A stretch of 64,000 nucleotides of DNA, from NCBI GenBank assembly GCA_041652735.1, contig JBAZGT010000009.1, positions 4,563-68,562 of the forward strand, read 5' to 3'. Of this stretch, positions 1 to 64,000 are shown one piece after another. This DNA is from Dehalococcoidales bacterium. GTDB taxonomy: Bacteria; Chloroflexota; Dehalococcoidia; Dehalococcoidales; RBG-16-60-22. Under the pieces are notes generated by a model. It saw nothing but the letters and a program-made list of their open reading frames with translations. It was not told where the DNA came from and did not search any database. A program made the position numbers and the translations under genes. Position 1 is the first letter of the stretch. Every line of letters starts with the position of its first letter.

Positions 1-794
1 CCGGCGGCATCGCCCACCGCCACTATTCTTTCACCGTAAGTGCGCGCCGGCGGCTTAAGCGGGATCGCCCCGTAGTGTAATTTAACGTCGGCGGAAGTTA
101 CTTTACCCTGCTCCGCCAGGCGTTCCAGCCACTTTTTCAGTTTTCGCCCCGCTTCCCGCCGTGCTAAAAGCCCCACTTTACCCCGGCCCGGCGTAGTAGG
201 CACCAGCCAGCCGAAGAACCCCGGCGCCATGTCCCCGAACCAGACCTCTGTCTCTTCCAGTCCCGGAGTCTCCGTTTCCACCTGCACGCCGATAACGTAG
301 TCTTTAGATACTCCCAGCCCCACCCGCTCGCTCAAGCCGGGCGTAAAGCCGGCGGCCAGTACGGCCGCCCTCCCCTGTATTGTCGATGCTTTGTTGTTAT
401 AAGAGACGGTAACGGCGGCATGCCCGCCTGTAACATTTATACCGGTTACCCGGGTCATAAACTGGTATTCCGCTCCGGCGCGCCGGGCCTGTTCCGCCAT
501 GGAAATGTCAAAAGCCGACCGGTCCAGCACCACGGCCTGCATTTCTGGCCGGTACACGCGCAGGCTGCCGCCGGAAGGTGAAAAAAGGGTGGCGCTGTTG
601 AGACGGCGGAGGATAACCCTGTCATCTATATTAAAGGTAGCCACGCACTCCATGCCGACCAGCCCCGTACAGCAGGACTTCTCCCCCGGACGGGGCTTCT
701 TTTCCAGCACCAGTACCTTGTAACCGTTTTCCGCCAGGCGGCGGGCAACCTCGCTCCCGGCTGGTCCGCCGCCGATAATTATCGCATCGTGCAT
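1..794 (-). CDS. FAD-dependent oxidoreductase, geranylgeranyl reductase family (C-terminal part runs off the window start)
   Basis: My own translation of the minus strand from the ATG at 794..792 gives MHDAIIIGGGPAGSEVARRLAENGYKVLVLEKK (GxGxxG fold) ... GAIPLKPP ... IVAVGDAAG. The frame is open to position 1. It is absent from the ORF track because there is no stop in the window. Confidence 0.7.
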   Translation of the reverse strand, partial: MHDAIIIGGGPAGSEVARRLAENGYKVLVLEKKPRPGEKSCCTGLVGMECVATFNIDDRVILRRLNSATLFSPSGGSLRVYRPEMQAVVLDRSAFDISMAEQARRAGAEYQFMTRVTGINVTGGHAAVTVSYNNKASTIQGRAAVLAAGFTPGLSERVGLGVSKDYVIGVQVETETPGLEETEVWFGDMAPGFFGWLVPTTPGRGKVGLLARREAGRKLKKWLERLAEQGKVTSADVKLHYGAIPLKPPARTYGERIVAVGDAA

Positions 795-1163
795 TTACTC
801 TCCGCCGGGTATCTTTGGGCCGCGCCGCCGGTATCTCTGGAAAAGGTAAATTCCCCCGGGGATGACCGTCAGCACGGCGATGGTAATCAAAGAGTTGGTC
901 AGGTTGATATCCAGGTCGAAAATAATGTTCAGGACTACCAGGGATAAAGTAATCAGGGCGATGGAAAAGCCGATAGACAGGGCAATCCTCTCCAGGAGGT
1001 GTATTTTTTTAAAGATAACCAGCGTCCAGGCAAATCCCGGCACGAAAAATACCAGTATCCCCCCGCCCACCGCCCGCAGGATTTGCAGCGGCTCGGAAAA
1101 CGTCATGGCGTATACCGGGCTCAAATCCATGTCACTATCCCACTTCCCCCAAGGATATCTCAC
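795..1163 (-). CDS. small integral membrane protein, unknown function
   Basis: 122-aa ORF with about 3 hydrophobic helices (ILVFFVPGFAWTLVIF, IALSIGFSIALITLSLVVL, LITIAVLTVIPGGIYLF). Its stop abuts the start of the downstream gene. Confidence 0.5.
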   Translation of the reverse strand: MRYPWGKWDSDMDLSPVYAMTFSEPLQILRAVGGGILVFFVPGFAWTLVIFKKIHLLERIALSIGFSIALITLSLVVLNIIFDLDINLTNSLITIAVLTVIPGGIYLFQRYRRRGPKIPGGE

Positions 1164-1189
1164 TCTAGTATAACATGATGGATACCGCG

Positions 1190-2230
1190 CTATCCGGCGA
1201 CCGGCCAGGGTAAGGTTACGGTAACCACCGTCCCTTTGCCTGGAGTGGACTTTATCTGCAAGTTGCCGTTCAGCAGCCTGGCCCGCTCATGCATGCCCAT
1301 CAGCCCCAGCCGGCCCTCGCTGACCATGCCCTCTATTTTACCGGGCATCTCAAAGCCCTGCCCGTTATCGCTAACCGTCATCTTGATGTTCTTTAACCCG
1401 CCGTCCACCTTAATGTTCACGTTGTCCGCCCCGGCGTGCTTGCGGATGTTGTTCAGGGCTTCCTGGGCGATGCGGAAAAGCAATATCTGCGTTTCCGGCG
1501 GCAGCGTCCGCTCCATATTCCTGGTTTCCACCCTGGTGCGGATGTGCTGGTCTCTCTCCAGTTCCTCGGCAATCCACTCGAGAGCGGCCACCAGTCCCAG
1601 GTCATCGATAACGCGGGGGCGCAGACCCTGGGCCGTGGCGCGCAGTCCTTCCAGCGCTTTTTCCGCCTGGTTGCGGATATCTTTCAGGTTTTCTTTGACC
1701 TTAACCAGGCTCAAGCGCTGCGCCGCGGACAGCTTGTCCAGCTTTTGAATGAGGATAATCAGGTCCGGGGAGACGTCATCGTGGAGGTCTCTGGAGATGC
1801 GCTTGCGCTCTTCCTCCTGGGCGCGGGTAATTTGCTGGAGATAGGCACGCACATTTTCCTGAGCCTGTTTTTCCTGGGTCACGTCCCGGGCAACGTGCTC
1901 AAAACCGGTTATCTTGCCATTGGATATGATGGCGTTGGTGGACATTTTGACCGTTTTGATAGAGCCGTCCTTGATGTAGAACTGCTGCTCGTAAGGCTGG
2001 TTGAGCTCCTCGCCCCGGGCCAGCCTGTTGCGCACTTCCCGGGCCAGCGCCAGCGACTCGTTGCTGAGGAATTTAGCCAGGTGGACGCCCTTGACCTCCT
2101 CCACGCTATAGCCGGTCAGTTTGTGCCACGCCTGGTTGCCGTCCATGAAAAGCCCGTTAACGTCCTGAACCCAGATAGCGTCCGAGGCGTTCTCAAACAA
2201 ATGGCGGTATTTCTGTTCGGATTCATCCAT
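1190..2230 (-). CDS. PAS-domain sensor histidine kinase (HisKA_3/NarX-DegS type)
   Basis: N-terminal PAS (FENASDAIWVQDVNG...DVTQEKQAQE), H-box RISRDLHDDVSPDL, and an HATPase_c G-boxes region (SDNGQGF, GLMGMHERA). Confidence 0.85.
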   Translation of the reverse strand: MDESEQKYRHLFENASDAIWVQDVNGLFMDGNQAWHKLTGYSVEEVKGVHLAKFLSNESLALAREVRNRLARGEELNQPYEQQFYIKDGSIKTVKMSTNAIISNGKITGFEHVARDVTQEKQAQENVRAYLQQITRAQEEERKRISRDLHDDVSPDLIILIQKLDKLSAAQRLSLVKVKENLKDIRNQAEKALEGLRATAQGLRPRVIDDLGLVAALEWIAEELERDQHIRTRVETRNMERTLPPETQILLFRIAQEALNNIRKHAGADNVNIKVDGGLKNIKMTVSDNGQGFEMPGKIEGMVSEGRLGLMGMHERARLLNGNLQIKSTPGKGTVVTVTLPWPVAG

Positions 2231-2265
2231 GGTTCGTATGGATTCTTTTGTAGAGGAAAAAGAGG

Positions 2266-2928
2266 TTACTGTATATCATCAAGGTCGATGTATCCCTGCT
2301 TAAGTCCTTTGATGATGGCGTCGGTGCGGCTACTGCAGCCGAGCTTATTGAAGATATTGGTCATGTGGGCTTTGACGGTACGCAGGCTGATAAACAGTTT
2401 TTCAGACATTTCCTTATTGCTTAGCCCGCGTGAAGCCCATTTCAGGATTTCCATCTCCCGCGAGGTCAACTGCCCGCCGGTATCGCGCTCGTCCTGGTTT
2501 TTGGAAAGGTTGGCCAGCCGTTGCACCAGCTTGCGTGTCACCTCGGGGTCGAGCACGGACTCGCCGGAGCGCACGGCGCGGATGGCTTTCACCACGTCCT
2601 TGCCGGGGGAGTTCTTTAAAAGGTAGCCGCAGGAGCCGGCTTCCAGCAGGCCGATGATATAGCGGATATCGCTGTAGGCGGTGAGTATGAGCAGGGCGGT
2701 GGATGGGCTGACCTGTTTAATTTGCTTGGTGGCTTCAACGCCGTTGAGCCGCGGCATCACGATATCCATGATAACGATATCCGGTTTCAGCTCTTTAGCC
2801 AGCCGGACGGCTTCCTCGCCGTCGGTAGCTTCTCCCACCAGTTCAAAGTCTTTTTCCTGCTCCAGGAGATTGCGCATGCCCTCTCTTAACATAGCATGGT
2901 CATCAGCGATTAATATCCTCGTTTTCAT
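2266..2928 (-). CDS. LuxR/NarL-family response regulator
   Basis: Receiver domain (ILIADDH...PDIVIMDIVMP...LTAY) plus a C-terminal HTH (LTSREMEILKWASRGLSNKEMSEKLFISLRTVKAHMTNIFNKL). It lies directly upstream of the kinase gene. Confidence 0.9.
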   Translation of the reverse strand: MKTRILIADDHAMLREGMRNLLEQEKDFELVGEATDGEEAVRLAKELKPDIVIMDIVMPRLNGVEATKQIKQVSPSTALLILTAYSDIRYIIGLLEAGSCGYLLKNSPGKDVVKAIRAVRSGESVLDPEVTRKLVQRLANLSKNQDERDTGGQLTSREMEILKWASRGLSNKEMSEKLFISLRTVKAHMTNIFNKLGCSSRTDAIIKGLKQGYIDLDDIQ

Positions 2929-3149
2929 GCCGCTCCTGTTGCCTGAGATTGCCCGGTAACTCGCTTATATTGTAGAACGTTCCGGGGAAAAGCGCAATTT
3001 TCAAAGACATAAGACTCCGGCATTAGTACTAAAGGTCGTATTTGAGTAAGACTTTAGGATTCATAATATAAGACGGCAGGGCGGTTTGGTAGATTCTCAG
3101 TAGTGTTAGCATTAAAATAGCTGAAGGTGCGCGAAACCGGGGAGGCAGC

Positions 3150-3431
3150 GTGGGGCGCAGAAAAGATAGCAAACAGGCAAACCAGGAAGACCGCCAGGAG
3201 AAGAGGAAAGCCATTCTGGCCGCCCTGGCTAGAGTCTCCGATGACGGTCAGTTGCCGGAAAGTACCGCCGATGTCTCCACGTTAGAGCCGTACGATTATT
3301 ACACCATGTCCCGCGAAGAGATAGCCGCGCTAATCAACGGCGACATGGAAAAACTGGAAAGCTGGGTAAGCAATATGGATAGAAACCACGCCACCCGGCT
3401 TTTGCGCTGGCTGATAAAAGAAAGGTGGTAA
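3150..3431 (+). CDS. hypothetical protein (93 aa, basic N-terminus)
   Basis: ORF only; I recognise no family. It sits in the gap between the two-component pair and acs. Confidence 0.35.
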   Translation: MGRRKDSKQANQEDRQEKRKAILAALARVSDDGQLPESTADVSTLEPYDYYTMSREEIAALINGDMEKLESWVSNMDRNHATRLLRWLIKERW

Positions 3432-3473
3432 TTTTAGTGCTATACTTATCATGAAACCCTGTAAGGGGAGTCA

Positions 3474-5546
<2,073 letters not shown>

Positions 5547-5556
5547 AATACGAGAT

Positions 5557-5590
5557 AAACGGCCGGGGCGGATTTTCTCTCCGGCCGTTT
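5557..5590 (+). terminator. hairpin downstream of acs (AAACGGCCGG ... CCGGCCGTTT)
   Basis: 10-bp perfect stem with a 14-nt loop, 10 nt after the acs stop. There is no clean T-run, so it is either a weak intrinsic terminator or a stabiliser. Confidence 0.35.
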
Positions 5591-5617
5591 ACTATATAAA
5601 AAGAATGGAGGATTTTC

Positions 5618-6193
5618 GTGTCACAAATCTCGACCAAGGAAGAACCATTGTGGGCAAATCCTGGCGCCCTGGGACTCGCTGCCTTCGGGTTCAACACTAT
5701 CCTGCTGCAGATACACAATCTGGGCTGGATAGCCAGCACCATGCCTCTTATTTACGGCTTTTTCTGGGGGGGCGTGGCCCAGGTTATCGCCGGCATCATC
5801 GATGGGCGGCGCGGTGATACTTTCGGCCTGACAGCCTTTACTTCTTACGGCCTGTTCTGGCTGGGTCTCAGCCTGAGTTTTCTCCTGCAATGGACGGGCG
5901 TAGTCACGCTCGATAACGCAGGACTTGGGTGGACGTTTGTCATGTGGGGTATGTTCACCGGTTTCATGACCTTCGGCACGTTCAAGATGACCAAGATTCA
6001 CATTACCATTTTCTCTACTTTAACGCTGCTTTTCTTCCTGCTGGCAGCCCACTTCTTCTGGGGCTTATCAGCAGTGGTGCCCGGCGTTGAAGGTATAATC
6101 TGCGGTCTGTCCGCGGTTTACGGAGCCGCGGCGATTGTCCTCAACAACAAATGGGGACGCACGGTTTGCCCGATGGGCGTCTGCAAAATGTAG
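5618..6193 (+). CDS. satP: GPR1/FUN34/YaaH-family acetate (succinate-acetate) channel
   Basis: Signature NPGALGLAAFGFNT at the N-terminus, 6 hydrophobic helices, GGAGG SD before the GTG start, and a position adjacent to acs. Confidence 0.8.
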   Translation: MSQISTKEEPLWANPGALGLAAFGFNTILLQIHNLGWIASTMPLIYGFFWGGVAQVIAGIIDGRRGDTFGLTAFTSYGLFWLGLSLSFLLQWTGVVTLDNAGLGWTFVMWGMFTGFMTFGTFKMTKIHITIFSTLTLLFFLLAAHFFWGLSAVVPGVEGIICGLSAVYGAAAIVLNNKWGRTVCPMGVCKM

Positions 6194-6211
6194 AGATAAG
6201 TTTTGTGTAAA

Positions 6212-6251
6212 AAAAGGGGGAGGGCAATCAAAAACCCTCCCCTTATTTTTT
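6212..6251. terminator. bidirectional rho-independent terminator between convergent satP and HIT genes
   Basis: AAGGGGGAGGG - loop - CCCTCCCCTT, flanked by an A-run upstream and a TTTTTT run downstream. Confidence 0.6.
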
Positions 6252-6272
6252 ATCCGGAGTCCGGTATAGCAG

Positions 6273-6626
6273 CTAACCCATGGTATCCAGCGGGCGCCCG
6301 CCCAGGATGTGTATATGGAAGTGGGGCACCACCTGGCCGGCCTCTTTGCCGTTATTGATGATCAGGCGGTAGCCTTTATCCGCCAGTCCCTGCTCTTTAG
6401 CCGCCCGGTTGGCCGCCATGATCATGCTGCCCGCCAGCGGGGCGTCCGCCGCCGTCAAGGCCGCTACGGACGCGATGTGCTTGACCGGGATAACCAGCAG
6501 GTGCACCGGCGCCGCCGGAGCTATATCCTCAAAGACCACGATTTCCTCGTCACGGTAGGTTATCCGCGCCGGTATTTGGCCGGCGACTATTTTACAGAAA
6601 ATACAGTCGGGATTTTTTATAGTCAT
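6273..6626 (-). CDS. HIT-family (HinT-like) nucleotide hydrolase
   Basis: CIFCKI zinc motif and histidine triad HFHIHILGG. Confidence 0.9.
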   Translation of the reverse strand: MTIKNPDCIFCKIVAGQIPARITYRDEEIVVFEDIAPAAPVHLLVIPVKHIASVAALTAADAPLAGSMIMAANRAAKEQGLADKGYRLIINNGKEAGQVVPHFHIHILGGRPLDTMG

Positions 6627-6718
6627 GATTTAAGTCTTTTCTTTAAGGGAAAATCCCTCTCTTGCGTAAAGAGGGGAAAGGGGAGATTTAGCCTTTCCCT
6701 TTTCCCCTCAACCAATAG

Positions 6719-7147
6719 CTACAGCGTCACCCACTCCTTGTGGGCAGCGGGGTCAACCGGCTTGCTCATATCCAGCACGGTGGCCTTGGCGTTCTTCAGC
6801 GTCATGACCTTAACGTAGTCCCAGCCGTTGGCGTCTACCTGGGGCTTGAGGAAGGGGCGGATTTTCAGCATTTCTTCTTTCTGGGCGTCCGTCATCTGCT
6901 TCCAGACATCGAACTTGCCGGCCACTCTCACCTGCACGCCGTTGGCGAAGTAGCAGAGCTCGACCTCCGGGTTCTTGGCAATCTGCTTGTAAACGTCCTT
7001 GACGGCCTGCATGGAAAAGATGATGCCGTCTTTCTCATTCGCTTTGTACGTGCCCATGGCGCGCACATGCGGCTTGGAACCTTCGGTCGTGGCCATGTAG
7101 GCCACCGGGTTCTTGGTGATGAATTCCAGGATTTCTTTTTTATCCAA
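6719..7147 (-). CDS. pyridoxamine 5'-phosphate oxidase-like FMN-binding protein
   Basis: 142 aa. MDKKEILEFITKNPVAYMATTEGSKPHVRAM... is a typical split-barrel PNPOx-like N-terminus. It is a tandem paralog of 7162..7566. Confidence 0.7.
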   Translation of the reverse strand: MDKKEILEFITKNPVAYMATTEGSKPHVRAMGTYKANEKDGIIFSMQAVKDVYKQIAKNPEVELCYFANGVQVRVAGKFDVWKQMTDAQKEEMLKIRPFLKPQVDANGWDYVKVMTLKNAKATVLDMSKPVDPAAHKEWVTL

Positions 7148-7161
7148 CGTAATACTCCTTC

Positions 7162-7566
7162 TTATAAATCAATAAAGGTGGTGGGGGCGGCCATATCCTG
7201 CATGCTCCAGGTGGTGGCCCGGCCCTTGAGGCGGCAGACCGCCATGCCTTCGTAGCTGTTTTCATAGGCGCCCTGCAAGAACGGCCGTTTGTTCACGATT
7301 TCCTTTTTCAGCGCCAGGTCTTCCAGTACTTCCATTTTGCCTCTCACCCTTACCTGGACGCCCTTGGCGAAGTAGCAGACCTCGACGTTAGGGTTGTCCG
7401 CAATCTGCTGGAAGACGTTTTTCATCTTGCCGGTATAGAAAATCAGGCCTTTTTCATCAGCGCGGAAGGTATCCATGCCGCGGACCCGGCCGGCTTTGCC
7501 TTCCACCGTAGCCAGGAAGCCGATGGGGTTTTCGGAGATGAACTGGAAAATCTCTTTTTTGTCCAT
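7162..7566 (-). CDS. pyridoxamine 5'-phosphate oxidase-like FMN-binding protein (paralog)
   Basis: 134 aa. MDKKEIFQFISENPIGFLATVEGKAGRVRGM... is collinear with the neighbouring ORF. Confidence 0.7.
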   Translation of the reverse strand: MDKKEIFQFISENPIGFLATVEGKAGRVRGMDTFRADEKGLIFYTGKMKNVFQQIADNPNVEVCYFAKGVQVRVRGKMEVLEDLALKKEIVNKRPFLQGAYENSYEGMAVCRLKGRATTWSMQDMAAPTTFIDL

Positions 7567-7674
7567 TTGAACACTCCTTTGAATAAATTACCGCAGGGGC
7601 ATTTTAGCATATACCGGATTTTACTTCAATGCGGGGGCGGGGGTTAAAGAAAGAAAAACCCAGTTAATCCCTGG

Positions 7675-7880
7675 TACCGACCCCTTTTCCTCTTATCCCC
7701 ACCTGCGCTAAAGCTCCGGCGGACAAGCCTCTCCTCGCTGGCAGGGAGAGGGAGGATGTATTACACAGTCGGGGACGACGGTGTGTACCCGGTACTGACC
7801 CCTTTTCCTCTTATCCCCACCTGCGCTAAAGCTCCGGCGGACAAGCCTCTCCCCGCTGGCAGGGAGAGGGAGGGAGGATG
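7675..7880 (+). repeat. composite intergenic repeat: element A - 41-nt linker - element A
   Basis: Element A is CCCCTTTTCCTCTTATCCCCACCTGCGCTAAAGCTCCGGCGGACAAGCCTCTCC(C/T)CGCTGGCAGGGAGAGGGAGG, present at 7681..7755 and 7799..7877. It contains the hairpin CCTCTCCC-CGCTGGCA-GGGAGAGG. The same composite recurs at 9549..9740. Confidence 0.9.
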
Positions 7881-7999
7881 AGTAATTTGTAGTTGGTAAT
7901 TAGTAGTTGGGGGTACTTGACCTGACCCCTTCGAAGACGACCAGGGCAGGCTTTTAACAAGGGGGAGGCGGGAAGGGGAAAAGCAGGAATACCGCCGCG

Positions 8000-8190
8000 T
8001 CACTTTGGTTCGACAGGTCCCGATTCGCTACGGTCATGCGGGATGGCGATAAAATCGCTCACTCACCATGAGCGGTTCGACAGGTCCCGATTCCCTATGG
8101 TCATGCGGGACACCGGATGAGGTGCGAATCGGTGCGGGATGGCGGTAAAATCGCTCACTCACCATGGGTTCGACAGGCTCACCATGAGCG
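8000..8190 (+). repeat. three tandem copies of element B (GGTTCGACAGG...CGCTCACTCACCATGAGCG)
   Basis: Copies start at 8007, 8074 and 8167. Each carries a CGCTCA/TGAGCG hairpin. Related copies occur at 9846, 15286, 49677 and 58404. Confidence 0.85.
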
Positions 8191-8195
8191 GATAA

Positions 8196-9281
8196 TTATT
8201 TCAGATGCCGGATGACGGCATCGGCGACCTGCGAGGTGCCCACGGCGGAGGGGTCATCGCGGGAGGGTTTCATATCGTAGGTGACGCTCTTACCCTCTTT
8301 AATGACGGCGGCGATAGCGCTTTCCAGTCGGTCCGCGGCTTCGACTTCCCCGAGGTGCCGCAGCATCAGCACGCCGGAGAGCATCATGGCCATGGGGTTG
8401 ACCTTGTTCTGGCCGGTGTATTTGGGCGCGGAGCCGTGGGTGGGCTCGAAGAGGGCGATGCCTTCCCCGATGTTGGCGCCCGGCGCCAGCCCAAGGCCGC
8501 CCACCAGCCCGGCGCAGAGGTCTGAGATAATGTCCCCGTACAGGTTGGGCGCCACGATGATATCAAACTCACCGGGACGGCGCACCAGCTGCATGCAGAG
8601 GTTATCGATAAGGACTTCATTTAGCTCAATGTCCGGGTAGTCTTTGGCGACATCCCGCGCCACGGCCAGGAAAAGCCCGTCCGAGAACTTCATGATATTG
8701 GCCTTGGTGGTGGCCGTGACTTTCCGGCGCTTGTATTTGCGGGCGTACTCGAAGGCGTATTTGACGATGCGCCGGGTGCCGAACTCCGTAATCATCTTGA
8801 TGCTGATGCCGGCGTCCGACCGGATAACGTCGCCTTTTTGCCGGTTAATAAAAGCAATAAGGTCGGCGGTTTCTTTAGTGCCCTTCTCGAACTCCACGCC
8901 GGCGTAGAGGTCTTCCGTATTTTCCCGGACGATGACGATATCCACGTCCCGGTAGGGGGTGGGGGCGCCGGGATAGGTCTTGCAGGGCCGCACGCAGGCG
9001 TAGAGGTCTAAAGCCTTGCGCAGGGCGACGTTAACGCTGCGGAAACCGGTGCCGATGGGGGTGGTTACCGGGCCCTTGATGGCCACTTTATTTTTTTTGA
9101 TGGAGGTCAGGACGCTTTCGGGGAGGGGGGTGCCTTCTTTGGCCATGACGTCCGCGCCGGCATAGGCCAATTCCCAGTTAAACTTAACGCCGGCGGCTTC
9201 CAGCACGCGGCGGGTGGCCTGCGATATTTCCGGCCCCACGCCGTCCCCCGGTATGAGTGTGATGTTATACGGCAATGTCAA
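8196..9281 (-). CDS. icd: isocitrate dehydrogenase (isocitrate/isopropylmalate dehydrogenase family)
   Basis: LIPGDGVGPE, VRENTEDLY and NLYGDIISDL blocks; 361 aa. The likely true start is the TTG two codons in (9275), which gives proper AGGAG spacing. Confidence 0.88.
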   Translation of the reverse strand: MTLPYNITLIPGDGVGPEISQATRRVLEAAGVKFNWELAYAGADVMAKEGTPLPESVLTSIKKNKVAIKGPVTTPIGTGFRSVNVALRKALDLYACVRPCKTYPGAPTPYRDVDIVIVRENTEDLYAGVEFEKGTKETADLIAFINRQKGDVIRSDAGISIKMITEFGTRRIVKYAFEYARKYKRRKVTATTKANIMKFSDGLFLAVARDVAKDYPDIELNEVLIDNLCMQLVRRPGEFDIIVAPNLYGDIISDLCAGLVGGLGLAPGANIGEGIALFEPTHGSAPKYTGQNKVNPMAMMLSGVLMLRHLGEVEAADRLESAIAAVIKEGKSVTYDMKPSRDDPSAVGTSQVADAVIRHLK

Positions 9282-9291
9282 ACTCCTGAAT

Positions 9292-9398
9292 AATTGTTTT
9301 TTATATTTTTTTTAGGGCGGCTTACGAGTGATTTGTACGTAAGCAATTGTTTTTTAATTTATGGTAAGTCAGCTATAAAATCCGGGCAATTGTTTTTT
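9292..9398 (-). promoter_or_regulatory. three direct copies of AATTGTTTTTT in the AT-rich icd upstream region
   Basis: Copies at 9292..9302, 9345..9355 and 9388..9398, with spacing of 53 and 43 bp. Function unknown. Confidence 0.25.
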
Positions 9399-9548
9399 GT
9401 TATATGTTAAGTTGCCATAATGTACGGGCGGTGTTTTAACCCGGACAGTAAAGAGTGTAGCGTAAAAGGGGGGCGGGAGGCAACAGGGGGATGTCGCGGG
9501 GAAGAGGGATGAGAGAAGGGGGAAGTAGTTGGTAGTTGGGAGTACGGA

Positions 9549-9740
9549 CCCCTTTTCCTCTTATCCCCACCTGCGCTAAAGCTCCGGCGGACAAGCCTCT
9601 CCCCGTTGACAGGGAGAGGGACGATAGATTACACAGTCAGGGACGATGGTGTGTACCCGGTACTGACCCCTTTTCCTCTTATCCCCACCTGCGCTAAAGC
9701 TCCGGCGGACAAGCCTCTCCCCGCTGGCAAGGAGAGGGAC
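9549..9740 (+). repeat. composite repeat A-linker-A (second locus)
   Basis: Element A at 9549..9621 and 9667..9740. The linker ATTACACAGTCAGGGACGATGGTGTGTACCCGGTACTG is nearly identical to that at 7760..7797. Confidence 0.9.
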
Positions 9741-9845
9741 GATAGATGGATGGCTAATTTGGGGTCAGGGTTCAAGGCAAAGGGTGAGATTGCCACGCCT
9801 GCATGCCTTAACGCACTTCGGCGTGCGGGCACGTCACTAGATTTC

Positions 9846-9975
9846 CCGTAATGACCCTTCGACAAGTCCCGATTCCTGCGTCATGCGGGATGGCGACAAA
9901 GTCGCTCACTCAGGGTGAGCGGGAGAAAAAGCGGTGAGATTGCTTCGTTACTGCGTTCCTCGCAATGACAGTTAA
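9846..9975 (+). repeat. element B-like repeat plus CCTCGCAATGACAG motif
   Basis: CCCTTCGACAAGTCCCGATTCCTGCGTCATGCGGGATGGCGACAAAGTCGCTCACTCAGGGTGAGCGG. The CCTCGCAATGACAG motif also occurs near 15310, near 36485, and inverted near 56210. Confidence 0.8.
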
Positions 9976-9976
9976 A

Positions 9977-10471
9977 CTACACCTTGATGTCCCCGTACTT
10001 TTTCACGTAGTCGATGAGGCCGCCCTCGTTGAGGATTTTGAGCATAACCGCCGGTATTTTGCCGGTGGCCAGCACGGCGCCGCTGGTAAGGTCTTTTACC
10101 GTGCCCGCCGTGAGGTCGATTTCAAGCTCATCGCCGTCATTGATTTTATCCGTATCGCAAATCAAGACGGGCAGGCCCAGGTTGATAGCGTTGCGGAAGA
10201 AAATACGGGCCACGCTCTTGGCTAAAATAGCGCTGACGCCGGCCATCTTGATGACCAGAGGGGCATGCTCGCGGCTGGAGCCCAAGCCAAAGTTATTGCC
10301 CCCCACCACGAAGTCGCCCGGTTTGACCTGCTTGGCAAAATTCACGTCCGCGTCTTCCAGAACGTGCTTGGCCAACTCCGGCAGGTTGCTGCGTAAAGAT
10401 GCATACCGCCCCGGTATGATATGGTCAGTGGAAATGCTGTCACCGAATTTATGCGCTTTGCCAATAAGCAT
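9977..10471 (-). CDS. aconitase-superfamily dehydratase small subunit (LeuD/HacB type)
   Basis: 164 aa; GDSISTDHIIPGRY and GGNNFGLGSSREHA motifs. Confidence 0.88.
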   Translation of the reverse strand: MLIGKAHKFGDSISTDHIIPGRYASLRSNLPELAKHVLEDADVNFAKQVKPGDFVVGGNNFGLGSSREHAPLVIKMAGVSAILAKSVARIFFRNAINLGLPVLICDTDKINDGDELEIDLTAGTVKDLTSGAVLATGKIPAVMLKILNEGGLIDYVKKYGDIKV

Positions 10472-10472
10472 T

Positions 10473-11726
10473 TTATAAAACCTCCCGGGGATCGGTAATA
10501 AAGCCCTTGATAGCGGTGGCCGCGGCCGTGGCCGGGCTGGCTAAGTAAATAAAGCTCTTGGGGTTGCCCATGCGGCCTTCAAAGTTGCGGTTGGCGGTGG
10601 AGAGGCAGCTTTCGCCGTCGCCCAGCGCCCCCTGGTGCAGACCGAGGCAGGGGCCGCAGCCGGGCGGTAAAATAATAGCGCCGGACTCCACCAGCGTTTT
10701 GATATAGCCCTGCTGAATGGCCGCCAGCAGGACGGAACGGGAGGCCGGGGCAATAATCAGCCGGACAGTTTTAGCGGGTCTCTTGCCCTTTAAGATGCTT
10801 GTGGCGAGGGCCAGGTCTTCCAGCCGGCCGTTGGTGCAGGTGCCGATAACCACCTGCTGGATTTTCACGCCTTTCAAATCTTTAGCCAGGGCGGTATTGT
10901 CCACCGTGTGGGGCTTGGAAACAGTAGGCTCTAATTTACCGGCATCTATGGCTATCGTCTTTTCATATACAGCGGAGGGGTCGGCGGCGAGGGGCTTATA
11001 GTCTTTGCCCCGCCCCTGCGACTCCAGGAAGCGGCGGGTGGTCTCGTCCGAGGCGAAAAGCCCCACCTTGGCGCCGGCCTCCACGGCCATATTGGCGATA
11101 GTGAAGCGGCCGCTCATGCTCATTTTTTTAACGGTATCGCCGTGAAATTCCAGCGACTTGTAGGTAGCGCCGTCCGCGCCGATAAGCCCGATGAGGTGCA
11201 GAATCAGGTCCTTGGCGCCGACGCCCTTTTGAAAATCGCCGTTGACTTCAACCTTGAACGATTCCGGCACGCGTAACCAGTTCTTGCCCAGGCCCATGGC
11301 CACCGCCACGTCCGAGGAACCCATGCCGGTCCCGAAAGCGCCCAGGCCGCCGGCGGTCACGGTGTGGGAGTCCGCGCCGACCACCACGTCCCCCGGGCGG
11401 GCGTAGGCCTCCTGCACAATCTGGTGGCAGACGCCGTCCCCCGCTTCAGACAGGATGCAGCCGCTCTGCCGGGAAAAGTCCCGCAGGGTAATATGGTCGT
11501 TGGAGAGGTTGGCGTTGGGGGAGGGGGCGGCGTGGTCGATGAACAGCACCGTCCTATCAGCGTCCGCCAGCCGGCCCATGCCGCTGCTCTGGTAGAGACG
11601 CACGGTTAGCGGGCCGGTGGTATCCTGGACGAAAGCGAGGTCCACTTTAGCGATGACGATGTCCCCGGCTTTAGCGTCCGTGCCGCTCTTTTCACTTAAG
11701 ATTTTTTCCGCTAGTGTTTTGGGCAT
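10473..11726 (-). CDS. aconitase-superfamily dehydratase large subunit (LeuC/HacA type)
   Basis: 417 aa; VGADSHTVTAGGLGAFGTGMG, IGTCTNGR and the Fe-S ligand region PGCGPCLG. It abuts the small-subunit gene by 1 nt. Substrate (isopropylmalate, homoaconitate or aconitate) cannot be decided from the sequence. Confidence 0.88.
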   Translation of the reverse strand: MPKTLAEKILSEKSGTDAKAGDIVIAKVDLAFVQDTTGPLTVRLYQSSGMGRLADADRTVLFIDHAAPSPNANLSNDHITLRDFSRQSGCILSEAGDGVCHQIVQEAYARPGDVVVGADSHTVTAGGLGAFGTGMGSSDVAVAMGLGKNWLRVPESFKVEVNGDFQKGVGAKDLILHLIGLIGADGATYKSLEFHGDTVKKMSMSGRFTIANMAVEAGAKVGLFASDETTRRFLESQGRGKDYKPLAADPSAVYEKTIAIDAGKLEPTVSKPHTVDNTALAKDLKGVKIQQVVIGTCTNGRLEDLALATSILKGKRPAKTVRLIIAPASRSVLLAAIQQGYIKTLVESGAIILPPGCGPCLGLHQGALGDGESCLSTANRNFEGRMGNPKSFIYLASPATAAATAIKGFITDPREVL

Positions 11727-11797
11727 GTGTTAAAAACCCTCTCTAGCTCTCCCTTTATGAAAGGGAGAGGATATATTGTACTGACTCCTTTTCCTTT

Positions 11798-12035
11798 ACT
11801 GACCCCTTTTCCTCTTATCCCCGCCTGTGCTAAAGCTCCGGCGGACAAGCCTCTCCCCGCTGGCAGGGAGAGGGAGGATTCTAAAAACTCCCTATTATCC
11901 CTCTTTACGAAAGAGGGATGGTGATGTGTGGGGTACGCGGTGTTTCACCCACTTTACGGTTTATATTATACGTTAATTCCGGTCAAGGCTGAAATACCCG
12001 GATCCCGACCCCGTATCGCGGCCCCGATTCATTTC
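11798..12035 (+). repeat. 238-bp direct repeat, left copy (contains one element A plus CCCTCTTT-ACG-AAAGAGGG hairpin)
   Basis: Base-by-base comparison with 13258..13495 shows only 2 mismatches (11806, 11881). The offset is exactly 1460 bp. Confidence 0.95.
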
Positions 12036-12076
12036 ACCCTCAGGTTTCGCTCAGATAGGGAGGGGAATAGGGGGGA

Positions 12077-13030
12077 TTAGCTTAGTTTCTCCCGCATTTT
12101 TTCTACAAAAAAGTCGAACTCCGCTTTGCTTTCATAGGGGGGCGGGAATATTTTAGCGTAGTCTATGGATGTTCCGGCGTAGGGGTCGTCCAAATACCGG
12201 GGGAAAAGGTGGGCGTGGAGGTGGGGGAGGGTGTTGCCGTGAATTTCCATGTTAATTTTTGTGGCTCCGGTGACCTCCTTGAGCGCTTTGGAGACCTTCT
12301 GCACGTCCGTCATATAGCCGATAAAGTCCGGAAGGGGCATATCTTCCAGCGTAACGTAATGCTTTTTACACACGACCTCGCACTTGCCCCAGAGTCGGCC
12401 CTGGGCGGCGAGCTGTGATGCCTCGACCCGGGAATACTCCAACTCTTTTATTACCAGAGTATCCGGGGGACCTTTTTCACCGTAGGAACAGACCGGGCAT
12501 TTTTCCGCGTCCTGCCAGTCCAGGTAGGCGGCGTAGTGGTGGTGAAAGGAGGCGGGGCGGGGGATAGCGACGGGCGGGCGTTTCATCTGGATGGCCGGGA
12601 CGCCGTTCTCCACGATGGTATTATCATATTCGACGAAGCTGAACCGCTCGTAGAGGACGCGTTCCTGCCGGATGGTCGCCTCGTCCGATTTTAAAATATT
12701 GGCGGTTATTTCTGTAGTGTTATCCAGTTGGTTGAGAGCGATTTCCATGAGCTTGCCGCCGACTATCTGAAAATCCGCCCCCTTGGTCACCCCCAGAAAG
12801 GTTATGCGGCTGTTGTTCCCGGAGAAAGCGATTATCCCCAGGCAGCGGCCGGAGATGCGGTCCACCGCGATGAAGGCCTCGCGCTGCTCTATCTTGGCCG
12901 CCATATAGTCGTCAAAGCCCTCATAGAACTTATCGATGTCCGGGATAAGCTCGCCGACTATATCGTCGGCTTCATAAGCCAGGGCCAGCCAGGCCGGAAT
13001 ATCGTCGGTGGTTACCGCTCTAATTAGCAT
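12077..13030 (-). CDS. GNAT acetyltransferase - HIT hydrolase fusion protein
   Basis: The N-terminal ~150 aa are GNAT-like (IAVDRISGRCLGIIAF...GGKLMEIAL). The C-terminal half has a CPVC zinc motif and histidine triad HLHAHLFPRY. Confidence 0.7.
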   Translation of the reverse strand: MLIRAVTTDDIPAWLALAYEADDIVGELIPDIDKFYEGFDDYMAAKIEQREAFIAVDRISGRCLGIIAFSGNNSRITFLGVTKGADFQIVGGKLMEIALNQLDNTTEITANILKSDEATIRQERVLYERFSFVEYDNTIVENGVPAIQMKRPPVAIPRPASFHHHYAAYLDWQDAEKCPVCSYGEKGPPDTLVIKELEYSRVEASQLAAQGRLWGKCEVVCKKHYVTLEDMPLPDFIGYMTDVQKVSKALKEVTGATKINMEIHGNTLPHLHAHLFPRYLDDPYAGTSIDYAKIFPPPYESKAEFDFFVEKMREKLS

Positions 13031-13240
13031 CTATCTGCCTCTGATATACCGCATGACCGCCTTGCGGTGGTAGATGATGTGCCGCAGGCAGGCCACGGTA
13101 AAAATTACCGCCGCGATGATGTGTATTTCCATGGGGTCGCTGTCATGGGTGGCGATGGCCGAGACAACCAGCGCCACGCCGGAAATCATCATGACCCAGA
13201 TATTTACGCGGTTGGCGATTTCTTTACGGTTAACGGTCAT
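13031..13240 (-). CDS. small membrane protein (69 aa, 2 TM)
   Basis: Its stop abuts the start of the GNAT-HIT gene. Hydrophobic helices: IWVMMISGVALVVSAIA and IIAAVIFTVACL. Confidence 0.45.
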   Translation of the reverse strand: MTVNRKEIANRVNIWVMMISGVALVVSAIATHDSDPMEIHIIAAVIFTVACLRHIIYHRKAVMRYIRGR

Positions 13241-13257
13241 TTTACGCTCACCTTTAA

Positions 13258-13495
13258 ACTGACCCTTTTTCCTCTTATCCCCGCCTGTGCTAAAGCTCCG
13301 GCGGACAAGCCTCTCCCCGCTGGCAGGGAGAGGGAGGATTTTAAAAACTCCCTATTATCCCTCTTTACGAAAGAGGGATGGTGATGTGTGGGGTACGCGG
13401 TGTTTCACCCACTTTACGGTTTATATTATACGTTAATTCCGGTCAAGGCTGAAATACCCGGATCCCGACCCCGTATCGCGGCCCCGATTCATTTC
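13258..13495 (+). repeat. 238-bp direct repeat, right copy
   Basis: See 11798..12035. Confidence 0.95.
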
Positions 13496-13614
13496 TTCAT
13501 ACGGGATGGCGACAAAGTCGCTCATACGGGGCAAGCTTGCGTAGGGATGATTTACATTTGGTACTCTGTTTTAAATATTTATTGTTACTTGCCCCTGGCT
13601 ACCTGTTACTTACC

Positions 13615-15159
13615 CTACATGGGTATATTGCCGTGCTTGCGGGCGGGGCGGGTCTCTTTTTTATTCCGTAAAGCCTCTAAAGCGGCGATGATGCGGGGTC
13701 GGGTTTCTGCCGGCGGTATGACGGCGTTGATGTAGCCCATTTTGGCGGCCACGTAGGGATTATAGAGCAGGTCGCGGTACTCTTCGACTTTTGCCTGCTT
13801 GGCCGCAGCCGGGTCGGCCGCCGCCTGGATTTCCTTGTTGAAAATGATGTCCGAGGCCGCTTCCGCTCCCATGACCGCTATCTCCGCCTGCGGCCAGGCC
13901 AGGGTGTAGTCCGCCCCCAGCCCCTGGCTGCACATGGCGATGTAAGCACCGCCGTAAGCCTTGCGGGTGATGAGGGTTATCTTGGGCACGGTGGCTTCAG
14001 CGTAGCACCAGAGCAGCTTGGCGCCGTGCCGGATGATGCCGCCCCACTCCTGGTGGCTGCCGGGCAGAAAGCCGGGCACGTCCGCAATGGTGAGCAGGGG
14101 GATATTAAAGGCATCACAGAAGCGGATAAAGCGGGTGGCTTTATCGGACGCGTTGATATCCAGACAGCCGGCTAAATAGCTGGGCTGGTTGGCGATGATG
14201 CCCACCACCTGCCCGTTCATCCGGGCGAAGGCGGTAATCATGTTCATGGCGTACTGGCGGGAAGGCTCCATAAATTCCCCGTTATCCACGATAGCCTTGA
14301 TAATGTCCTTCATGTTATAGGTCTTGTTGGAGTTAGGGGGGAGGATATCGTTTAAAGACGCATCGGCGCGGGTGGGGGAATCGGTGGCGACCGCGCAAGG
14401 CGGCTGTTCCCCGTTGGAGGAAGGGAGATAGCCCAAGAGCTTCTTGATTTCCTCGACGGCCTGTTGGTCATTATCGCAGGCGAACTGGGTGACGCCGCTC
14501 CTGGTCATGTGGGTCACCGCCCCGCCCAGCTCCTCGTTGCCGATTTCCTCCCCGGTAACGCTCTTGACCACCGCCGGGCCGGTGATGAACATATAGCTGG
14601 TCTTTTTCACCATAAAGACGAAGTCCGTCATGGCCGGGGAATAGACCGCGCCCCCCGCCGCCGGGCCCATGATGGCGGATATCTGCGGGATGACGCCGGA
14701 AGCGCCGGAGTTGCGGTAAAAGATATTGCTGTAGCCGTCCAGGGCGTTAATACCCTCCTGGATGCGGGCGCCGCCGCTATCGATAAACCCGACCATCGGG
14801 GCTTTGATTTTCATGGCCGTATCCATGATGCGGCAAATCTTCTTGGCGTGCATCTCCCCCAGGGTGCCGCCGCGGGCGGTGAAGTCCTGGGCGAAGGCGC
14901 AGACGGTGCGCCCGTTCACCTTACCGAAGCCGGTGATAACGCCGTCCGCCGGTATGGCTACCTTGTCCAGCCCGAAGTTGACGGAGCGGTGCTGCACGAA
15001 AAGGTCCATCTCCTGGAAGGTGCCCGCGTCAAAGAAAAGGTCCAGTCTTTCCCGGGCGGTGAGCTTGCCGGAGTCATGCTGTTTCTGGACGCTTTTTTCC
15101 CCGCCCCCCGCCTTAAGTTCACCGGTAAGCTTTACCAGCTTTTCATTTTCCTGTCTCAA
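13615..15159 (-). CDS. acyl-CoA carboxylase carboxyltransferase subunit (propionyl-CoA carboxylase beta / methylmalonyl-CoA decarboxylase alpha family)
   Basis: 514 aa; FDAGTFQE, AQDFTARGGTLGE, and a C-terminal half with ANQPSYLAGCLD...KAYGGAYIAM. No biotin carboxylase or BCCP gene is present in the window. Confidence 0.9.
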   Translation of the reverse strand: MRQENEKLVKLTGELKAGGGEKSVQKQHDSGKLTARERLDLFFDAGTFQEMDLFVQHRSVNFGLDKVAIPADGVITGFGKVNGRTVCAFAQDFTARGGTLGEMHAKKICRIMDTAMKIKAPMVGFIDSGGARIQEGINALDGYSNIFYRNSGASGVIPQISAIMGPAAGGAVYSPAMTDFVFMVKKTSYMFITGPAVVKSVTGEEIGNEELGGAVTHMTRSGVTQFACDNDQQAVEEIKKLLGYLPSSNGEQPPCAVATDSPTRADASLNDILPPNSNKTYNMKDIIKAIVDNGEFMEPSRQYAMNMITAFARMNGQVVGIIANQPSYLAGCLDINASDKATRFIRFCDAFNIPLLTIADVPGFLPGSHQEWGGIIRHGAKLLWCYAEATVPKITLITRKAYGGAYIAMCSQGLGADYTLAWPQAEIAVMGAEAASDIIFNKEIQAAADPAAAKQAKVEEYRDLLYNPYVAAKMGYINAVIPPAETRPRIIAALEALRNKKETRPARKHGNIPM

Positions 15160-15610
15160 GTTGATATCACCTCAACAATGCGGTTAAAAACAAGTAAATG
15201 ATAACATAAGGTGTGTGAAGGGGCAACATGGGGACAAGACCGGGCGGATACTCAGGCGGAAATAGAGACTGCCACGTCACTTTGGTTCGACAAGCTCACC
15301 ACGGGCGTTCCTCGCAATGACAGTAGGGCGGAGAGGGAGGGGCACGAACCTCTCCCTCTGTTTCTCCCTCTCCGTTGACAGAGAGGGAGAGGATTAATTA
15401 TTAAGACCTGCGCTGCTGGCTAAAGCTTATTTACCCCTCACCTGACCTCTCCCACAAGGGGAGAGGAAAGTGTGGATTCCGGCCCCCGATTGTCATACGG
15501 GGCAAGGCTGCGCGGGAATGACAGTATAGCGTTTTGACCTTTAGGTTATGGTTTTGTGCCGATTCCTCATCTCATACGGCATCCCGCATGCAATCGGGAA
15601 GTTTAGATTT

Positions 15611-15700
15611 TTACCTTCCCCCGTAGCGCTCCTCCGTCCAGGGGTCGCCGTTGATAAAAATCCTCCTCTCATCAAAAAAGTCGGATAGCGGCGAAAGAGA
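15611..15700 (-). pseudogene. internally deleted remnant of a sulfite-oxidase-like Moco oxidoreductase gene (paralog of 30402..31004)
   Basis: TTACCTTCCCCCGTAGCGCTCCTCCGTCCAGGGGTCGCCGT matches 30402..30442 at about 36 of 41 positions. CATCAAAAAAGTCGGATAGCGGC matches 30617..30642. The roughly 200 bp in between are missing. Confidence 0.55.
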
Positions 15701-15742
15701 TTGAGAGCGGTAATCCAGTGCCGGTTAACCGCCCCGGTTTGT

Positions 15743-16003
15743 TTATAATGAGCTTTTATTTTTCAGCGGCTTCAGGAGATATTCCAGTCCATTAATTTTT
15801 ATTTCATATATTGCGGCCAATTGCGCCAGGCGGTCGCGCACCCGGGTGATTACTACTTCGTCCAGAGAGCCGGTCTGTTCCTTCCGGTAGCGGGCAATAA
15901 AAGGAACGGTGGCGCCTTCGGCCATAAGCGACTCGATAGAACGTATTTGCCAGAGCTTGACCCCCAGTTCATCAGCGACCCGCGCAGTATTTAGTCCGGT
16001 CAT
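15743..16003 (-). pseudogene. N-terminal fragment of Tex (transcription accessory protein)
   Basis: ARVADELGVKLWQIRSIESLMAEGATVPFIARYRKEQTGSLDEVVITRVRDRL is the conserved Tex N-terminus. The ORF stops after 86 aa, whereas Tex proteins are about 700 aa. Confidence 0.6.
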
Positions 16004-16228
16004 AAATCTTTAGCTTCTTCTCATAAATTGATTATTTACCAACTTCCCCCTATCATTGAAGCATTATCCAAGAGTAATATTCAAGCGATGTAACCGGCGC
16101 AAGGGTATTTATTCCCCGGGAGGCTTTGCGGGTGCAGGCAGTTCTGGGGAAGACCGCCGGTATAAAGTAAAGTGTTAGTGGATTCGAGAATTATTTTACT
16201 GTTGGTTATCATCACCGGCTGGCTGCCG

Positions 16229-16993
16229 TCAGGGGCGCAGGAAATAGCCAAAGCCGCGGGCGGTCAACAGGTGCTGCGGATTCACCGGGTCGGTTTCTAT
16301 CTTCTGGCGCAGTGACCATATGTGGGTATCGATAGTTCTTTCGTTGCCTTCATAGTTGAATCCCCATAGCCCTTGCACGATATCGTTCCTCTGGAATATT
16401 TTCCCGGCGTTTTTCGCCAGTAATGAAAGTATGGCGGATTCTCTCGGTGTAATGGGCACTACGCTGCCGTCCTGGCGTTTTAGCTGCTTGTTGGCGGTGT
16501 CAAGCTGATATTGCCCGATTTTTATCTTGACCGGCTCATCCGGATTTTTCACGGGTGCGGCGTGGCTGGAACGCCGGAGGTGATTCCAGATGCGGGCTAA
16601 TAATTCCCGACTGTAAAAAGGCTTGGCGATAAAATCATCCGCCCCGAGTTTGAAACAGGCAATCTTGTCATCTTCAGCGGTGTCGGTGGAAATGATGATA
16701 ATGGGAATATATGATTTTTTACGCATCATTTTGCAGATTGAATGTCCGTGAATATCCGGAAGCTGGATGTCCATAATTACAGCATCGGGATAACAGGCAT
16801 CGAACAGCATTAGTCCGTCTTTACCGTTTAAAGCGGGAATTACCTTAAAGTATTCCTCGGCCAGCGTCATCTTTATCTGTGACAGTGAAGGCTCGTCGCC
16901 GTCGATACAGAGTATTTTCTTCCGCTCTATGGTCGCGCTCATACGCTTAAGACCATCCGGTCCCCGCTGTAGCTGTCCGGTGCTTCGTGCCAT
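16229..16993 (-). CDS. OmpR/PhoB-family response regulator (last gene of the pst unit)
   Basis: Receiver domain (ILCIDGDE...VIMDIQLPD...) plus a winged-helix region (LTPRESAILSLLAKNAG...IDTHIWSLRQKIE). The start may be the internal M (MSATIERKK, 16942). There is no sensor kinase gene in the window. Confidence 0.85.
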   Translation of the reverse strand: MARSTGQLQRGPDGLKRMSATIERKKILCIDGDEPSLSQIKMTLAEEYFKVIPALNGKDGLMLFDACYPDAVIMDIQLPDIHGHSICKMMRKKSYIPIIIISTDTAEDDKIACFKLGADDFIAKPFYSRELLARIWNHLRRSSHAAPVKNPDEPVKIKIGQYQLDTANKQLKRQDGSVVPITPRESAILSLLAKNAGKIFQRNDIVQGLWGFNYEGNERTIDTHIWSLRQKIETDPVNPQHLLTARGFGYFLRP

Positions 16994-17007
16994 GAATTCA
17001 TTTTTCT

Positions 17008-17769
17008 TTATTCTCCAAGAATCCAGTTGCGCCTGTTTTTCAGATATTCTTTTGTTTCCGGCTGTTGCGGGTTTTTAAAAACCTGTTTCGTTTCTCCGTA
17101 CTCGACCACCCTGCCGTCGGCCATAAAGACCAGAAAGTCGGAGATATTCAGGGCGTCGCTCATATTATGCGTGACCAGTACCTGCGTGTACTCGGTTTTC
17201 ATCTTTAAAATAGTGGACTCCAGCTGGGCGGTGGACACGGGGTCCAGGGAAGAAGAGGGTTCATCGAGCAGTATTACTTCAGGCGAAACGGACAGGGTAC
17301 GCGCGATGCACAAACGCTGCTGTTGCCCCAGTGAAAGCTCCAGCGCGCTGTCTTTAAGCCTTCCGCACAGTTCGTCCCACAGGGCGGCTTTCATCAGGCT
17401 GCTTTTCACGATTTCCTTGTGGTCGTATTTCCGGTTTCTGTCCGCTTTAAGGCCGTATACAACGTTGGACTGGATAGACATTGGAAACGGGTTCGGTCTC
17501 TGAAAAACCATCCCCACCCGCCGCCGCAGCAGAATAGGGTCAATCTGACGGATATCCATGCCGTCCAGCAGGATACTGCCCTTCACTTTACAGGAATTAC
17601 TCATCTCATTGAGGCGGTTTAGACAGCGCAATAAGGTGGTCTTGCCGCAACCGGATGGGCCGATGATGGCGGTAACCGCGCCCTTTTCTATATTAAGGTT
17701 GATGCCCTTGATTACGGCGGTGCCGCCATAATACACGTAAAGGTCCTTAATCGTTATACAAGCGGTCAT
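17008..17769 (-). CDS. pstB: phosphate ABC transporter ATP-binding protein
   Basis: Walker A GPSGCGKTT, LSLGQQQRLCIAR signature, Walker B ILLDEPSSSLD, and a PstB-typical length of 253 aa. Confidence 0.93.
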   Translation of the reverse strand: MTACITIKDLYVYYGGTAVIKGINLNIEKGAVTAIIGPSGCGKTTLLRCLNRLNEMSNSCKVKGSILLDGMDIRQIDPILLRRRVGMVFQRPNPFPMSIQSNVVYGLKADRNRKYDHKEIVKSSLMKAALWDELCGRLKDSALELSLGQQQRLCIARTLSVSPEVILLDEPSSSLDPVSTAQLESTILKMKTEYTQVLVTHNMSDALNISDFLVFMADGRVVEYGETKQVFKNPQQPETKEYLKNRRNWILGE

Positions 17770-17823
17770 ATTATACCTTCCCGGTTTTACTCTTATAGCT
17801 TCATCAGGGCATCCGCCATCACG

Positions 17824-19179
17824 CTACGCCTGATACCTTTTGGAGTAAGCGCGTTTAAGTATCAGCGAAGCCACGCCGAAGCTGAGGGTAATGATTATCA
17901 GCAACAAAGCCGCTGAATATTCGTAGCCCACCATCGTATCACGGAAAGACTTGGGCCCGCCGAAGTTTACATTGAAAATCAAATGGGAAAGTGATATTAC
18001 TTCAGAAAAAGGCCCGACCCCCGCTTCCCCGGTTGTAGCCATGAAGATCAATATAGATACGCTTCCGGCAGCCTCAGCGCATCCCAGCAGCCATCCCGTA
18101 ATGATGTTGGGCATACTCCACGGTAATAAGATATGAGTAAAAGTGTATCCCTGGGAAGCTCCCATCGCCAGCGAGCCTTCCTTCAGATGCAGCGGCACGG
18201 AGCGCAGGCCTTCTTCCGTGGCGCTGGCTATTAGCGGGATGACCAGCATGGATAGAAATATGGCCGAAAGGATAAACGACCCGTGGGCGATATGCTCGTA
18301 GCCGTTGGCATCCCGGTAATAGCCGGTAATAAATTTGGCGAGGGGGAAATCGTAATTATTCTCGGCCACTCTCACCAGGCTGTAAGCCGTGATGCCCAGA
18401 ATAAAAACAGAAACACCGCGCAGCGCCGTGGTACAAAAGCGTATTATCCCGGCGCTTTTTCCGGCATACTCGCTGATAAAGGCGCCGGTCCCGATACCCA
18501 CCGGGAGAGAAATTATGGACACCAGTATTATCAGCAATAATGTACCCAGGATATGGTTGCTCATCCCGACCTGCTTGCTGGCCTGGTCGTATGAGCTGGT
18601 GATAACCTGCCAATCAAGCTGCGGAACGCCTTCTATCATTAACCGGATTAACACCAGCAGATAACAAATGAGAACGATTAATACCGGGAAGACAATCACC
18701 GGGTATCTCGCTAAATCTTTCGCGCTTGGCGTCGCTCCCTTCAGAAAGAACAGCGCGTAGCTGAAAACAGGCAGCGCTGAAGCTAAAATAAAAACGGCGG
18801 AAACCACCGAACGATTTATGACGGCCTGACCGAGATTATAGTTTCCCACGCCCACCCCGCCCATGTTGAATGTCTCCGGTATCAGGCTGATGATAACGGG
18901 ATATATCACCGCTAAACCCGTTAAGAACATCATCTTTTTTGATATAGTATTTCTGATAATCCGGCTGGTAAACATTAACAGCAGATTGGCTGACGCCAGG
19001 ATTATCAGCAGCGGAATAGTGTACATATCAATTGTGTTTAGACTGATTGACAGGAAACCTATAACCAGGGCGGCTGAAGACACCAGCAAAACCATGCCGG
19101 GGATGATTTTATGCCATAACCCGTTCATTCCGTTTTTAAAATGCGGAGCCGTGGCGGTTGGGGATATTGTCGTGCTCAC
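17824..19179 (-). CDS. pstA: phosphate ABC transporter permease PstA (long form with N-terminal extra TM helices)
   Basis: 451 aa, polytopic. It carries an EAA-like loop (ATEEGLRSVPLHLKEGSLAMGAS). It overlaps pstC by 4 nt. Confidence 0.85.
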   Translation of the reverse strand: MSTTISPTATAPHFKNGMNGLWHKIIPGMVLLVSSAALVIGFLSISLNTIDMYTIPLLIILASANLLLMFTSRIIRNTISKKMMFLTGLAVIYPVIISLIPETFNMGGVGVGNYNLGQAVINRSVVSAVFILASALPVFSYALFFLKGATPSAKDLARYPVIVFPVLIVLICYLLVLIRLMIEGVPQLDWQVITSSYDQASKQVGMSNHILGTLLLIILVSIISLPVGIGTGAFISEYAGKSAGIIRFCTTALRGVSVFILGITAYSLVRVAENNYDFPLAKFITGYYRDANGYEHIAHGSFILSAIFLSMLVIPLIASATEEGLRSVPLHLKEGSLAMGASQGYTFTHILLPWSMPNIITGWLLGCAEAAGSVSILIFMATTGEAGVGPFSEVISLSHLIFNVNFGGPKSFRDTMVGYEYSAALLLIIITLSFGVASLILKRAYSKRYQA

Positions 19180-20117
19180 TTGATTGAAACCTTTTTAAGT
19201 CTTGAAGTTATTATCGTCAGCAGTATCATGATGCCGAAGGCTATTATCAGCAGAAAAAGCGCCGTAAGATAAGCGACCGCGCAGTCATAACCTTCACATG
19301 ACCCGCGTACCTGGAAACCGCCCGCCAGGTTGGCGGCGCTGGATGTCAGGGTGGGTGTTGATTCCAGGATGTCCCATAACGGATTGGTCATGTCCGGCGC
19401 GGCCGCCGGTCTTTCATAGCCGATGGCGAAGGTGACGATAATCAGGTCGCCGATTGCTTTTAAAGACCCCAGGCTTATGGCGGAAATAATGCCCGCCATT
19501 GAATTAGGAAGAGTAATGTGCCATAAGGTATGCCACCGGGACATACCCAGGGCCAGGGAGCCTTCTTTAAGCTCACGGGGGACGTTCTTTATCGCGTCAT
19601 CGATCAGCGGCGCCATAAATGGAATAATCATCAATGCCACCATGAGGCCGCCGAGGAGGGTGTTGTTATTGAGCGAGAACTTGGGCTTCATAATCAGCTC
19701 CACGAATACCACCATCAGCAGGGCGTACACTATCGGCGGTATTCCGGATAGCAGCGTGAGCGCGTTCCGTATGGAGCGGCTGACAACACCGAGGCGGAAC
19801 TCGGATGATATTACGGCCAGCGCCAGGGAAGCCGGCAGGGCGATCCCCAGGGCAAGTATTACCACCATGACCGTGCCCCAGATAGCCGGCAGCATGCCGT
19901 AGACATGAGTGGAAGCGGTGAATTTTCCCACGAACTCCGTGGAGAATATTTCTCCTATCCCGATACCTTTGATGGCCGGCATACTCTGCCAAACCGTCAG
20001 GCTGATAACCGCCAGCAGCATCAGGACGGGTACCGCGGTCAGCAGAAAAGAGATGCCTTTGGGCCAGGACCTCATCCAGGGCCTGGTCTCGCCGAATATG
20101 GAGTTCAGGTGAGGCAT
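19176..20117 (-). CDS. pstC: phosphate ABC transporter permease PstC
   Basis: 313 aa, 6 TM, EAA loop DDAIKNVPRELKEGSLALGMSRW. It starts 6 nt after the preceding cohesin-anchor gene. Confidence 0.85.
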   Translation of the reverse strand: MPHLNSIFGETRPWMRSWPKGISFLLTAVPVLMLLAVISLTVWQSMPAIKGIGIGEIFSTEFVGKFTASTHVYGMLPAIWGTVMVVILALGIALPASLALAVISSEFRLGVVSRSIRNALTLLSGIPPIVYALLMVVFVELIMKPKFSLNNNTLLGGLMVALMIIPFMAPLIDDAIKNVPRELKEGSLALGMSRWHTLWHITLPNSMAGIISAISLGSLKAIGDLIIVTFAIGYERPAAAPDMTNPLWDILESTPTLTSSAANLAGGFQVRGSCEGYDCAVAYLTALFLLIIAFGIMILLTIITSRLKKVSIK

Positions 20118-20123
20118 GCCGTC

Positions 20124-20903
20124 CTAAGACCGCTTTCCTTTTCTTACCACGATAGCGATTACCACCCCGACCACCACCACGCCGGCCACTACGCCGATGA
20201 CGATGCCGGTGGGGAATGAAGAGTCTTTTTCCGCCTGGCTATCAGTTCCCGGCTGGCTGGTTCCCGGCTGACTATCGGTAGCCCCGGACGCGGAACCCGC
20301 CGTGATTACGGCATCGCTTATGACCAGCTCCGGCGCTTTTACGCTATTATAGCCATCCAGATCATAGACGCTGGCGGTGATATCGACTGACCCCGTGCTG
20401 TCTTTAAGATTGCTCGTAGCTATGCTTATATCGGCCTGTCCGTTAGCTATTACTTCAAAAGAATAACGGGCTATAACGCCGCTCCCTTTTACCCCGCTGA
20501 AAGAGGCGATGCCGATGATATCCACATAACCTATATCATTGTATATACCGGACTCGATTGACGGCAGGTCCGGCATGCTGGGCCCGGTTATCATGCTGTC
20601 CGGGGGGAAAAGAGCGTCCGCCGGCATTTCCACGGCTTTACACTTTAGTATTTTAGAGCTGAAACTCAGGGCGAACTGTACGCCGGAGCAGTCATAGTCG
20701 CTGGGAAGCTGCAAATAGACATCGACATCGAATTTGTCTCCCTTGGAAACCTGTAAATCGGATTGAATGCCCGCGGCTGCTGTGTCCGTATCAACACTTA
20801 ATTGAAATCCTGTTTCCGCCATTACCGGCTGGGAGAGCAGTCCCAAGCCCAGCAGGATTACACCCATAAGGCTGATTACTTTTATCTTTATTTTTCCTGG
20901 CAT
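20124..20903 (-). CDS. membrane-anchored cohesin-like protein (signal peptide, one cohesin-like module, S/T/Q/P linker, C-terminal TM anchor)
   Basis: SP LLGLGLLSQPVMA. Module: KGDKFDVDVYLQLPSDYDCSGVQFALSFSSKILKCKAVEM...GVIARYSFEVIANGQADISI. Linker: GSASGATDSQPGTSQPGTDSQ. TM: GIVIGVVAGVVVVGVVIAIVV followed by RKGKRS. Confidence 0.65.
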   Translation of the reverse strand: MPGKIKIKVISLMGVILLGLGLLSQPVMAETGFQLSVDTDTAAAGIQSDLQVSKGDKFDVDVYLQLPSDYDCSGVQFALSFSSKILKCKAVEMPADALFPPDSMITGPSMPDLPSIESGIYNDIGYVDIIGIASFSGVKGSGVIARYSFEVIANGQADISIATSNLKDSTGSVDITASVYDLDGYNSVKAPELVISDAVITAGSASGATDSQPGTSQPGTDSQAEKDSSFPTGIVIGVVAGVVVVGVVIAIVVRKGKRS

Positions 20904-20945
20904 TTCTTTTTTCCTTTCTAACTTTTTTCCCCTGTTTGCTTACCG

Positions 20946-21548
20946 CTATCTCGCCTTTTTCCTGCAGGCCAGCAATAAATACATCACGATTCCCGCTCCG
21001 AATATCGACACCAGAATCAGCATCAGCGTAGACCAGGGAAATGCTTTTATTGCTGCCGCGAGCGCCGGCGGAGCCGCCACCGTATAGTAGACCTTGGTGG
21101 TGGCATCCAGGTCAAAAAACGCCCCCTGTACTCCGGTGACCCGGTGAGCGCTGATATATGCCAGATAAGTGCCCGGCTCGGTATCGGGCGGTAATTCCAG
21201 CGTCAGCTGTATGGATTGTTCTCCGCTGGGTTTCAGCAGGAACGGTTCTTGCGGATTAATGCGTAAATAATCGCCTGATTTGTATTTAGCGGCGTTTGTT
21301 TCCGATATTTCAGCGATGAAATAGCCGTCTACCTTTCCGGGATTCAGGACGATAATATTGGGTAACCTGTATATTTTGCCGCTTTCGAGCGGCTCATCGA
21401 CACGCACTATGCCGGGCACGATGCCTACGCCCATTTCAGTCCCGCCCCTGGCCGGGAACGGGCTCATCTGTATACTTATAATCACCAGTAAAATGGCCGC
21501 GGCCGCCTGGATAAATTTGCCCGCTATGTTCTTCTTATGGGTTTTCAT
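20946..21548 (-). CDS. secreted single-domain protein with C-terminal TM anchor
   Basis: 200 aa. Signal/anchor AAAAILLVIISIQ, an Ig-like body ending in the PPDTEPGTYLAYISAH motif, then TM LMLILVSIFGAGIVMYLLL plus CRKKAR. Confidence 0.6.
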   Translation of the reverse strand: MKTHKKNIAGKFIQAAAAILLVIISIQMSPFPARGGTEMGVGIVPGIVRVDEPLESGKIYRLPNIIVLNPGKVDGYFIAEISETNAAKYKSGDYLRINPQEPFLLKPSGEQSIQLTLELPPDTEPGTYLAYISAHRVTGVQGAFFDLDATTKVYYTVAAPPALAAAIKAFPWSTLMLILVSIFGAGIVMYLLLACRKKAR

Positions 21549-23262
21549 GGGTGGTCGCCTGCAAAGAAATACGTATATTGTGTGGATTGGGGTCTACCGA
21601 GTAGGTAGGCATGAAGATTTTTAGGTCGAAGGTTGCGGTCTGGTCCGGCTTCAGGGCCTGAATCAGCGGCTGATAATCACGCTTCAGGTTAATCCACGTG
21701 GTATTACTGTTCAGGCGCACCTGGTGAGAATACTGTTCATCGCCCGGCGTATCGGCGAGGTACCAGGTGATGCCGTTGTCCCTGGTAGCGTCGGAGCTTT
21801 TTATATCGATATCGATGGTAACTTCGCCGGTATTCTTGACCGTTTGCGTGTCCCACATATCCACGGTACTGCGGGAACCGCCGAATTCTATCGTGCCGTA
21901 TTCTATTAACCCGTCATCGACGGAAAAACTGATGATAACGGCGGCGGCGACGGTGCAATTGATATTCACTTCAGCGGCCATATACGGGTCGCTGACGGAG
22001 CCGGTGTTATTATTTTCCAGGGCTTCCGTAACGGCATCTTCATAATCTACGTAGATTTCCACGATATCTGAATCGCCGGAAACCGTAAATACATAATTCT
22101 GGAAGTTGCCTTCCAGTTCAGCGCCGATACCGAGACTACTGACCGTCTCGGTAATCTGCGGAGAGCTCGAACCGTCCACAAAAGCGCCCACTTTAAAGGC
22201 AGGCGCTTCAAGACTGCCCTGGTTCTTGACCGTGTAATTTATCCGGTAGGCCAGCTGGCCTTCATCCAGTTCCTTGGCTTCAAAATCGGTCAAAACCAGG
22301 TCGGCCATCTGGGGCCATATATAGACGGCCGTGTTATTGTTTTCCGATGACTCTTCCACGATGCCCGTGCCGTCACACTTCAAGGTTATCGCGTCCACGG
22401 TATCTGATAGCGTCACCTCCAGGCCGTTGAAATTCCCCTGGTAGGAATCGCCGGCTGCCAGCACAGGTACCGTCTCGGTGGCCAGCGCCTGGGTCTGGTT
22501 ATCGATAAATAATTGGGCCTGTGATGCCGCCGCATCGGCATCGCCCTGGTTGGTGATGGTGTAATCAATTGAGTACAGACCCGTTTCCTGGTCCAGCCAG
22601 GCAGCCGCCAGGTGGGTAATGGCCAGGTCCGGCATCGGCTCGCCGGTGCCTACCGTCACGGTCCCGTTTTGAATGGTCATTTGCGATTCCGGGGGCAGGG
22701 GCGGCGGCGGCGACTGCAATAGCGCATCGGAACCATCCTGATTGGATATGCTGCTGCCGACGATATTGATATCCGTGGTACCGTTGGTGATGGCTTTGAA
22801 CGTATAACGCGCCATCACACCGCTGCCGTGAGCGGTAGTGGTAAAGGAACTGGGGCCGGTATTATTCGTCTGGCCGGGTGTGCTTACGTCAAAAGCTACA
22901 AAAACCTGGAATGAGGGGGCGGGATAAAGGTAGAAGCTATCGCTCCCCACGTTCACGGCCTGGCATTGGATTATGCTTGGGTCCCAGGTTAGCTGGGCGC
23001 AGGCGCCGCATGACTCATAGCCGCCGGCCAGTTTTATCCAGAGGTCCACATTAAAAGTGGTCCCGGCGGTGATAATAGTACTGGATTGGATATCGCCATC
23101 GCCGGAGGCGACGCAATCGATACTGATACTGGGAGCCGGAGGGGCGGCATCGGCCAAAACAGGCTCCGCTTTACGGCTGACGCCCAGTCCCAGGCTTAAA
23201 ACCGTTACCAGTATCAGGCCTATTTGAAAAACAAGTCTTATTTGCGTCCTGGTCAATAACAT
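21535..23262 (-). CDS. secreted cohesin-like / 2x CARDB-like / C-terminal beta-domain protein
   Basis: SP. Cohesin-like module (TAGTTFNVDLWIKLAGGYESCGACAQLTWDPSIIQCQAVNVG...GVMARYTFKAITNGTTDINI). Two CARDB-like repeats (PDLAITHL...ITNQGDADA...ESSENNNTA and ADLVLTDF...VKNQGSLEA...ALENNNTG). An unclassified 150-aa C-terminal domain. No TM anchor. Confidence 0.7.
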   Translation of the reverse strand: MLLTRTQIRLVFQIGLILVTVLSLGLGVSRKAEPVLADAAPPAPSISIDCVASGDGDIQSSTIITAGTTFNVDLWIKLAGGYESCGACAQLTWDPSIIQCQAVNVGSDSFYLYPAPSFQVFVAFDVSTPGQTNNTGPSSFTTTAHGSGVMARYTFKAITNGTTDINIVGSSISNQDGSDALLQSPPPPLPPESQMTIQNGTVTVGTGEPMPDLAITHLAAAWLDQETGLYSIDYTITNQGDADAAASQAQLFIDNQTQALATETVPVLAAGDSYQGNFNGLEVTLSDTVDAITLKCDGTGIVEESSENNNTAVYIWPQMADLVLTDFEAKELDEGQLAYRINYTVKNQGSLEAPAFKVGAFVDGSSSPQITETVSSLGIGAELEGNFQNYVFTVSGDSDIVEIYVDYEDAVTEALENNNTGSVSDPYMAAEVNINCTVAAAVIISFSVDDGLIEYGTIEFGGSRSTVDMWDTQTVKNTGEVTIDIDIKSSDATRDNGITWYLADTPGDEQYSHQVRLNSNTTWINLKRDYQPLIQALKPDQTATFDLKIFMPTYSVDPNPHNIRISLQATTHENP

Positions 23263-23278
23263 ACTCTACTCCGATTGT

Positions 23279-24343
23279 TTATCTTCCCCGCCTACGGGAA
23301 ACGATTATAAATATTGTCATGCCCACGGTTACTACGGAGGCGAAGACCGCTATCATGGTATACCACGGGAAAGCCAAGACCTTTTCCTGTTCCATGTCGC
23401 CCAGCACTGCGGTGTTGCCGTAATCACGGAGCAGCCTTTCCTGCTCATCCGGCGGCAGGGTTGGCGTTGCCTCTTCTTTTAAAGGCTCCAGCACTTCAAA
23501 TTCAGCTTCCCGGCTGTCTATAAGCTCATCTACCGTATTTCCGCTAGCATCGGCGGCGGGATGGTATACGCTGGATTTCATCCTGTATTTCCCGGCCGGC
23601 AGTCCTTCCTGTAATGTCTGGGTAAAGCGGAAGGAGAACTCGGGAACGATTGAACTCGTGGTGAGTGAAGTATTGCTGGAGATTACCATTTCCCCGCTGG
23701 AATTACGTATCTCTAACGCGTTATAAGCTTTATAATGATGGTTTCCCGTGTTTTTTACGATTGTCTGAATCGGTATAGGCTCACCGGATGGCACGGTTTC
23801 CGCCATCAGGTCGGTTATCTCGCCTTGATGTGTGAGCCCGGCGTTTACCGGCGTTAAGATAACCGGGACCTTTATTCCCTGAGCGAAATCCATGCTTTCC
23901 ATGGAGCTTTCCGGGTAAGCCAGGACGTAAATAAGGGCATACAACGTGCCGTCTTCATTAAAATCATCCGGTATTTTTATGGTGAATTTGGCCTCTTGTT
24001 CCTCGCCGCCCTTCAGGGTGAAAGAGGCGTTTTCTATGTTGCTTATATAAGGAAGGGCGGTAAAGGGGGAAATATCGTGGATTTCGTCCAGTACTTCGTA
24101 GATGCCGTCCAGGTTTTGCCCGAAACCGGCTGATAAGATATTGACTATCAGCGCCGGGTCATTGGCCTTACTTGAAACGAATATCTCGTGGGTGTATGAC
24201 TGCCCGGCCTGGACATCGATATCACAGATGCCGTTGCGGACACGCAGCGACGGGCCATCCGCCTGGACCGGAATGACGCCCAGGAGCTGTAGCCCCAAGC
24301 CCAGTAATAATACGATAATTGGCGATATTATTTTCTTCATCAA
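23279..24343 (-). CDS. secreted two-module protein with C-terminal TM anchor
   Basis: 354 aa. SP LLLGLGLQLLGVIPVQA, two Ig-like modules, an acidic linker, then TM YTMIAVFASVVTVGMTIFIIV plus SRRRGR. It is the first gene after the Pho-type promoter. Confidence 0.65.
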   Translation of the reverse strand: MMKKIISPIIVLLLGLGLQLLGVIPVQADGPSLRVRNGICDIDVQAGQSYTHEIFVSSKANDPALIVNILSAGFGQNLDGIYEVLDEIHDISPFTALPYISNIENASFTLKGGEEQEAKFTIKIPDDFNEDGTLYALIYVLAYPESSMESMDFAQGIKVPVILTPVNAGLTHQGEITDLMAETVPSGEPIPIQTIVKNTGNHHYKAYNALEIRNSSGEMVISSNTSLTTSSIVPEFSFRFTQTLQEGLPAGKYRMKSSVYHPAADASGNTVDELIDSREAEFEVLEPLKEEATPTLPPDEQERLLRDYGNTAVLGDMEQEKVLAFPWYTMIAVFASVVTVGMTIFIIVSRRRGR

Positions 24344-24348
24344 TACTG

Positions 24349-24402
24349 ATTATACCGGTATGTTGTTAAGGTTCTATCAATACGCCGTTAAAACGTAGTT
24401 AA
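24349..24402 (-). promoter_or_regulatory. Pho-box-type promoter: four TTAACA-like hexamers at exact 11-bp phasing plus consensus -10
   Basis: The minus strand reads TTAACT-acgtt-TTAACG-gcgta-TTGATA-gaacc-TTAACA-acataccgg-TATAAT-cagtattg-ATG. Boxes lie at 24397, 24386, 24375 and 24364; the -10 is at 24349..24354. There is no SD, which implies a leaderless or near-leaderless mRNA. Confidence 0.6.
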
Positions 24403-24466
24403 GAGTTTTTAAAATATTTGTTAGGTATATAGTAAGGTGTCCCGGGGTGATACAGGATTTTCTCCC

Positions 24467-24505
24467 CAAAAAAGAAGGAGGGATGGACTGAAATAGTCCA
24501 CCCCC
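24467..24505 (-). terminator. rho-independent terminator after the 828-aa scaffold gene
   Basis: The minus strand reads GGGGTGGACT-atttc-AGTCCATCCC (one mismatch), followed by TCCTTCTTTTTTGG. Confidence 0.6.
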
Positions 24506-24532
24506 CCCCGCGTTATACGGAATTGCCGGTGT

Positions 24533-27019
24533 TTAGAAAACTACCCCGGCGTTGAAGGTTACGCATATGTAGTAAACGTTACCGTTGGTTAGCATGGCGT
24601 CAGCCCACTCCACTTCCTGGCTGAAAGTAATCTGGAAATTTTCGCCCAGATTGCCGTTTTGCCCGTCAGTGTCGCCTTCGCAAATCATCCCCGGCCCCGC
24701 CAGTATCACGGTGAAACTGCCGCACTTGATGATCATGGCATGGTTCAATTTTTCCGGGTTATCAGCGAAAGTGCTGCCGTTCCATTCGGTCATAAAGCCG
24801 TTGGAAATGGAATCTGCATCGCTGACATCTACCTGCCAGGGAACGTTGCTCTTGATGTTCAGTGTGCCGCTAGCCGTGTTGATGCCGATGGTAAGGTGCC
24901 AGGAATCGATATCACTCGGACTGGTAAGCTCGATATCGGCCATGACATTACCGTTGATATCCGTCGTGTCGGAATCGCTTTCATAGGATATCAGGTTGGT
25001 TTTGATGTTGTTGCCCTCATTGGACTCAACAACCAGGCCGGTGCTGTCCGCGGTGATGGTGATGATATCGTAAATACCCACCAGGTTGAAAGGCCCGACG
25101 GCGGTATAGGTCTTCTTCTGTCCGGCCGCCAGGCCGCCGGTTACCGTCACGTTTTTGGTCTGGGCGGGGTCGCCATTGCTCACGGAAACGATGAATTCCG
25201 GGGCGGCCAGGTCGCCGATGTTTTCCACCGTGAAATTAACCCGGTAAGAAACTCCATCGGATATCCAGGTCTCCGCCTTGTAGTTGACGACGATGTCAGG
25301 AAGACCGAACAGGTCGGTGGCGGTGTTGTTGTTTTCGTTCGACTCCGTGATATCCATGATGTAGTCGGCGATGACGGTTATTTCATCGGAGCCGTCGGAT
25401 AGGGTGAAGGGGCCCTTGGTGATATTGGCGCTCGCGCCGCCCACCAGGTTGTTGGGGAACTGGGCGAGAGTAATGAAAGCGCCGTCAATCAGGATACCGC
25501 ACTGGTTGGCTTCGTGCGCGGTAGCCGTGCCGCCGCCGATGTTCTTCACGGTGAAAGAGATGTTGTAGGTCCCGCTACCCTGGTCTACCCACGTTTCATT
25601 AAGGTTTTCGATGGTCAGGTCAGGCAGGGTGGAGGCGGTGATGTTTACGCTGTCGTTATAAACATTCAGGTCAGGTTCGGTAATGGGATTGCCCACATCA
25701 TCGGAGAGGCTGGGGGTGATGAGGCTGATGGCGGCAACGCCGGCGGCCTTCGCTTTGAACTCGTATCTCATGAAGACCTTATTGGTGGAGCTGTCGCCGG
25801 GCAGGTAAAGCAGACCGGTGATAGCTACCTGGCCGGTAGTGTTATTGATGCCGCCGTTGGCAATGGTCGGAAGCTCCGCCAGGGGGCCTACCACGAGGGA
25901 CGGAGGGACCGGATATTTGTAAGGAGCCCCGCTCCCCACGGTTACGGATTTGCATTCCAGTTTATTCTGGTCAAAAGAGAGCGCCGCCGCGGCGCCGGAA
26001 GAAACGAAGCCGCTGGGTACGGTCACCTCGACATCTACGTTGAAGGTAGAGTAAAGGTCGGCGTTGGTCGGGGCGTTGACCGTCATGGCATAAGCGGCGA
26101 AGATGCTGGTCATGGTGTTGTTGGTCTCGTTTTCTTCGGTGATGTCTTCATTACTATCCGCGAAGACGATGATAGTGTCCGTGCCGCCGGTCATGGTAAT
26201 GGGCCCGACGGTCTGTACGGGAGTGCTGGCGCCAGCCGCCAGGTTGCCCAGGGTTACGGAGCCGGCAGCCGGGGTGATGTCCGGGTCGCTGTCCGGGTAA
26301 ACGCCGGTTATCCAGCTGCTGGTGATATCGGCCGCGCCCTGGTTCTTGACGACGAACTTGACCTGGTAGGTGCCCGCATCCGGGTTTATCCATTCCGCGT
26401 ACTGCTGGGTGACGATCAGGTCCGGTCTAGGCTGGGCCACGGTGATGGAACCGCCCTGCACGTTCAGGCCGGATCCCTGGAGAATAGGAGATTCGCCACT
26501 AGGGTCCGACACGCTGGCGCCGACGATGTTGATGTTGGTGCTGCCCGCGCCGATGGCATGGAAGGTGTACCGGGCCATCACGCCGCTGCCCTGGGCGGTG
26601 GCGGAAGAGGAGCTGGGGCCGGTATTATTCGTTTGCCCCGGGGTGGTCAGGTTGAAGGCAACGGCTAAGGAGAATGGCGGAGACGGGAAAAGATAGGGGG
26701 CGGCGCTGCCTATAGTCGCTGCCGTGCACTCCAGCACAGCCGGGTCCCAGGTGAGCTGGGCGGCCGCGCCGGCGGACTCAAAGCCGCTTTCAAGTGATAC
26801 CCATGCGTCTACATCAAAAGACTCACCGATAGCTACCGTTCTGGTCTGCTGTATGTTTCCATCGCCTGAGACGGTGCAATCAATGCTCATGCTCGGCGCC
26901 GCTGGCGGTGCGTCAGCGTAGGCGGCGGCGGCGGGGAGCAAAAATGCAGTGAGAGTCACTATCCCGGCGGCAGCTAAACTGATAGCTTTTGCCCTTATTT
27001 TTTTAAGAGAGCTATTCAA
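24533..27019 (-). CDS. large secreted scaffold protein: cohesin-like / CARDB / cohesin-like / CARDB / CARDB / C-terminal beta-domain
   Basis: 828 aa. SP LTAFLLPAAAAYA. Cohesin-like 1 (IGESFDVDAWVSLESGFESAGAAAQLTWDPAVLECTAATIG...). Cohesin-like 2 (YSTFNVDVEVTVPSGFVSSGAAAALSFDQNKLECKSVTVG...). Three CARDB-like repeats, each starting PDL/PDI and ending E(E/S)NE(T/N/G)NN. The C-terminal domain has SWHL and PWQVDV motifs. No TM anchor. Confidence 0.75.
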   Translation of the reverse strand: MNSSLKKIRAKAISLAAAGIVTLTAFLLPAAAAYADAPPAAPSMSIDCTVSGDGNIQQTRTVAIGESFDVDAWVSLESGFESAGAAAQLTWDPAVLECTAATIGSAAPYLFPSPPFSLAVAFNLTTPGQTNNTGPSSSSATAQGSGVMARYTFHAIGAGSTNINIVGASVSDPSGESPILQGSGLNVQGGSITVAQPRPDLIVTQQYAEWINPDAGTYQVKFVVKNQGAADITSSWITGVYPDSDPDITPAAGSVTLGNLAAGASTPVQTVGPITMTGGTDTIIVFADSNEDITEENETNNTMTSIFAAYAMTVNAPTNADLYSTFNVDVEVTVPSGFVSSGAAAALSFDQNKLECKSVTVGSGAPYKYPVPPSLVVGPLAELPTIANGGINNTTGQVAITGLLYLPGDSSTNKVFMRYEFKAKAAGVAAISLITPSLSDDVGNPITEPDLNVYNDSVNITASTLPDLTIENLNETWVDQGSGTYNISFTVKNIGGGTATAHEANQCGILIDGAFITLAQFPNNLVGGASANITKGPFTLSDGSDEITVIADYIMDITESNENNNTATDLFGLPDIVVNYKAETWISDGVSYRVNFTVENIGDLAAPEFIVSVSNGDPAQTKNVTVTGGLAAGQKKTYTAVGPFNLVGIYDIITITADSTGLVVESNEGNNIKTNLISYESDSDTTDINGNVMADIELTSPSDIDSWHLTIGINTASGTLNIKSNVPWQVDVSDADSISNGFMTEWNGSTFADNPEKLNHAMIIKCGSFTVILAGPGMICEGDTDGQNGNLGENFQITFSQEVEWADAMLTNGNVYYICVTFNAGVVF

Positions 27020-27079
27020 TTTGTTCCCTCCATTATTTTTTCTTGTTCTGGTTGTCAGTTTGATAAGCCCAAATTATTT

Positions 27080-28264
27080 TTACTGGGGGGCGATCCACGA
27101 GCGCCCGAGTCTCTTGCCGACGACGACGACATCACCGATATCCACGGCGCCGTTGCCGTTAGCGTCCTTGTGATTGGTGGGATACCAGCCGGACTGCCCG
27201 AGCGCGCGTCCGACGACGACGACGTCACCGATGTCGCAAGCCCTGTTATTGTTCTGGTCCCAGTACAGGGTCTGGGTTACGGCGGTTATGGCATCGTTGG
27301 TGGGTAGTTTGACATACCCCTCGTCAACAACGATAGCCTGGCCCTCGGAGCTAAGTATCCAGTTGACGTAATCAAGGGCTTCAAGCTTGTAGGTGTTGCC
27401 GCCGGTCCTGTCAAAATCCGGGTGCCGGGTGTATAAGTAAAGGAGACGTGACAGCGGGTAGGTGCCGTTACCCACGGTGGTCTGGCTGCACTGTATGGGA
27501 GTGCCGCTGCTGTTCTGGACGGGAATAGTGGTAATTCCGGGAGTAGTGAGGAAACCGAGACCGCAGTAACCTATCTGCGATTCCTCGTGCGTGGGCGCCG
27601 GTGATTCTACCATGCCGGCGATGGCGCTCGCCATGGTGTCATTGCTTTCCAGCCTGTTAAGGCCGGTAGCATCCACCGCTAGCTCTTCTCCCGCTTCGGT
27701 GGCGGAGCCTATCAGGCTCAGGAATGAAGACCGGGTGCCGGAATCTGTAATCCTGGCGCGCGGGATGATGGGATATAGAGACCCGTGAGTACCGGTATAC
27801 CCTGAAAGGCTGTCCCAGTATACTATATCGTTGCCCTGGTAGATATTGTAAAGTTCCACCTTGGTAATGGAAGTGACGCTGCCGTGGATATAAGCGGAAA
27901 GTCCGTCGTTTACGATGACGGCGATTCCGTCCCAGGCTATCTTGGTTTCAAAGACCTTGTTGATATCGTAGCTTGATTCCAGTACTTTGGAACGCATGGC
28001 GATATCGCACTGGGCGGGTTCGGTGAAGAGGGCTACGGAGCCCTGGCCGGAACCGCCGCCCTGGTATTGCAGGTCGATGTTGGGGAAGTCGGACTCGAAT
28101 TGAATTTCGCTGCCGTTTACAATGGGATAAACGGTGGTGGAACCTTTTAGTAGTATACCGACCGGGGCGGCCAGCGCCGGGATAGAGGTTACGAGGATGA
28201 CACCGAGCATCAAGAGGACGCCCAACAGTGCCAATAAAGACTTCTTGCCTTTCAATTTAATCAA
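27080..28264 (-). CDS. PstS-family phosphate-binding protein with C-terminal dockerin-like module
   Basis: SP ending PALA-AP with no lipobox Cys. PstS blocks GSTTVYP, GGGSGQG, DIAMRS, GIAVIVN, DSGTRSSF, GTYPLSRLLYLY. A C-terminal duplicated Ca-loop segment. TTG start with a GGAGGAG SD. Confidence 0.8.
   Translation of the reverse strand: MIKLKGKKSLLALLGVLLMLGVILVTSIPALAAPVGILLKGSTTVYPIVNGSEIQFESDFPNIDLQYQGGGSGQGSVALFTEPAQCDIAMRSKVLESSYDINKVFETKIAWDGIAVIVNDGLSAYIHGSVTSITKVELYNIYQGNDIVYWDSLSGYTGTHGSLYPIIPRARITDSGTRSSFLSLIGSATEAGEELAVDATGLNRLESNDTMASAIAGMVESPAPTHEESQIGYCGLGFLTTPGITTIPVQNSSGTPIQCSQTTVGNGTYPLSRLLYLYTRHPDFDRTGGNTYKLEALDYVNWILSSEGQAIVVDEGYVKLPTNDAITAVTQTLYWDQNNNRACDIGDVVVVGRALGQSGWYPTNHKDANGNGAVDIGDVVVVGKRLGRSWIAPQ
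27083..27259 (-). other. dockerin-like module (two 21-22 aa Ca-loop/helix repeats)
   Basis: DQNNNRACDIGDVVVVGRALG - 10-aa linker - DANGNGAVDIGDVVVVGKRLG. Both follow D-x-N-x-N-x3-D-x-x-D plus a hydrophobic helix. Confidence 0.7.
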
Positions 28265-28429
28265 TTTTCTCCTCCATATTGTTTTATCGGATATTCTCTT
28301 TGCTGAAAAATAACATTAGCAACTCCGCTGAACTATCACCCCCTTTACATAATCACGCTCCAGTATTTTCTTCCCCTCTTGAGCATAAATAATTGTTGTT
28401 AGGGCATCATCTAGACGCCGTGAAAATTG

Positions 28430-28470
28430 TGTAAAGAATGGGTTAATTTTTAGTTAATATTCCGGGTTAA
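28430..28470 (-). promoter_or_regulatory. second set of four Pho-box-like hexamers upstream of the dockerin-PstS unit
   Basis: The minus strand reads TTAACC-N7-TTAACT-N5-TTAACC-N5-TTTACA. The -10 is unclear (TAGATG or GATGAT, 15-17 nt downstream). Confidence 0.45.
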
Positions 28471-28523
28471 TGAATACTTGAGTCTGGTTATTTGGCGTTG
28501 ACCAAAAGCGTGATATTCTAGAT

Positions 28524-28557
28524 AAAAAAACGCCCCGGTCTTTTTACTGACGGGGCG
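28524..28557 (-). terminator. rho-independent terminator after lipoprotein pstS
   Basis: The minus strand reads CGCCCCGTC-loop-GAC(C)GGGGCG followed by TTTTTTT. Confidence 0.65.
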
Positions 28558-28584
28558 CTGGATATGCCGGGTGAACGGGCTGTT

Positions 28585-29385
28585 TTAGCCTAACCTGAAA
28601 TAGCCTTCCCTTTCCGCGATGGCCTGCCCTTCCGGCCCCTGGCAAAAGTCCAGGAAATCACGGACACAAGACTTGACATTACCGCGGGTCAGTAATAAAA
28701 GCCTTCTGGTTATGGGATAGGTGCCGTCCTGGAGGGTTTCCAGTGAAGGCTTTATGCCGTTCAGCGTCAGCACTTTGACCGAATCATCCGCGTAAGCCAG
28801 GGATACATAGCCTATCGCCCGCAGGTCTTCAGCGATAACGGTACGCAACGCGCCGTTGCTGGCCTGCAGGATGGCGGTATCCGCGAAATAGGTGCCCGGC
28901 AAGACCGTCTCCAGGAAAGTCTGCTGCGTGCCGGAGCCTTCCTCGCGGGAGACCACGGTAATCTTACCGGACATGCCGCTGACTTCACTCCAGTCCGTAA
29001 TTACCCCGGAGAATATATCCCGCAGCTGCTCCATGGTCAGTCCCGTTATCTGGTTTCCCGGGTTGACGATAACGGCGATGGAGTCTATGGCGATAGGGTA
29101 CTGCTTGACCGGCTTGGCCTCGCTTTCCGTCAACTCCCGTGAGGAGGCCCCTATGTCCACGATGCCGTTGCATACCGAAGAAATACCGCTGCTGGAACCG
29201 CCCCCGGCGACAGTGATTTTTACGTCCGGGTGCAGTCCCATGTATTCTTCTGCCATCACTTCCATCAGCGGCTGGACCGTCGTCGACCCGCTCTCATGTA
29301 TTGTTGTTTCCCCGCTGCTGCATCCGGGCGCCGCCAGCATCAGGCAAATAATGACGATGGCGACTATCGACTTTAGATTTTTCAT
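28585..29385 (-). CDS. pstS: phosphate ABC transporter substrate-binding lipoprotein
   Basis: Lipobox MLAAPGC; PstS blocks GSTTVQP, GGGSSSG, DIGASSR, GSGTQQTF, GTYPITRRLLLL; 266 aa. Confidence 0.9.
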   Translation of the reverse strand: MKNLKSIVAIVIICLMLAAPGCSSGETTIHESGSTTVQPLMEVMAEEYMGLHPDVKITVAGGGSSSGISSVCNGIVDIGASSRELTESEAKPVKQYPIAIDSIAVIVNPGNQITGLTMEQLRDIFSGVITDWSEVSGMSGKITVVSREEGSGTQQTFLETVLPGTYFADTAILQASNGALRTVIAEDLRAIGYVSLAYADDSVKVLTLNGIKPSLETLQDGTYPITRRLLLLTRGNVKSCVRDFLDFCQGPEGQAIAEREGYFRLG

Positions 29386-29489
29386 TGGCAGTCCCCTTTT
29401 TGGCTATTAATACACATTAACCGGTGATGCGCTTGACGCTTCTCTGGTTTATAGCGTGCCGTTTCCCGGACCATAAAGCCACGCCGTTT

Positions 29490-29729
29490 TCAGCCGTTAT
29501 CCGGTGTATCGCCCAATTTCCAGATACAATTCCAGATACGCTGATGCTCATTGATATAAGCAAGCGGGATATTGCTGATTTGTGTCACCTTCAAGGCATA
29601 GGCGCAGCTGCGGGCGATATCACAGAGTTTTTCGCCCTCTTTCTTCGGGCCTTCCACGGACAAAGTAGAGCCGATTTTCCTTATAACCCAGGTGCGGCCA
29701 GCCTCGTCCTTAAATACTTTTACTCTCAT
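29490..29729 (-). CDS. hypothetical protein (79 aa)
   Basis: ORF only, in an AT-richer segment upstream of pstS. I recognise no family. Confidence 0.3.
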   Translation of the reverse strand: MRVKVFKDEAGRTWVIRKIGSTLSVEGPKKEGEKLCDIARSCAYALKVTQISNIPLAYINEHQRIWNCIWKLGDTPDNG

Positions 29730-29915
29730 TCGCGGATATATTTACACCATTTTCTTATCTAAGCATAAGGCCGGGAGTTTAAGGATGGGTCAGGGTTTTG
29801 TTATAAGATTATTATATTTTTTTAAATATTTGGTTAAAGCACGGCGGGCGGTAAAAATCCCTTGCCGGATGTCTCCCCTCCCCGCGCTGGACATAAGCCT
29901 GAAGAATCAACCGGT

Positions 29916-29964
29916 TTGTTAGCTAATTGTTACTTTTGCGCCCCCCTTGTTTACTAATTTGTTA
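29916..29964. promoter_or_regulatory. four TTGTTA (minus strand: xTAACA) direct repeats in two 11-12-bp-spaced pairs
   Basis: TTGTTA at 29916 and 29927, TTGTTTA at 29947, TTGTTA at 29959. They lie between divergent small ORFs and upstream of the pstS unit. Confidence 0.3.
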
Positions 29965-30034
29965 CGTAGTCTGAATACAATTAGGTTATGGGTTGAACAA
30001 CTAGAGCAATTTGTAGCTGTGAGGTCCTGAGAAT

Positions 30035-30247
30035 ATGAGCATCAGAGTTTACTTTCTGGCGTTATCAGCCCTGGGTATGTCGGCTTTCCTGCTGCTGCAT
30101 TTCGGTTTGATACTGATTTACGGACAATTCTTGATATTTGAATCTAACCTGCCGGTACTGATACTGGAAATAGGTTTAACCGCGGCTATCATGATATTTG
30201 GATTTTACTGCGTGATTTCTGAGCTGAAAAAAGGCCGGAATATATAA
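30035..30247 (+). CDS. small membrane protein (70 aa, 2 TM)
   Basis: ATG start and two long hydrophobic helices. I recognise no family. Confidence 0.4.
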   Translation: MSIRVYFLALSALGMSAFLLLHFGLILIYGQFLIFESNLPVLILEIGLTAAIMIFGFYCVISELKKGRNI

Positions 30248-30401
30248 ATATATAATAGGTAACAACCGCGGTATTCAGCCGGTTGCATGGCCGCCTCCCG
30301 GCGTTAACGGCGCCAGGCATGATTGACCGGCGGTAAAAGATGTTTTCCGCGCCTTTCCCCCCCGCCCCTTTTCAGGTACGGGCCAGGTTTTGCGCTTTGA
30401 G

Positions 30402-31004
30402 TTACCGCCCCCCGTAACGCTCTTCCGTCCAGGGGTCGCCGTGCATGTGGTAACCGGCTTTTTCCCAGAATCCCGGCTCGTTCTTGGCCTGGAACTTGAG
30501 GCCGGTAAGCCACTTGGCGCTTTTCCAGAAGTACAGCCGCGGCACCACCAGGCGCACCGGGCCGCCGTGCTCGTCGGAAACCGGCTGGCCGTCATGCTTG
30601 AGGGCGAAGAGCGCGTCATCCGCAAAAAAGTCGGACAGCGGCAGGTTGGTGGTAAAGCCACCCTCCCCCTGCACCATGACGTATTTGGCGTCCGGCTTTA
30701 TCGCCACCAGGTCTTTAATAGCGGAGGTGGCTACCCCTTCCCAGGTGTTGTTATAGCGCGACCAGGTGGTAACGCAGTGGATATCGGAAAAGACTTCAAC
30801 GCGCGGCAGGGCGGCGAGCTCGCTGTAGGTGACGGCGCGCTCCCGCGCCACCAGCCCGGTGATTTTAAGCGTCCAGTCCTCCGGTTTGATATGATACACC
30901 TTGCCGTAGTGCAGCACCGGCCATTTTTCCGTGAGGCGCTGCCCCGGGGGGAGGCGGTTTTCCCTTAAGGTATCCGGGCTGATAATTTTAATAATATCGC
31001 TCAT
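30402..31004 (-). CDS. sulfite-oxidase-like molybdopterin oxidoreductase (catalytic-domain-only, MsrP/YedY-related)
   Basis: 200 aa. The Moco Cys context is SDIHCVTTWS; also GGPVRLVVPRLYFWKSAKWL. Confidence 0.8.
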   Translation of the reverse strand: MSDIIKIISPDTLRENRLPPGQRLTEKWPVLHYGKVYHIKPEDWTLKITGLVARERAVTYSELAALPRVEVFSDIHCVTTWSRYNNTWEGVATSAIKDLVAIKPDAKYVMVQGEGGFTTNLPLSDFFADDALFALKHDGQPVSDEHGGPVRLVVPRLYFWKSAKWLTGLKFQAKNEPGFWEKAGYHMHGDPWTEERYGGR

Positions 31005-31153
31005 AATTTAATGATAGCACTCCTTCACATAAAGTAAATCCACCCGGCATGAAGTTTTTATGACACTTTGAGGCTGACAGGAGAGGATTTTATTTAAGGC
31101 GGGGAAAAGAAGAGGGGGGTAAGGGGAGGCTTTTTTATAGCTTGGCGGCGTTA

Positions 31154-31162
31154 TGCTATAAT
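31154..31162 (+). promoter_or_regulatory. extended -10 promoter element TGcTATAAT upstream of nusB
   Basis: TG at 31154..31155 and TATAAT at 31157..31162, 25 nt upstream of the nusB ATG. The -35 (TTTATA at 17-nt spacing) is weak. Confidence 0.35.
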
Positions 31163-31186
31163 ACATACTCAGGACGTTAATAAAAC

Positions 31187-31597
31187 ATGGCAGGAACAAG
31201 ACACAAGGCCAGGACGCTCGCCCTACAGGCGCTATACGAGGTGGACGCCGTAGCCCGCCCGCCGGAAGCGGTAACGGAACGCCTCATCGCCGACACCACG
31301 CTATCCGCGGAAAACGCGGACTTCGTCCGGGAGCTGGTAAACGGTGCCGTAAGCAACCGGGAAGAGATAGACGGCAATATCCGCAAGTTCGCCCCGGCCT
31401 GGCCGCTGGAGCAGATGGCCGTCATTGACAGGAACGTCCTCAGACTTGCAATCTTTGAAATATTATATAATAATAAAGTACCGGTCAAAGTAGTGGTAAA
31501 TGAAGCGGTTGAGCTGGCCAAGACCTTTGGCAGTGAAAATTCGGCCAAGTTCATCAATGGTGTTCTGGGGTCGGTTAGCGCCCTCACCAGCCGCTAG
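31187..31597 (+). CDS. nusB: transcription antitermination factor NusB
   Basis: ARTLALQALYEVD...DRNVLRLAIFEIL...INEAVELAK...FINGVL pattern; 136 aa. Confidence 0.9.
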   Translation: MAGTRHKARTLALQALYEVDAVARPPEAVTERLIADTTLSAENADFVRELVNGAVSNREEIDGNIRKFAPAWPLEQMAVIDRNVLRLAIFEILYNNKVPVKVVVNEAVELAKTFGSENSAKFINGVLGSVSALTSR

Positions 31598-31621
31598 CAA
31601 GCTCAAAAAAAGGGGGGAAAT

Positions 31622-31876
31622 GTGGCAAGTGTCTTTGAAAAAATAAAGGCGATGGTAGTGGAGCAGCTCGGTGTCGATGAAAAGGACGTCGTGCCCACAG
31701 CCAGCTTTGTTGAAGATTTAGGCGCCGATTCTCTGGACCTGGTGGAACTGATTATGTCCCTGGAAGAAGCCTTCAGCACTCCGGAAAAGAAAGTGGAAAT
31801 ACCGGATGAAGCCGCGGAAAAAATCATCACGATCCAGGACGCCATCGACTACATCAAGGAACAGGGAGTAGAGTAA
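31622..31876 (+). CDS. acpP: acyl carrier protein
   Basis: [18 protein letters not shown] phosphopantetheine-attachment motif; 84 aa. Confidence 0.9.
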
Positions 31877-31888
31877 AACCCGACTGTC

Positions 31889-31918
31889 ACGGCGAGTCCA
31901 GCGACGCGCCGTTTTTTT
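31889..31918 (+). terminator. rho-independent terminator after acpP
   Basis: ACGGCG-loop-CGCCGT followed by TTTTTTT. Confidence 0.6.
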
Positions 31919-31931
31919 ATACCAGTAAAGT

Positions 31932-32702
31932 TTAAATCCCCCTGGCCCAGGCCACGGCGTTGGTGAATATCTGCAAGCCGTAAAGGTCCGGCCGCTCTTT
32001 CTCCCGCGTCCAGCGGGGGTGCTGCGTCCAGCGGATAAAGTCCTCCGGGTGGGGCATCAAGCCGAAAATGCGGCCCGTGGCATCACAGATACCGGCGATG
32101 TCACTGACCGAGCCGTTGGGGTTGGCGGGATAGCCGGGGGCCAGCTCTCCCTTTTCATTAACGTACTGCACCACGATATTGAGCTTTTCCAGCACGCCCG
32201 GCGCCGCCGCCAGCTTACCCTCCCCGTGAGCGATGGGCACGTACATACTCTTTATCCCCCTGGTAAAAACGCAGGGGCTTTTCTTGTTCACCTTGAGATA
32301 GACCCAGCGGCACTCGAACTTGCCGGAATCGTTATTGGTAAGCGTTACCGGCTGGGGGCCCTGCCCCTCGATGCCGGGGAGGATGCCGGTCTTCACCAGC
32401 ACCTGGAAGCCGTTGCAAATGCCCAGCAGCAGCCGCCCGTCCGCGACGAATTTCTTAATGTCCTCCCCCAGGCGCAGCCGTATCTCGTTAGCCATAATGC
32501 GCCCGGCGGAGATATCATCGCCGTAGGTAAAGCCGCCGGGAATGACGGCGATGTGGTAATCAGACAGGGATTTTTCTTTGCGGAAAAGCTCGGTGACCAG
32601 CGCCGCGTCCACTGATGCGCCGACCATCTCTAAAGCGATCCGGGTATCCACATCACGGTTGGTACCGGGCGCCCGCAGCATTAAGACTTTAACTGTATTC
32701 AT
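31932..32702 (-). CDS. purQ: phosphoribosylformylglycinamidine synthase, glutaminase subunit
   Basis: Class I GATase triad context GICNGFQ and MPHPE; 256 aa. Confidence 0.93.
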   Translation of the reverse strand: MNTVKVLMLRAPGTNRDVDTRIALEMVGASVDAALVTELFRKEKSLSDYHIAVIPGGFTYGDDISAGRIMANEIRLRLGEDIKKFVADGRLLLGICNGFQVLVKTGILPGIEGQGPQPVTLTNNDSGKFECRWVYLKVNKKSPCVFTRGIKSMYVPIAHGEGKLAAAPGVLEKLNIVVQYVNEKGELAPGYPANPNGSVSDIAGICDATGRIFGLMPHPEDFIRWTQHPRWTREKERPDLYGLQIFTNAVAWARGI

Positions 32703-32761
32703 ATTAGTTCCTCACCGTATCGAGTTACTACTCAGCCGATGCCTGCCTTAGCATCAAATAC

Positions 32762-32790
32762 TTGACATATTAGTGATATTTTAGTATAAT
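32762..32790 (+). promoter_or_regulatory. perfect sigma-70 consensus promoter TTGACA-N17-TATAAT firing antisense into the NYN gene
   Basis: TTGACA at 32762..32767, an exactly 17-nt spacer, and TATAAT at 32785..32790. The hairpin TCATAAGG-ttccgt-CCTTATGA (32819..32840) plus a T-rich tract follows about 25 nt after the predicted start site. Confidence 0.5.
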
Positions 32791-32818
32791 AATTAATGAA
32801 TTTCGATGGAAGGGTACG

Positions 32819-33340
32819 TCATAAGGTTCCGTCCTTATGAAGTCCCCTTTCTTTTTTATATTCCAGATTACTCCGGCAATTATCAATAAAATATACTCTT
32901 TCTCTGCCAGCCTTTCTTAACAATTTTGAGCACAAAGCCAGGCGCGGGGCTAACACGCATCCCAGCTTTCCTTCTTCACGCAAGTAGTTGACCAGACAAT
33001 AAAAATCGCCATCACTGCTCACGATTATCGCTTTTTCGTAGTTGTTAAAGTCTATCATCGCCTGTAATACCAACTCGGCGTCACAATTGCCTTTAACTCT
33101 TCCATCCGGTGTTTGCAGGATAGGTTTGAAAATCAGGATAAATCCCGCGGACTGTAAAAAAGTATAAAGCGCCGTGTTTTCCGGTATGTATCCAAAAAAG
33201 TAATAGGCCTTACCAACTCCATAATGTTCACTCAGGTAGATTCTGAAACGGCGGTAGTCCAAATCCCAGCCAATCCTTTTCATGGTCTGGTGAATATTGG
33301 TGCCGTCAATAAACGCGTAGTTAACCTGCGGCTTTTTCAA
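32819..33340 (-). CDS. NYN-domain (LabA/DUF88-like, PIN-related) protein
   Basis: AFIDGTNIHQ...GNCDAELVLQAM...IIVSSDGDF acidic-residue pattern of NYN nucleases. 173 aa, visibly AT-richer than both flanking pur genes. Confidence 0.75.
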   Translation of the reverse strand: MKKPQVNYAFIDGTNIHQTMKRIGWDLDYRRFRIYLSEHYGVGKAYYFFGYIPENTALYTFLQSAGFILIFKPILQTPDGRVKGNCDAELVLQAMIDFNNYEKAIIVSSDGDFYCLVNYLREEGKLGCVLAPRLALCSKLLRKAGRERVYFIDNCRSNLEYKKERGLHKDGTL

Positions 33341-33346
33341 TCCCGC

Positions 33347-36196
33347 CTACCATCTCAGGGGTTTCTGCCAGGCTTCTTTAAGCTCGGCGATATCCGCGGT
33401 CAGGATAATTTTACCTTTGCGGCCGGTTATCTCCAGCTTTTTATCCTTCATCACCCGCCCGATTTCCGCGCAGGCCACGCCGGAGAGGGCGCTTTCAAAG
33501 TCTTTTTTGTCTTTGGGGGCTACTTCCACCAGGAAACGGGTGTTGGATTCCGAGAACAGAAGATAGTCGTCACGGGCAACGGTTTCACCCAGCGGCACGT
33601 CTTTCAGTTTTAAAGCCATACCCAGCCCGCCGGCAAAGGCCATTTCCGCCGCCGCCACGCCTAATCCCCCCTCGGAAAGGTCATGGCAGGCTTTGACCAG
33701 CCCGTGCTGCATCGCGCCGGAAAGGGCATTCATTAATATCTTGCCTTTGGCCGCATCGACTTTGGGCACGCTGTTGCCGATGAAGCCGTGCGCGGCGTAG
33801 TAATGCGAGCCGCCCAGCTCGTTATAGGTAGCGCCGACGATGTAAATAAGGTCGCCGGCGTTTTTGCAGTCCATGGTGACCGCCTTGCTGACGTCTTCCA
33901 TGACGCCCATGGCGGAGATGAGCAGGGTGTGGGGGATGCAGATGGTGCCGGCGCCGGTATCGTACTCGTTATAGAGGCTGTCCTTGCCGGAGATGAAGGG
34001 CGTGCCGTAAACGGTGCCGATATCATAGCAGGCCTGGGCCGCCCGCACCAGCGCGCCGAGGCGGTCCGGCTTTTCCGGGTTGCCCCAGCAGAAGTTGTCC
34101 AGCAGGGCGAGCTCGTCCAGGGTGCCGCCCACGGCGATGACCTGCCGCAGCGCCTCGTCAATGGCGGAGGCCGCCATCCAGTAGGTATCGATATCGCCGT
34201 ATTTGGGGTTGATGCCGTTGGAGACAACGATGCCTTTAGGGGAATCGGCCAGGGGCTTGATGATAGCCGCATCGCCGGGGCCGTCGTTAGTGACGCCCAC
34301 CAGCGGCTTGAGCACGCTGGTGCCCTGCACCTCATGGTCGTACTGGCGGATGACCCACTCCTTGCTGCACACGTTCCAGGAGCCTAAAATTTGCTTTAAA
34401 TCGTCCTTCAGGTCCAGCGGCGCGGGGAAGTCCGGCTCCGGGCGCTCGACCGGCTGCCAGAGGGCGTCCCGCTCCAGCTGGGGCAGGCCGCCGTGCAGGA
34501 AGGCCATATCCAAATCGCACACCAGATTGCCGTCGTAATAAAGCTGGAGTCGCTTATTATCCGTGAACTCGCCGATGACGGTGGCCTCCGCGTCCTCTTT
34601 GCGCATGATGGCCATGAGCTGTTCCAGCTTGTCCGGCGGCACGGCCAGCAGCATGCGCTCCTGGGACTCCGATACCCAAATTTCCGTATAAGAAAGCCCC
34701 GCGTATTTCAGGGGCACTTTTTCCAGATTCACTTTAACGCCGGTCTCCTCCGCCATTTCCCCCACCGCCGAGGAAAGCCCGCCGCCGCCGCAGTCCGTGA
34801 TACGGCGGTACAGACCGAGGTCGCGCGCCTGGATAATAGCGTCCAGAGCTTTCTTTTCCACGATGGCGTTACCGATTTGCACCGAGCTCTGGGAGAGCGT
34901 TTCCGACTCCTTATCCAGGTCACCGGAGGCAAAGGTGACGCCGTGAATGCCGTCCCGCCCGGTCTTGCCGCCCACCACCACCACCAAATCGCCGGGCTTT
35001 TGCATACCTTTCTGGCTCATATTAACCGGCATGATGCCCACGGTGCCGCAATAGACCAGCGGGTTGCCTACGTAACGCCGGTCAAAGCAGATGGCGCCGT
35101 TGGAGGTGGGAATGCCCATGCGGTTGCCGTAATCGGCCACGCCGGAGCGCACGCCCTTGAAGAGGCGGCGGGGATGGAGAACGCCCCGGGGCAGGTCCGC
35201 GTGGGGCAAATCCGGCGGGCCGAAGCAGAAGACATCCGTATTCAAAACGGGGAAAGCGCCCAGCCCGGTGCCGAGGGGGTCGCGGATGACGCCGCCGATG
35301 CCGGTGGCCGCCCCGCCGTAAGGCTCCACGGCGGAGGGGTGGTTGTGCGTCTCCACCTTAAAGCAGACGGCGTACCGGCCATCGAAGTCGATAACGCCGG
35401 CGTTGTCCTTGAAAACGGAAAGGCACCAGGGCTTGTCCATCTCCCGGGTGGCTTTCATCAGGGTGCTTTTCATCAGGTTATCAATGGCTTTTTTGCCGAG
35501 GGTGATTTTGGCCTTGAAGGTCTTGTGGATGCAGTGCTCCGACCAGGTCTGGGCGATGGTCTCCAGCTCTACATCGGTGGGTTTTTGGCCCAGCTTTTTA
35601 AAATAGTCCCGGATGATGCGCATCTCCTCGATGTTCAGCCAGAAACGGTTCTTGCTTAATTCCATCAAAGCGGCATCGTTCATGGCGGCGATGTCTATCT
35701 TTTGCAGGTTGAATTTATAGGTGGCCGAGGGCAGCGCCACCGCCTCTTTATGGGCGACGACGTGCTGGACGATGCTGTTGACCAGCAGCTTATCAGAAAC
35801 CGACTGCAAGGTGGCATCGTCAAAATCGCCCCAGAAGAGGTACTTTTTGGCGGTGCGTACGGCGGTGACGGCGGCAATACCGAGGTCGCGGATGCCCTTT
35901 TTCACGCTCTCTTCCACGGGGTCCATGACGCCGGGGTTATAGGCCACCTCCACCAGGCGGGTGCCGGGCGGGGCGGGGACATCCTCGACAGCGTAGTCCT
36001 CCACAATGGGGTCGGCGAGAAGCTCCCGGCAGATAGTCTCCAGCTCTTTGGCGGTCAGCTTGCCTTCCAGGAGATAGATGCTGCTGACGCGGACGCGTTT
36101 GACCGTTTTGACGCCGAGGTCCAGAATGTCTTTTTGCAGTCCTTCAGAACGGGGGTCGGCAAACCCTTCTTTGACCGATACCTCAATGCGATACAC
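33347..36196 (-). CDS. purL: phosphoribosylformylglycinamidine synthase II with two fused N-terminal PurS-like modules
   Basis: 949 aa. The N-terminus MYRIEVSVKEGFADPRSEGLQKDILDLG... and a second VEVAYNPGVMDPVEESVKKGIRDLG... are PurS-like. They are followed by PurL blocks ETHNHPS, GGVIRD and GGGLSSA. Confidence 0.93.
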   Translation of the reverse strand: MYRIEVSVKEGFADPRSEGLQKDILDLGVKTVKRVRVSSIYLLEGKLTAKELETICRELLADPIVEDYAVEDVPAPPGTRLVEVAYNPGVMDPVEESVKKGIRDLGIAAVTAVRTAKKYLFWGDFDDATLQSVSDKLLVNSIVQHVVAHKEAVALPSATYKFNLQKIDIAAMNDAALMELSKNRFWLNIEEMRIIRDYFKKLGQKPTDVELETIAQTWSEHCIHKTFKAKITLGKKAIDNLMKSTLMKATREMDKPWCLSVFKDNAGVIDFDGRYAVCFKVETHNHPSAVEPYGGAATGIGGVIRDPLGTGLGAFPVLNTDVFCFGPPDLPHADLPRGVLHPRRLFKGVRSGVADYGNRMGIPTSNGAICFDRRYVGNPLVYCGTVGIMPVNMSQKGMQKPGDLVVVVGGKTGRDGIHGVTFASGDLDKESETLSQSSVQIGNAIVEKKALDAIIQARDLGLYRRITDCGGGGLSSAVGEMAEETGVKVNLEKVPLKYAGLSYTEIWVSESQERMLLAVPPDKLEQLMAIMRKEDAEATVIGEFTDNKRLQLYYDGNLVCDLDMAFLHGGLPQLERDALWQPVERPEPDFPAPLDLKDDLKQILGSWNVCSKEWVIRQYDHEVQGTSVLKPLVGVTNDGPGDAAIIKPLADSPKGIVVSNGINPKYGDIDTYWMAASAIDEALRQVIAVGGTLDELALLDNFCWGNPEKPDRLGALVRAAQACYDIGTVYGTPFISGKDSLYNEYDTGAGTICIPHTLLISAMGVMEDVSKAVTMDCKNAGDLIYIVGATYNELGGSHYYAAHGFIGNSVPKVDAAKGKILMNALSGAMQHGLVKACHDLSEGGLGVAAAEMAFAGGLGMALKLKDVPLGETVARDDYLLFSESNTRFLVEVAPKDKKDFESALSGVACAEIGRVMKDKKLEITGRKGKIILTADIAELKEAWQKPLRW

Positions 36197-36498
36197 AGCG
36201 TGCCCCCTTTATGTAGTTTACCGTAGACAGTAAACAGTTTTCCGTTGCCCCGAACCACCCCTTAACGCAAAAATACAGCGTAAAAATAATTACTATTTAT
36301 CAAGTTTAAAGCGTCCATTTTACGGGAGTATTACAAATCCTATGATATTGCGAGAACCCGATGGAATCAGGGCGAGATTGAAGCGGATGGACTCGTAATG
36401 ACAGTGGAAAAACCCCCTGAGTCCCCTTCCGATTTCATCGGAATCTTCGACTTTACTAAATGGGGATTGTATTGTTGCCCCACTCCTCGCAATGACAG

Positions 36499-37407
36499 CT
36501 ATGGTTGCGCTCTCTTTTCCACCCGGTCCACCAGAAAGGTTATCCAGCGGCTGGGCTGCGCCGTCTGGCTGAAGTCGAAATCAGGATAAGCCGTCTCGGC
36601 GCTTTCCGCAAAATACCGCCCGTCCTTAGCTTTGGCGCGGACGAAGTCCAGCATGCTCCGGAAACCGCTGGTCCGCAGGGCGTAAGGGAACAGGGAAAGT
36701 ACGTCCAGGACACGCAGGATGCCGTACTTAACGGCGGGGTAGGTGAGGGCCTTGAAGCGTTTCCCCACCCCGAAGCCGTAAAGGTGGGTCTCCATCACCC
36801 AGTGCGTGGTCAGGTTCTTGATAGCGCCTTCCAGCTTAGGGCTTTCCCGGTAGTCCAGGTACTGGCCCAGTAGCATCAGGATATTCATATCGTCCATGGG
36901 GCAGGAGCCGCCGGGGCTATCGAAGCTGTCCCCGTAGCAGTCCCAGCCGCCGCCGGACATCTGCTCGCCCAGGGCCATACGGGCGTATTTGATAACCCGG
37001 GGGTCGTCCCGGTAGCCCATTTTAGCCAGGGAAGCGATGAGAATGGCGGACATGCAGAGGTAGTTGTCCTTGACGTTGGGGGGCATGGTAAAGGAGCCGT
37101 CCCGCGACTGGTATTTGAAAATCTCTTCCACCTCCGCCTCCAGCCCCAGGTCGGCCACGGTGAGGCCGATATCCGCCAGGAAAAAGAGGTCCCAGTAAGC
37201 TTTGCCGGAATCGGTGTAATGCACCTTGCCTGTCTTTATAGCGGGGATGCCGGCGGTGTTGCCCTTGAGCCGGGCGACCAGTTTTTGAATGGAGGCGTCT
37301 TTAAGGACGGGTGAGATATCCGGCTTTAAATCCAATAGCTGGAGCTCCACGGCGTACTTGAGCCAGGCGGGGCCTTCCCGCAGCCATTCCAGGGTTTTTT
37401 TATCCAA
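36499..37407 (-). CDS. hypothetical protein (302 aa), possibly alpha/alpha-toroid (prenyltransferase/terpene-cyclase-like) fold
   Basis: Long ORF with coding-like composition. Repeats such as QSRDGSF and GGGWDC resemble the QW-type repeats of that fold. The assignment is weak. Confidence 0.55.
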   Translation of the reverse strand: MDKKTLEWLREGPAWLKYAVELQLLDLKPDISPVLKDASIQKLVARLKGNTAGIPAIKTGKVHYTDSGKAYWDLFFLADIGLTVADLGLEAEVEEIFKYQSRDGSFTMPPNVKDNYLCMSAILIASLAKMGYRDDPRVIKYARMALGEQMSGGGWDCYGDSFDSPGGSCPMDDMNILMLLGQYLDYRESPKLEGAIKNLTTHWVMETHLYGFGVGKRFKALTYPAVKYGILRVLDVLSLFPYALRTSGFRSMLDFVRAKAKDGRYFAESAETAYPDFDFSQTAQPSRWITFLVDRVEKRAQP

Positions 37408-37499
37408 GATTCATGCCTGCTAATCCAAGATTTTCCGGCACCGGGTGAGGATGTGCTGACACTTAGTATTTTAGCGTTTTTTGGCGGGGAGGTAAAGGG

Positions 37500-37745
37500 G
37501 AAGGGGGAATAGTGGTAAAAAAATCCCTCTCGCTCTCCCTTTGACAAAGGGAGACGAAATACCCCGGATAAGTTGCTTTCAAGAAATGGATTCCCGATCA
37601 GGTCGGGAATGACAGTGGGGCAAGGTGAGGTGGAGTGCTTACCTCTCCCCCCTAGCCCCCTCCCCGCTGGCAGGGAGGGGGGCGGGCTTCAAAGATACGG
37701 AGGGGCACCCCTGCAAGGCCTTGGCGGGGGCCCCTCCGCAAGAAC
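37500..37745. repeat. cluster of REP-like hairpin elements
   Basis: TCTCCCTTT-GAC-AAAGGGAGA, ATTCCCGA-TCAG-GTCGGGAAT, CCCTCCC-CGCTGGCA-GGGAGGG (a variant of element A) and GGAGGGGC...GCCCCTCC. Confidence 0.8.
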
Positions 37746-37763
37746 GATATTTAATGAGAGCGG

Positions 37764-38375
37764 CTAATCATCAAACGCCTGCCGGACCTGCCACACCTTC
37801 CACACGTTGCCCACCAGTTCCGGCGACGGCTTTAAAGTAGGTTTACCGGGTTTCCAGCCGGAGGGAGTGGCTTCCGTGCCCTGGGAATTACGCACCAGCT
37901 GGAAGGCCTTGATTTGCCTGAGAGACTCGCTGACATTACGGCCGACCGACGGTGTCAGGACCTCAAAGCCCTGGATTTTACCGTCCGGGTCAATGATGAA
38001 CCTGCCGCGGGTTTCCACGCCGGTATCATCATCGTATATCCCGTAAAGTTTACCGATACTTCCATCCTGGTCCGACAGCATAGCGAAGGGGATGTCCTTA
38101 TTAATCATCTTCGACAGCTCGTGTTCATTCCACATCTTGTGGACGTAAATGCTGTCAACGCTGACGGACAGCACCTCAACGCCCAGGCTCTGAAGCTCAG
38201 CATGTTTTTCAGCAACCGCTGAAATTTCCGTAGCTCACACAAAGGTGAAATCTCCCGGGTAAAAACACAGCAGCACCCATTTCCCTTTGTATTCGGAAAG
38301 GCCGATGTTCATGAATTTGCCGTTGTGAAACGAGGGGGCTGTAAAATCCGGCGCCGGTTTTCCAACTTGTACCAT
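37764..38375 (-). CDS. 2-Cys-type peroxiredoxin (AhpC/Prx1 family) with in-frame TGA at the peroxidatic Cys position - candidate selenoprotein
   Basis: Track ORFs 38235..38480 and 37764..38174 share one frame and are separated only by the TGA at 38235..38237. Read-through gives GKWVLLCFYPGDFTFV-U-ATEISAVAEKHAELQSLGVEVLSVSVD. The likely start is ATG 38375 (MVQVGKPAPDF), preceded by GGGAGG. The track start at 38480 is less likely. Confidence 0.7.
38207..38224 (-). promoter_or_regulatory. SECIS-like hairpin 10 nt downstream of the in-frame UGA
   Basis: The mRNA reads UGA-GCUACGGAAA-UUUCAGC-GGUU-GCUGAAA: a 7-bp perfect stem with a GGUU apical loop. Confidence 0.55.
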
Positions 38376-38553
38376 AGCTTGTTTTACCTCCCTTTCAATT
38401 GTTGCGGCAACAGTAGCGGCCGCAATCGCCGGTTTTTTAATCGGCGGTCTCTGGCAGCCAGGCTTGAACTCTTCAGGCATAAAACAGTCCTCCTCCGTGA
38501 ATATTTTTTAATGCCGCATGTTTGGCCTATATTCAGTTATCGGGCGATGCCGT

Positions 38554-40068
38554 TTATTTTTCCGCGGTGGCTTTGGCGCGCTCTTCCGTGGTCATTTCCG
38601 CCAGGCTCTTGACCTGTTTGACGTCCAGCTTGAGACCCTTGGCGACGCGGGTGCCGTAATCGGGGTCGGATTTATAGAAGACGGCCGCCTGCCTGAGCTG
38701 GATGCGCTTTTGCGCGTTGCAGAGGTGGGTGGTGATATTGCCGATAAGGTGGTCGCGGTCAACATCCGTCATGACGCGGCGGTAAAGCTCGCCGGCCTGG
38801 AAGGCATCGTCGTTGGGATGGGTATAAGGCTGCCGCGCCGCCTGGCCGGAAACCTCGAAAGGCGGCTCGCCGGAGCCGGCGTCCGGCTCCGGCCCGCCGA
38901 AGCTGTTGGGGTAGTAGTTGGGCCCGCCGCCGCCGTTATCGCCAAAGGCCATGGGAGCGTCCCGCTGGTAGTTTTCCACTTTAGCATTCTTGGGACGGTT
39001 GATGGGTAAAAGCTGGTAGTTGGGGCCAAGGCGGTGGAGGTGGGTATCGTGATAGGAAAAGAGGCGGCCCTGGAGCAGCTTGTCCGGGGAAGCGGCGATG
39101 CCGGGGACGAAGTTGGCGGGGGAGAAAGCGGCCTGCTCCACCTCCGCGAAGTAGTTCTCCGGGTTTTTATTCAGCACCAGCCGCCCGATGGTGACAGGCT
39201 TGACGTCCGCATGGAACCAGACCTTGGTGACATCAAAAGAGTCAAAGCGGTACTTGTCCACCTGCTCCGGGGTCATGATCTGCATTTCAAGTCGCCAGGA
39301 GGGATAGTCTTTCTTCTCGATGGCCTGATGGAGGTCACGGGTGGCGTGGTCGGGGTCTTTGCCCTTCATTTCGGTGGCCTCGTCACGGGTGAGATTTTTA
39401 ATGCCCTGCTCCGTCTTGAAGTGGTATTTCACCCAGAAGTACTTGCCCCTGGCGTTGTACCACTTATAGGTATGGGAGCTATAGCCGTTCATGTGCCGGA
39501 AATTAAACGGCGTGCCGCGGTCGGAGAAGAGGATGGTAACCTGGTGGACGGACTCCGGCGTCAGGGAAAGAAAGTCCCAGAACATGGTTGCGTCCTTGAG
39601 GTTATTGCCCGGGTGGCGTTTCTGGGTGTGGATGAAGTCCGGGAACTTCAGCGGGTCGCGGATAAAGAATACCGGCGTATTGTTGCCGGTCATATCGTAG
39701 TTGCCCTCTTCCGTGTAGAACTTGAGGGCGAAGCCGCGGGGGTCGCGTTCGGCATCGGCGGAACCCCTTTCCCCGCCCACGGTGGAAAAGCGGGCGAAGA
39801 CCTCGGTGCGCTTGCCGATTTCCGAAAGGAATTTGGCCCGGGTGTACTTAGTGACATCCGCGGTCACCTCGAAGTAGCCGTGCGCGCCGGCGCCCTTGGC
39901 GTGAACGACGCGTTCCGGGATGCGCTCGCGGTCAAAGTGCCCCAGCTTTTCCAGCAGGTGGGTATCCTGCATGAGGATAGGGCCGGGATTGCCGGCGGTG
40001 CGGGAATTCTGGTCGTTGTCCACGGGCGCGCCGAAGCCGGTGGTATAGGTCTTTTTGTTTTTAGCCAT
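38554..40068 (-). CDS. monofunctional heme catalase
   Basis: [18 protein letters not shown] (distal His), RFSTVGGE, proximal Tyr region RLFSYHDTH; 504 aa. Confidence 0.93.
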
Positions 40069-40109
40069 TAGCTACCTCCCTTTATGAACCAGGTAAAACT
40101 CAGGTTATA

Positions 40110-40688
40110 CTAATAGTTTTCCGTCAGCAGCTCGTAGTAAGCCTGGGGGTGCTGGCAGGCGGGACATATCTTGGGCGGCTCGGTGCCTTCATGGATGTAG
40201 CCGCAGTTGGTGCAGTGCCAGCGCACCGGGGTCTTTCTCTTGAAGACCTCGCCGTTGACCACGTTTTTGTGCAGCTTGCGGTAGCGTTTTTCGTGGAACT
40301 CTTCCACTTCCGAGATTTCTTTAAAGGACGTGGCTATCTTGATAAAGCCTTCCGCGCGGGCGGTCTTGCCCATGTCCGCGTAAATCTGGCTCCACTCCAT
40401 CTTTTCCCCGTTGGCGGCCGCTTCCAGGTTGGCGGCGGTGTCCCCGATGACCCCGGCCGGATAAGACGCGGTGATTTCCACGTCCCCGCCCTCCAGGTAT
40501 TTAAAGAATATCTCCGCGTGCTCTTTCTCATTGCCGGCCGTCTCCGTGAAGACGTTGGCAATCTGCTCGTAGCCCTCTTTGCGGGCGGCGCTGGCAAAGA
40601 AAGTGTAGCGGTTGCGCGCCTGGGACTCCCCGGCGAACGCCGTTAAAAGGTTTTTCTCCGTCTGTGTTCCCTTGACCGATTTACTCAA
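40110..40688 (-). CDS. rbr: rubrerythrin
   Basis: Ferritin-like diiron domain (EKEHAEIF...EEFHEKRY) plus a C-terminal rubredoxin-like CTNCG...CPAC. Confidence 0.9.
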   Translation of the reverse strand: MSKSVKGTQTEKNLLTAFAGESQARNRYTFFASAARKEGYEQIANVFTETAGNEKEHAEIFFKYLEGGDVEITASYPAGVIGDTAANLEAAANGEKMEWSQIYADMGKTARAEGFIKIATSFKEISEVEEFHEKRYRKLHKNVVNGEVFKRKTPVRWHCTNCGYIHEGTEPPKICPACQHPQAYYELLTENY

Positions 40689-40699
40689 TGTTATTTCCT

Positions 40700-40713
40700 C
40701 CTAATAATTATTA
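40700..40713. promoter_or_regulatory. perfect 14-bp palindrome CTAATAATTATTAG (Fur/PerR-box-like) between perR and rbr
   Basis: Self-complementary over all 14 nt. It sits in the 27-nt gap, just upstream of the rbr SD. Confidence 0.4.
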
Positions 40714-40715
40714 GT

Positions 40716-41102
40716 TTATGGCTTGTCCCGGCAATCACGGCAGAGGCCGCGGAACTCCAGCTGGTGGTGGGTAACCTGAAAGCCCGTCCTGGCCGCCACG
40801 CGCCGGTCCAAAGCGGTATCCACCGGCTCGTCAATATCAAAGACCTTGCCGCAGCTCTCGCAGCGGAAGTGGTAATGGCTGTCCTTCTTGGCCTCGTACC
40901 GGGTGACGGTGCCCTTGAGATTAAGCTCGGCCACCAGTCCGCTTTCCCGGAGCACCTTGAGGTTACGGTAAACCGTCCCCTGGCTGATACGGGGAATTTC
41001 TTTTTTTACCGCCTCATAGACCATATCCGCGGTGGGGTGGGAGGCGGCGCGCCGCAGATAGCTTAAGATGCTTTCCCTTTGTCTGGTCTCTCTTCTCATC
41101 AT
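40716..41102 (-). CDS. Fur-family transcriptional regulator (PerR-like by context)
   Basis: Winged helix (RISQGTVYRNLKVL), HYHFRCESCGKVFD...CRDC zinc motifs; 128 aa. Confidence 0.85.
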   Translation of the reverse strand: MMRRETRQRESILSYLRRAASHPTADMVYEAVKKEIPRISQGTVYRNLKVLRESGLVAELNLKGTVTRYEAKKDSHYHFRCESCGKVFDIDEPVDTALDRRVAARTGFQVTHHQLEFRGLCRDCRDKP

Positions 41103-41326
41103 AATTAATAATAGTTCTCAATATTGATTATCCGCCACCTGAAAGAGTTTGTCAACATACGGGGCGCCAACCAGATTTATAATAAATCGTACCTCAGCCA
41201 TCAATCTGTGACTTTTCTCATATTTTGCCGCCCGCTTTTTGTTGCATGCTGTTAAATGTAATGCTTTAATGGGACTGTTACACGGCGGGGAAGACAGTGG
41301 CCGCGAATTTCTCAAGGAGGAAGTTC

Positions 41327-42514
41327 ATGACGAAACCGAGACAGATCAAGAAAGATATTTATTACGTGGGCGCGGTGGACTGGGACCGGCGCTTGTTCGA
41401 CTCCCTTATCCCCCTCCCGGACGGCACCAGCTACAATGCCTATTTAGTCAAAGGCGCGGAAAAGACGGCCCTGATAGATACGGTGAACCCCCCGATGAAG
41501 CAGGTATTGCTGGACAACCTGGACCAGCTGGGGGTTAAAAAAATCGACTACGTTATTTTCAACCACGCCGAGCCCGACCATTCCGGCTCCATCCGCGAGG
41601 TGCTGGCCAAATACCCCTCCGCCAAGGCCATCTGCACCCCCAAGTGCAAGGCGATGCTGATGGACCGCTTCATGGCGGCCGAGGACAGGTTCCAGACGGT
41701 GGAGGACGGGGACACCATAAACCTGGGGGGGCGGACGCTAAAGTTTATCCATTTGCCCTGGGTGCATTGGCCGGAGACCATGGTCACCTACCTGGAGGAA
41801 GACAAGGTGCTTTTCTCCTGTGATTTCTTCGGGTCTCACATCGCCACCACGGATATGTTCGTTAAAGACTACGGGCAGGAGCACGAGGCCGCCAAGCGGT
41901 ACTGGGCGGAAATCATGATGCCTTTCAGGTCCCAGATTCAGAAGAACCTGGAGAAAATCAAGGACTACGAGGTAGACATTATCGCCCCCAGCCACGGCCC
42001 CCTGCACGATAAACCGCAGTTCATTAAAGACGCCTATCACGGCTGGGCTTTCAACGAGCCGGGCAACATCGCCGTGATTCCCTATATCTCCATGCACGGC
42101 AGCACCCGCGCCATGGTGGCCTACCTGGCGGAAGCCCTGGCCCGCCGCGGCGTGACCGTCCGGCAGTTCGACCTGGCGGGGAGCGATATCGGCAAGCTGG
42201 CCATGGCGCTGGTGGACGCCGCCACCATTATCATCGGCACACCGACGGTGCTGACCGGGCCGCACCCCAATATTGCCCACGCGGCTTTCCTGGCTAACGC
42301 CCTCCGGCCCAAGGCCAAATTCGCCAGCATCATCGGCTCTTACGGCTGGGGCACCAGGGTGGTGGAGGCCACGGCGGCCATGATTCCCAACCTCAAGGTG
42401 GAGATTATCCCGCCCATCATTATCAAGGGCTATCCCAAGGAAGCGGACTTCCAGGCGCTGGATAAACTGGCGGAAACCATCGCCGGCAAACATAAAGAGG
42501 CCGGCCTGGTCTGA
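41327..42514 (+). CDS. flavodiiron protein (metallo-beta-lactamase-like plus flavodoxin domains), O2/NO reductase type
   Basis: NHAEPDHSG diiron motif and a C-terminal flavodoxin-like domain. The ATG at 41327 is preceded by GGAGG; the track start 41297 (GTG) is less likely. Confidence 0.9.
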   Translation: MTKPRQIKKDIYYVGAVDWDRRLFDSLIPLPDGTSYNAYLVKGAEKTALIDTVNPPMKQVLLDNLDQLGVKKIDYVIFNHAEPDHSGSIREVLAKYPSAKAICTPKCKAMLMDRFMAAEDRFQTVEDGDTINLGGRTLKFIHLPWVHWPETMVTYLEEDKVLFSCDFFGSHIATTDMFVKDYGQEHEAAKRYWAEIMMPFRSQIQKNLEKIKDYEVDIIAPSHGPLHDKPQFIKDAYHGWAFNEPGNIAVIPYISMHGSTRAMVAYLAEALARRGVTVRQFDLAGSDIGKLAMALVDAATIIIGTPTVLTGPHPNIAHAAFLANALRPKAKFASIIGSYGWGTRVVEATAAMIPNLKVEIIPPIIIKGYPKEADFQALDKLAETIAGKHKEAGLV

Positions 42515-42537
42515 TATTCCCACGAGGAAGGAGCGAC

Positions 42538-42783
42538 ATGCTAAAAATCAGCAGGGAATCCAAAATCAAGCCGGAGGAGGCCATTAAACGCGCGGTGGCT
42601 TTCTTCGGGCCGGAGGGTTACGGGCTGGAGGTCAAGGATGAAGGCGGCTGCTGCGTATCCTTCGAGGGGGGCGGCGGCGGCATAGATATCAGCGCCGCGG
42701 CCAGCCAGAAGGGGAGCGTGGTGGATATAGAGTCGCGCGAATGGGACTACCAGGCGCAGCAGTTCCTGGATAAACTAAAGTAA
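42538..42783 (+). CDS. hypothetical protein (81 aa)
   Basis: AGGAAGGAG SD and ATG start. It lies between the flavodiiron and SOD genes. I recognise no family. Confidence 0.5.
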   Translation: MLKISRESKIKPEEAIKRAVAFFGPEGYGLEVKDEGGCCVSFEGGGGGIDISAAASQKGSVVDIESREWDYQAQQFLDKLK

Positions 42784-42811
42784 TAAAAAACGGCACAAGA
42801 GGAGGCATATC

Positions 42812-43390
42812 ATGGCTTATACGGCTAAAGACTACGGCAAACTGATAGGCATGGAGGGGTTCAGCGAGACCCTGCTGAAAAATCACTTCACCCTGTACCA
42901 GGGGTATGTGACCAATACCAACAAGGTATCCGATGCGCTCAAGGCCATGCTCAAGGACGGTAAGACCGGCACCCCGGAGTACGCCGAGCTGAAGCGGCGC
43001 TTCGGCTGGGAGTTCGACGGCATGCGCCTGCACGAGCTTTATTTCGAGAATCTGGGCGGCAAGACGCCGCTGGTCAAGGGGGCAGTCCTGGGTAAGCTGA
43101 TGGAAGGCAGCTTCGGCAGCTGCGAGGCCTGGGAGCAGGACTTCCGCGCTACCGGCGCCATGCGGGGCATAGGCTGGGTGGTGCTTTACTATGACACGGC
43201 GGCCTGCGTGCTTTTCAACCAGTGGATTAACGAGCATGACGCGGGGCACCCGGCCGGCTGCCAGCCCATCCTGGTGATGGATGTCTTCGAGCACGCTTAC
43301 ATGACCGACTACGGCCTGAAGCGCGCCGACTATATCAACGCGTTTTTCAAGAACATCAACTGGAAAGCGGCGGAAAGCCGCATAAAATAG
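42812..43390 (+). CDS. Fe/Mn-family superoxide dismutase
   Basis: Metal-ligand contexts LLKNHFTLYQGYV, MRLHELYF and DVFEHAYMTDYG; 192 aa. Confidence 0.85.
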   Translation: MAYTAKDYGKLIGMEGFSETLLKNHFTLYQGYVTNTNKVSDALKAMLKDGKTGTPEYAELKRRFGWEFDGMRLHELYFENLGGKTPLVKGAVLGKLMEGSFGSCEAWEQDFRATGAMRGIGWVVLYYDTAACVLFNQWINEHDAGHPAGCQPILVMDVFEHAYMTDYGLKRADYINAFFKNINWKAAESRIK

Positions 43391-43535
43391 CGGATTCCTT
43401 TTCTTCACGGTTTTGAACAGAGAACAAGGTATGAAAAGAGCATTGTACCCGGTTTTAGCGGGTATCCTGTTGACGGCGGGGCTGCCGGCGGTTAATTCCC
43501 GCAGCGCCGCCGCCGCAGGTATTTATATTGCGCGC

Positions 43536-46500
43536 TTAGTTGTTTTTCCTCCGGGGGACCATGCTTAAAGATTCCTGAAGCTGTTTCACGCTGTACGGCT
43601 TGGCGATAACCGCCTTGAAGCCGTACTTTTTGAACTCCGACATAATGGGGTCGGTGGCATACCCGCTGGAGACGATGACGGCCGCCTTGGGGTCGATTTC
43701 CAACAGCTTTTTAATGGTCTCTTTGCCCCCCATCCCCCCGGGAATGGTGAGGTCCATGATAACGGCGTCAAAGGGGTCCTGGCGCAACATAGCCTGGCTG
43801 TATTTTTCCAGGGCTTCCCGGCCATCGGCGGAGAGCTCCACCTCATAGCCGGACAGGCTAAGCATATTTTTAAGCATTTTGCGGATGATTTCCTCATCGT
43901 CCATCACCAGCACCTTACCCCCCACCCGGCGCGAGTTAGCTATTACCATTTTCCTGCCTCCTTTTCCCGTCTTTTTAGAAGCCGGCAGATAAATGTGGAA
44001 GGTCGAACCTTCATTCTGTACGGATTCGGCGGTGATATCGCCGCCGTGATTTCTGACGATGGAATAGGCGGTGGCCAGGCCGAGCCCGCTCCCTTTCTGC
44101 TTGGTGGTAAAATAAGGCTCGAAAATCCTTATCAGGTGCTCCTGGGCGATGCCCATCCCCGAATCTTTTATCACGATATTCACATAGTCGCCGCCGGGCA
44201 GGGGCAGCCCGCTGGACCGGTTTACAGTAACATTAACGGCGGTAATTTTAAGGATACCGCCCTGGGGCATAGCTTCATCGGCGTTGATGACCAGGTTGTT
44301 GATAACCTGCCCTATTTGCCCCTCGTCCGCCTCCACCGACCATAGTTCCGGCGGGAAGGAGAGCTCAAGCCGGGCAGCGGAGCCGCGCAGGGCAAACTCG
44401 GCCGATTCTTTAACCACGTCGGCGATGTTCACCAGTTTTTTAACCGGTTTGCCGCCCCTGGCAAAGGTGAGCAACTGCTGGGTCAAATCCCTAGCGCGCA
44501 CGGCCGCCTTTTCCGCTTCGTCCAGTATTTCAAAGGCGGGGTTGGGGGAGGTTATGGTGGTTTTAGCCAGGCCGATATTCCCCATGATGCCGGTCAGCAG
44601 GTTATTGAAGTCGTGGGCGATGCCGCCGGCCAGGGTGCCGATGGACTCCAGCTTAGCCGAGCGTACCTGCTCCTGCTCCAGGACCTCGTTTCTTATGCCC
44701 AGCTCGATATCCCGCAGGGCGAAGGCGATGTCCATGGCGACCTCGGTAAACAGGGACACCTCGTCTTTATCGGTCAACAGTATGCGCTCCATCGAGGCGC
44801 AAAGCACCCCGTAAGTCTTCCCTTCAATTTCCAGGCGTATGGTCATACTGCCGATTTCCTCGAGCGCGCCTATCACCGGGCACTCCGGGCACATGGTACG
44901 CGGGTCTTCCGTCACGACTACCTGCGGCTGCCGCAAGGCCTGCTGCACGCAGCGGGGGAATATGCCGCGCTGGAAGGCTTTGATTAATGCGGGGAAGTTG
45001 CCGGTATTATTAGCGGCCCAGGTCACCGGCTGCCCGGCATCGTCAAACAAGACAATCCAGGCGCTGGCGAAGCTGTGGTTTTCCACCAGGTTATCACAGA
45101 TGCCCCGGATAAGCTTATCACGGTTTTTCTCCCGGGTTATCAGCTGGTTCACATTGCGGATGGAGCGCAGCGCCAGGTTGAGATGTTGAATCCTTTCCTC
45201 CGCCTGCTTGCGTTCAGTGATATCCAGGGAGAGGATAAAGACCCCCTCCGGCACCGGCTGCAAATCAAGCGCGAACCACCCCTTGTCGCCGTCCGGGAAG
45301 AAGAACTCATTTTCCATCCGGTGAGCGGTGCCTTTTTCCATGCACTCCCGCAGGCGGGGAAACAGGCCCGTTTTTTCAATGCCCGGGAAGACTTCCATCA
45401 TGGTATGGCCCAGGAGGTCTTCCCTTTTCAGGCGGCTCTGCCGTACCGCGGCATCATTGACATAGATATAGCGGTAGTCCCGCCCGATAATCTGGCAGCC
45501 TTCCATCATGTTATCCAGCGTGCTCCGGTAGCGCTCCCCGCTTTCCCGCAGTAATTCCTGCGCCTCTTTACGCTCGGTGATATTAGAAAAGACGGACACC
45601 ACCCCGAGTGCATTACCCTGCGCATCTTTAATCGTGGAGACGGAGATCAGTACGGATAATTCCACGCCGTCTTTCCGGTGATGAACAGCCTCACCCTGCC
45701 AGTAGCCGTCCTTTATCAGCCGTTTCTCAATATCGGCAATAGTGCTGTTGGAGAACACCGGTTTAACAAGTTTCATGAGGTTTTTGCCCAATACTTCATC
45801 CTCGCGCCAGCCGTAAATTTCTTCGGCGGCTTTATTCCAGCTGATCAGCTTGAAAGCCATATCACAGGAGACAATTGCGTCCGATACGTTCTCAATAAGG
45901 CTGGCATGATAGCGGATGCTTTCTTCCAGCCGCCGGCGTTCGGTAATATCCTCAATCATCGCCAGGAAACCCAGCGGCTGGCCGGAGCTGTCACGGAGCA
46001 GCGTGGCCGTGACACTGCCCCAAATGGTGTCTCCATTTTTCCTAATATAGCGTTTTTCCGTTTTGTAGTATGTTAATTCACCGGTTACCAGCTTCTGCAG
46101 GTTGGGAACATTTGCGGCGATGTCTTCCGGGAGCGAAATATCCTTGAAAGTCATGGACATAAGTTCTGCCTCAGAATAGCCGAACATCTGGCAGAAACGG
46201 CTGTTCACCATGGTGTATCGATATTCCAGGTTGGAAAGAATGATACCGAGAGGTCCCTCCTGAAAGATGCGGCGGAAACGCTCTTCACTCTGGTGGATGG
46301 CAATCTCCGCCTGCTTGCGTTCCGTAATATTGCGGCAGACACAGAAAATCAGCTTTTGCCCCGCAAATACCGCGCCGTTGGTGCTGATTTCCACGTCATA
46401 AATGCTGCCGTCTTTGCGGCGGTGCCGTGTTTCAAAATGGTCGCCGGCTTCATCCACGGTACTTAGCATCTCTAGCACCTGCTCGCGGGGAAGGAGGAAT

Positions 46501-48026
46501 TCCCAGTCCCACACGGTAAGCTCCCGGAGCTCTTCCGGGGAGTAGCCGAGCATTTCCGCGAAGCGCCGGTTGGCTTCATATACCTTGCCCTGCTGGTCCA
46601 GAACGACGATGCCGTCCCGGGACTGCTCGATGAGAATACGCCGGCGGGTGATTTCATCGGCCAGTTTTTCTTCTATATGCCGGCGTTCGGTAACGTCCTG
46701 CCCCACCGCCAGCAACCCCACCACTTCTCCATCCAGGCCTTTGAGTGTCTTGTCATACCACTCGATATCTTTTTCATGCCCGTCTTTGGTGATGATTTTG
46801 TTAATCACGCCCCGCGTCCGGACATCATCTATGGCCCGGTCAAACAAACGCTTGATAGAGCTGCGCGCTTCTTCCGGAATAAAGACATCAAACCAGAAGC
46901 GGCCCTTTACCTCCTCCAGTTTATAGCCGGATATTTCCTGCATATACGGGTTGAAGGTACGGATGCGGCCGTCCGGCTCCAGCACCAGCATGATGACCTG
47001 GGCGGTATCAAACATGCTCTGGTTGAAGTCCCGCTGGAAAACGAGTGCTTCCTCCGCTTGTTTACGCTCGGTGATATCACGGATAATAGCCATATCCGCC
47101 TTTTCACCCTTATAGTTGAAAATGCTGGCGCTTACTTCCGCGTAGACCCTGCGGCCGCCTTTGGCCATTAAAATAAGCTCGTATCTTTCCGGCACTTTCT
47201 CGCCGGCCACGCGGCGGCGGTAGATATCCGCCACTTTATCCCTGTTTTCCGGCGCGACGAAATCAAGGAAGGACCTGCCGGCAATCTCCTCCGCGGTATA
47301 ATCGCTGATATCCATCATCTTGGAGTTGAAGTAAGTGACCCGGCCGTTCTGGATGAAGATAATACCGTCATTGCCGTGTTCCACCAGGCTGTAGTATTTT
47401 TCCTCGCTCTCCATGAGCGCTTCCCGGGCCCGCTTACACTCGGTAATGTCAAGGTACATGGCCAGGTACTGACGCGCGCCGCCCCAGAGTATTTCCTTGC
47501 GGAATACCTGGAGATTTCTCACGGCGCCGTCCGGACGCCGGATATCTATTTCATATTCCGGGGGGAGGTGTTCGCCCTGCTGCCGCCGCTTTTTCCTGAT
47601 GAGGTGCCCGGCATAGCTTTCCGGGGTGTACAGCCGCTCTTTGGGCACGGCTTCCAGCTCTGCGGCGGTGGCGTAGCCGCAGATATCGAGGATAGCCTGG
47701 TTGGCATAGATGAGGCGGCCGTCTTCCGTGACGATGCGCACGCCCAGGGGACAGCCGTCAATGGAGTTGCGGAAGTTTTGTTCTGACGCCGCATAGGCTA
47801 CTGCCATTTGGCGTGAGTCCGGCAGGGCGCTGCCGCCGGCCCGCCCCGGTTCACTGGATTCAGAGGCGGCGGCGTGCCCGGAAGTAATTTTATCACCATC
47901 AACACCGCGCAGCCGGTTAAGCTGCGCTTCAGTCTCCCGCAGCTTTTGATGCAGCTCTTTATAGGTAGGTCTTTTTCCGCTCATCGGACACCCCCATTGT
48001 ACCGCGGGTGATGTTACCGGCATCAA
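43536..48026 (-). CDS. hybrid sensor histidine kinase with about 7 PAS/PAC modules, a GAF-like module, HisKA, HATPase and C-terminal receiver
   Basis: Seven (D/N)(I/V)TE(R/C)(K/R) PAC-end motifs, H-box GIAHDFNNLL, G-boxes DSGMGI and GSGLGLA, and a receiver VLVMDDEE...VIMDLTIPG. Confidence 0.9.
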   Translation of the reverse strand: MMPVTSPAVQWGCPMSGKRPTYKELHQKLRETEAQLNRLRGVDGDKITSGHAAASESSEPGRAGGSALPDSRQMAVAYAASEQNFRNSIDGCPLGVRIVTEDGRLIYANQAILDICGYATAAELEAVPKERLYTPESYAGHLIRKKRRQQGEHLPPEYEIDIRRPDGAVRNLQVFRKEILWGGARQYLAMYLDITECKRAREALMESEEKYYSLVEHGNDGIIFIQNGRVTYFNSKMMDISDYTAEEIAGRSFLDFVAPENRDKVADIYRRRVAGEKVPERYELILMAKGGRRVYAEVSASIFNYKGEKADMAIIRDITERKQAEEALVFQRDFNQSMFDTAQVIMLVLEPDGRIRTFNPYMQEISGYKLEEVKGRFWFDVFIPEEARSSIKRLFDRAIDDVRTRGVINKIITKDGHEKDIEWYDKTLKGLDGEVVGLLAVGQDVTERRHIEEKLADEITRRRILIEQSRDGIVVLDQQGKVYEANRRFAEMLGYSPEELRELTVWDWEFLLPREQVLEMLSTVDEAGDHFETRHRRKDGSIYDVEISTNGAVFAGQKLIFCVCRNITERKQAEIAIHQSEERFRRIFQEGPLGIILSNLEYRYTMVNSRFCQMFGYSEAELMSMTFKDISLPEDIAANVPNLQKLVTGELTYYKTEKRYIRKNGDTIWGSVTATLLRDSSGQPLGFLAMIEDITERRRLEESIRYHASLIENVSDAIVSCDMAFKLISWNKAAEEIYGWREDEVLGKNLMKLVKPVFSNSTIADIEKRLIKDGYWQGEAVHHRKDGVELSVLISVSTIKDAQGNALGVVSVFSNITERKEAQELLRESGERYRSTLDNMMEGCQIIGRDYRYIYVNDAAVRQSRLKREDLLGHTMMEVFPGIEKTGLFPRLRECMEKGTAHRMENEFFFPDGDKGWFALDLQPVPEGVFILSLDITERKQAEERIQHLNLALRSIRNVNQLITREKNRDKLIRGICDNLVENHSFASAWIVLFDDAGQPVTWAANNTGNFPALIKAFQRGIFPRCVQQALRQPQVVVTEDPRTMCPECPVIGALEEIGSMTIRLEIEGKTYGVLCASMERILLTDKDEVSLFTEVAMDIAFALRDIELGIRNEVLEQEQVRSAKLESIGTLAGGIAHDFNNLLTGIMGNIGLAKTTITSPNPAFEILDEAEKAAVRARDLTQQLLTFARGGKPVKKLVNIADVVKESAEFALRGSAARLELSFPPELWSVEADEGQIGQVINNLVINADEAMPQGGILKITAVNVTVNRSSGLPLPGGDYVNIVIKDSGMGIAQEHLIRIFEPYFTTKQKGSGLGLATAYSIVRNHGGDITAESVQNEGSTFHIYLPASKKTGKGGRKMVIANSRRVGGKVLVMDDEEIIRKMLKNMLSLSGYEVELSADGREALEKYSQAMLRQDPFDAVIMDLTIPGGMGGKETIKKLLEIDPKAAVIVSSGYATDPIMSEFKKYGFKAVIAKPYSVKQLQESLSMVPRRKNN

Positions 48027-48323
48027 GATATAAAAAAAGCGCCGCGTACCGCTACCGGATGGTTTTTATCGCAAGCGATACCGTCACCGTTTTTAACACT
48101 CTTTGACCTTTAATGCAGACGGAAAATATGTTAGGTGTGCCCAGGGGGCATTAAATAAGGGCAATTTTCAAGTTTACCTTTTAGGCGATGTATTGTCAAG
48201 TGGCAAAGAAAATATATAAAACATAGCCAGGTGACAGCACCAAATAAAACGCCGGGCGGGATAAATATGAAGGGCTGTCTAGCCAAGTCCGTTTTGGCGG
48301 GGAAAAGGGGCGGGGGCTTTGGA

Positions 48324-49607
48324 TTACTCGAAAAGCTCCATGATGTGCCGGATGTTTTGCGTCATACCGTTGCGGGTGGTGCTATCGATAAGCTGTATCT
48401 GGCAGCCAGGGCAATCGGTCACCACCACGTCCGCCCCGGTGGACTTGATAGCGGCGGCTTTTTTATCCCCGATTTTCCTGGACAGCTCATAGAAGTGGAT
48501 GCTGAAAGTCCCGGCCATGCCGCAGCAGCGGTCGGCGTCCGGCAGCTCCACGTATTTGATGTCCGGCAGAGACTTGAGGATTTGGCGCGGCTGCTCCTTG
48601 ACGCCGAGATAGCGCCCCAGGTGGCAGGGCTCGTGGAAGGTGACGGTCTTGCCGCGGAACTCCGGGGCGACGGTGTAGGCGGCGGGGGGCAGCTTTAAAA
48701 TGTCCACCAGGAACTCGGTGATGTCCTTGATTTTGGCGGCGAACTCCGTGTACCGCTGCTTTCTTTCCGGCGTATCCGCCAGGAACTTGGCGTAGTCCTT
48801 CATCGACGAGGCGCAGGTAGCGCAGTCGGTAATAATATAGTCGAGGTCTTGAAACGCTTTGACGTTGGCGTCCGCCATTTTCCTCCCCGTTTTAAAGTCG
48901 CCCGCGCCCAGGAAAACGGGCGCGCCGCAGCAGCCCTGGCCCCGCGGCATGATGACCGCCACGCCGTTTTTGTTTAAAAAACGTATAATTTGCTTGCCCA
49001 GCTCCGGGAAAACGTAGTCCGTCATGCAGCCGGTGAAATAGCCCACCGTGAATTTGGTTGCCACTCCGGGCGGGGGGCTATTGACCTCCGGCACGGACCG
49101 GCGGAGGAAGCGGGGGGCTATCTGGGGTATGTGCCGGCCCTTGCCCAGCGCGCTGAGGAACAGGGAAAGATGGCGGATGCTGCCCTGCGTTTTGGGGAGG
49201 AAAATGCCCTGGAACCAAGAGGCGAAACGCACCGTGTACCCGAAGAGCCGCCGCCGCGGCAGTAGCCAGCGGAAGATAAAGTTGTAGGGGAAGGACACGC
49301 CCCGCTGCCGCGCCTTATCCGCCCGGGCGGCGGTGATAAGCTCCGGCACGTGGGTGCCGGCCGGGCACTTTTGCTCGCAGGTCATGCAGAGCGTGCACTG
49401 GTCCAGCATTTCCGCCGCTTCCTTACTGGCCTTGCGCCCGCCGTCCAGCAGCGACCGCGCCAGCATTATTTTGCCCCGCGCTACCGCCGTTTCTATCTTT
49501 TGCTCGCGGTAAACGGGGCAGGCGGACATGCAGAAGCCACACTTGGTGCATTTATCAAGGTCGTCCTTGAATTTGGCGAGCTCCGGGTAATCATTTTTAG
49601 CGGTCAT
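48324..49607 (-). CDS. (Fe-S)-binding oxidoreductase subunit, GlcF/HdrD-like (2x4Fe-4S plus two CCG domains)
   Basis: CTKCGFCMSACP, CTLCMTCEQKCP, and CCG motifs CCGAP and CCGMAG...CPGC. Confidence 0.85.
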   Translation of the reverse strand: MTAKNDYPELAKFKDDLDKCTKCGFCMSACPVYREQKIETAVARGKIMLARSLLDGGRKASKEAAEMLDQCTLCMTCEQKCPAGTHVPELITAARADKARQRGVSFPYNFIFRWLLPRRRLFGYTVRFASWFQGIFLPKTQGSIRHLSLFLSALGKGRHIPQIAPRFLRRSVPEVNSPPPGVATKFTVGYFTGCMTDYVFPELGKQIIRFLNKNGVAVIMPRGQGCCGAPVFLGAGDFKTGRKMADANVKAFQDLDYIITDCATCASSMKDYAKFLADTPERKQRYTEFAAKIKDITEFLVDILKLPPAAYTVAPEFRGKTVTFHEPCHLGRYLGVKEQPRQILKSLPDIKYVELPDADRCCGMAGTFSIHFYELSRKIGDKKAAAIKSTGADVVVTDCPGCQIQLIDSTTRNGMTQNIRHIMELFE

Positions 49608-49782
49608 AATACCAATTACTGCTGCTAATATCCATTACCTGACCTTTCCTCCTCTTCGACTCCGGCTTTCGCCGGACCCTTCGACAAGCTCAGGGTGAGC
49701 GGGGGGGATAAGGGGGGGATGGCCGCGCCGTCCCGATTCGAGGGTAATAAGGGGCTCAACGGGACTCCTGGCAATGACATGC

Positions 49783-51168
49783 TTATTCTTCCTCCCAAAT
49801 CTTACCCGGATTGAGAATGTGCTGCGGGTCCAGCACGTTCTTGATTTGTTTCATCAGCTCGATAGCCCGGGGGTCCATGGCTTTTTTAAGGAAACGCTGC
49901 TTTTCCAGTCCGATGCCGTGCTCCCCGGAAAGCACGCCCCCCAGATTGAGGGCGATTTCTATGATTTCCTCCACGCACTGTAAAGCGCGCTGGTAATGCT
50001 CTTTATCCCGGCTGTCCGTAAGCACGGCCGGGTGAAAATTGCCGTCCCCCACGTGCCCCGCGAAGCTGACGGGCACGTCATGGCGCTTGGCGCTGGCCCG
50101 GCCCAGCCGGATAAACTCGGCGATTTTATCGCGCGGCACGCAGACGTCCTCGTTGACGATAGTGTGGGCGCGACTGGAGATATCGGAGAAGTGCGCCCGC
50201 CGCGCCGCCCAGTATTTTTCCGCTTCCGCCGCGTCCGCCGCCACCCTGACCTCCCGCGCTGTTTGCTTACAGACGGCCGCCACCTGCTCCGCCTCCGCCG
50301 CCACCGTCTGCGGCAGGCCGTCCACCTGTATCAGCAGGATAACCTGCGAGGTGTCCAGGACGTTATCCGGGATGACGCCGCGGAACTTCTCGAAGGTCCA
50401 GTTGTCCATGAACTCCACCTTGGAGGGCAGGACGCTGCCGGCGATAATGGAGGTCACCGTTTCCCCCGCCACCGCCGCGTCATCGAACACGGCCACGATA
50501 GTCTTTTCCGCTTTGGGCGCCGGAAGCAGGCGCAGTGAGATTTTAGTGATAATGCCTAAAGTCCCCTCCGACCCGGTGAAAAGCATCATCAGCTCATAGC
50601 CGGTGCGGTTCTTGGGCGTGAGGCCGCCCAGCTTGATGATATGCCCGTCCGCCAGGGCCACCTCCAGGCCGAGCACGTACTGCTTGGTGACGCCGTACTT
50701 GAGGCAGGAAGGGCCGCCGGCGTTTTCCGCCACCACCCCGCCCATGGTACACCCGGCGAAGCTCTGGGGGTCCGGGGGGAAGAAAAGCCCTTCTTTGGCC
50801 AGGGCCGCCTGGAAGTCCTGAAGCACCACGCCCGGCTCCACGGTGGCGTTCAGGTTGGTCTTGTTAATCTCTAAAATACGGTCGAGGCGGGTGGTGCAGA
50901 GCACAATGCCGCCTTTTATCGGGATGGAGCCGCCGCTGACGTTGGTGCCGCCGCCGCGCGGCGTGACCGGGATATTATTCTCACCGGCGAACCCGAGGAT
51001 GGCGGCTACCTGGGCGGCCTGCGTGGGCAGCACCACCACATCCGGCAGGTGCGACCACATGGCGGTGCCGTCGTAAGAATAGGCCCGGGTCTCTTCCAGG
51101 GAGGCCAGCACGTTGGTGCGGCCGACGATTTGGCGCAGGGCTTCGATGTGTTTTTGGTTAATGGTCAT
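49783..51168 (-). CDS. FAD-linked oxidase, GlcD (glycolate/D-lactate dehydrogenase) family
   Basis: FAD-binding PCMH domain (PRGGGTNVSGG) and C-terminal SGEHGIGLEK. Confidence 0.88.
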   Translation of the reverse strand: MTINQKHIEALRQIVGRTNVLASLEETRAYSYDGTAMWSHLPDVVVLPTQAAQVAAILGFAGENNIPVTPRGGGTNVSGGSIPIKGGIVLCTTRLDRILEINKTNLNATVEPGVVLQDFQAALAKEGLFFPPDPQSFAGCTMGGVVAENAGGPSCLKYGVTKQYVLGLEVALADGHIIKLGGLTPKNRTGYELMMLFTGSEGTLGIITKISLRLLPAPKAEKTIVAVFDDAAVAGETVTSIIAGSVLPSKVEFMDNWTFEKFRGVIPDNVLDTSQVILLIQVDGLPQTVAAEAEQVAAVCKQTAREVRVAADAAEAEKYWAARRAHFSDISSRAHTIVNEDVCVPRDKIAEFIRLGRASAKRHDVPVSFAGHVGDGNFHPAVLTDSRDKEHYQRALQCVEEIIEIALNLGGVLSGEHGIGLEKQRFLKKAMDPRAIELMKQIKNVLDPQHILNPGKIWEEE

Positions 51169-51230
51169 AAAGGTTTCCCTAACTAATACTTTAGCGCGTC
51201 AGGACGGGCGGTTCAAGATAAGCCCGATAT

Positions 51231-52145
51231 TCAGTGTTTATCCGGCCGCGGCAGCTGGCAGACAAAGCCGTTGGGGCAGGAATCGCACTCCAGCTGGAGG
51301 GTGGTGTGGGTGATATCGAACTCCGCCGCCAGGGCCGCGTTCACCTGTGTAACGATATCGCAGCTCTGGCTCACCGTCTGGTCGGTAATGCGCAGGTGGG
51401 CGCTCAGGGCGTAAATGCCGGTGGTTATCGTCCAGATATGGATATCGTGCAGGTCTTCCACGCCGGGGACGTTTTTCACGGAGGCTATCACTTTCTCTAT
51501 CGCCACGTGGCCGGGGACGGACTCCAGCAGGATGTCTGAGGACTCCCGCACGATGCGCACCGCACCCCAGAGGATGATAACGCCGATAACGACGGCGAGA
51601 ATGGGGTCGGCGATGTTCCAGCCGGTAAAGTAGATTATAGCGCCGGCGATGATGACGCCCACGGAAGAAAGCGTGTCCCCGATGACGTGCCAGAAGGCGG
51701 CCTTGACGTTGATGCTTTGGCGGCTGCCCCGGCGCAGCAGGAACAGCCCGATGACGTTAGCCACCAGGCCGATGGCCGCCACCGCCAGCATCAGGGGGCT
51801 TTTGACCGCCGGCAGCTCGGTGAAGCGGCGGTAGGCCTCGTAAAAAATGAAGATGGAGAGGACGACCAGGATGGCGCCGTTGGTCAGCGCGGCCATGATT
51901 TCAGCGCGGTGGTAGCCGTAGGTGCGGGTGGGGGTGGCGGGGCGCCGCGCCAGGCGCATGGCGAAGAGGCTCAAGCCCAGCGCCAGGGCGTCCGTGAGCA
52001 TGTGGGCGGCGTCGCTGATCAGGGCGAGACTGTTGCTCAGGATGCCGCCGACTATTTCCGCGACCATGATGAGCAGCACCAGCCCCAGCGTTATCTGGAG
52101 GGGCCGTCTGGCGGCAGCGTTATTGTGCCCTGCGTGACTGTGCAT
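51231..52145 (-). CDS. cation diffusion facilitator family metal efflux transporter
   Basis: SDAAHMLTDALALGLS and HVIGDTLSSVGVI motifs, 6 TM, and a C-terminal cytoplasmic domain. Confidence 0.88.
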   Translation of the reverse strand: MHSHAGHNNAAARRPLQITLGLVLLIMVAEIVGGILSNSLALISDAAHMLTDALALGLSLFAMRLARRPATPTRTYGYHRAEIMAALTNGAILVVLSIFIFYEAYRRFTELPAVKSPLMLAVAAIGLVANVIGLFLLRRGSRQSINVKAAFWHVIGDTLSSVGVIIAGAIIYFTGWNIADPILAVVIGVIILWGAVRIVRESSDILLESVPGHVAIEKVIASVKNVPGVEDLHDIHIWTITTGIYALSAHLRITDQTVSQSCDIVTQVNAALAAEFDITHTTLQLECDSCPNGFVCQLPRPDKH

Positions 52146-52652
52146 GGTTACTCCGGTATTACTTTAACGCGTTGGGGCGGTTTAGTAAAATCCCCCGCCT
52201 TGGTTCAATCTAATTTTCCCTTGGTAAAAGGGGGATTTTCCCGGCGACGCCCTGAAATTCAGCCGGTTTGAATACCTGGATACCGGCTTGCGCCGGTATG
52301 GTTAGCAGGTGAAAAGCTATGAAAGCTAATCCTTTATTCCTCCCGCCGTATGATGATGCCGGAGATATATACCCGGTTCTGAAACTCCCCGATTATCTTT
52401 AGGATGGTCGATGACTATTTCCGAAGTCCTTATCAATTCGTCCAGCCGCTGCCAGAATAGTGTTTTCATGGCGCCTCCAGAAAGATTTGAGTTATTATAG
52501 CACTATTACGGCCATCCGGATGAAAAACTGGAATCCGGTCTGCTTTTTCTGCCCACCGGCAGCTCATCACTCCGGTAAATAGACTTTCCGGCATAAAATT
52601 GATAGCGTTGCCTGATTATCTGTTGTATACTTAACAATAAGGAGTCTGCATC

Positions 52653-52871
52653 ATGGAACAAACTTTTGAAGCTACCATTGAAAAGTGCGACAAATGGTAT
52701 GTAGGATGGGTGGATGCCGTGCCGGGGGCTTTCAGCCAGGGTAAGACGGTCAGGGAGGTCGAGAACAACTTAAAGGAAGCGGTGCAGCTCATACTGGAAA
52801 GCCAGCGGGAAATAGTAGACCAAAAAGCACACGGTGAAATCCTGAAAAGGAAAATCCAGGTCAAAGTTTAA
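52653..52871 (+). CDS. hicB: HicB-like (UPF0150) antitoxin
   Basis: 72 aa. The EKCDKWYVGWVDAVPGAFSQGKTVREVENNLKEAV pattern is typical of short HicB proteins. Confidence 0.75.
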   Translation: MEQTFEATIEKCDKWYVGWVDAVPGAFSQGKTVREVENNLKEAVQLILESQREIVDQKAHGEILKRKIQVKV

Positions 52872-52875
52872 TCCC

Positions 52876-53073
52876 ATGAAGCGCCGCGACTTCATCAGCC
52901 ATTTAAGAAGTGAAGGTTGCGTAATGCACCGTGAAGGCGCCAAACACACGGTGTTCTACAATCCAGGAAACGGACACCTTGCCGCCGTCCCCCGCCACAG
53001 AGAAATAGTAATTACCCTGGCAAAGAAAATTTGCTGTCAACTGGACATCCCTCTGCCAACCGAAAAAGCTTAG
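52876..53073 (+). CDS. hicA: HicA mRNA interferase toxin
   Basis: 65 aa; REGAKHTVFYNP...AAVPRHREI motif (HicA/YcfA family). It starts 4 nt after hicB. Confidence 0.78.
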   Translation: MKRRDFISHLRSEGCVMHREGAKHTVFYNPGNGHLAAVPRHREIVITLAKKICCQLDIPLPTEKA

Positions 53074-53146
53074 GCATATTCCCCCTTTCCCCAACTTGCC
53101 ATCCCGCCTGCAACCCTGTATCATGAGTTACTGGAGCGTGTTAAAC

Positions 53147-54151
53147 ATGGATGCAGACTTGGTCCCCCCCGGCCTTACCTACCTGGCGGACAACATTACC
53201 ACCCGGCAGAATATCCTGGGCGTGAGCAAGGAGCAGGGCGCGCGCTGGGCGCAAAAGCTCAACCTCCCCGCCCGGGCGGATACGCTGTTCTTCGCCGGCT
53301 GCGGCTACCAGTATTCCGCCCAGCTGGAGGTATTGATGTCCCTGGCCCGGGGCACGGACAAAAGCGTCATAGGGTCGGAGCTGCCGATGCGCTTCGCCAG
53401 ATTTCAGAAAAAGCTGGGGCTGAACCTGCCCGGCATCTACAGCAACGCCCTGTCCCGCGGCGGCGAGGCGGAGGTCAAGCCGCTGGAGGCCGCGGTGAAA
53501 GTACTGCGCAAGATGGGCATCCAGCCCGGCTACCTGGCGGAAAACGAGCCCTGCTGCGGCGCGCCGCTGCACCATGCCGGACTGGAAACCAAGTTCGCGG
53601 AAAACGCCCGCCGCGCTTACGGCACGCTGAAAAACGCGGAAGCCAAAAGAGTAATCAGCATCGTGCCGTACTGCACACACGCGCTGCAAAAGCTTTTCCC
53701 GCAGTACGTGGACGGCTACAATATAGAGGTCAGGCACTTCCTGGAAATAGTCGCCGAAAAAATATCGCTTTTCAAGCTGAAGTATCCCCGCAAGGTGCGG
53801 GTGACCTACCACGACCCCTGCCAGCTGGTGCGCTATTTGAGCCTGGTGGAGGAGCCGCGCCGCATCCTCAGAGCTATCGAGGGGGTGGAGCTGGTAGAGA
53901 CGGACTGGACTAAAGGCGAGTGGGCCACCTGCTGCGGGGGAGGGGGCGGCTTCGAGACCGTTTTCCCGGCGCTGAGCGAGGTGCTGGCGGTCAACCGCGT
54001 TACCGAGCTGATGGAGACCAAACCGGACATTATCGTGACGCACTGCCCCGGCTGCATCATGCAGCTCAAGGACGGGCTGCGCCAGCTTAAGGTGGAGGGC
54101 GTGGAGGTGCTGGACCTGTCACAGGTAGTGGCGGCGGCCATGGAACTATGA
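53147..54151 (+). CDS. (Fe-S)-binding protein with two CCG domains (LutA/GlpC/HdrB-like)
   Basis: CCGAPLHHAG...YC and CCGGGGG...HCPGC. The track start is TTG 53096; I prefer ATG 53147 because of its GGAG SD. Confidence 0.8.
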   Translation: MDADLVPPGLTYLADNITTRQNILGVSKEQGARWAQKLNLPARADTLFFAGCGYQYSAQLEVLMSLARGTDKSVIGSELPMRFARFQKKLGLNLPGIYSNALSRGGEAEVKPLEAAVKVLRKMGIQPGYLAENEPCCGAPLHHAGLETKFAENARRAYGTLKNAEAKRVISIVPYCTHALQKLFPQYVDGYNIEVRHFLEIVAEKISLFKLKYPRKVRVTYHDPCQLVRYLSLVEEPRRILRAIEGVELVETDWTKGEWATCCGGGGGFETVFPALSEVLAVNRVTELMETKPDIIVTHCPGCIMQLKDGLRQLKVEGVEVLDLSQVVAAAMEL

Positions 54152-55353
54152 AAAAATCATCCGAATTTAAAGACTACAAAAAAGAAATCATGGACGCGGC
54201 GCATAACGACCGGCTGCGGCTGGCTTTATCCCGCGCCGTCAAGAGCTTCCGGGGCAACGTGAAAAACGCCCTGGAGAAATTCCCCCATACCATCCCCCTG
54301 GCGGACGAAGTCCGGACAATCAAGGAAAAAGCCATCCCGGACATGGAAAAACTCACCCGCCAGGCCATCGCCGCCATAGAGGAGAACAAAGGTAAAGGGT
54401 ATATCGCCCGGACGACGGAAGAAGCCCTGCAAATTATCGGCGACCTTGTAGGCACCAAAAAGCTCATCGTCAAGGGCAAGAGCATGACCAGCGAGGAAAT
54501 CGGCCTGCGCGAATACCTGGAGGAAACCGGCAACGAGGTGTACGAGACCGACCTCGGCGAGTTTATTATTCAAAAGCTGGGCGACCGCCCGATGCACATA
54601 CTATCGCCGTCCATCCACGTTCCCCGCGAGGACGTGGCGCGGCTTTTCTCCAAGATTATGGGGCAGGAAATAGCCCCGGACGCGGAGATAGCGGACATGG
54701 TGGCCGCCGCCCGCGAGTACCTGCGGGACAAGTTCTTCCGCGCGGACATCGGCATCAGCGGGGCCAACGTGGTCGCCGCGGAGACCGGCACCCTTTTCAT
54801 TATCGAGAACGAGGGCAATATCCGCCTGGCTACCAGCGCCCCGCCCGTCCACATCGCCCTGGTGGGCATGGAAAAGCTCGTCCCCACCCTCAACGACGCC
54901 TATAAAGTCAGCGAGGTCACCTGGCGCTACGCCAACTACACCATCCCCTCCTATGTCAGCATGGTATCCGGTCCCAGCAAGACCGGCGATATCGAGAAAG
55001 TTACCACCTACGGCGCTCACGGCCCCAAGGAGTTCCATGTCATCTTCCTGGACGGGGGCCGGACGCGACTGGCCAAGTACCCCAGGCTGCGCCAGGCGCT
55101 TTACTGTCTGCGCTGCGGCGGCTGCCTTTACGAGTGCCCCGTCTTCGCGGTGACGGCCGGGCACTTCGGCGACAAGTATTTTACCGGCATCGGCGCGGTG
55201 TGGGCGGCTATCGTCAACGAGGATAAAGAGAAGGCGGCTTCCCTGGCCTACACCTGCCTCACCTGCGGGCGCTGCCGCCAGCGCTGCCCGGTAAAGATAG
55301 ACGTGCCGGAAATGGTGCTCGAACTGCGCAAGATGCTGGCCGAGGGCGAATAG
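54148..55353 (+). CDS. LUD-domain iron-sulfur protein (LutB-like)
   Basis: LUD/DUF162 core (GISGANVVAAETGTLFIIENEGN) plus CLRCGGCLYECP and CLTCGRCRQRCP. It overlaps the upstream gene by 4 nt. Confidence 0.82.
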   Translation: MKKSSEFKDYKKEIMDAAHNDRLRLALSRAVKSFRGNVKNALEKFPHTIPLADEVRTIKEKAIPDMEKLTRQAIAAIEENKGKGYIARTTEEALQIIGDLVGTKKLIVKGKSMTSEEIGLREYLEETGNEVYETDLGEFIIQKLGDRPMHILSPSIHVPREDVARLFSKIMGQEIAPDAEIADMVAAAREYLRDKFFRADIGISGANVVAAETGTLFIIENEGNIRLATSAPPVHIALVGMEKLVPTLNDAYKVSEVTWRYANYTIPSYVSMVSGPSKTGDIEKVTTYGAHGPKEFHVIFLDGGRTRLAKYPRLRQALYCLRCGGCLYECPVFAVTAGHFGDKYFTGIGAVWAAIVNEDKEKAASLAYTCLTCGRCRQRCPVKIDVPEMVLELRKMLAEGE

Positions 55354-55357
55354 CGCC

Positions 55358-56203
55358 ATGCGTGTAATCAATGCCGCGGATATTACCGGGGCCGTTGCCG
55401 ATCTCTTCAGGCAGGCCAACTACGAGCTGGGCGAGGATGTCCTGGCCGCGCTGGAAAAGGCGCGCCGCGAGGAAGAGTCCCCGGCCGGACGCGAGGCTTT
55501 GAACGCCATCCTGGAGAACGCCCGCGCAGCTTCCGCAGATAAAATCCCGCTCTGTCAGGACTGCGGCGCCGCCGTGGTCTTCCTGGAGATAGGGCAGGAC
55601 GTCCATGTAGCGGGCGGCGACCTTGCTGCCGCCATTAATGAAGGCGTGCGGCAGGCTTACCAGGAAGGCTACCTCCGGAAGTCGATGGTCGACCGCCCCT
55701 TTTCCGACCGTAAGAATACCGGGGATAACACCCCCGCCGTCATCCATACGGATATCGTCCCCGGCGATAAGCTCAAGATTACCGTGCTGCCCAAGGGCGG
55801 CGGCGCGGAAAATATGGCCAGGCTTGGTATGCTGCTGCCGGCTGCCGGCAGAAAGGGCGTGGTAGACTTTGTGGTCAACGCCGTGAGCGAGGCGTGGAGC
55901 AACCCCTGTCCCCCCATAATCATCGGTGTTGGCATCGGCGGCACGGCGGAAAAAGCCATGCTGCTGGCCAAGCACGCCCTGGTGAGAAAAGTAGGGGAAC
56001 CCGGCCCCGATAAAGAAAACGCCGATCTCGAACGGGAGATTTTGCATAAAGTGAATGACCTGGGCATCGGCCCGATGGGTTACGGCGGACGGGTTACCGC
56101 CCTCGCCGTGCATGTGGAGAGCTTTCCCGCCCACCTTACCGCCCTGCCCGTGGCGGTTAATTTACAGTGCCATTCCGCAAGGCACCGGGAGATAGTGCTG
56201 TGA
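55358..56203 (+). CDS. class I (Fe-S) fumarate/tartrate hydratase, alpha subunit
   Basis: PLCQDCG cluster motif, GGGAENM, 281 aa. Confidence 0.88.
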   Translation: MRVINAADITGAVADLFRQANYELGEDVLAALEKARREEESPAGREALNAILENARAASADKIPLCQDCGAAVVFLEIGQDVHVAGGDLAAAINEGVRQAYQEGYLRKSMVDRPFSDRKNTGDNTPAVIHTDIVPGDKLKITVLPKGGGAENMARLGMLLPAAGRKGVVDFVVNAVSEAWSNPCPPIIIGVGIGGTAEKAMLLAKHALVRKVGEPGPDKENADLEREILHKVNDLGIGPMGYGGRVTALAVHVESFPAHLTALPVAVNLQCHSARHREIVL

Positions 56204-56330
56204 TAGTGTTATTGCGAGGAGTATAAAACTCCCTTATTCCCTCTTTACGAAAGAGGGACAAAATGTTGGACTTAAAAAGAATATCATCTCCCTTTCGTAA
56301 AGGGAGATAAGAGAGGGTTTTAAGACGCCT
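56204..56330. repeat. REP-like hairpin pair inserted between fumarase alpha and beta genes
   Basis: CCCTCTTT-ACG-AAAGAGGG (56239..56257) and TCTCCCTTT-CGT-AAAGGGAGA (56287..56307), plus TATTGCGAGGAG. Confidence 0.8.
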
Positions 56331-56405
56331 AATAACATCAACCTTCCCTTAACGGAAAAAACCATCGCCGGACTCAAAGCCGGGGACAACCTGCTGCTTT
56401 CCGGC

Positions 56406-56882
56406 GTGCTTTACACAGCGCGGGACGCGGCGCATAAAAAGATGATAGAGTCGCTGGACAAAGGAGAGCCTTTGCCCTTCGATATCAAGGGACAGACGCT
56501 CTACTACATGGGGCCGTCCCCCGCCCCGCCCGGCAGAGTTATAGGGTCGGCCGGGCCTACTACCAGCGCCCGGATGGACGCCTACACGCCCCGTCTCCTG
56601 GCCGAAGGGCTAAAGGGGATGATAGGGAAGGGGGTGCGCTCTCAAGCGGTCAAAGACGCCCTGAAAAAGCATAAAGCGGTGTACCTGGCGGCGGTGGGGG
56701 GCACGGGCGCGCTCATTTCCAGGACCATCGTGAAAGCGGAGGCGGTGGCCTACCCGGAGCTGGGGCCGGAAGCCGTGCTGCGGCTGGAGGTTAAAGATTT
56801 CCCCGCCACCGTCATCAATGACGTCCACGGCGGCGACTTGTACGTAACGGGGAAAAAGCAGTATAGTTTGCCTGGTAAGTAA
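56406..56882 (+). CDS. class I fumarate/tartrate hydratase, beta subunit (start uncertain)
   Basis: LYTARDAAHKKM...YYMGPSP...GKG block. The frame is open back to 56301 and encodes the conserved LPLTEKTIAGLKAGDNLLLSG, but there is no ATG/GTG/TTG there. Confidence 0.8.
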   Translation: MLYTARDAAHKKMIESLDKGEPLPFDIKGQTLYYMGPSPAPPGRVIGSAGPTTSARMDAYTPRLLAEGLKGMIGKGVRSQAVKDALKKHKAVYLAAVGGTGALISRTIVKAEAVAYPELGPEAVLRLEVKDFPATVINDVHGGDLYVTGKKQYSLPGK

Positions 56883-56902
56883 CGCTTCCGGAGGTTTTTG
56901 TC

Positions 56903-57583
56903 ATGGCTAAAACATACCAGTATTATGATATTTCCCTGCCTTTAAACCAAATGGTCCGTGTCCTGCCCGATATGAAGCTCCCACCGAACCTGAAGCCCCC
57001 GCCGTCGAATCCCCCCTCCTCCGTCTACCGCATCCAGGATGTGAATAAGGGCGACCCGGTCACCATGGCCCGCCTTGAGTTGATTTCCCATGACGGTACG
57101 CACATCGACGCTCCGCTCCACTTTATCCCCGGCGGCACGACCATAGACGCGATGCCTATCGAGACGGCCAATGGCCCTTGTCGCGTTATCGAGATTAAAG
57201 ACGAAAAGGATATTACGATTAAGGAGATTGAGCCTTATAATATCAAAGCCGGCGAACGTATTCTTTTCAAGACGAAGAACTCGCCCCACGTTTATGACGT
57301 CCGCCAGTACACCGGCCCTTACGTCGCTATTACGCCGGCAACAGCCGATTACCTCGTGGCGAAAAAGATAAGGATAGTAGGATTGGATTACCTGACTATC
57401 GGGCACATGGACCCGCCGGATGACATCAATAAAGTCCACCGGGCGTTCCTGGGCAACGGCATCTATATTTTAGAGGCTATTAACCTGGACGGCGTGCCGG
57501 CCGGTGAGTATGAGCTTATGTGCCTGCCGCTCCGCATAGAAAACGGCGACGCCGGCCCCTGCCGCGTTATCCTGAGAAAATAA
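56903..57583 (+). CDS. cyclase-family protein (kynurenine formamidase-like metal hydrolase)
   Basis: HDGTHIDAPLHF motif; 226 aa. Confidence 0.8.
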   Translation: MAKTYQYYDISLPLNQMVRVLPDMKLPPNLKPPPSNPPSSVYRIQDVNKGDPVTMARLELISHDGTHIDAPLHFIPGGTTIDAMPIETANGPCRVIEIKDEKDITIKEIEPYNIKAGERILFKTKNSPHVYDVRQYTGPYVAITPATADYLVAKKIRIVGLDYLTIGHMDPPDDINKVHRAFLGNGIYILEAINLDGVPAGEYELMCLPLRIENGDAGPCRVILRK

Positions 57584-57698
57584 AAAAATGCCGTGCTCTC
57601 TTAAGTATCGATAGCCGCCGCGGAACGTATTTGTCCGCCGGGGGAAAAAGCGGTATAGTTTAGCCAAGCTAATTTTACCATTTACAGGAGGTTTGGCT

Positions 57699-58364
57699 GT
57701 GGCTAAAACGTACCGGTATTTCGACGTTACCCTGCCCCTCGGTAAAGACATTCCCTGCCTGCCCATCGGCACGCCGGAAAATCCCGCCGTCCCCATCCCC
57801 GTGGTCGAGCGTTTCCAGGACGTGGAGAAGGGGGATAGAGTCACCCAGTCCCGCATCGCCATGATTTCCCATGACGGCACGCACATCGATGCCCCGCTGC
57901 ACTTTATCCCCGGCGGCACGACCATCGACGCCATGCCATACGATACCACCATCGGTCCCTGCCGCGTGCTGGAAATCAAGGACGAGAAATTCGTGAAGGT
58001 GGAGGAGCTGGAGCCTTATAAAATCAAGGCCGGGGAGCGCATCCTGTTCAAGACCAGGAACTCGCCGGGGGTCTATGACGTGTGGTGGTACACCGGCCCG
58101 TTTGTCACCGTCTCCCCGGAAGCCGCCAGGTATTTAGCGGAGAGAAAGATACGGCTGGTGGGCATCGACTACCTCACGATTGCCGGCAACGACCCGCCGG
58201 AAAACATCGGCACCGTGCATGAGGCGTTTTTACGCAACGGCATTTTCATCATCGAGGGGCTGAACCTGGCGGGCATCGAGCCGGGCGACTACGAGATTAT
58301 CTGCCTGCCGCTGCGCCTGGCCAAAGGCGACGCCGGCCCCTGCCGGGTGCTGTTGAGGAAGTAG
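57699..58364 (+). CDS. cyclase-family protein (tandem paralog)
   Basis: The same HDGTHIDAPLHF motif, collinear with 56903..57583. The GTG at 57699 has AGGAGG at good spacing; the track start is 57693. Confidence 0.8.
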   Translation: MAKTYRYFDVTLPLGKDIPCLPIGTPENPAVPIPVVERFQDVEKGDRVTQSRIAMISHDGTHIDAPLHFIPGGTTIDAMPYDTTIGPCRVLEIKDEKFVKVEELEPYKIKAGERILFKTRNSPGVYDVWWYTGPFVTVSPEAARYLAERKIRLVGIDYLTIAGNDPPENIGTVHEAFLRNGIFIIEGLNLAGIEPGDYEIICLPLRLAKGDAGPCRVLLRK

Positions 58365-58384
58365 TCGAAGGGGAAAGCAGCGAG

Positions 58385-58690
58385 TAACCCGCCTGCGCTG
58401 GACCCTTCGACAAGCTCAGGGTGAGCGGAGAGAAAGGCGGTGAGATTGCCGTGCCTCCCGATTTACTAAGGGAAAAGGGAGTTCATCGGGACTCCCTCAG
58501 AATGACATTGCTTCGTTGTCATTGCGAGGCCGCAGGTCGTGGCAATCTCATTGACTTATTGCGTTGTCATTCTGGCGAAGGCCAGAATCCATCCTCTTTT
58601 CCCCGCCGCTGGATTCCGTATCAAGTACGGAATGACAATATTATTATTGGTGGGATTGCTTCACCGGCAGTGCCCACTGACAGGACAAAC
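58385..58690. repeat. cluster of REP-like elements
   Basis: CCCTTCGACAAGCTCAGGGTGAGCGG (element B family), GTCATTGCGAGGCCGCAGGTCGTGGCAATCTC, CATTCTGGC...GCCAGAATC, ATTCCGTA-TCAAG-TACGGAAT. Confidence 0.8.
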
Positions 58691-58692
58691 CG

Positions 58693-59250
58693 TTAACTAT
58701 CAACTGTAAACTTCAGCCAGTAAAGCAGCCCGGCCAGGCTCTTGCCGTCCTCTATTTTGCCGGAGGTCAGCAGCGCCGGTATTGCCGCCGCCGGCACGCG
58801 CACCAGCTCGATGCCCGCCGTGTCCTCGGCGTGGAGTTGGGAGGGGGTTAAATCCTCGGCCAGGTAGAGGTGCATGTACTCCGTGCTGAAGCCCGGCGAA
58901 AGATAAAAACCGCCCAGCCGCGTCACTTTACCGGGCTTGAAGCCGGTCTCTTCCTGCATTTCCCGGACCACCGCCGTGTCCGCGTCCTCTCCCTCATCGA
59001 TGCCCCCGGCCGGTATCTCCAAAAGATTTTTCCCCACCGGCGTGCGGTACTGGTTGACCAGCAGGACGTTGTTAGCCGCGTCCACGGGTATGACGCCGAT
59101 GCAGTCGCCATGTTCGATGATTTCCCGGGTGCTCTGGTGCCCATCGGCGGTGAGTACCGTATCGATGCGCAGGGTCAGCAGTCGCCCCTTGAAAACGTAC
59201 TCGCGGGCCAGCAACTGCTCGGCGGCGGGCTCTTGTTTATTATGCAGCAT
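58693..59250 (-). CDS. NUDIX hydrolase (ADP-ribose pyrophosphatase-like)
   Basis: Nudix box GGIDEGEDADTAVVREMQEETGF. Confidence 0.88.
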   Translation of the reverse strand: MLHNKQEPAAEQLLAREYVFKGRLLTLRIDTVLTADGHQSTREIIEHGDCIGVIPVDAANNVLLVNQYRTPVGKNLLEIPAGGIDEGEDADTAVVREMQEETGFKPGKVTRLGGFYLSPGFSTEYMHLYLAEDLTPSQLHAEDTAGIELVRVPAAAIPALLTSGKIEDGKSLAGLLYWLKFTVDS

Positions 59251-59698
59251 GATAAATCAGCGCGATTTCATCGCAGTTGGGGAACTTGGGACAGCGGAAA
59301 CAGTCCGTCCAGACCTTCCGCGGCAGCTCCATTTTATCCACATCAGCGAATTTCTGGTGCTTGAAGAACTCCGGCTGATAGGTAAAGCAGAACACCGTCT
59401 TGATGCCCAGCTCCGCCGCTTCCTTGAGGCAGGCGTTCACCAGCGTGGCGCCCAGCCCCTTTTTCTGGTTGACCTCCGCCACCGCCACCGACCTTATTTC
59501 CGCCAGGTCCGACCAGCTTACGTGCAAGGCGGCGCAGCCGACTATTTTCCCCCCGTCCCGGATAACAAAAAAGTCGCGAATGCTTTCGTATATTTCACTC
59601 AGCGGGCGCGCCAGCATCTGGCCCCTATCGGCGAAGCCGTTAATCAGCTTGTGCATCTGCGGCACGTCCGAGATTTTAGCTTTTTCTACCTGAATCAC
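59240..59698 (-). CDS. GNAT-family N-acetyltransferase
   Basis: 152 aa; acetyl-CoA site VNQKKGLGATLV. Confidence 0.8.
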   Translation of the reverse strand: MIQVEKAKISDVPQMHKLINGFADRGQMLARPLSEIYESIRDFFVIRDGGKIVGCAALHVSWSDLAEIRSVAVAEVNQKKGLGATLVNACLKEAAELGIKTVFCFTYQPEFFKHQKFADVDKMELPRKVWTDCFRCPKFPNCDEIALIYHAA

Positions 59699-60533
59699 CT
59701 TGTTTTCCTTTCAATTTATCTTCCAGCGAGCCATAAAACGATGCTTCCGGGCGGAGTCGCCGGAAACGGGTGAAGTGCCGGCTGCGCCGGATGACAACGG
59801 TATCCCCGTTAGCCAGGGTCATATTGATATGCCCGTCCACGCTCAGGGTGGCATTGTGGTAGGTATTCAAACGCAGCACTACCTCCGCCTCGCCGGAAAG
59901 CACCAGCGGGTAGGCAGGACTCAGGTGCGGCGCCACCGGCAGCAGCAGAAAGTCCAAGGAGGCGGGGTATAAAATTGGGCCTCCGGCCGCCAGCGCGTAG
60001 CCGGTGCTGCCCGTGGCCGTGGCCGCGATAACCGCGTCCGTTTTATAGGTGGGCATCGCCTGCCCGTCGATAGTTATATCCACCCTTATCAGCCTGGCTA
60101 TCTCGCCCCGCCCCACCACCACATCGTTCAGGGCGTGAAAGACCACCGCGTCCTGCCCGGCGGACTTTACCTCCGCCTGGAGCATAGCCCGCTCGTCCAG
60201 CCAGCCGCCGCCCCGTAAAATTTCCGGCAGCTTTTGCAGCGCTTCGCCGGCGTCCAGCTCGGTCATAAAGCCGAGCTTCCCCTGGTTGATACCGGTGATG
60301 GGCGTCCGGCTGGCCAGCACCACCTGCGCCGCCCGCAGAATCGTGCCGTCACCGCCTACCGTTAACACCAGCTCGGTACCGTTTAGAAGGTCGCAGGCCT
60401 CCTCCGTCTCCCAGGCGGAGCACTGCCACACGGCTACCCCCTGGGTCTTGAGGAACGCTTCCAGCTCCCGGGCTTTGGCGCGGGTTATTTCAACCTTGGG
60501 ATGGTACAGTATGCCGACTTTATTAATAGACAT
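59676..60533 (-). CDS. nadK: NAD kinase
   Basis: GGDGTILRAA motif, NDVVV, and ATGSTGYALAAGGPI. Confidence 0.9.
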   Translation of the reverse strand: MSINKVGILYHPKVEITRAKARELEAFLKTQGVAVWQCSAWETEEACDLLNGTELVLTVGGDGTILRAAQVVLASRTPITGINQGKLGFMTELDAGEALQKLPEILRGGGWLDERAMLQAEVKSAGQDAVVFHALNDVVVGRGEIARLIRVDITIDGQAMPTYKTDAVIAATATGSTGYALAAGGPILYPASLDFLLLPVAPHLSPAYPLVLSGEAEVVLRLNTYHNATLSVDGHINMTLANGDTVVIRRSRHFTRFRRLRPEASFYGSLEDKLKGKQGDSGRKS

Positions 60534-60835
60534 TTTTTAGTTCATCGGTCAGGATTTATACAGGGAAACAATGAAAAGTGTAGCAATTCCGTGTGTAAAG
60601 GTCAAGGAAGGACGCCCCGCTGTGAGCGCGAGGAGTAAACGACGAAGCAATCTTGCCGATACTGGTGAGTGGTATTTCCGTACCTGATAAGACAGGTAAG
60701 GCTGAGTTCTGGATTCCCCCGCCTCCACCCGGGGGAATATCGTTTCACTGAAAACTGAAAACTCATAACTTATAACTAACTACTCCCACTTACCTCTCAG
60801 CCCGGCAACTGTGTTAAAATGTTGGTTGAAAAACT

Positions 60836-61690
60836 ATGAAAAACACTTTAGCGCCCACCCGCTGCCGCGATACGGAGTTCCGCTGGGGAGAAAAGACCTA
60901 CGTGATGGGTATCGTGAACCTGTCACCGGACTCTTTTTCCGGCGACGGCATCGGCGAAGATTTGGAGCGGGCGGCGGCGCAGGCGCGGCGCATGGTGGAC
61001 GAGGGGGCGGACATTATCGACGTGGGGGGGGAATCGACGCGCCCCGGCACCAGGCCCCTATCTATAGAGGACGTGGAGAATGAGATAAAGCTGGTGGTCC
61101 CGGTCATCGCGCGACTGGCTAAAGAAATCAAGGTACCCATCAGCGTGGATACCTATAAGGCCCGCGTGGCGGAACGCGCCCTGGAGGCCGGGGCCAACAT
61201 GATTAACGATATCTGGGGCCTGAAGAAAGACCCCGCCCTGGCCCGGCTGGCCGCACGGGCTAAAGTGCCTATCATCCTCATGGCTAACGAGCGGGACGCC
61301 CCGCCTAAAGCGGGCATCGTGGCCAGAGTGATGGCGGACCTGGAGGGGGGCATCAATATCGCCCTGGAGGCCGGTGTCCCGGCGCAGGATATCATCGTCG
61401 ACCCGGGCTGCGGGTTCGGCAAGACTTTAGAGCAAAACCTGGAGCTGGTCAACCGCCTCAGCGAGCTTAAAGCGCTGGGCAAGCCCATTTTGCTGGGCAC
61501 ATCGCGCAAGAGCATGATAGGCTTGGTGCTGGACGCGCCCGCGGACCAACGCCTGGAGGGCAACCTGGCGGTGACGGCTATCGGCATCGCCAACGGGGCG
61601 GATATGGTGCGGGTGCATGACGTCAAACAGACGGCGCTGGTCTGCCGCATGAGTGATGCTATCATCAGAAGGGGGGCTATCGGTGAATGA
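60836..61690 (+). CDS. folP: dihydropteroate synthase
   Basis: GADIIDVGGESTRPG, DTYKA, and INDIWG blocks. Confidence 0.92.
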   Translation: MKNTLAPTRCRDTEFRWGEKTYVMGIVNLSPDSFSGDGIGEDLERAAAQARRMVDEGADIIDVGGESTRPGTRPLSIEDVENEIKLVVPVIARLAKEIKVPISVDTYKARVAERALEAGANMINDIWGLKKDPALARLAARAKVPIILMANERDAPPKAGIVARVMADLEGGINIALEAGVPAQDIIVDPGCGFGKTLEQNLELVNRLSELKALGKPILLGTSRKSMIGLVLDAPADQRLEGNLAVTAIGIANGADMVRVHDVKQTALVCRMSDAIIRRGAIGE

Positions 61691-62171
61691 AACTGTAACG
61701 GTTTACTTTTCTTTAGGCTCCAATCTGGGCAACCGGCAGGAAAACCTGGACCGCGCCCTGAAGCTGCTTTCCGAGCGCATGAGGATGGGCAAGGTCTCCG
61801 GCATTTACGATACCGAGCCTATCGGCCCCGTCAGCCAGCCGCGCTTTTTGAACCTCGCCTGCGAGGCGTTCACCCGCCTGACCCCGGAGGGCCTGCTGGC
61901 TTTAGTGAAGGGCATCGAGCTCAAGATGGGGCGGTATAGTCGCTCCGGCGAGCCGCGCATCATCGACATCGACATCCTGCTCTACGGGGATAAGGAGGTC
62001 AATACCAAAGACCTGGTGATTCCCCACCCGAGCATGGCGGAGCGCTCCTTCGTGCTCATTCCGCTGGCGGAAATAGCCCCGGACGTGGAGCACCCGGTGC
62101 TGAAGAAGAAAATCAGGGAGCTGAACAAGGCCATTAAAGAGGTTCAAGGGGTGATGAAGCTGGAGGGGTGA
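61653..62171 (+). CDS. folK: 2-amino-4-hydroxy-6-hydroxymethyldihydropterin pyrophosphokinase
   Basis: YFSLGSNLGNR, IDIDILLYG and HPSMAERSFVLIPL. The true start may be the GTG at 61683, which overlaps the folP stop. Confidence 0.88.
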   Translation: MMLSSEGGLSVNETVTVYFSLGSNLGNRQENLDRALKLLSERMRMGKVSGIYDTEPIGPVSQPRFLNLACEAFTRLTPEGLLALVKGIELKMGRYSRSGEPRIIDIDILLYGDKEVNTKDLVIPHPSMAERSFVLIPLAEIAPDVEHPVLKKKIRELNKAIKEVQGVMKLEG

Positions 62172-62277
62172 GGGATTAGGGAGTTTTGGGGAAAGGGGGA
62201 AGTTAACAGTAGACGGTAAACGGTGGGGGGAAAAGGGGAGGGGACGGTACACTCTAAACTGTTAACTATCAACTAAT

Positions 62278-62646
62278 ATGTACGAAATCACCGTGGAAAA
62301 ACACTTTGACGCCGCCCACTATTTACGCGACTACAAGGGTAAGTGCGAGAACCTGCACGGCCACCGCTATACGGTACGCGTGAAGGTGGCGGCGGACAAG
62401 CTGAACGAGATAGGCCTGGCCTATGATTTTACGGATTTAAAGGCGCATTTGAACCAGATTCTGGACCGCTACGACCACACCTGCCTCAATGACGTCCCCC
62501 CGTATGATAAAATCAACCCCTCCTCCGAGAACATAGCGGCGACGATATATAAGGAGCTTAAGGGGAAGCTGGAGAAAGAGCCTATCACCCTGACGGCGGT
62601 GGAGGCGTGGGAAACGCCGGAGCAGGGGGTTACCTATACCCCTTAA
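62278..62646 (+). CDS. 6-carboxytetrahydropterin / 6-pyruvoyl-tetrahydropterin synthase family (COG0720)
   Basis: FDAAHYL, CENLHGHRY (Cx3HGH) and LND motifs; 122 aa. Confidence 0.88.
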   Translation: MYEITVEKHFDAAHYLRDYKGKCENLHGHRYTVRVKVAADKLNEIGLAYDFTDLKAHLNQILDRYDHTCLNDVPPYDKINPSSENIAATIYKELKGKLEKEPITLTAVEAWETPEQGVTYTP

Positions 62647-62700
62647 CCCCCACCCCCCAGCAGGGGTGGGTGGTATTGGGAGTAGAAGAAAGGATACGAA

Positions 62701-63420
62701 TTATTTCTTAACCTTTTTGACCATCAAGTTATTCAAAGTCTTAATCAAACCAAGGTGAGTATCGGAGTCAAAAGGTGAAGAAGTAACGAACCGTTTTTCT
62801 TCTATTGGAACTCCTGACCTAGGGGTGATAGTAAATTGCTTTGGATTCATGCCTATTGCGTTTTTTATAAGAGTTTCATCCTTAATTTGATAACTTATTT
62901 GAGTTAATATCCCAATAGGTTCTACAATACCAGAAGCCAATTGAGTCGAAGCTTTATTCTTAACATCATTGTTGAGAAAGCTCATGAAAGATTTGCTAAA
63001 TAATTCACTAATATGAAAATCAAGAGTAACAACACATCTCGTATTTTCAGCATTGAGTAAAGGCTGTCGCAATCTTCCTACCTCTATATTGACAGCTTCA
63101 GATATTGATATCAGTAATGAATCATATACTTCGTTAGCTTGCTGGGAAGTTCCTGTTACTTCCAGTATTATTCGTCTAGGTTCTATTTCTATTTTATTTA
63201 TTATTATTATTTGTTTATTGGATTTAAACTCTCCTTTTTGAAACATAATAGAATTAATATTGTCTAGAAATGGCGGTGACTCAACTACCGTCAAAGAGAA
63301 AGACTCCTTAATTTTTTGAACGCAAGATTGAGTTGATATTATATTAAAAGGAATAACATCTACTGGAAATAACCTGATCTGAATAACAGTTATATCTGTA
63401 ATATCCTTCAATGTTGTCAT
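62701..63420 (-). CDS. hypothetical protein (239 aa) in AT-rich island
   Basis: A long ORF in a strongly AT-rich segment, 10 nt downstream of the HicB-like gene. I recognise no motif. Confidence 0.6.
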   Translation of the reverse strand: MTTLKDITDITVIQIRLFPVDVIPFNIISTQSCVQKIKESFSLTVVESPPFLDNINSIMFQKGEFKSNKQIIIINKIEIEPRRIILEVTGTSQQANEVYDSLLISISEAVNIEVGRLRQPLLNAENTRCVVTLDFHISELFSKSFMSFLNNDVKNKASTQLASGIVEPIGILTQISYQIKDETLIKNAIGMNPKQFTITPRSGVPIEEKRFVTSSPFDSDTHLGLIKTLNNLMVKKVKK

Positions 63421-63430
63421 CTCCTTTCAT

Positions 63431-64000
63431 TTATTTTTCTGCCACAGTTACAATATTAGTGTCGTTTATTGTTTCTATTGAATCCGGGGGAAAAAACTCA
63501 AAAATGCTAGTATTTTCAAGGTCTACAGCATTGTACCCCCAAGTATTCCCCAAATTAGGAGTAGTACCGGTGAAAGCTGGTATAGCAGCACCAATATGAA
63601 CGTTTGCTCCACTTATATGCATGTGTCGTCTTTGTAGACCGGTACTGGTAAGAGCTTCTCTAGAATATTGATGATATGCATTTTCACACAACCGACATTG
63701 TGTAGCGGAGCTTAGTATCAACGTTTGCTCTGTCTGTTCCATGTTTTTCTCCAATTTTACTAGTAAACTATCTAGTTTTTCCTCAACCCTATTTAGAACA
63801 CCTAAACGCCCAACTTCTTTGGCTAAAATTGTTACTATTAGCTGGTTTAAGCTTAATTTTTCGGTTTCTGCTATTAGTGATAAAGCTCGATGTAGAGAAC
63901 GTGACATGCGTAACAAAGTACGGCCGCTGAATTTCTCCCTTTCTATTGGTGTAGGAATTTCCTCGCCATCTTCTAAGCTATCTAGTACCCAGTCTTTTTT
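63431..64000 (-). CDS. HicB-family/ribbon-helix-helix protein with about 110-aa unknown C-terminal extension (N-terminus outside window)
   Basis: The frame is open to position 64000: KKDWVLDSLEDGEEIPTPIEREKFSGRTLLRMSRSLHRALSLIAETEKLSLNQLIVTILAKEVG is the HicB C-terminal RHH signature. The track start at 63916 is only an internal TTG. Confidence 0.65.
   Translation of the reverse strand, partial: KKDWVLDSLEDGEEIPTPIEREKFSGRTLLRMSRSLHRALSLIAETEKLSLNQLIVTILAKEVGRLGVLNRVEEKLDSLLVKLEKNMEQTEQTLILSSATQCRLCENAYHQYSREALTSTGLQRRHMHISGANVHIGAAIPAFTGTTPNLGNTWGYNAVDLENTSIFEFFPPDSIETINDTNIVTVAEK

Follow-up and report, generated by a model that had tools for sequence, protein, structure and literature searches.

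Does a TGA codon at the catalytic position of a peroxiredoxin gene mark a dead gene, a sequencing error, a reassigned codon, or a site of selenocysteine (Sec) incorporation? This question is raised by a locus on the minus strand of the 64,000-nucleotide stretch of bacterial DNA analyzed here (hereafter the window), where an earlier note had proposed that two ORFs belong to one selenoprotein gene. Our analysis supports the selenoprotein interpretation on sequence evidence: the locus is very probably an intact prxU gene with a real Sec codon.

One reading frame with a single internal TGA

A single reading frame of 239 codons runs from 38480 to 37764 on the minus strand. It encodes 238 residues, counting Sec82, and ends at TAG (37766..37764). 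The TGA at 38237..38235 is its only internal stop, and it contains no frameshifts. The ORFs listed by the ORF-finding program at 38480..38235 (81 aa) and 38174..37764 (136 aa) lie in this same frame, which is otherwise open, and the claim that they are one gene broken by one TGA was therefore borne out. The placement of the TGA on the peroxidatic cysteine within the conserved peroxiredoxin block (FYPGDFTFV-U-ATE) was also correct. The read-through product contains the sequence ...LLCFYPGDFTFV[U]ATEISAVAEKH..., or over a longer stretch ...KWVLLCFYPGDFTFV[UGA]ATEISAVAEKH..., and the UGA codon (38235..38237, minus strand) corresponds to residue 82 of the long form of the protein or residue 47 of a putative short form described below. 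Its context, PGDFTFVU (P75-G-D-F-T79-F-V-U82), fits the PxxxTxxU motif. The long-form ATG (38480..38478) is preceded, at a distance of 8 nt, by a Shine-Dalgarno sequence, GGAGGAGG (38489..38496, minus strand).

The read-through product is a PrxU-family peroxiredoxin

For profile searches, the internal stop was replaced by cysteine in the translation. The product matched the NCBIfam equivalog NF040737 ("peroxi_PrxU") across profile positions 2-232 of 233. With a cut-off of 270 bits, the 238-aa long form scored 395.7 bits and the 203-aa short form 385.7. Pfam assigned AhpC-TSA (E = 1.7e-38) and 1-cysPrx_C domains. The nearest solved structures were Prx1/AhpC-type enzymes (E about 1e-44), and an AF2 model of a natural Cys-form relative superposed on the Prx1/AhpC structures 5zte, 7kj1, and 1n8j with a TM score of about 0.9. 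PrxU is thus a Prx1/AhpC-type peroxiredoxin with selenocysteine as the peroxidatic residue.

Comparison with typical 2-Cys peroxiredoxins (Salmonella AhpC, 1n8j/4ma9; human Prx2, 7kj1; Amphibacillus AhpC, 1we0) revealed the same fold (TM about 0.9), an identity of about 40-45% as judged by eye from two alignments and by Foldseek, a shared FYPxDFTFV-[C/U]-xTE block, and a conserved arginine. Thr79 and the arginine of the R-G-R-F segment align with their counterparts in solved peroxiredoxin structures, and R161, G162, R163, and F164 were invariant in a 44-sequence family alignment. Unlike the 2-Cys enzymes, however, the window protein has Sec in place of the peroxidatic cysteine, ATP in place of VCP, and no adjacent ahpF, and its family has additional invariant cysteines, one 10 residues before Sec and one in an N-terminal extension. 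The earlier note had reported the loss of the resolving-cysteine motif, and the alignments to 4fh8 and 1we0 agree: EATPSGW (37854..37874, minus strand), which has no cysteine, occupies the place of the E-V-C-P-A-G-W motif of 2-Cys peroxiredoxins. The C-terminal resolving cysteine is absent family-wide, with TPSGW or TPAGW throughout.

Two other identities were considered. Assignment as AhpC, the AhpF-dependent enzyme, was rejected based upon a score of 188 bits for the AhpC equivalog TIGR03137 (cut-off 272), the missing VCP motif, and the lack of any ahpF-like gene among the domain-annotated neighbors of prxU. The Prx-like thiol:disulfide oxidoreductases (UxxC) and Prx-SUH proteins (NF045827; CxxU) share the thioredoxin/peroxiredoxin fold and a Sec residue in a redox motif, but the window protein carries TxxU and belongs to another family; its score for NF045827 was 19 bits versus a cut-off of 298.

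The TGA codon is conserved among relatives

A scan of species-representative genomes identified at least 587 relatives. In all of the best 80 (70-92% identity), TGA occupied the same codon (FYPGDFTFV*ATE). The record titles of these 80 relatives name Dehalococcoidia, Anaerolineae, Bacillota, Thermodesulfobacteriota/Desulfobacterales, Nitrospirota, Spirochaetota, Caldithrix, Cloacimonadota, and others; the best match (L005, 92% identity) came from a 2.3-Mb scaffold of a Dehalococcoidia MAG. Among the top 120 database proteins, the Sec column was recorded as Trp ("W") in 108, as Cys in about 10, and as Gly in one. One of the "W" proteins was read at the DNA level (P0001, locus L082). Because its underlying codon is TGA, the "W" at this column is a gene-caller artefact, produced when code 4 is picked on short contigs, and public protein sets therefore often mistranslate PrxU at its catalytic position. 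Selenoproteins are classically recognized by a Sec/Cys pair at a catalytic position (PMC1088965), and aligning orthologues, as the earlier note had suggested, did place TGA and Cys in the same column. That note had also called Sec-containing peroxiredoxins known but rare. Known they are, with entries in selenoproteome surveys from 2005 onward, but they are less rare than this wording implies, given that TGA is uniform in the top 80 relatives out of at least 587.

An error in sequencing or assembly would mean that the codon is really TGC or TGT for cysteine. TGA is one base away from either, although nothing specific points to such an error. The chance of it appears negligible, as TGA is present in every close relative and a Logan contig from an independent assembly (SRR18595300) matches the window with 100% identity over 7,046 nt (37589..44634), TGA included, with the proviso that its reads may be shared with those of the window's assembly. 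In the Logan assembly, the gene is called as 81-aa and 136-aa fragments, just as had been predicted for gene callers. The correct annotation would be one selenoprotein CDS (transl_except Sec); labels such as separate fragments, pseudogene, or Trp-containing "AhpC" are wrong.

A covarying hairpin follows the UGA codon

The hairpin UUUCAGC-GGUU-GCUGAAA, described in the earlier note as SECIS-like, was found as stated 10 nt past the UGA at 38224..38207 (minus strand), with its 5' arm at 38224..38218, a GGUU loop at 38217..38214, and its 3' arm at 38213..38207. Its perfect 7-bp stem forms the center of the minimum-free-energy fold, but the folding energy is unremarkable by itself (z = -0.47; 66 nt folded). 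A lower stem around the hairpin, seen in the single-sequence fold, was not conserved in the alignment and was dropped.

We aligned the region in 81 sequences, with controls in which the pairing partners were slid by 1-3 columns and with 500 shuffles. The seven pairs formed in 98.4% of cells across these orthologues, compared to 41-72% in the slid controls, and the covariation score was 0.249, compared to 0.092 for shuffles and at most 0.106 for slid controls; none of the 500 shuffles did as well as the real alignment on either measure. Changes on both sides of a pair were observed in 49 cells versus 12.5 expected, affecting three of the seven pairs. Two pairs covary, both on synonymous third positions. 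Pair 18-27, which joins the third bases of the Ser and second Ala codons, was AU in 50 sequences, GC in 28, UA in 2, and GU in 1, and was never unpaired; pair 15-30, which joins the third bases of the Ile/Val and Glu codons, was UA in 57, CG in 12, AU in 4, and GC in 2, and was unpaired in 6. Four of the seven stem pairs never vary because the stem lies in the conserved S-A-V-A-E-K peptide, and these pairs are uninformative. The apical loop has the consensus R-G-U-N, with G22 and U23 invariant in all 81 sequences. DNA sequences of four Cys-forms retained 4, 5, 4, and 6 of the seven pairs, a difference in the expected direction in a small sample.

RNAalifold recovered the same 7-bp helix de novo from the 81-sequence alignment, in keeping with the covariation. 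In Rfam searches, no SECIS or tRNA-Sec family was detected in the whole window at gathering thresholds, and only chance snoRNA-like matches, with no SECIS, were obtained for 38120..38300 at E values up to 10. Rfam appears to be without a model for the prxU element. Bacterial SECIS elements are located within the coding sequence, directly after the UGA, and carry a G in their small apical loop (PMC1088965), and the prxU hairpin, with its 10-nt spacing and a G in its small loop, agrees with this description. SECIS elements of the E. coli fdhF/fdnG type share this position and the small G-containing loop, but the prxU hairpin is short (7 bp and a 4-nt loop) and has no bulged U and no conserved lower stem. 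In work on E. coli fdhF, the stem of the minimal SECIS element reportedly lies roughly 11 nt from the UGA, which is close to the 10-nt spacing in prxU.

The frame past the UGA is under purifying selection

Over 150 codons past the UGA, comparison with the two closest relatives gave a dN/dS of 0.026 (L005) and 0.016 (L001), with dS above 1.7. Such low values at this level of synonymous divergence indicate that the region past the UGA has been translated throughout a long divergence. These results bear on the possibility that prxU is a pseudogene, in which a nonsense mutation of TGC or TGT to TGA killed a Cys-peroxiredoxin and the hairpin is fortuitous. The splitting of the frame into two fragments by gene callers would fit such a history, as would the lack of visible Sec machinery in the 64-kb window. 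We nonetheless regard decay as extremely unlikely: the same TGA is found in 80 of the 80 best relatives, labelled as many phyla; dN/dS past the UGA is 0.016-0.026 at saturated dS; the frame has no frameshifts or further stops; and the hairpin covaries.

UGA is a normal stop codon elsewhere in the window

If UGA were a sense codon for Trp or Gly in this genome, then the residue would not be Sec, and the "W" recorded at this column in many database relatives might seem to favor such a code. Several results argue otherwise. First, TGA terminates 5 of the 30 window genes that have domain support, and the C-terminal Pfam domains of these five are complete; they include genes for a response regulator (16229..16993) and fumarate hydratase (55358..56203). 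Second, a six-frame scan found no other window gene with an internal in-frame TGA, the remaining TGA codons being frame ends or located in non-coding frames. Based upon these two results, UGA is a normal stop in this genome, and stop-codon usage in the window rules out an alternative code. Third, the database "W" is the gene-caller artefact on short contigs noted above. Finally, Trp or Gly in the peroxidatic position would abolish catalysis. We therefore assign a vanishingly small probability to an alternative code and retain Sec as the encoded residue.

prxU is the last gene of an oxidative-stress cluster

On the same strand, a promoter-like site is followed by genes for a PerR-like regulator, rubrerythrin, and catalase, then by prxU as the last gene, and then by a terminator-like hairpin. 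The promoter-like sequence, TTGACA-17-GATAAT (41127..41155, minus strand), is upstream of the perR-like gene and is supported as an 11/12 consensus match only. The first gene of the cluster (40716..41102, minus strand) encodes a Fur-family regulator by Pfam (FUR), for which the best NCBIfam matches were PerR models, all below their cut-offs. The rubrerythrin gene (40110..40688, minus strand) was assigned by Pfam and by NF045767 (295 bits; cut-off 200). The catalase gene (38554..40068, minus strand), immediately upstream of prxU, has Pfam Catalase and Catalase-rel domains and matched NF008422 with E = 1.6e-146, a score below the model cut-off. The terminator-like operon end (37696..37740, minus strand) is a G+C-rich hairpin followed by UCUUUG, with a folding energy of -35.5 kcal/mol and z = -3.15, which was matched by 0 of 200 shuffles. 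Divergent from this cluster are genes for a flavodiiron-type protein (41297..42514) and an Fe/Mn superoxide dismutase (42812..43390). The L005 locus shares the flavodiiron, PerR, and rubrerythrin genes as well as downstream flanking genes.

The perR-rubrerythrin-catalase-prxU cluster is a compact oxidative-stress operon or island. Because prxU is its last gene and the flavodiiron and superoxide dismutase genes are adjacent, prxU is part of oxidative-stress defence in the host bacterium, for which the closest relatives carry the label Dehalococcoidia. The gene order also suggests that the cluster is under PerR control, which would place a Sec-peroxidase beside catalase and rubrerythrin in a putative PerR-controlled peroxide-defence operon.

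Probable selenocysteine decoding in the source organism

Within the window, ARAGORN detected no tRNA of any kind, and Pfam and NCBIfam searches detected no SelA, SelB, or SelD among 41 ORFs; the sole AIRS-domain protein among these ORFs was the FGAM synthase PurL. In the L048 locus, a tRNA-SeC gene adjoins the prxU orthologue. Long-term retention of the UGA codon, its hairpin, and the reading frame beyond leads us to infer that the source organism decodes UGA as Sec, and prxU thus points to selenium use by this bacterium. Recent loss of Sec decoding would be a different outcome, leaving prxU intact but not expressed at full length or with its UGA weakly suppressed by another tRNA. Both the machinery not being observed in the 64-kb window and the patchy distribution of Sec utilisation among bacteria (PMC9312934, PMC13188914) are compatible with such a loss. 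We consider it very unlikely, however, as the UGA, hairpin, and downstream frame are intact despite saturated synonymous divergence from the nearest relatives and as prxU belongs to an operon that appears functional and has a terminator of its own.

With active Sec decoding as the preferred reading, a mechanism can be proposed by analogy with characterized systems. By the general bacterial mechanism, the hairpin 10 nt past the UGA, with its G-U loop, would recruit SelB.GTP.Sec-tRNA(Sec), and the UGA at 38237..38235 would be decoded as Sec, with no termination, as the ribosome arrives. In the PxxxTxxU site, the selenolate, together with Thr79 and the arginine of T-R-G-R-F, would then reduce peroxide and be converted to a selenenic acid, as expected for the family. 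A thiol would subsequently recycle the selenenic acid form of PrxU; the NCBI family name describes the enzyme as thioredoxin-dependent. Sec incorporation and the catalytic chemistry are predicted here from such parallels, and PerR regulation from the gene order.

Relation to the characterized PrxU enzyme

The PrxU family is already established, as are its Sec codon and SECIS element, and the window locus is an ordinary orthologue. Peroxiredoxin with a TxxU motif is listed as an experimentally verified prokaryotic selenoprotein in reviews citing Sohling et al., 2001 (PMC13188914, PMC1088965), and PGAP names such genes prxU, thioredoxin-dependent peroxiredoxin (PMC10924467; PMC4046663). With Sec-peroxiredoxin shown experimentally in 2001 and its name now assigned automatically at NCBI, the novelty of the locus is low. 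Like PrxU of Eubacterium (Peptoclostridium) acidaminophilum, the window protein is a full-length match to the NF040737 equivalog, has Sec in PxxxTxxU, and lacks a C-terminal resolving cysteine, and its gene has a SECIS hairpin directly 3' of the UGA; nothing essential differs. The settings do differ, as E. acidaminophilum is an amino-acid-fermenting Firmicute, whereas the closest relatives of the window's host are labelled Dehalococcoidia and the window prxU lies in a perR-rbr-kat operon. Purified E. acidaminophilum PrxU is said to be a protein of about 22 kDa and 203 aa. The short form of the window protein, at 203 aa, matches this reported size, but the window gene and most orthologues add a 35-residue N-terminal extension.

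An N-terminal extension and a putative internal start site

In nearly all of the 80 relatives' loci, the frame continues about 35 codons upstream of the methionine that begins the peroxiredoxin domain; the exceptions were L041, which is cut by a contig end, and L073, which is without the extension. In the window, this internal ATG (Met36; 38373..38375, minus strand) is the putative start of the 203-aa short isoform, and the Pfam AhpC-TSA domain starts three residues past it. An internal Shine-Dalgarno sequence, AAGGGAGGT, lies in the linker at 38386..38394 (minus strand), with its GGAGG core at 38391..38387, 11 nt from the internal ATG.

The extension opens with a conserved peptide, M-P-E-E-F-K-P-G-C-x-R-P, which in the window includes the G-C-Q-R-P motif (38445..38459, minus strand) and the codon for invariant Cys9 (38456..38454). 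The codons of this motif vary synonymously among orthologues (GGC/GGA/GGT, TGC/TGT, AGA/CGG/CGA, CCN), indicating that selection acts on the peptide. Past the motif, the linker is variable in sequence and length but is never interrupted by a stop, and the whole extension spans 32-41 codons. Both Cys9 of the GCxRP motif and the cysteine 10 residues before Sec were invariant in 44 diverse family members, Cys-forms included; in the window, the latter is Cys72 (38265..38267, minus strand; LLCFYPGDFTFVU).

Taken together, the conserved extension and the internal Shine-Dalgarno sequence suggest two isoforms. As the C-terminal resolving cysteine is missing, the N-terminal cysteine and the cysteine at -10 are candidate resolving residues. 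Possible, if on balance doubtful, is a scheme in which the PrxU family produces two isoforms (238 aa and 203 aa) and either the tethered Cys9 or the cysteine at -10 would join with Sec in a selenenylsulfide, to be reduced by thioredoxin. If this scheme is true, the dual start and the N-terminal cysteine could explain how a Prx1-type enzyme is recycled without a C-terminal resolving cysteine. The NF040737 profile already spans the extension, and in the searchable literature we found no description of a dual start in PrxU or of a role for its N-terminal cysteine; the dual-start architecture with an invariant N-terminal cysteine may be the only new point raised by this locus. In the AF2 monomer model of the natural Cys-form, extension residues 1-40 had pLDDT values of 36-52, which fit a flexible tether and are otherwise uninformative.

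Shine-Dalgarno motifs were common at both starts. At the long-form start, at least 5 of the 6 nt of AGGAGG were present in 62 of 78 orthologues. At the internal start, a match of at least 5 of 6 nt positioned 3-13 nt upstream of the ATG was found in 76 of 81 sequences, compared to a background of 1.7% in the same genes, and 62 of these 76 had the perfect AGGAGG hexamer. The internal motif is found in two different reading frames, which points to selection on the nucleotide sequence itself.

Candidate partners for the selenenic acid of PrxU

The window's selenocysteine peroxiredoxin, PrxU, carries an in-frame N-terminal extension (window 38373..38480, minus strand), and an equivalent stretch lies upstream of the Prx domain in nearly all of L001–L080, the best 80 of at least 587 prxU-related loci among species-representative genomes. 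The extension reads M-P-E-E-F-K-P-G-C-x-R-P followed by a variable linker, is kept across this family, and contains a cysteine that is invariant in the family comparison. A near-perfect AAGGAGG Shine-Dalgarno sequence lies inside the extension, ahead of the internal methionine that opens the Prx domain, in 76 of 81 sequences (versus a background of 1.7%). The conserved extension and internal Shine-Dalgarno site suggest that two isoforms are made, and the invariant cysteine may serve as a tethered resolving cysteine. A second cysteine, 10 residues before Sec (LLCFYPGDFTFVU; window 38265..38267, minus strand), is invariant in both Sec- and Cys-forms of the family, whereas typical Prx1/AhpC enzymes have phenylalanine or valine at this position. 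This residue is a second candidate as partner of the PrxU selenenic acid.

Database relatives and a linked tRNA-SeC gene

Among the 120 best-matching database relatives (P0001–P0120), 108 have a stored sequence with tryptophan at the catalytic position, and several of these 108 carry the name 'alkyl hydroperoxide reductase subunit AhpC'. In the DNA of L082, the locus encoding P0001, the catalytic codon is TGA, which means that the gene caller, working on a short contig, translated TGA as Trp. The tryptophan entries look like systematic mistranslation of the PrxU selenoprotein family. In L048, from a Sediminispirochaetaceae MAG, a tRNA-SeC gene with anticodon TCA (L048 153..242, minus strand) directly adjoins the prxU orthologue (L048 572..1180).

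Genomic neighbourhood of prxU

prxU lies in a compact oxidative-stress island (window 37696..43390), where perR-like, rubrerythrin, catalase, and prxU genes occupy the minus strand and divergently oriented genes encode a flavodiiron protein plus an Fe/Mn-SOD. The island contains a strong promoter-like site (41155..41127) and a terminator-like hairpin (37740..37696). Its gene order, catalase excepted, is common to the window and L005, a Dehalococcoidia MAG locus; in L001, catalase adjoins prxU, as in the window.

Directly 3' of prxU, a 302-aa ORF (36499..37407, minus strand) had no match in Pfam or NCBIfam, and L005 has a conserved counterpart to part of it in the corresponding place (72% identity, 123 residues aligned). 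A very large hybrid sensor kinase of 1,496 aa (43536..48026, minus strand) with at least five or six PAS domains, one GAF domain, HisKA/HATPase, and a receiver adjoins the island. Elsewhere on the minus strand, two large CARDB-repeat proteins (575 and 828 aa; within 21535..27019) are encoded together with an unassigned 354-aa ORF (23279..24343), and these genes adjoin others for PBP-type solute-binding proteins, ABC permeases, and an ABC ATPase.
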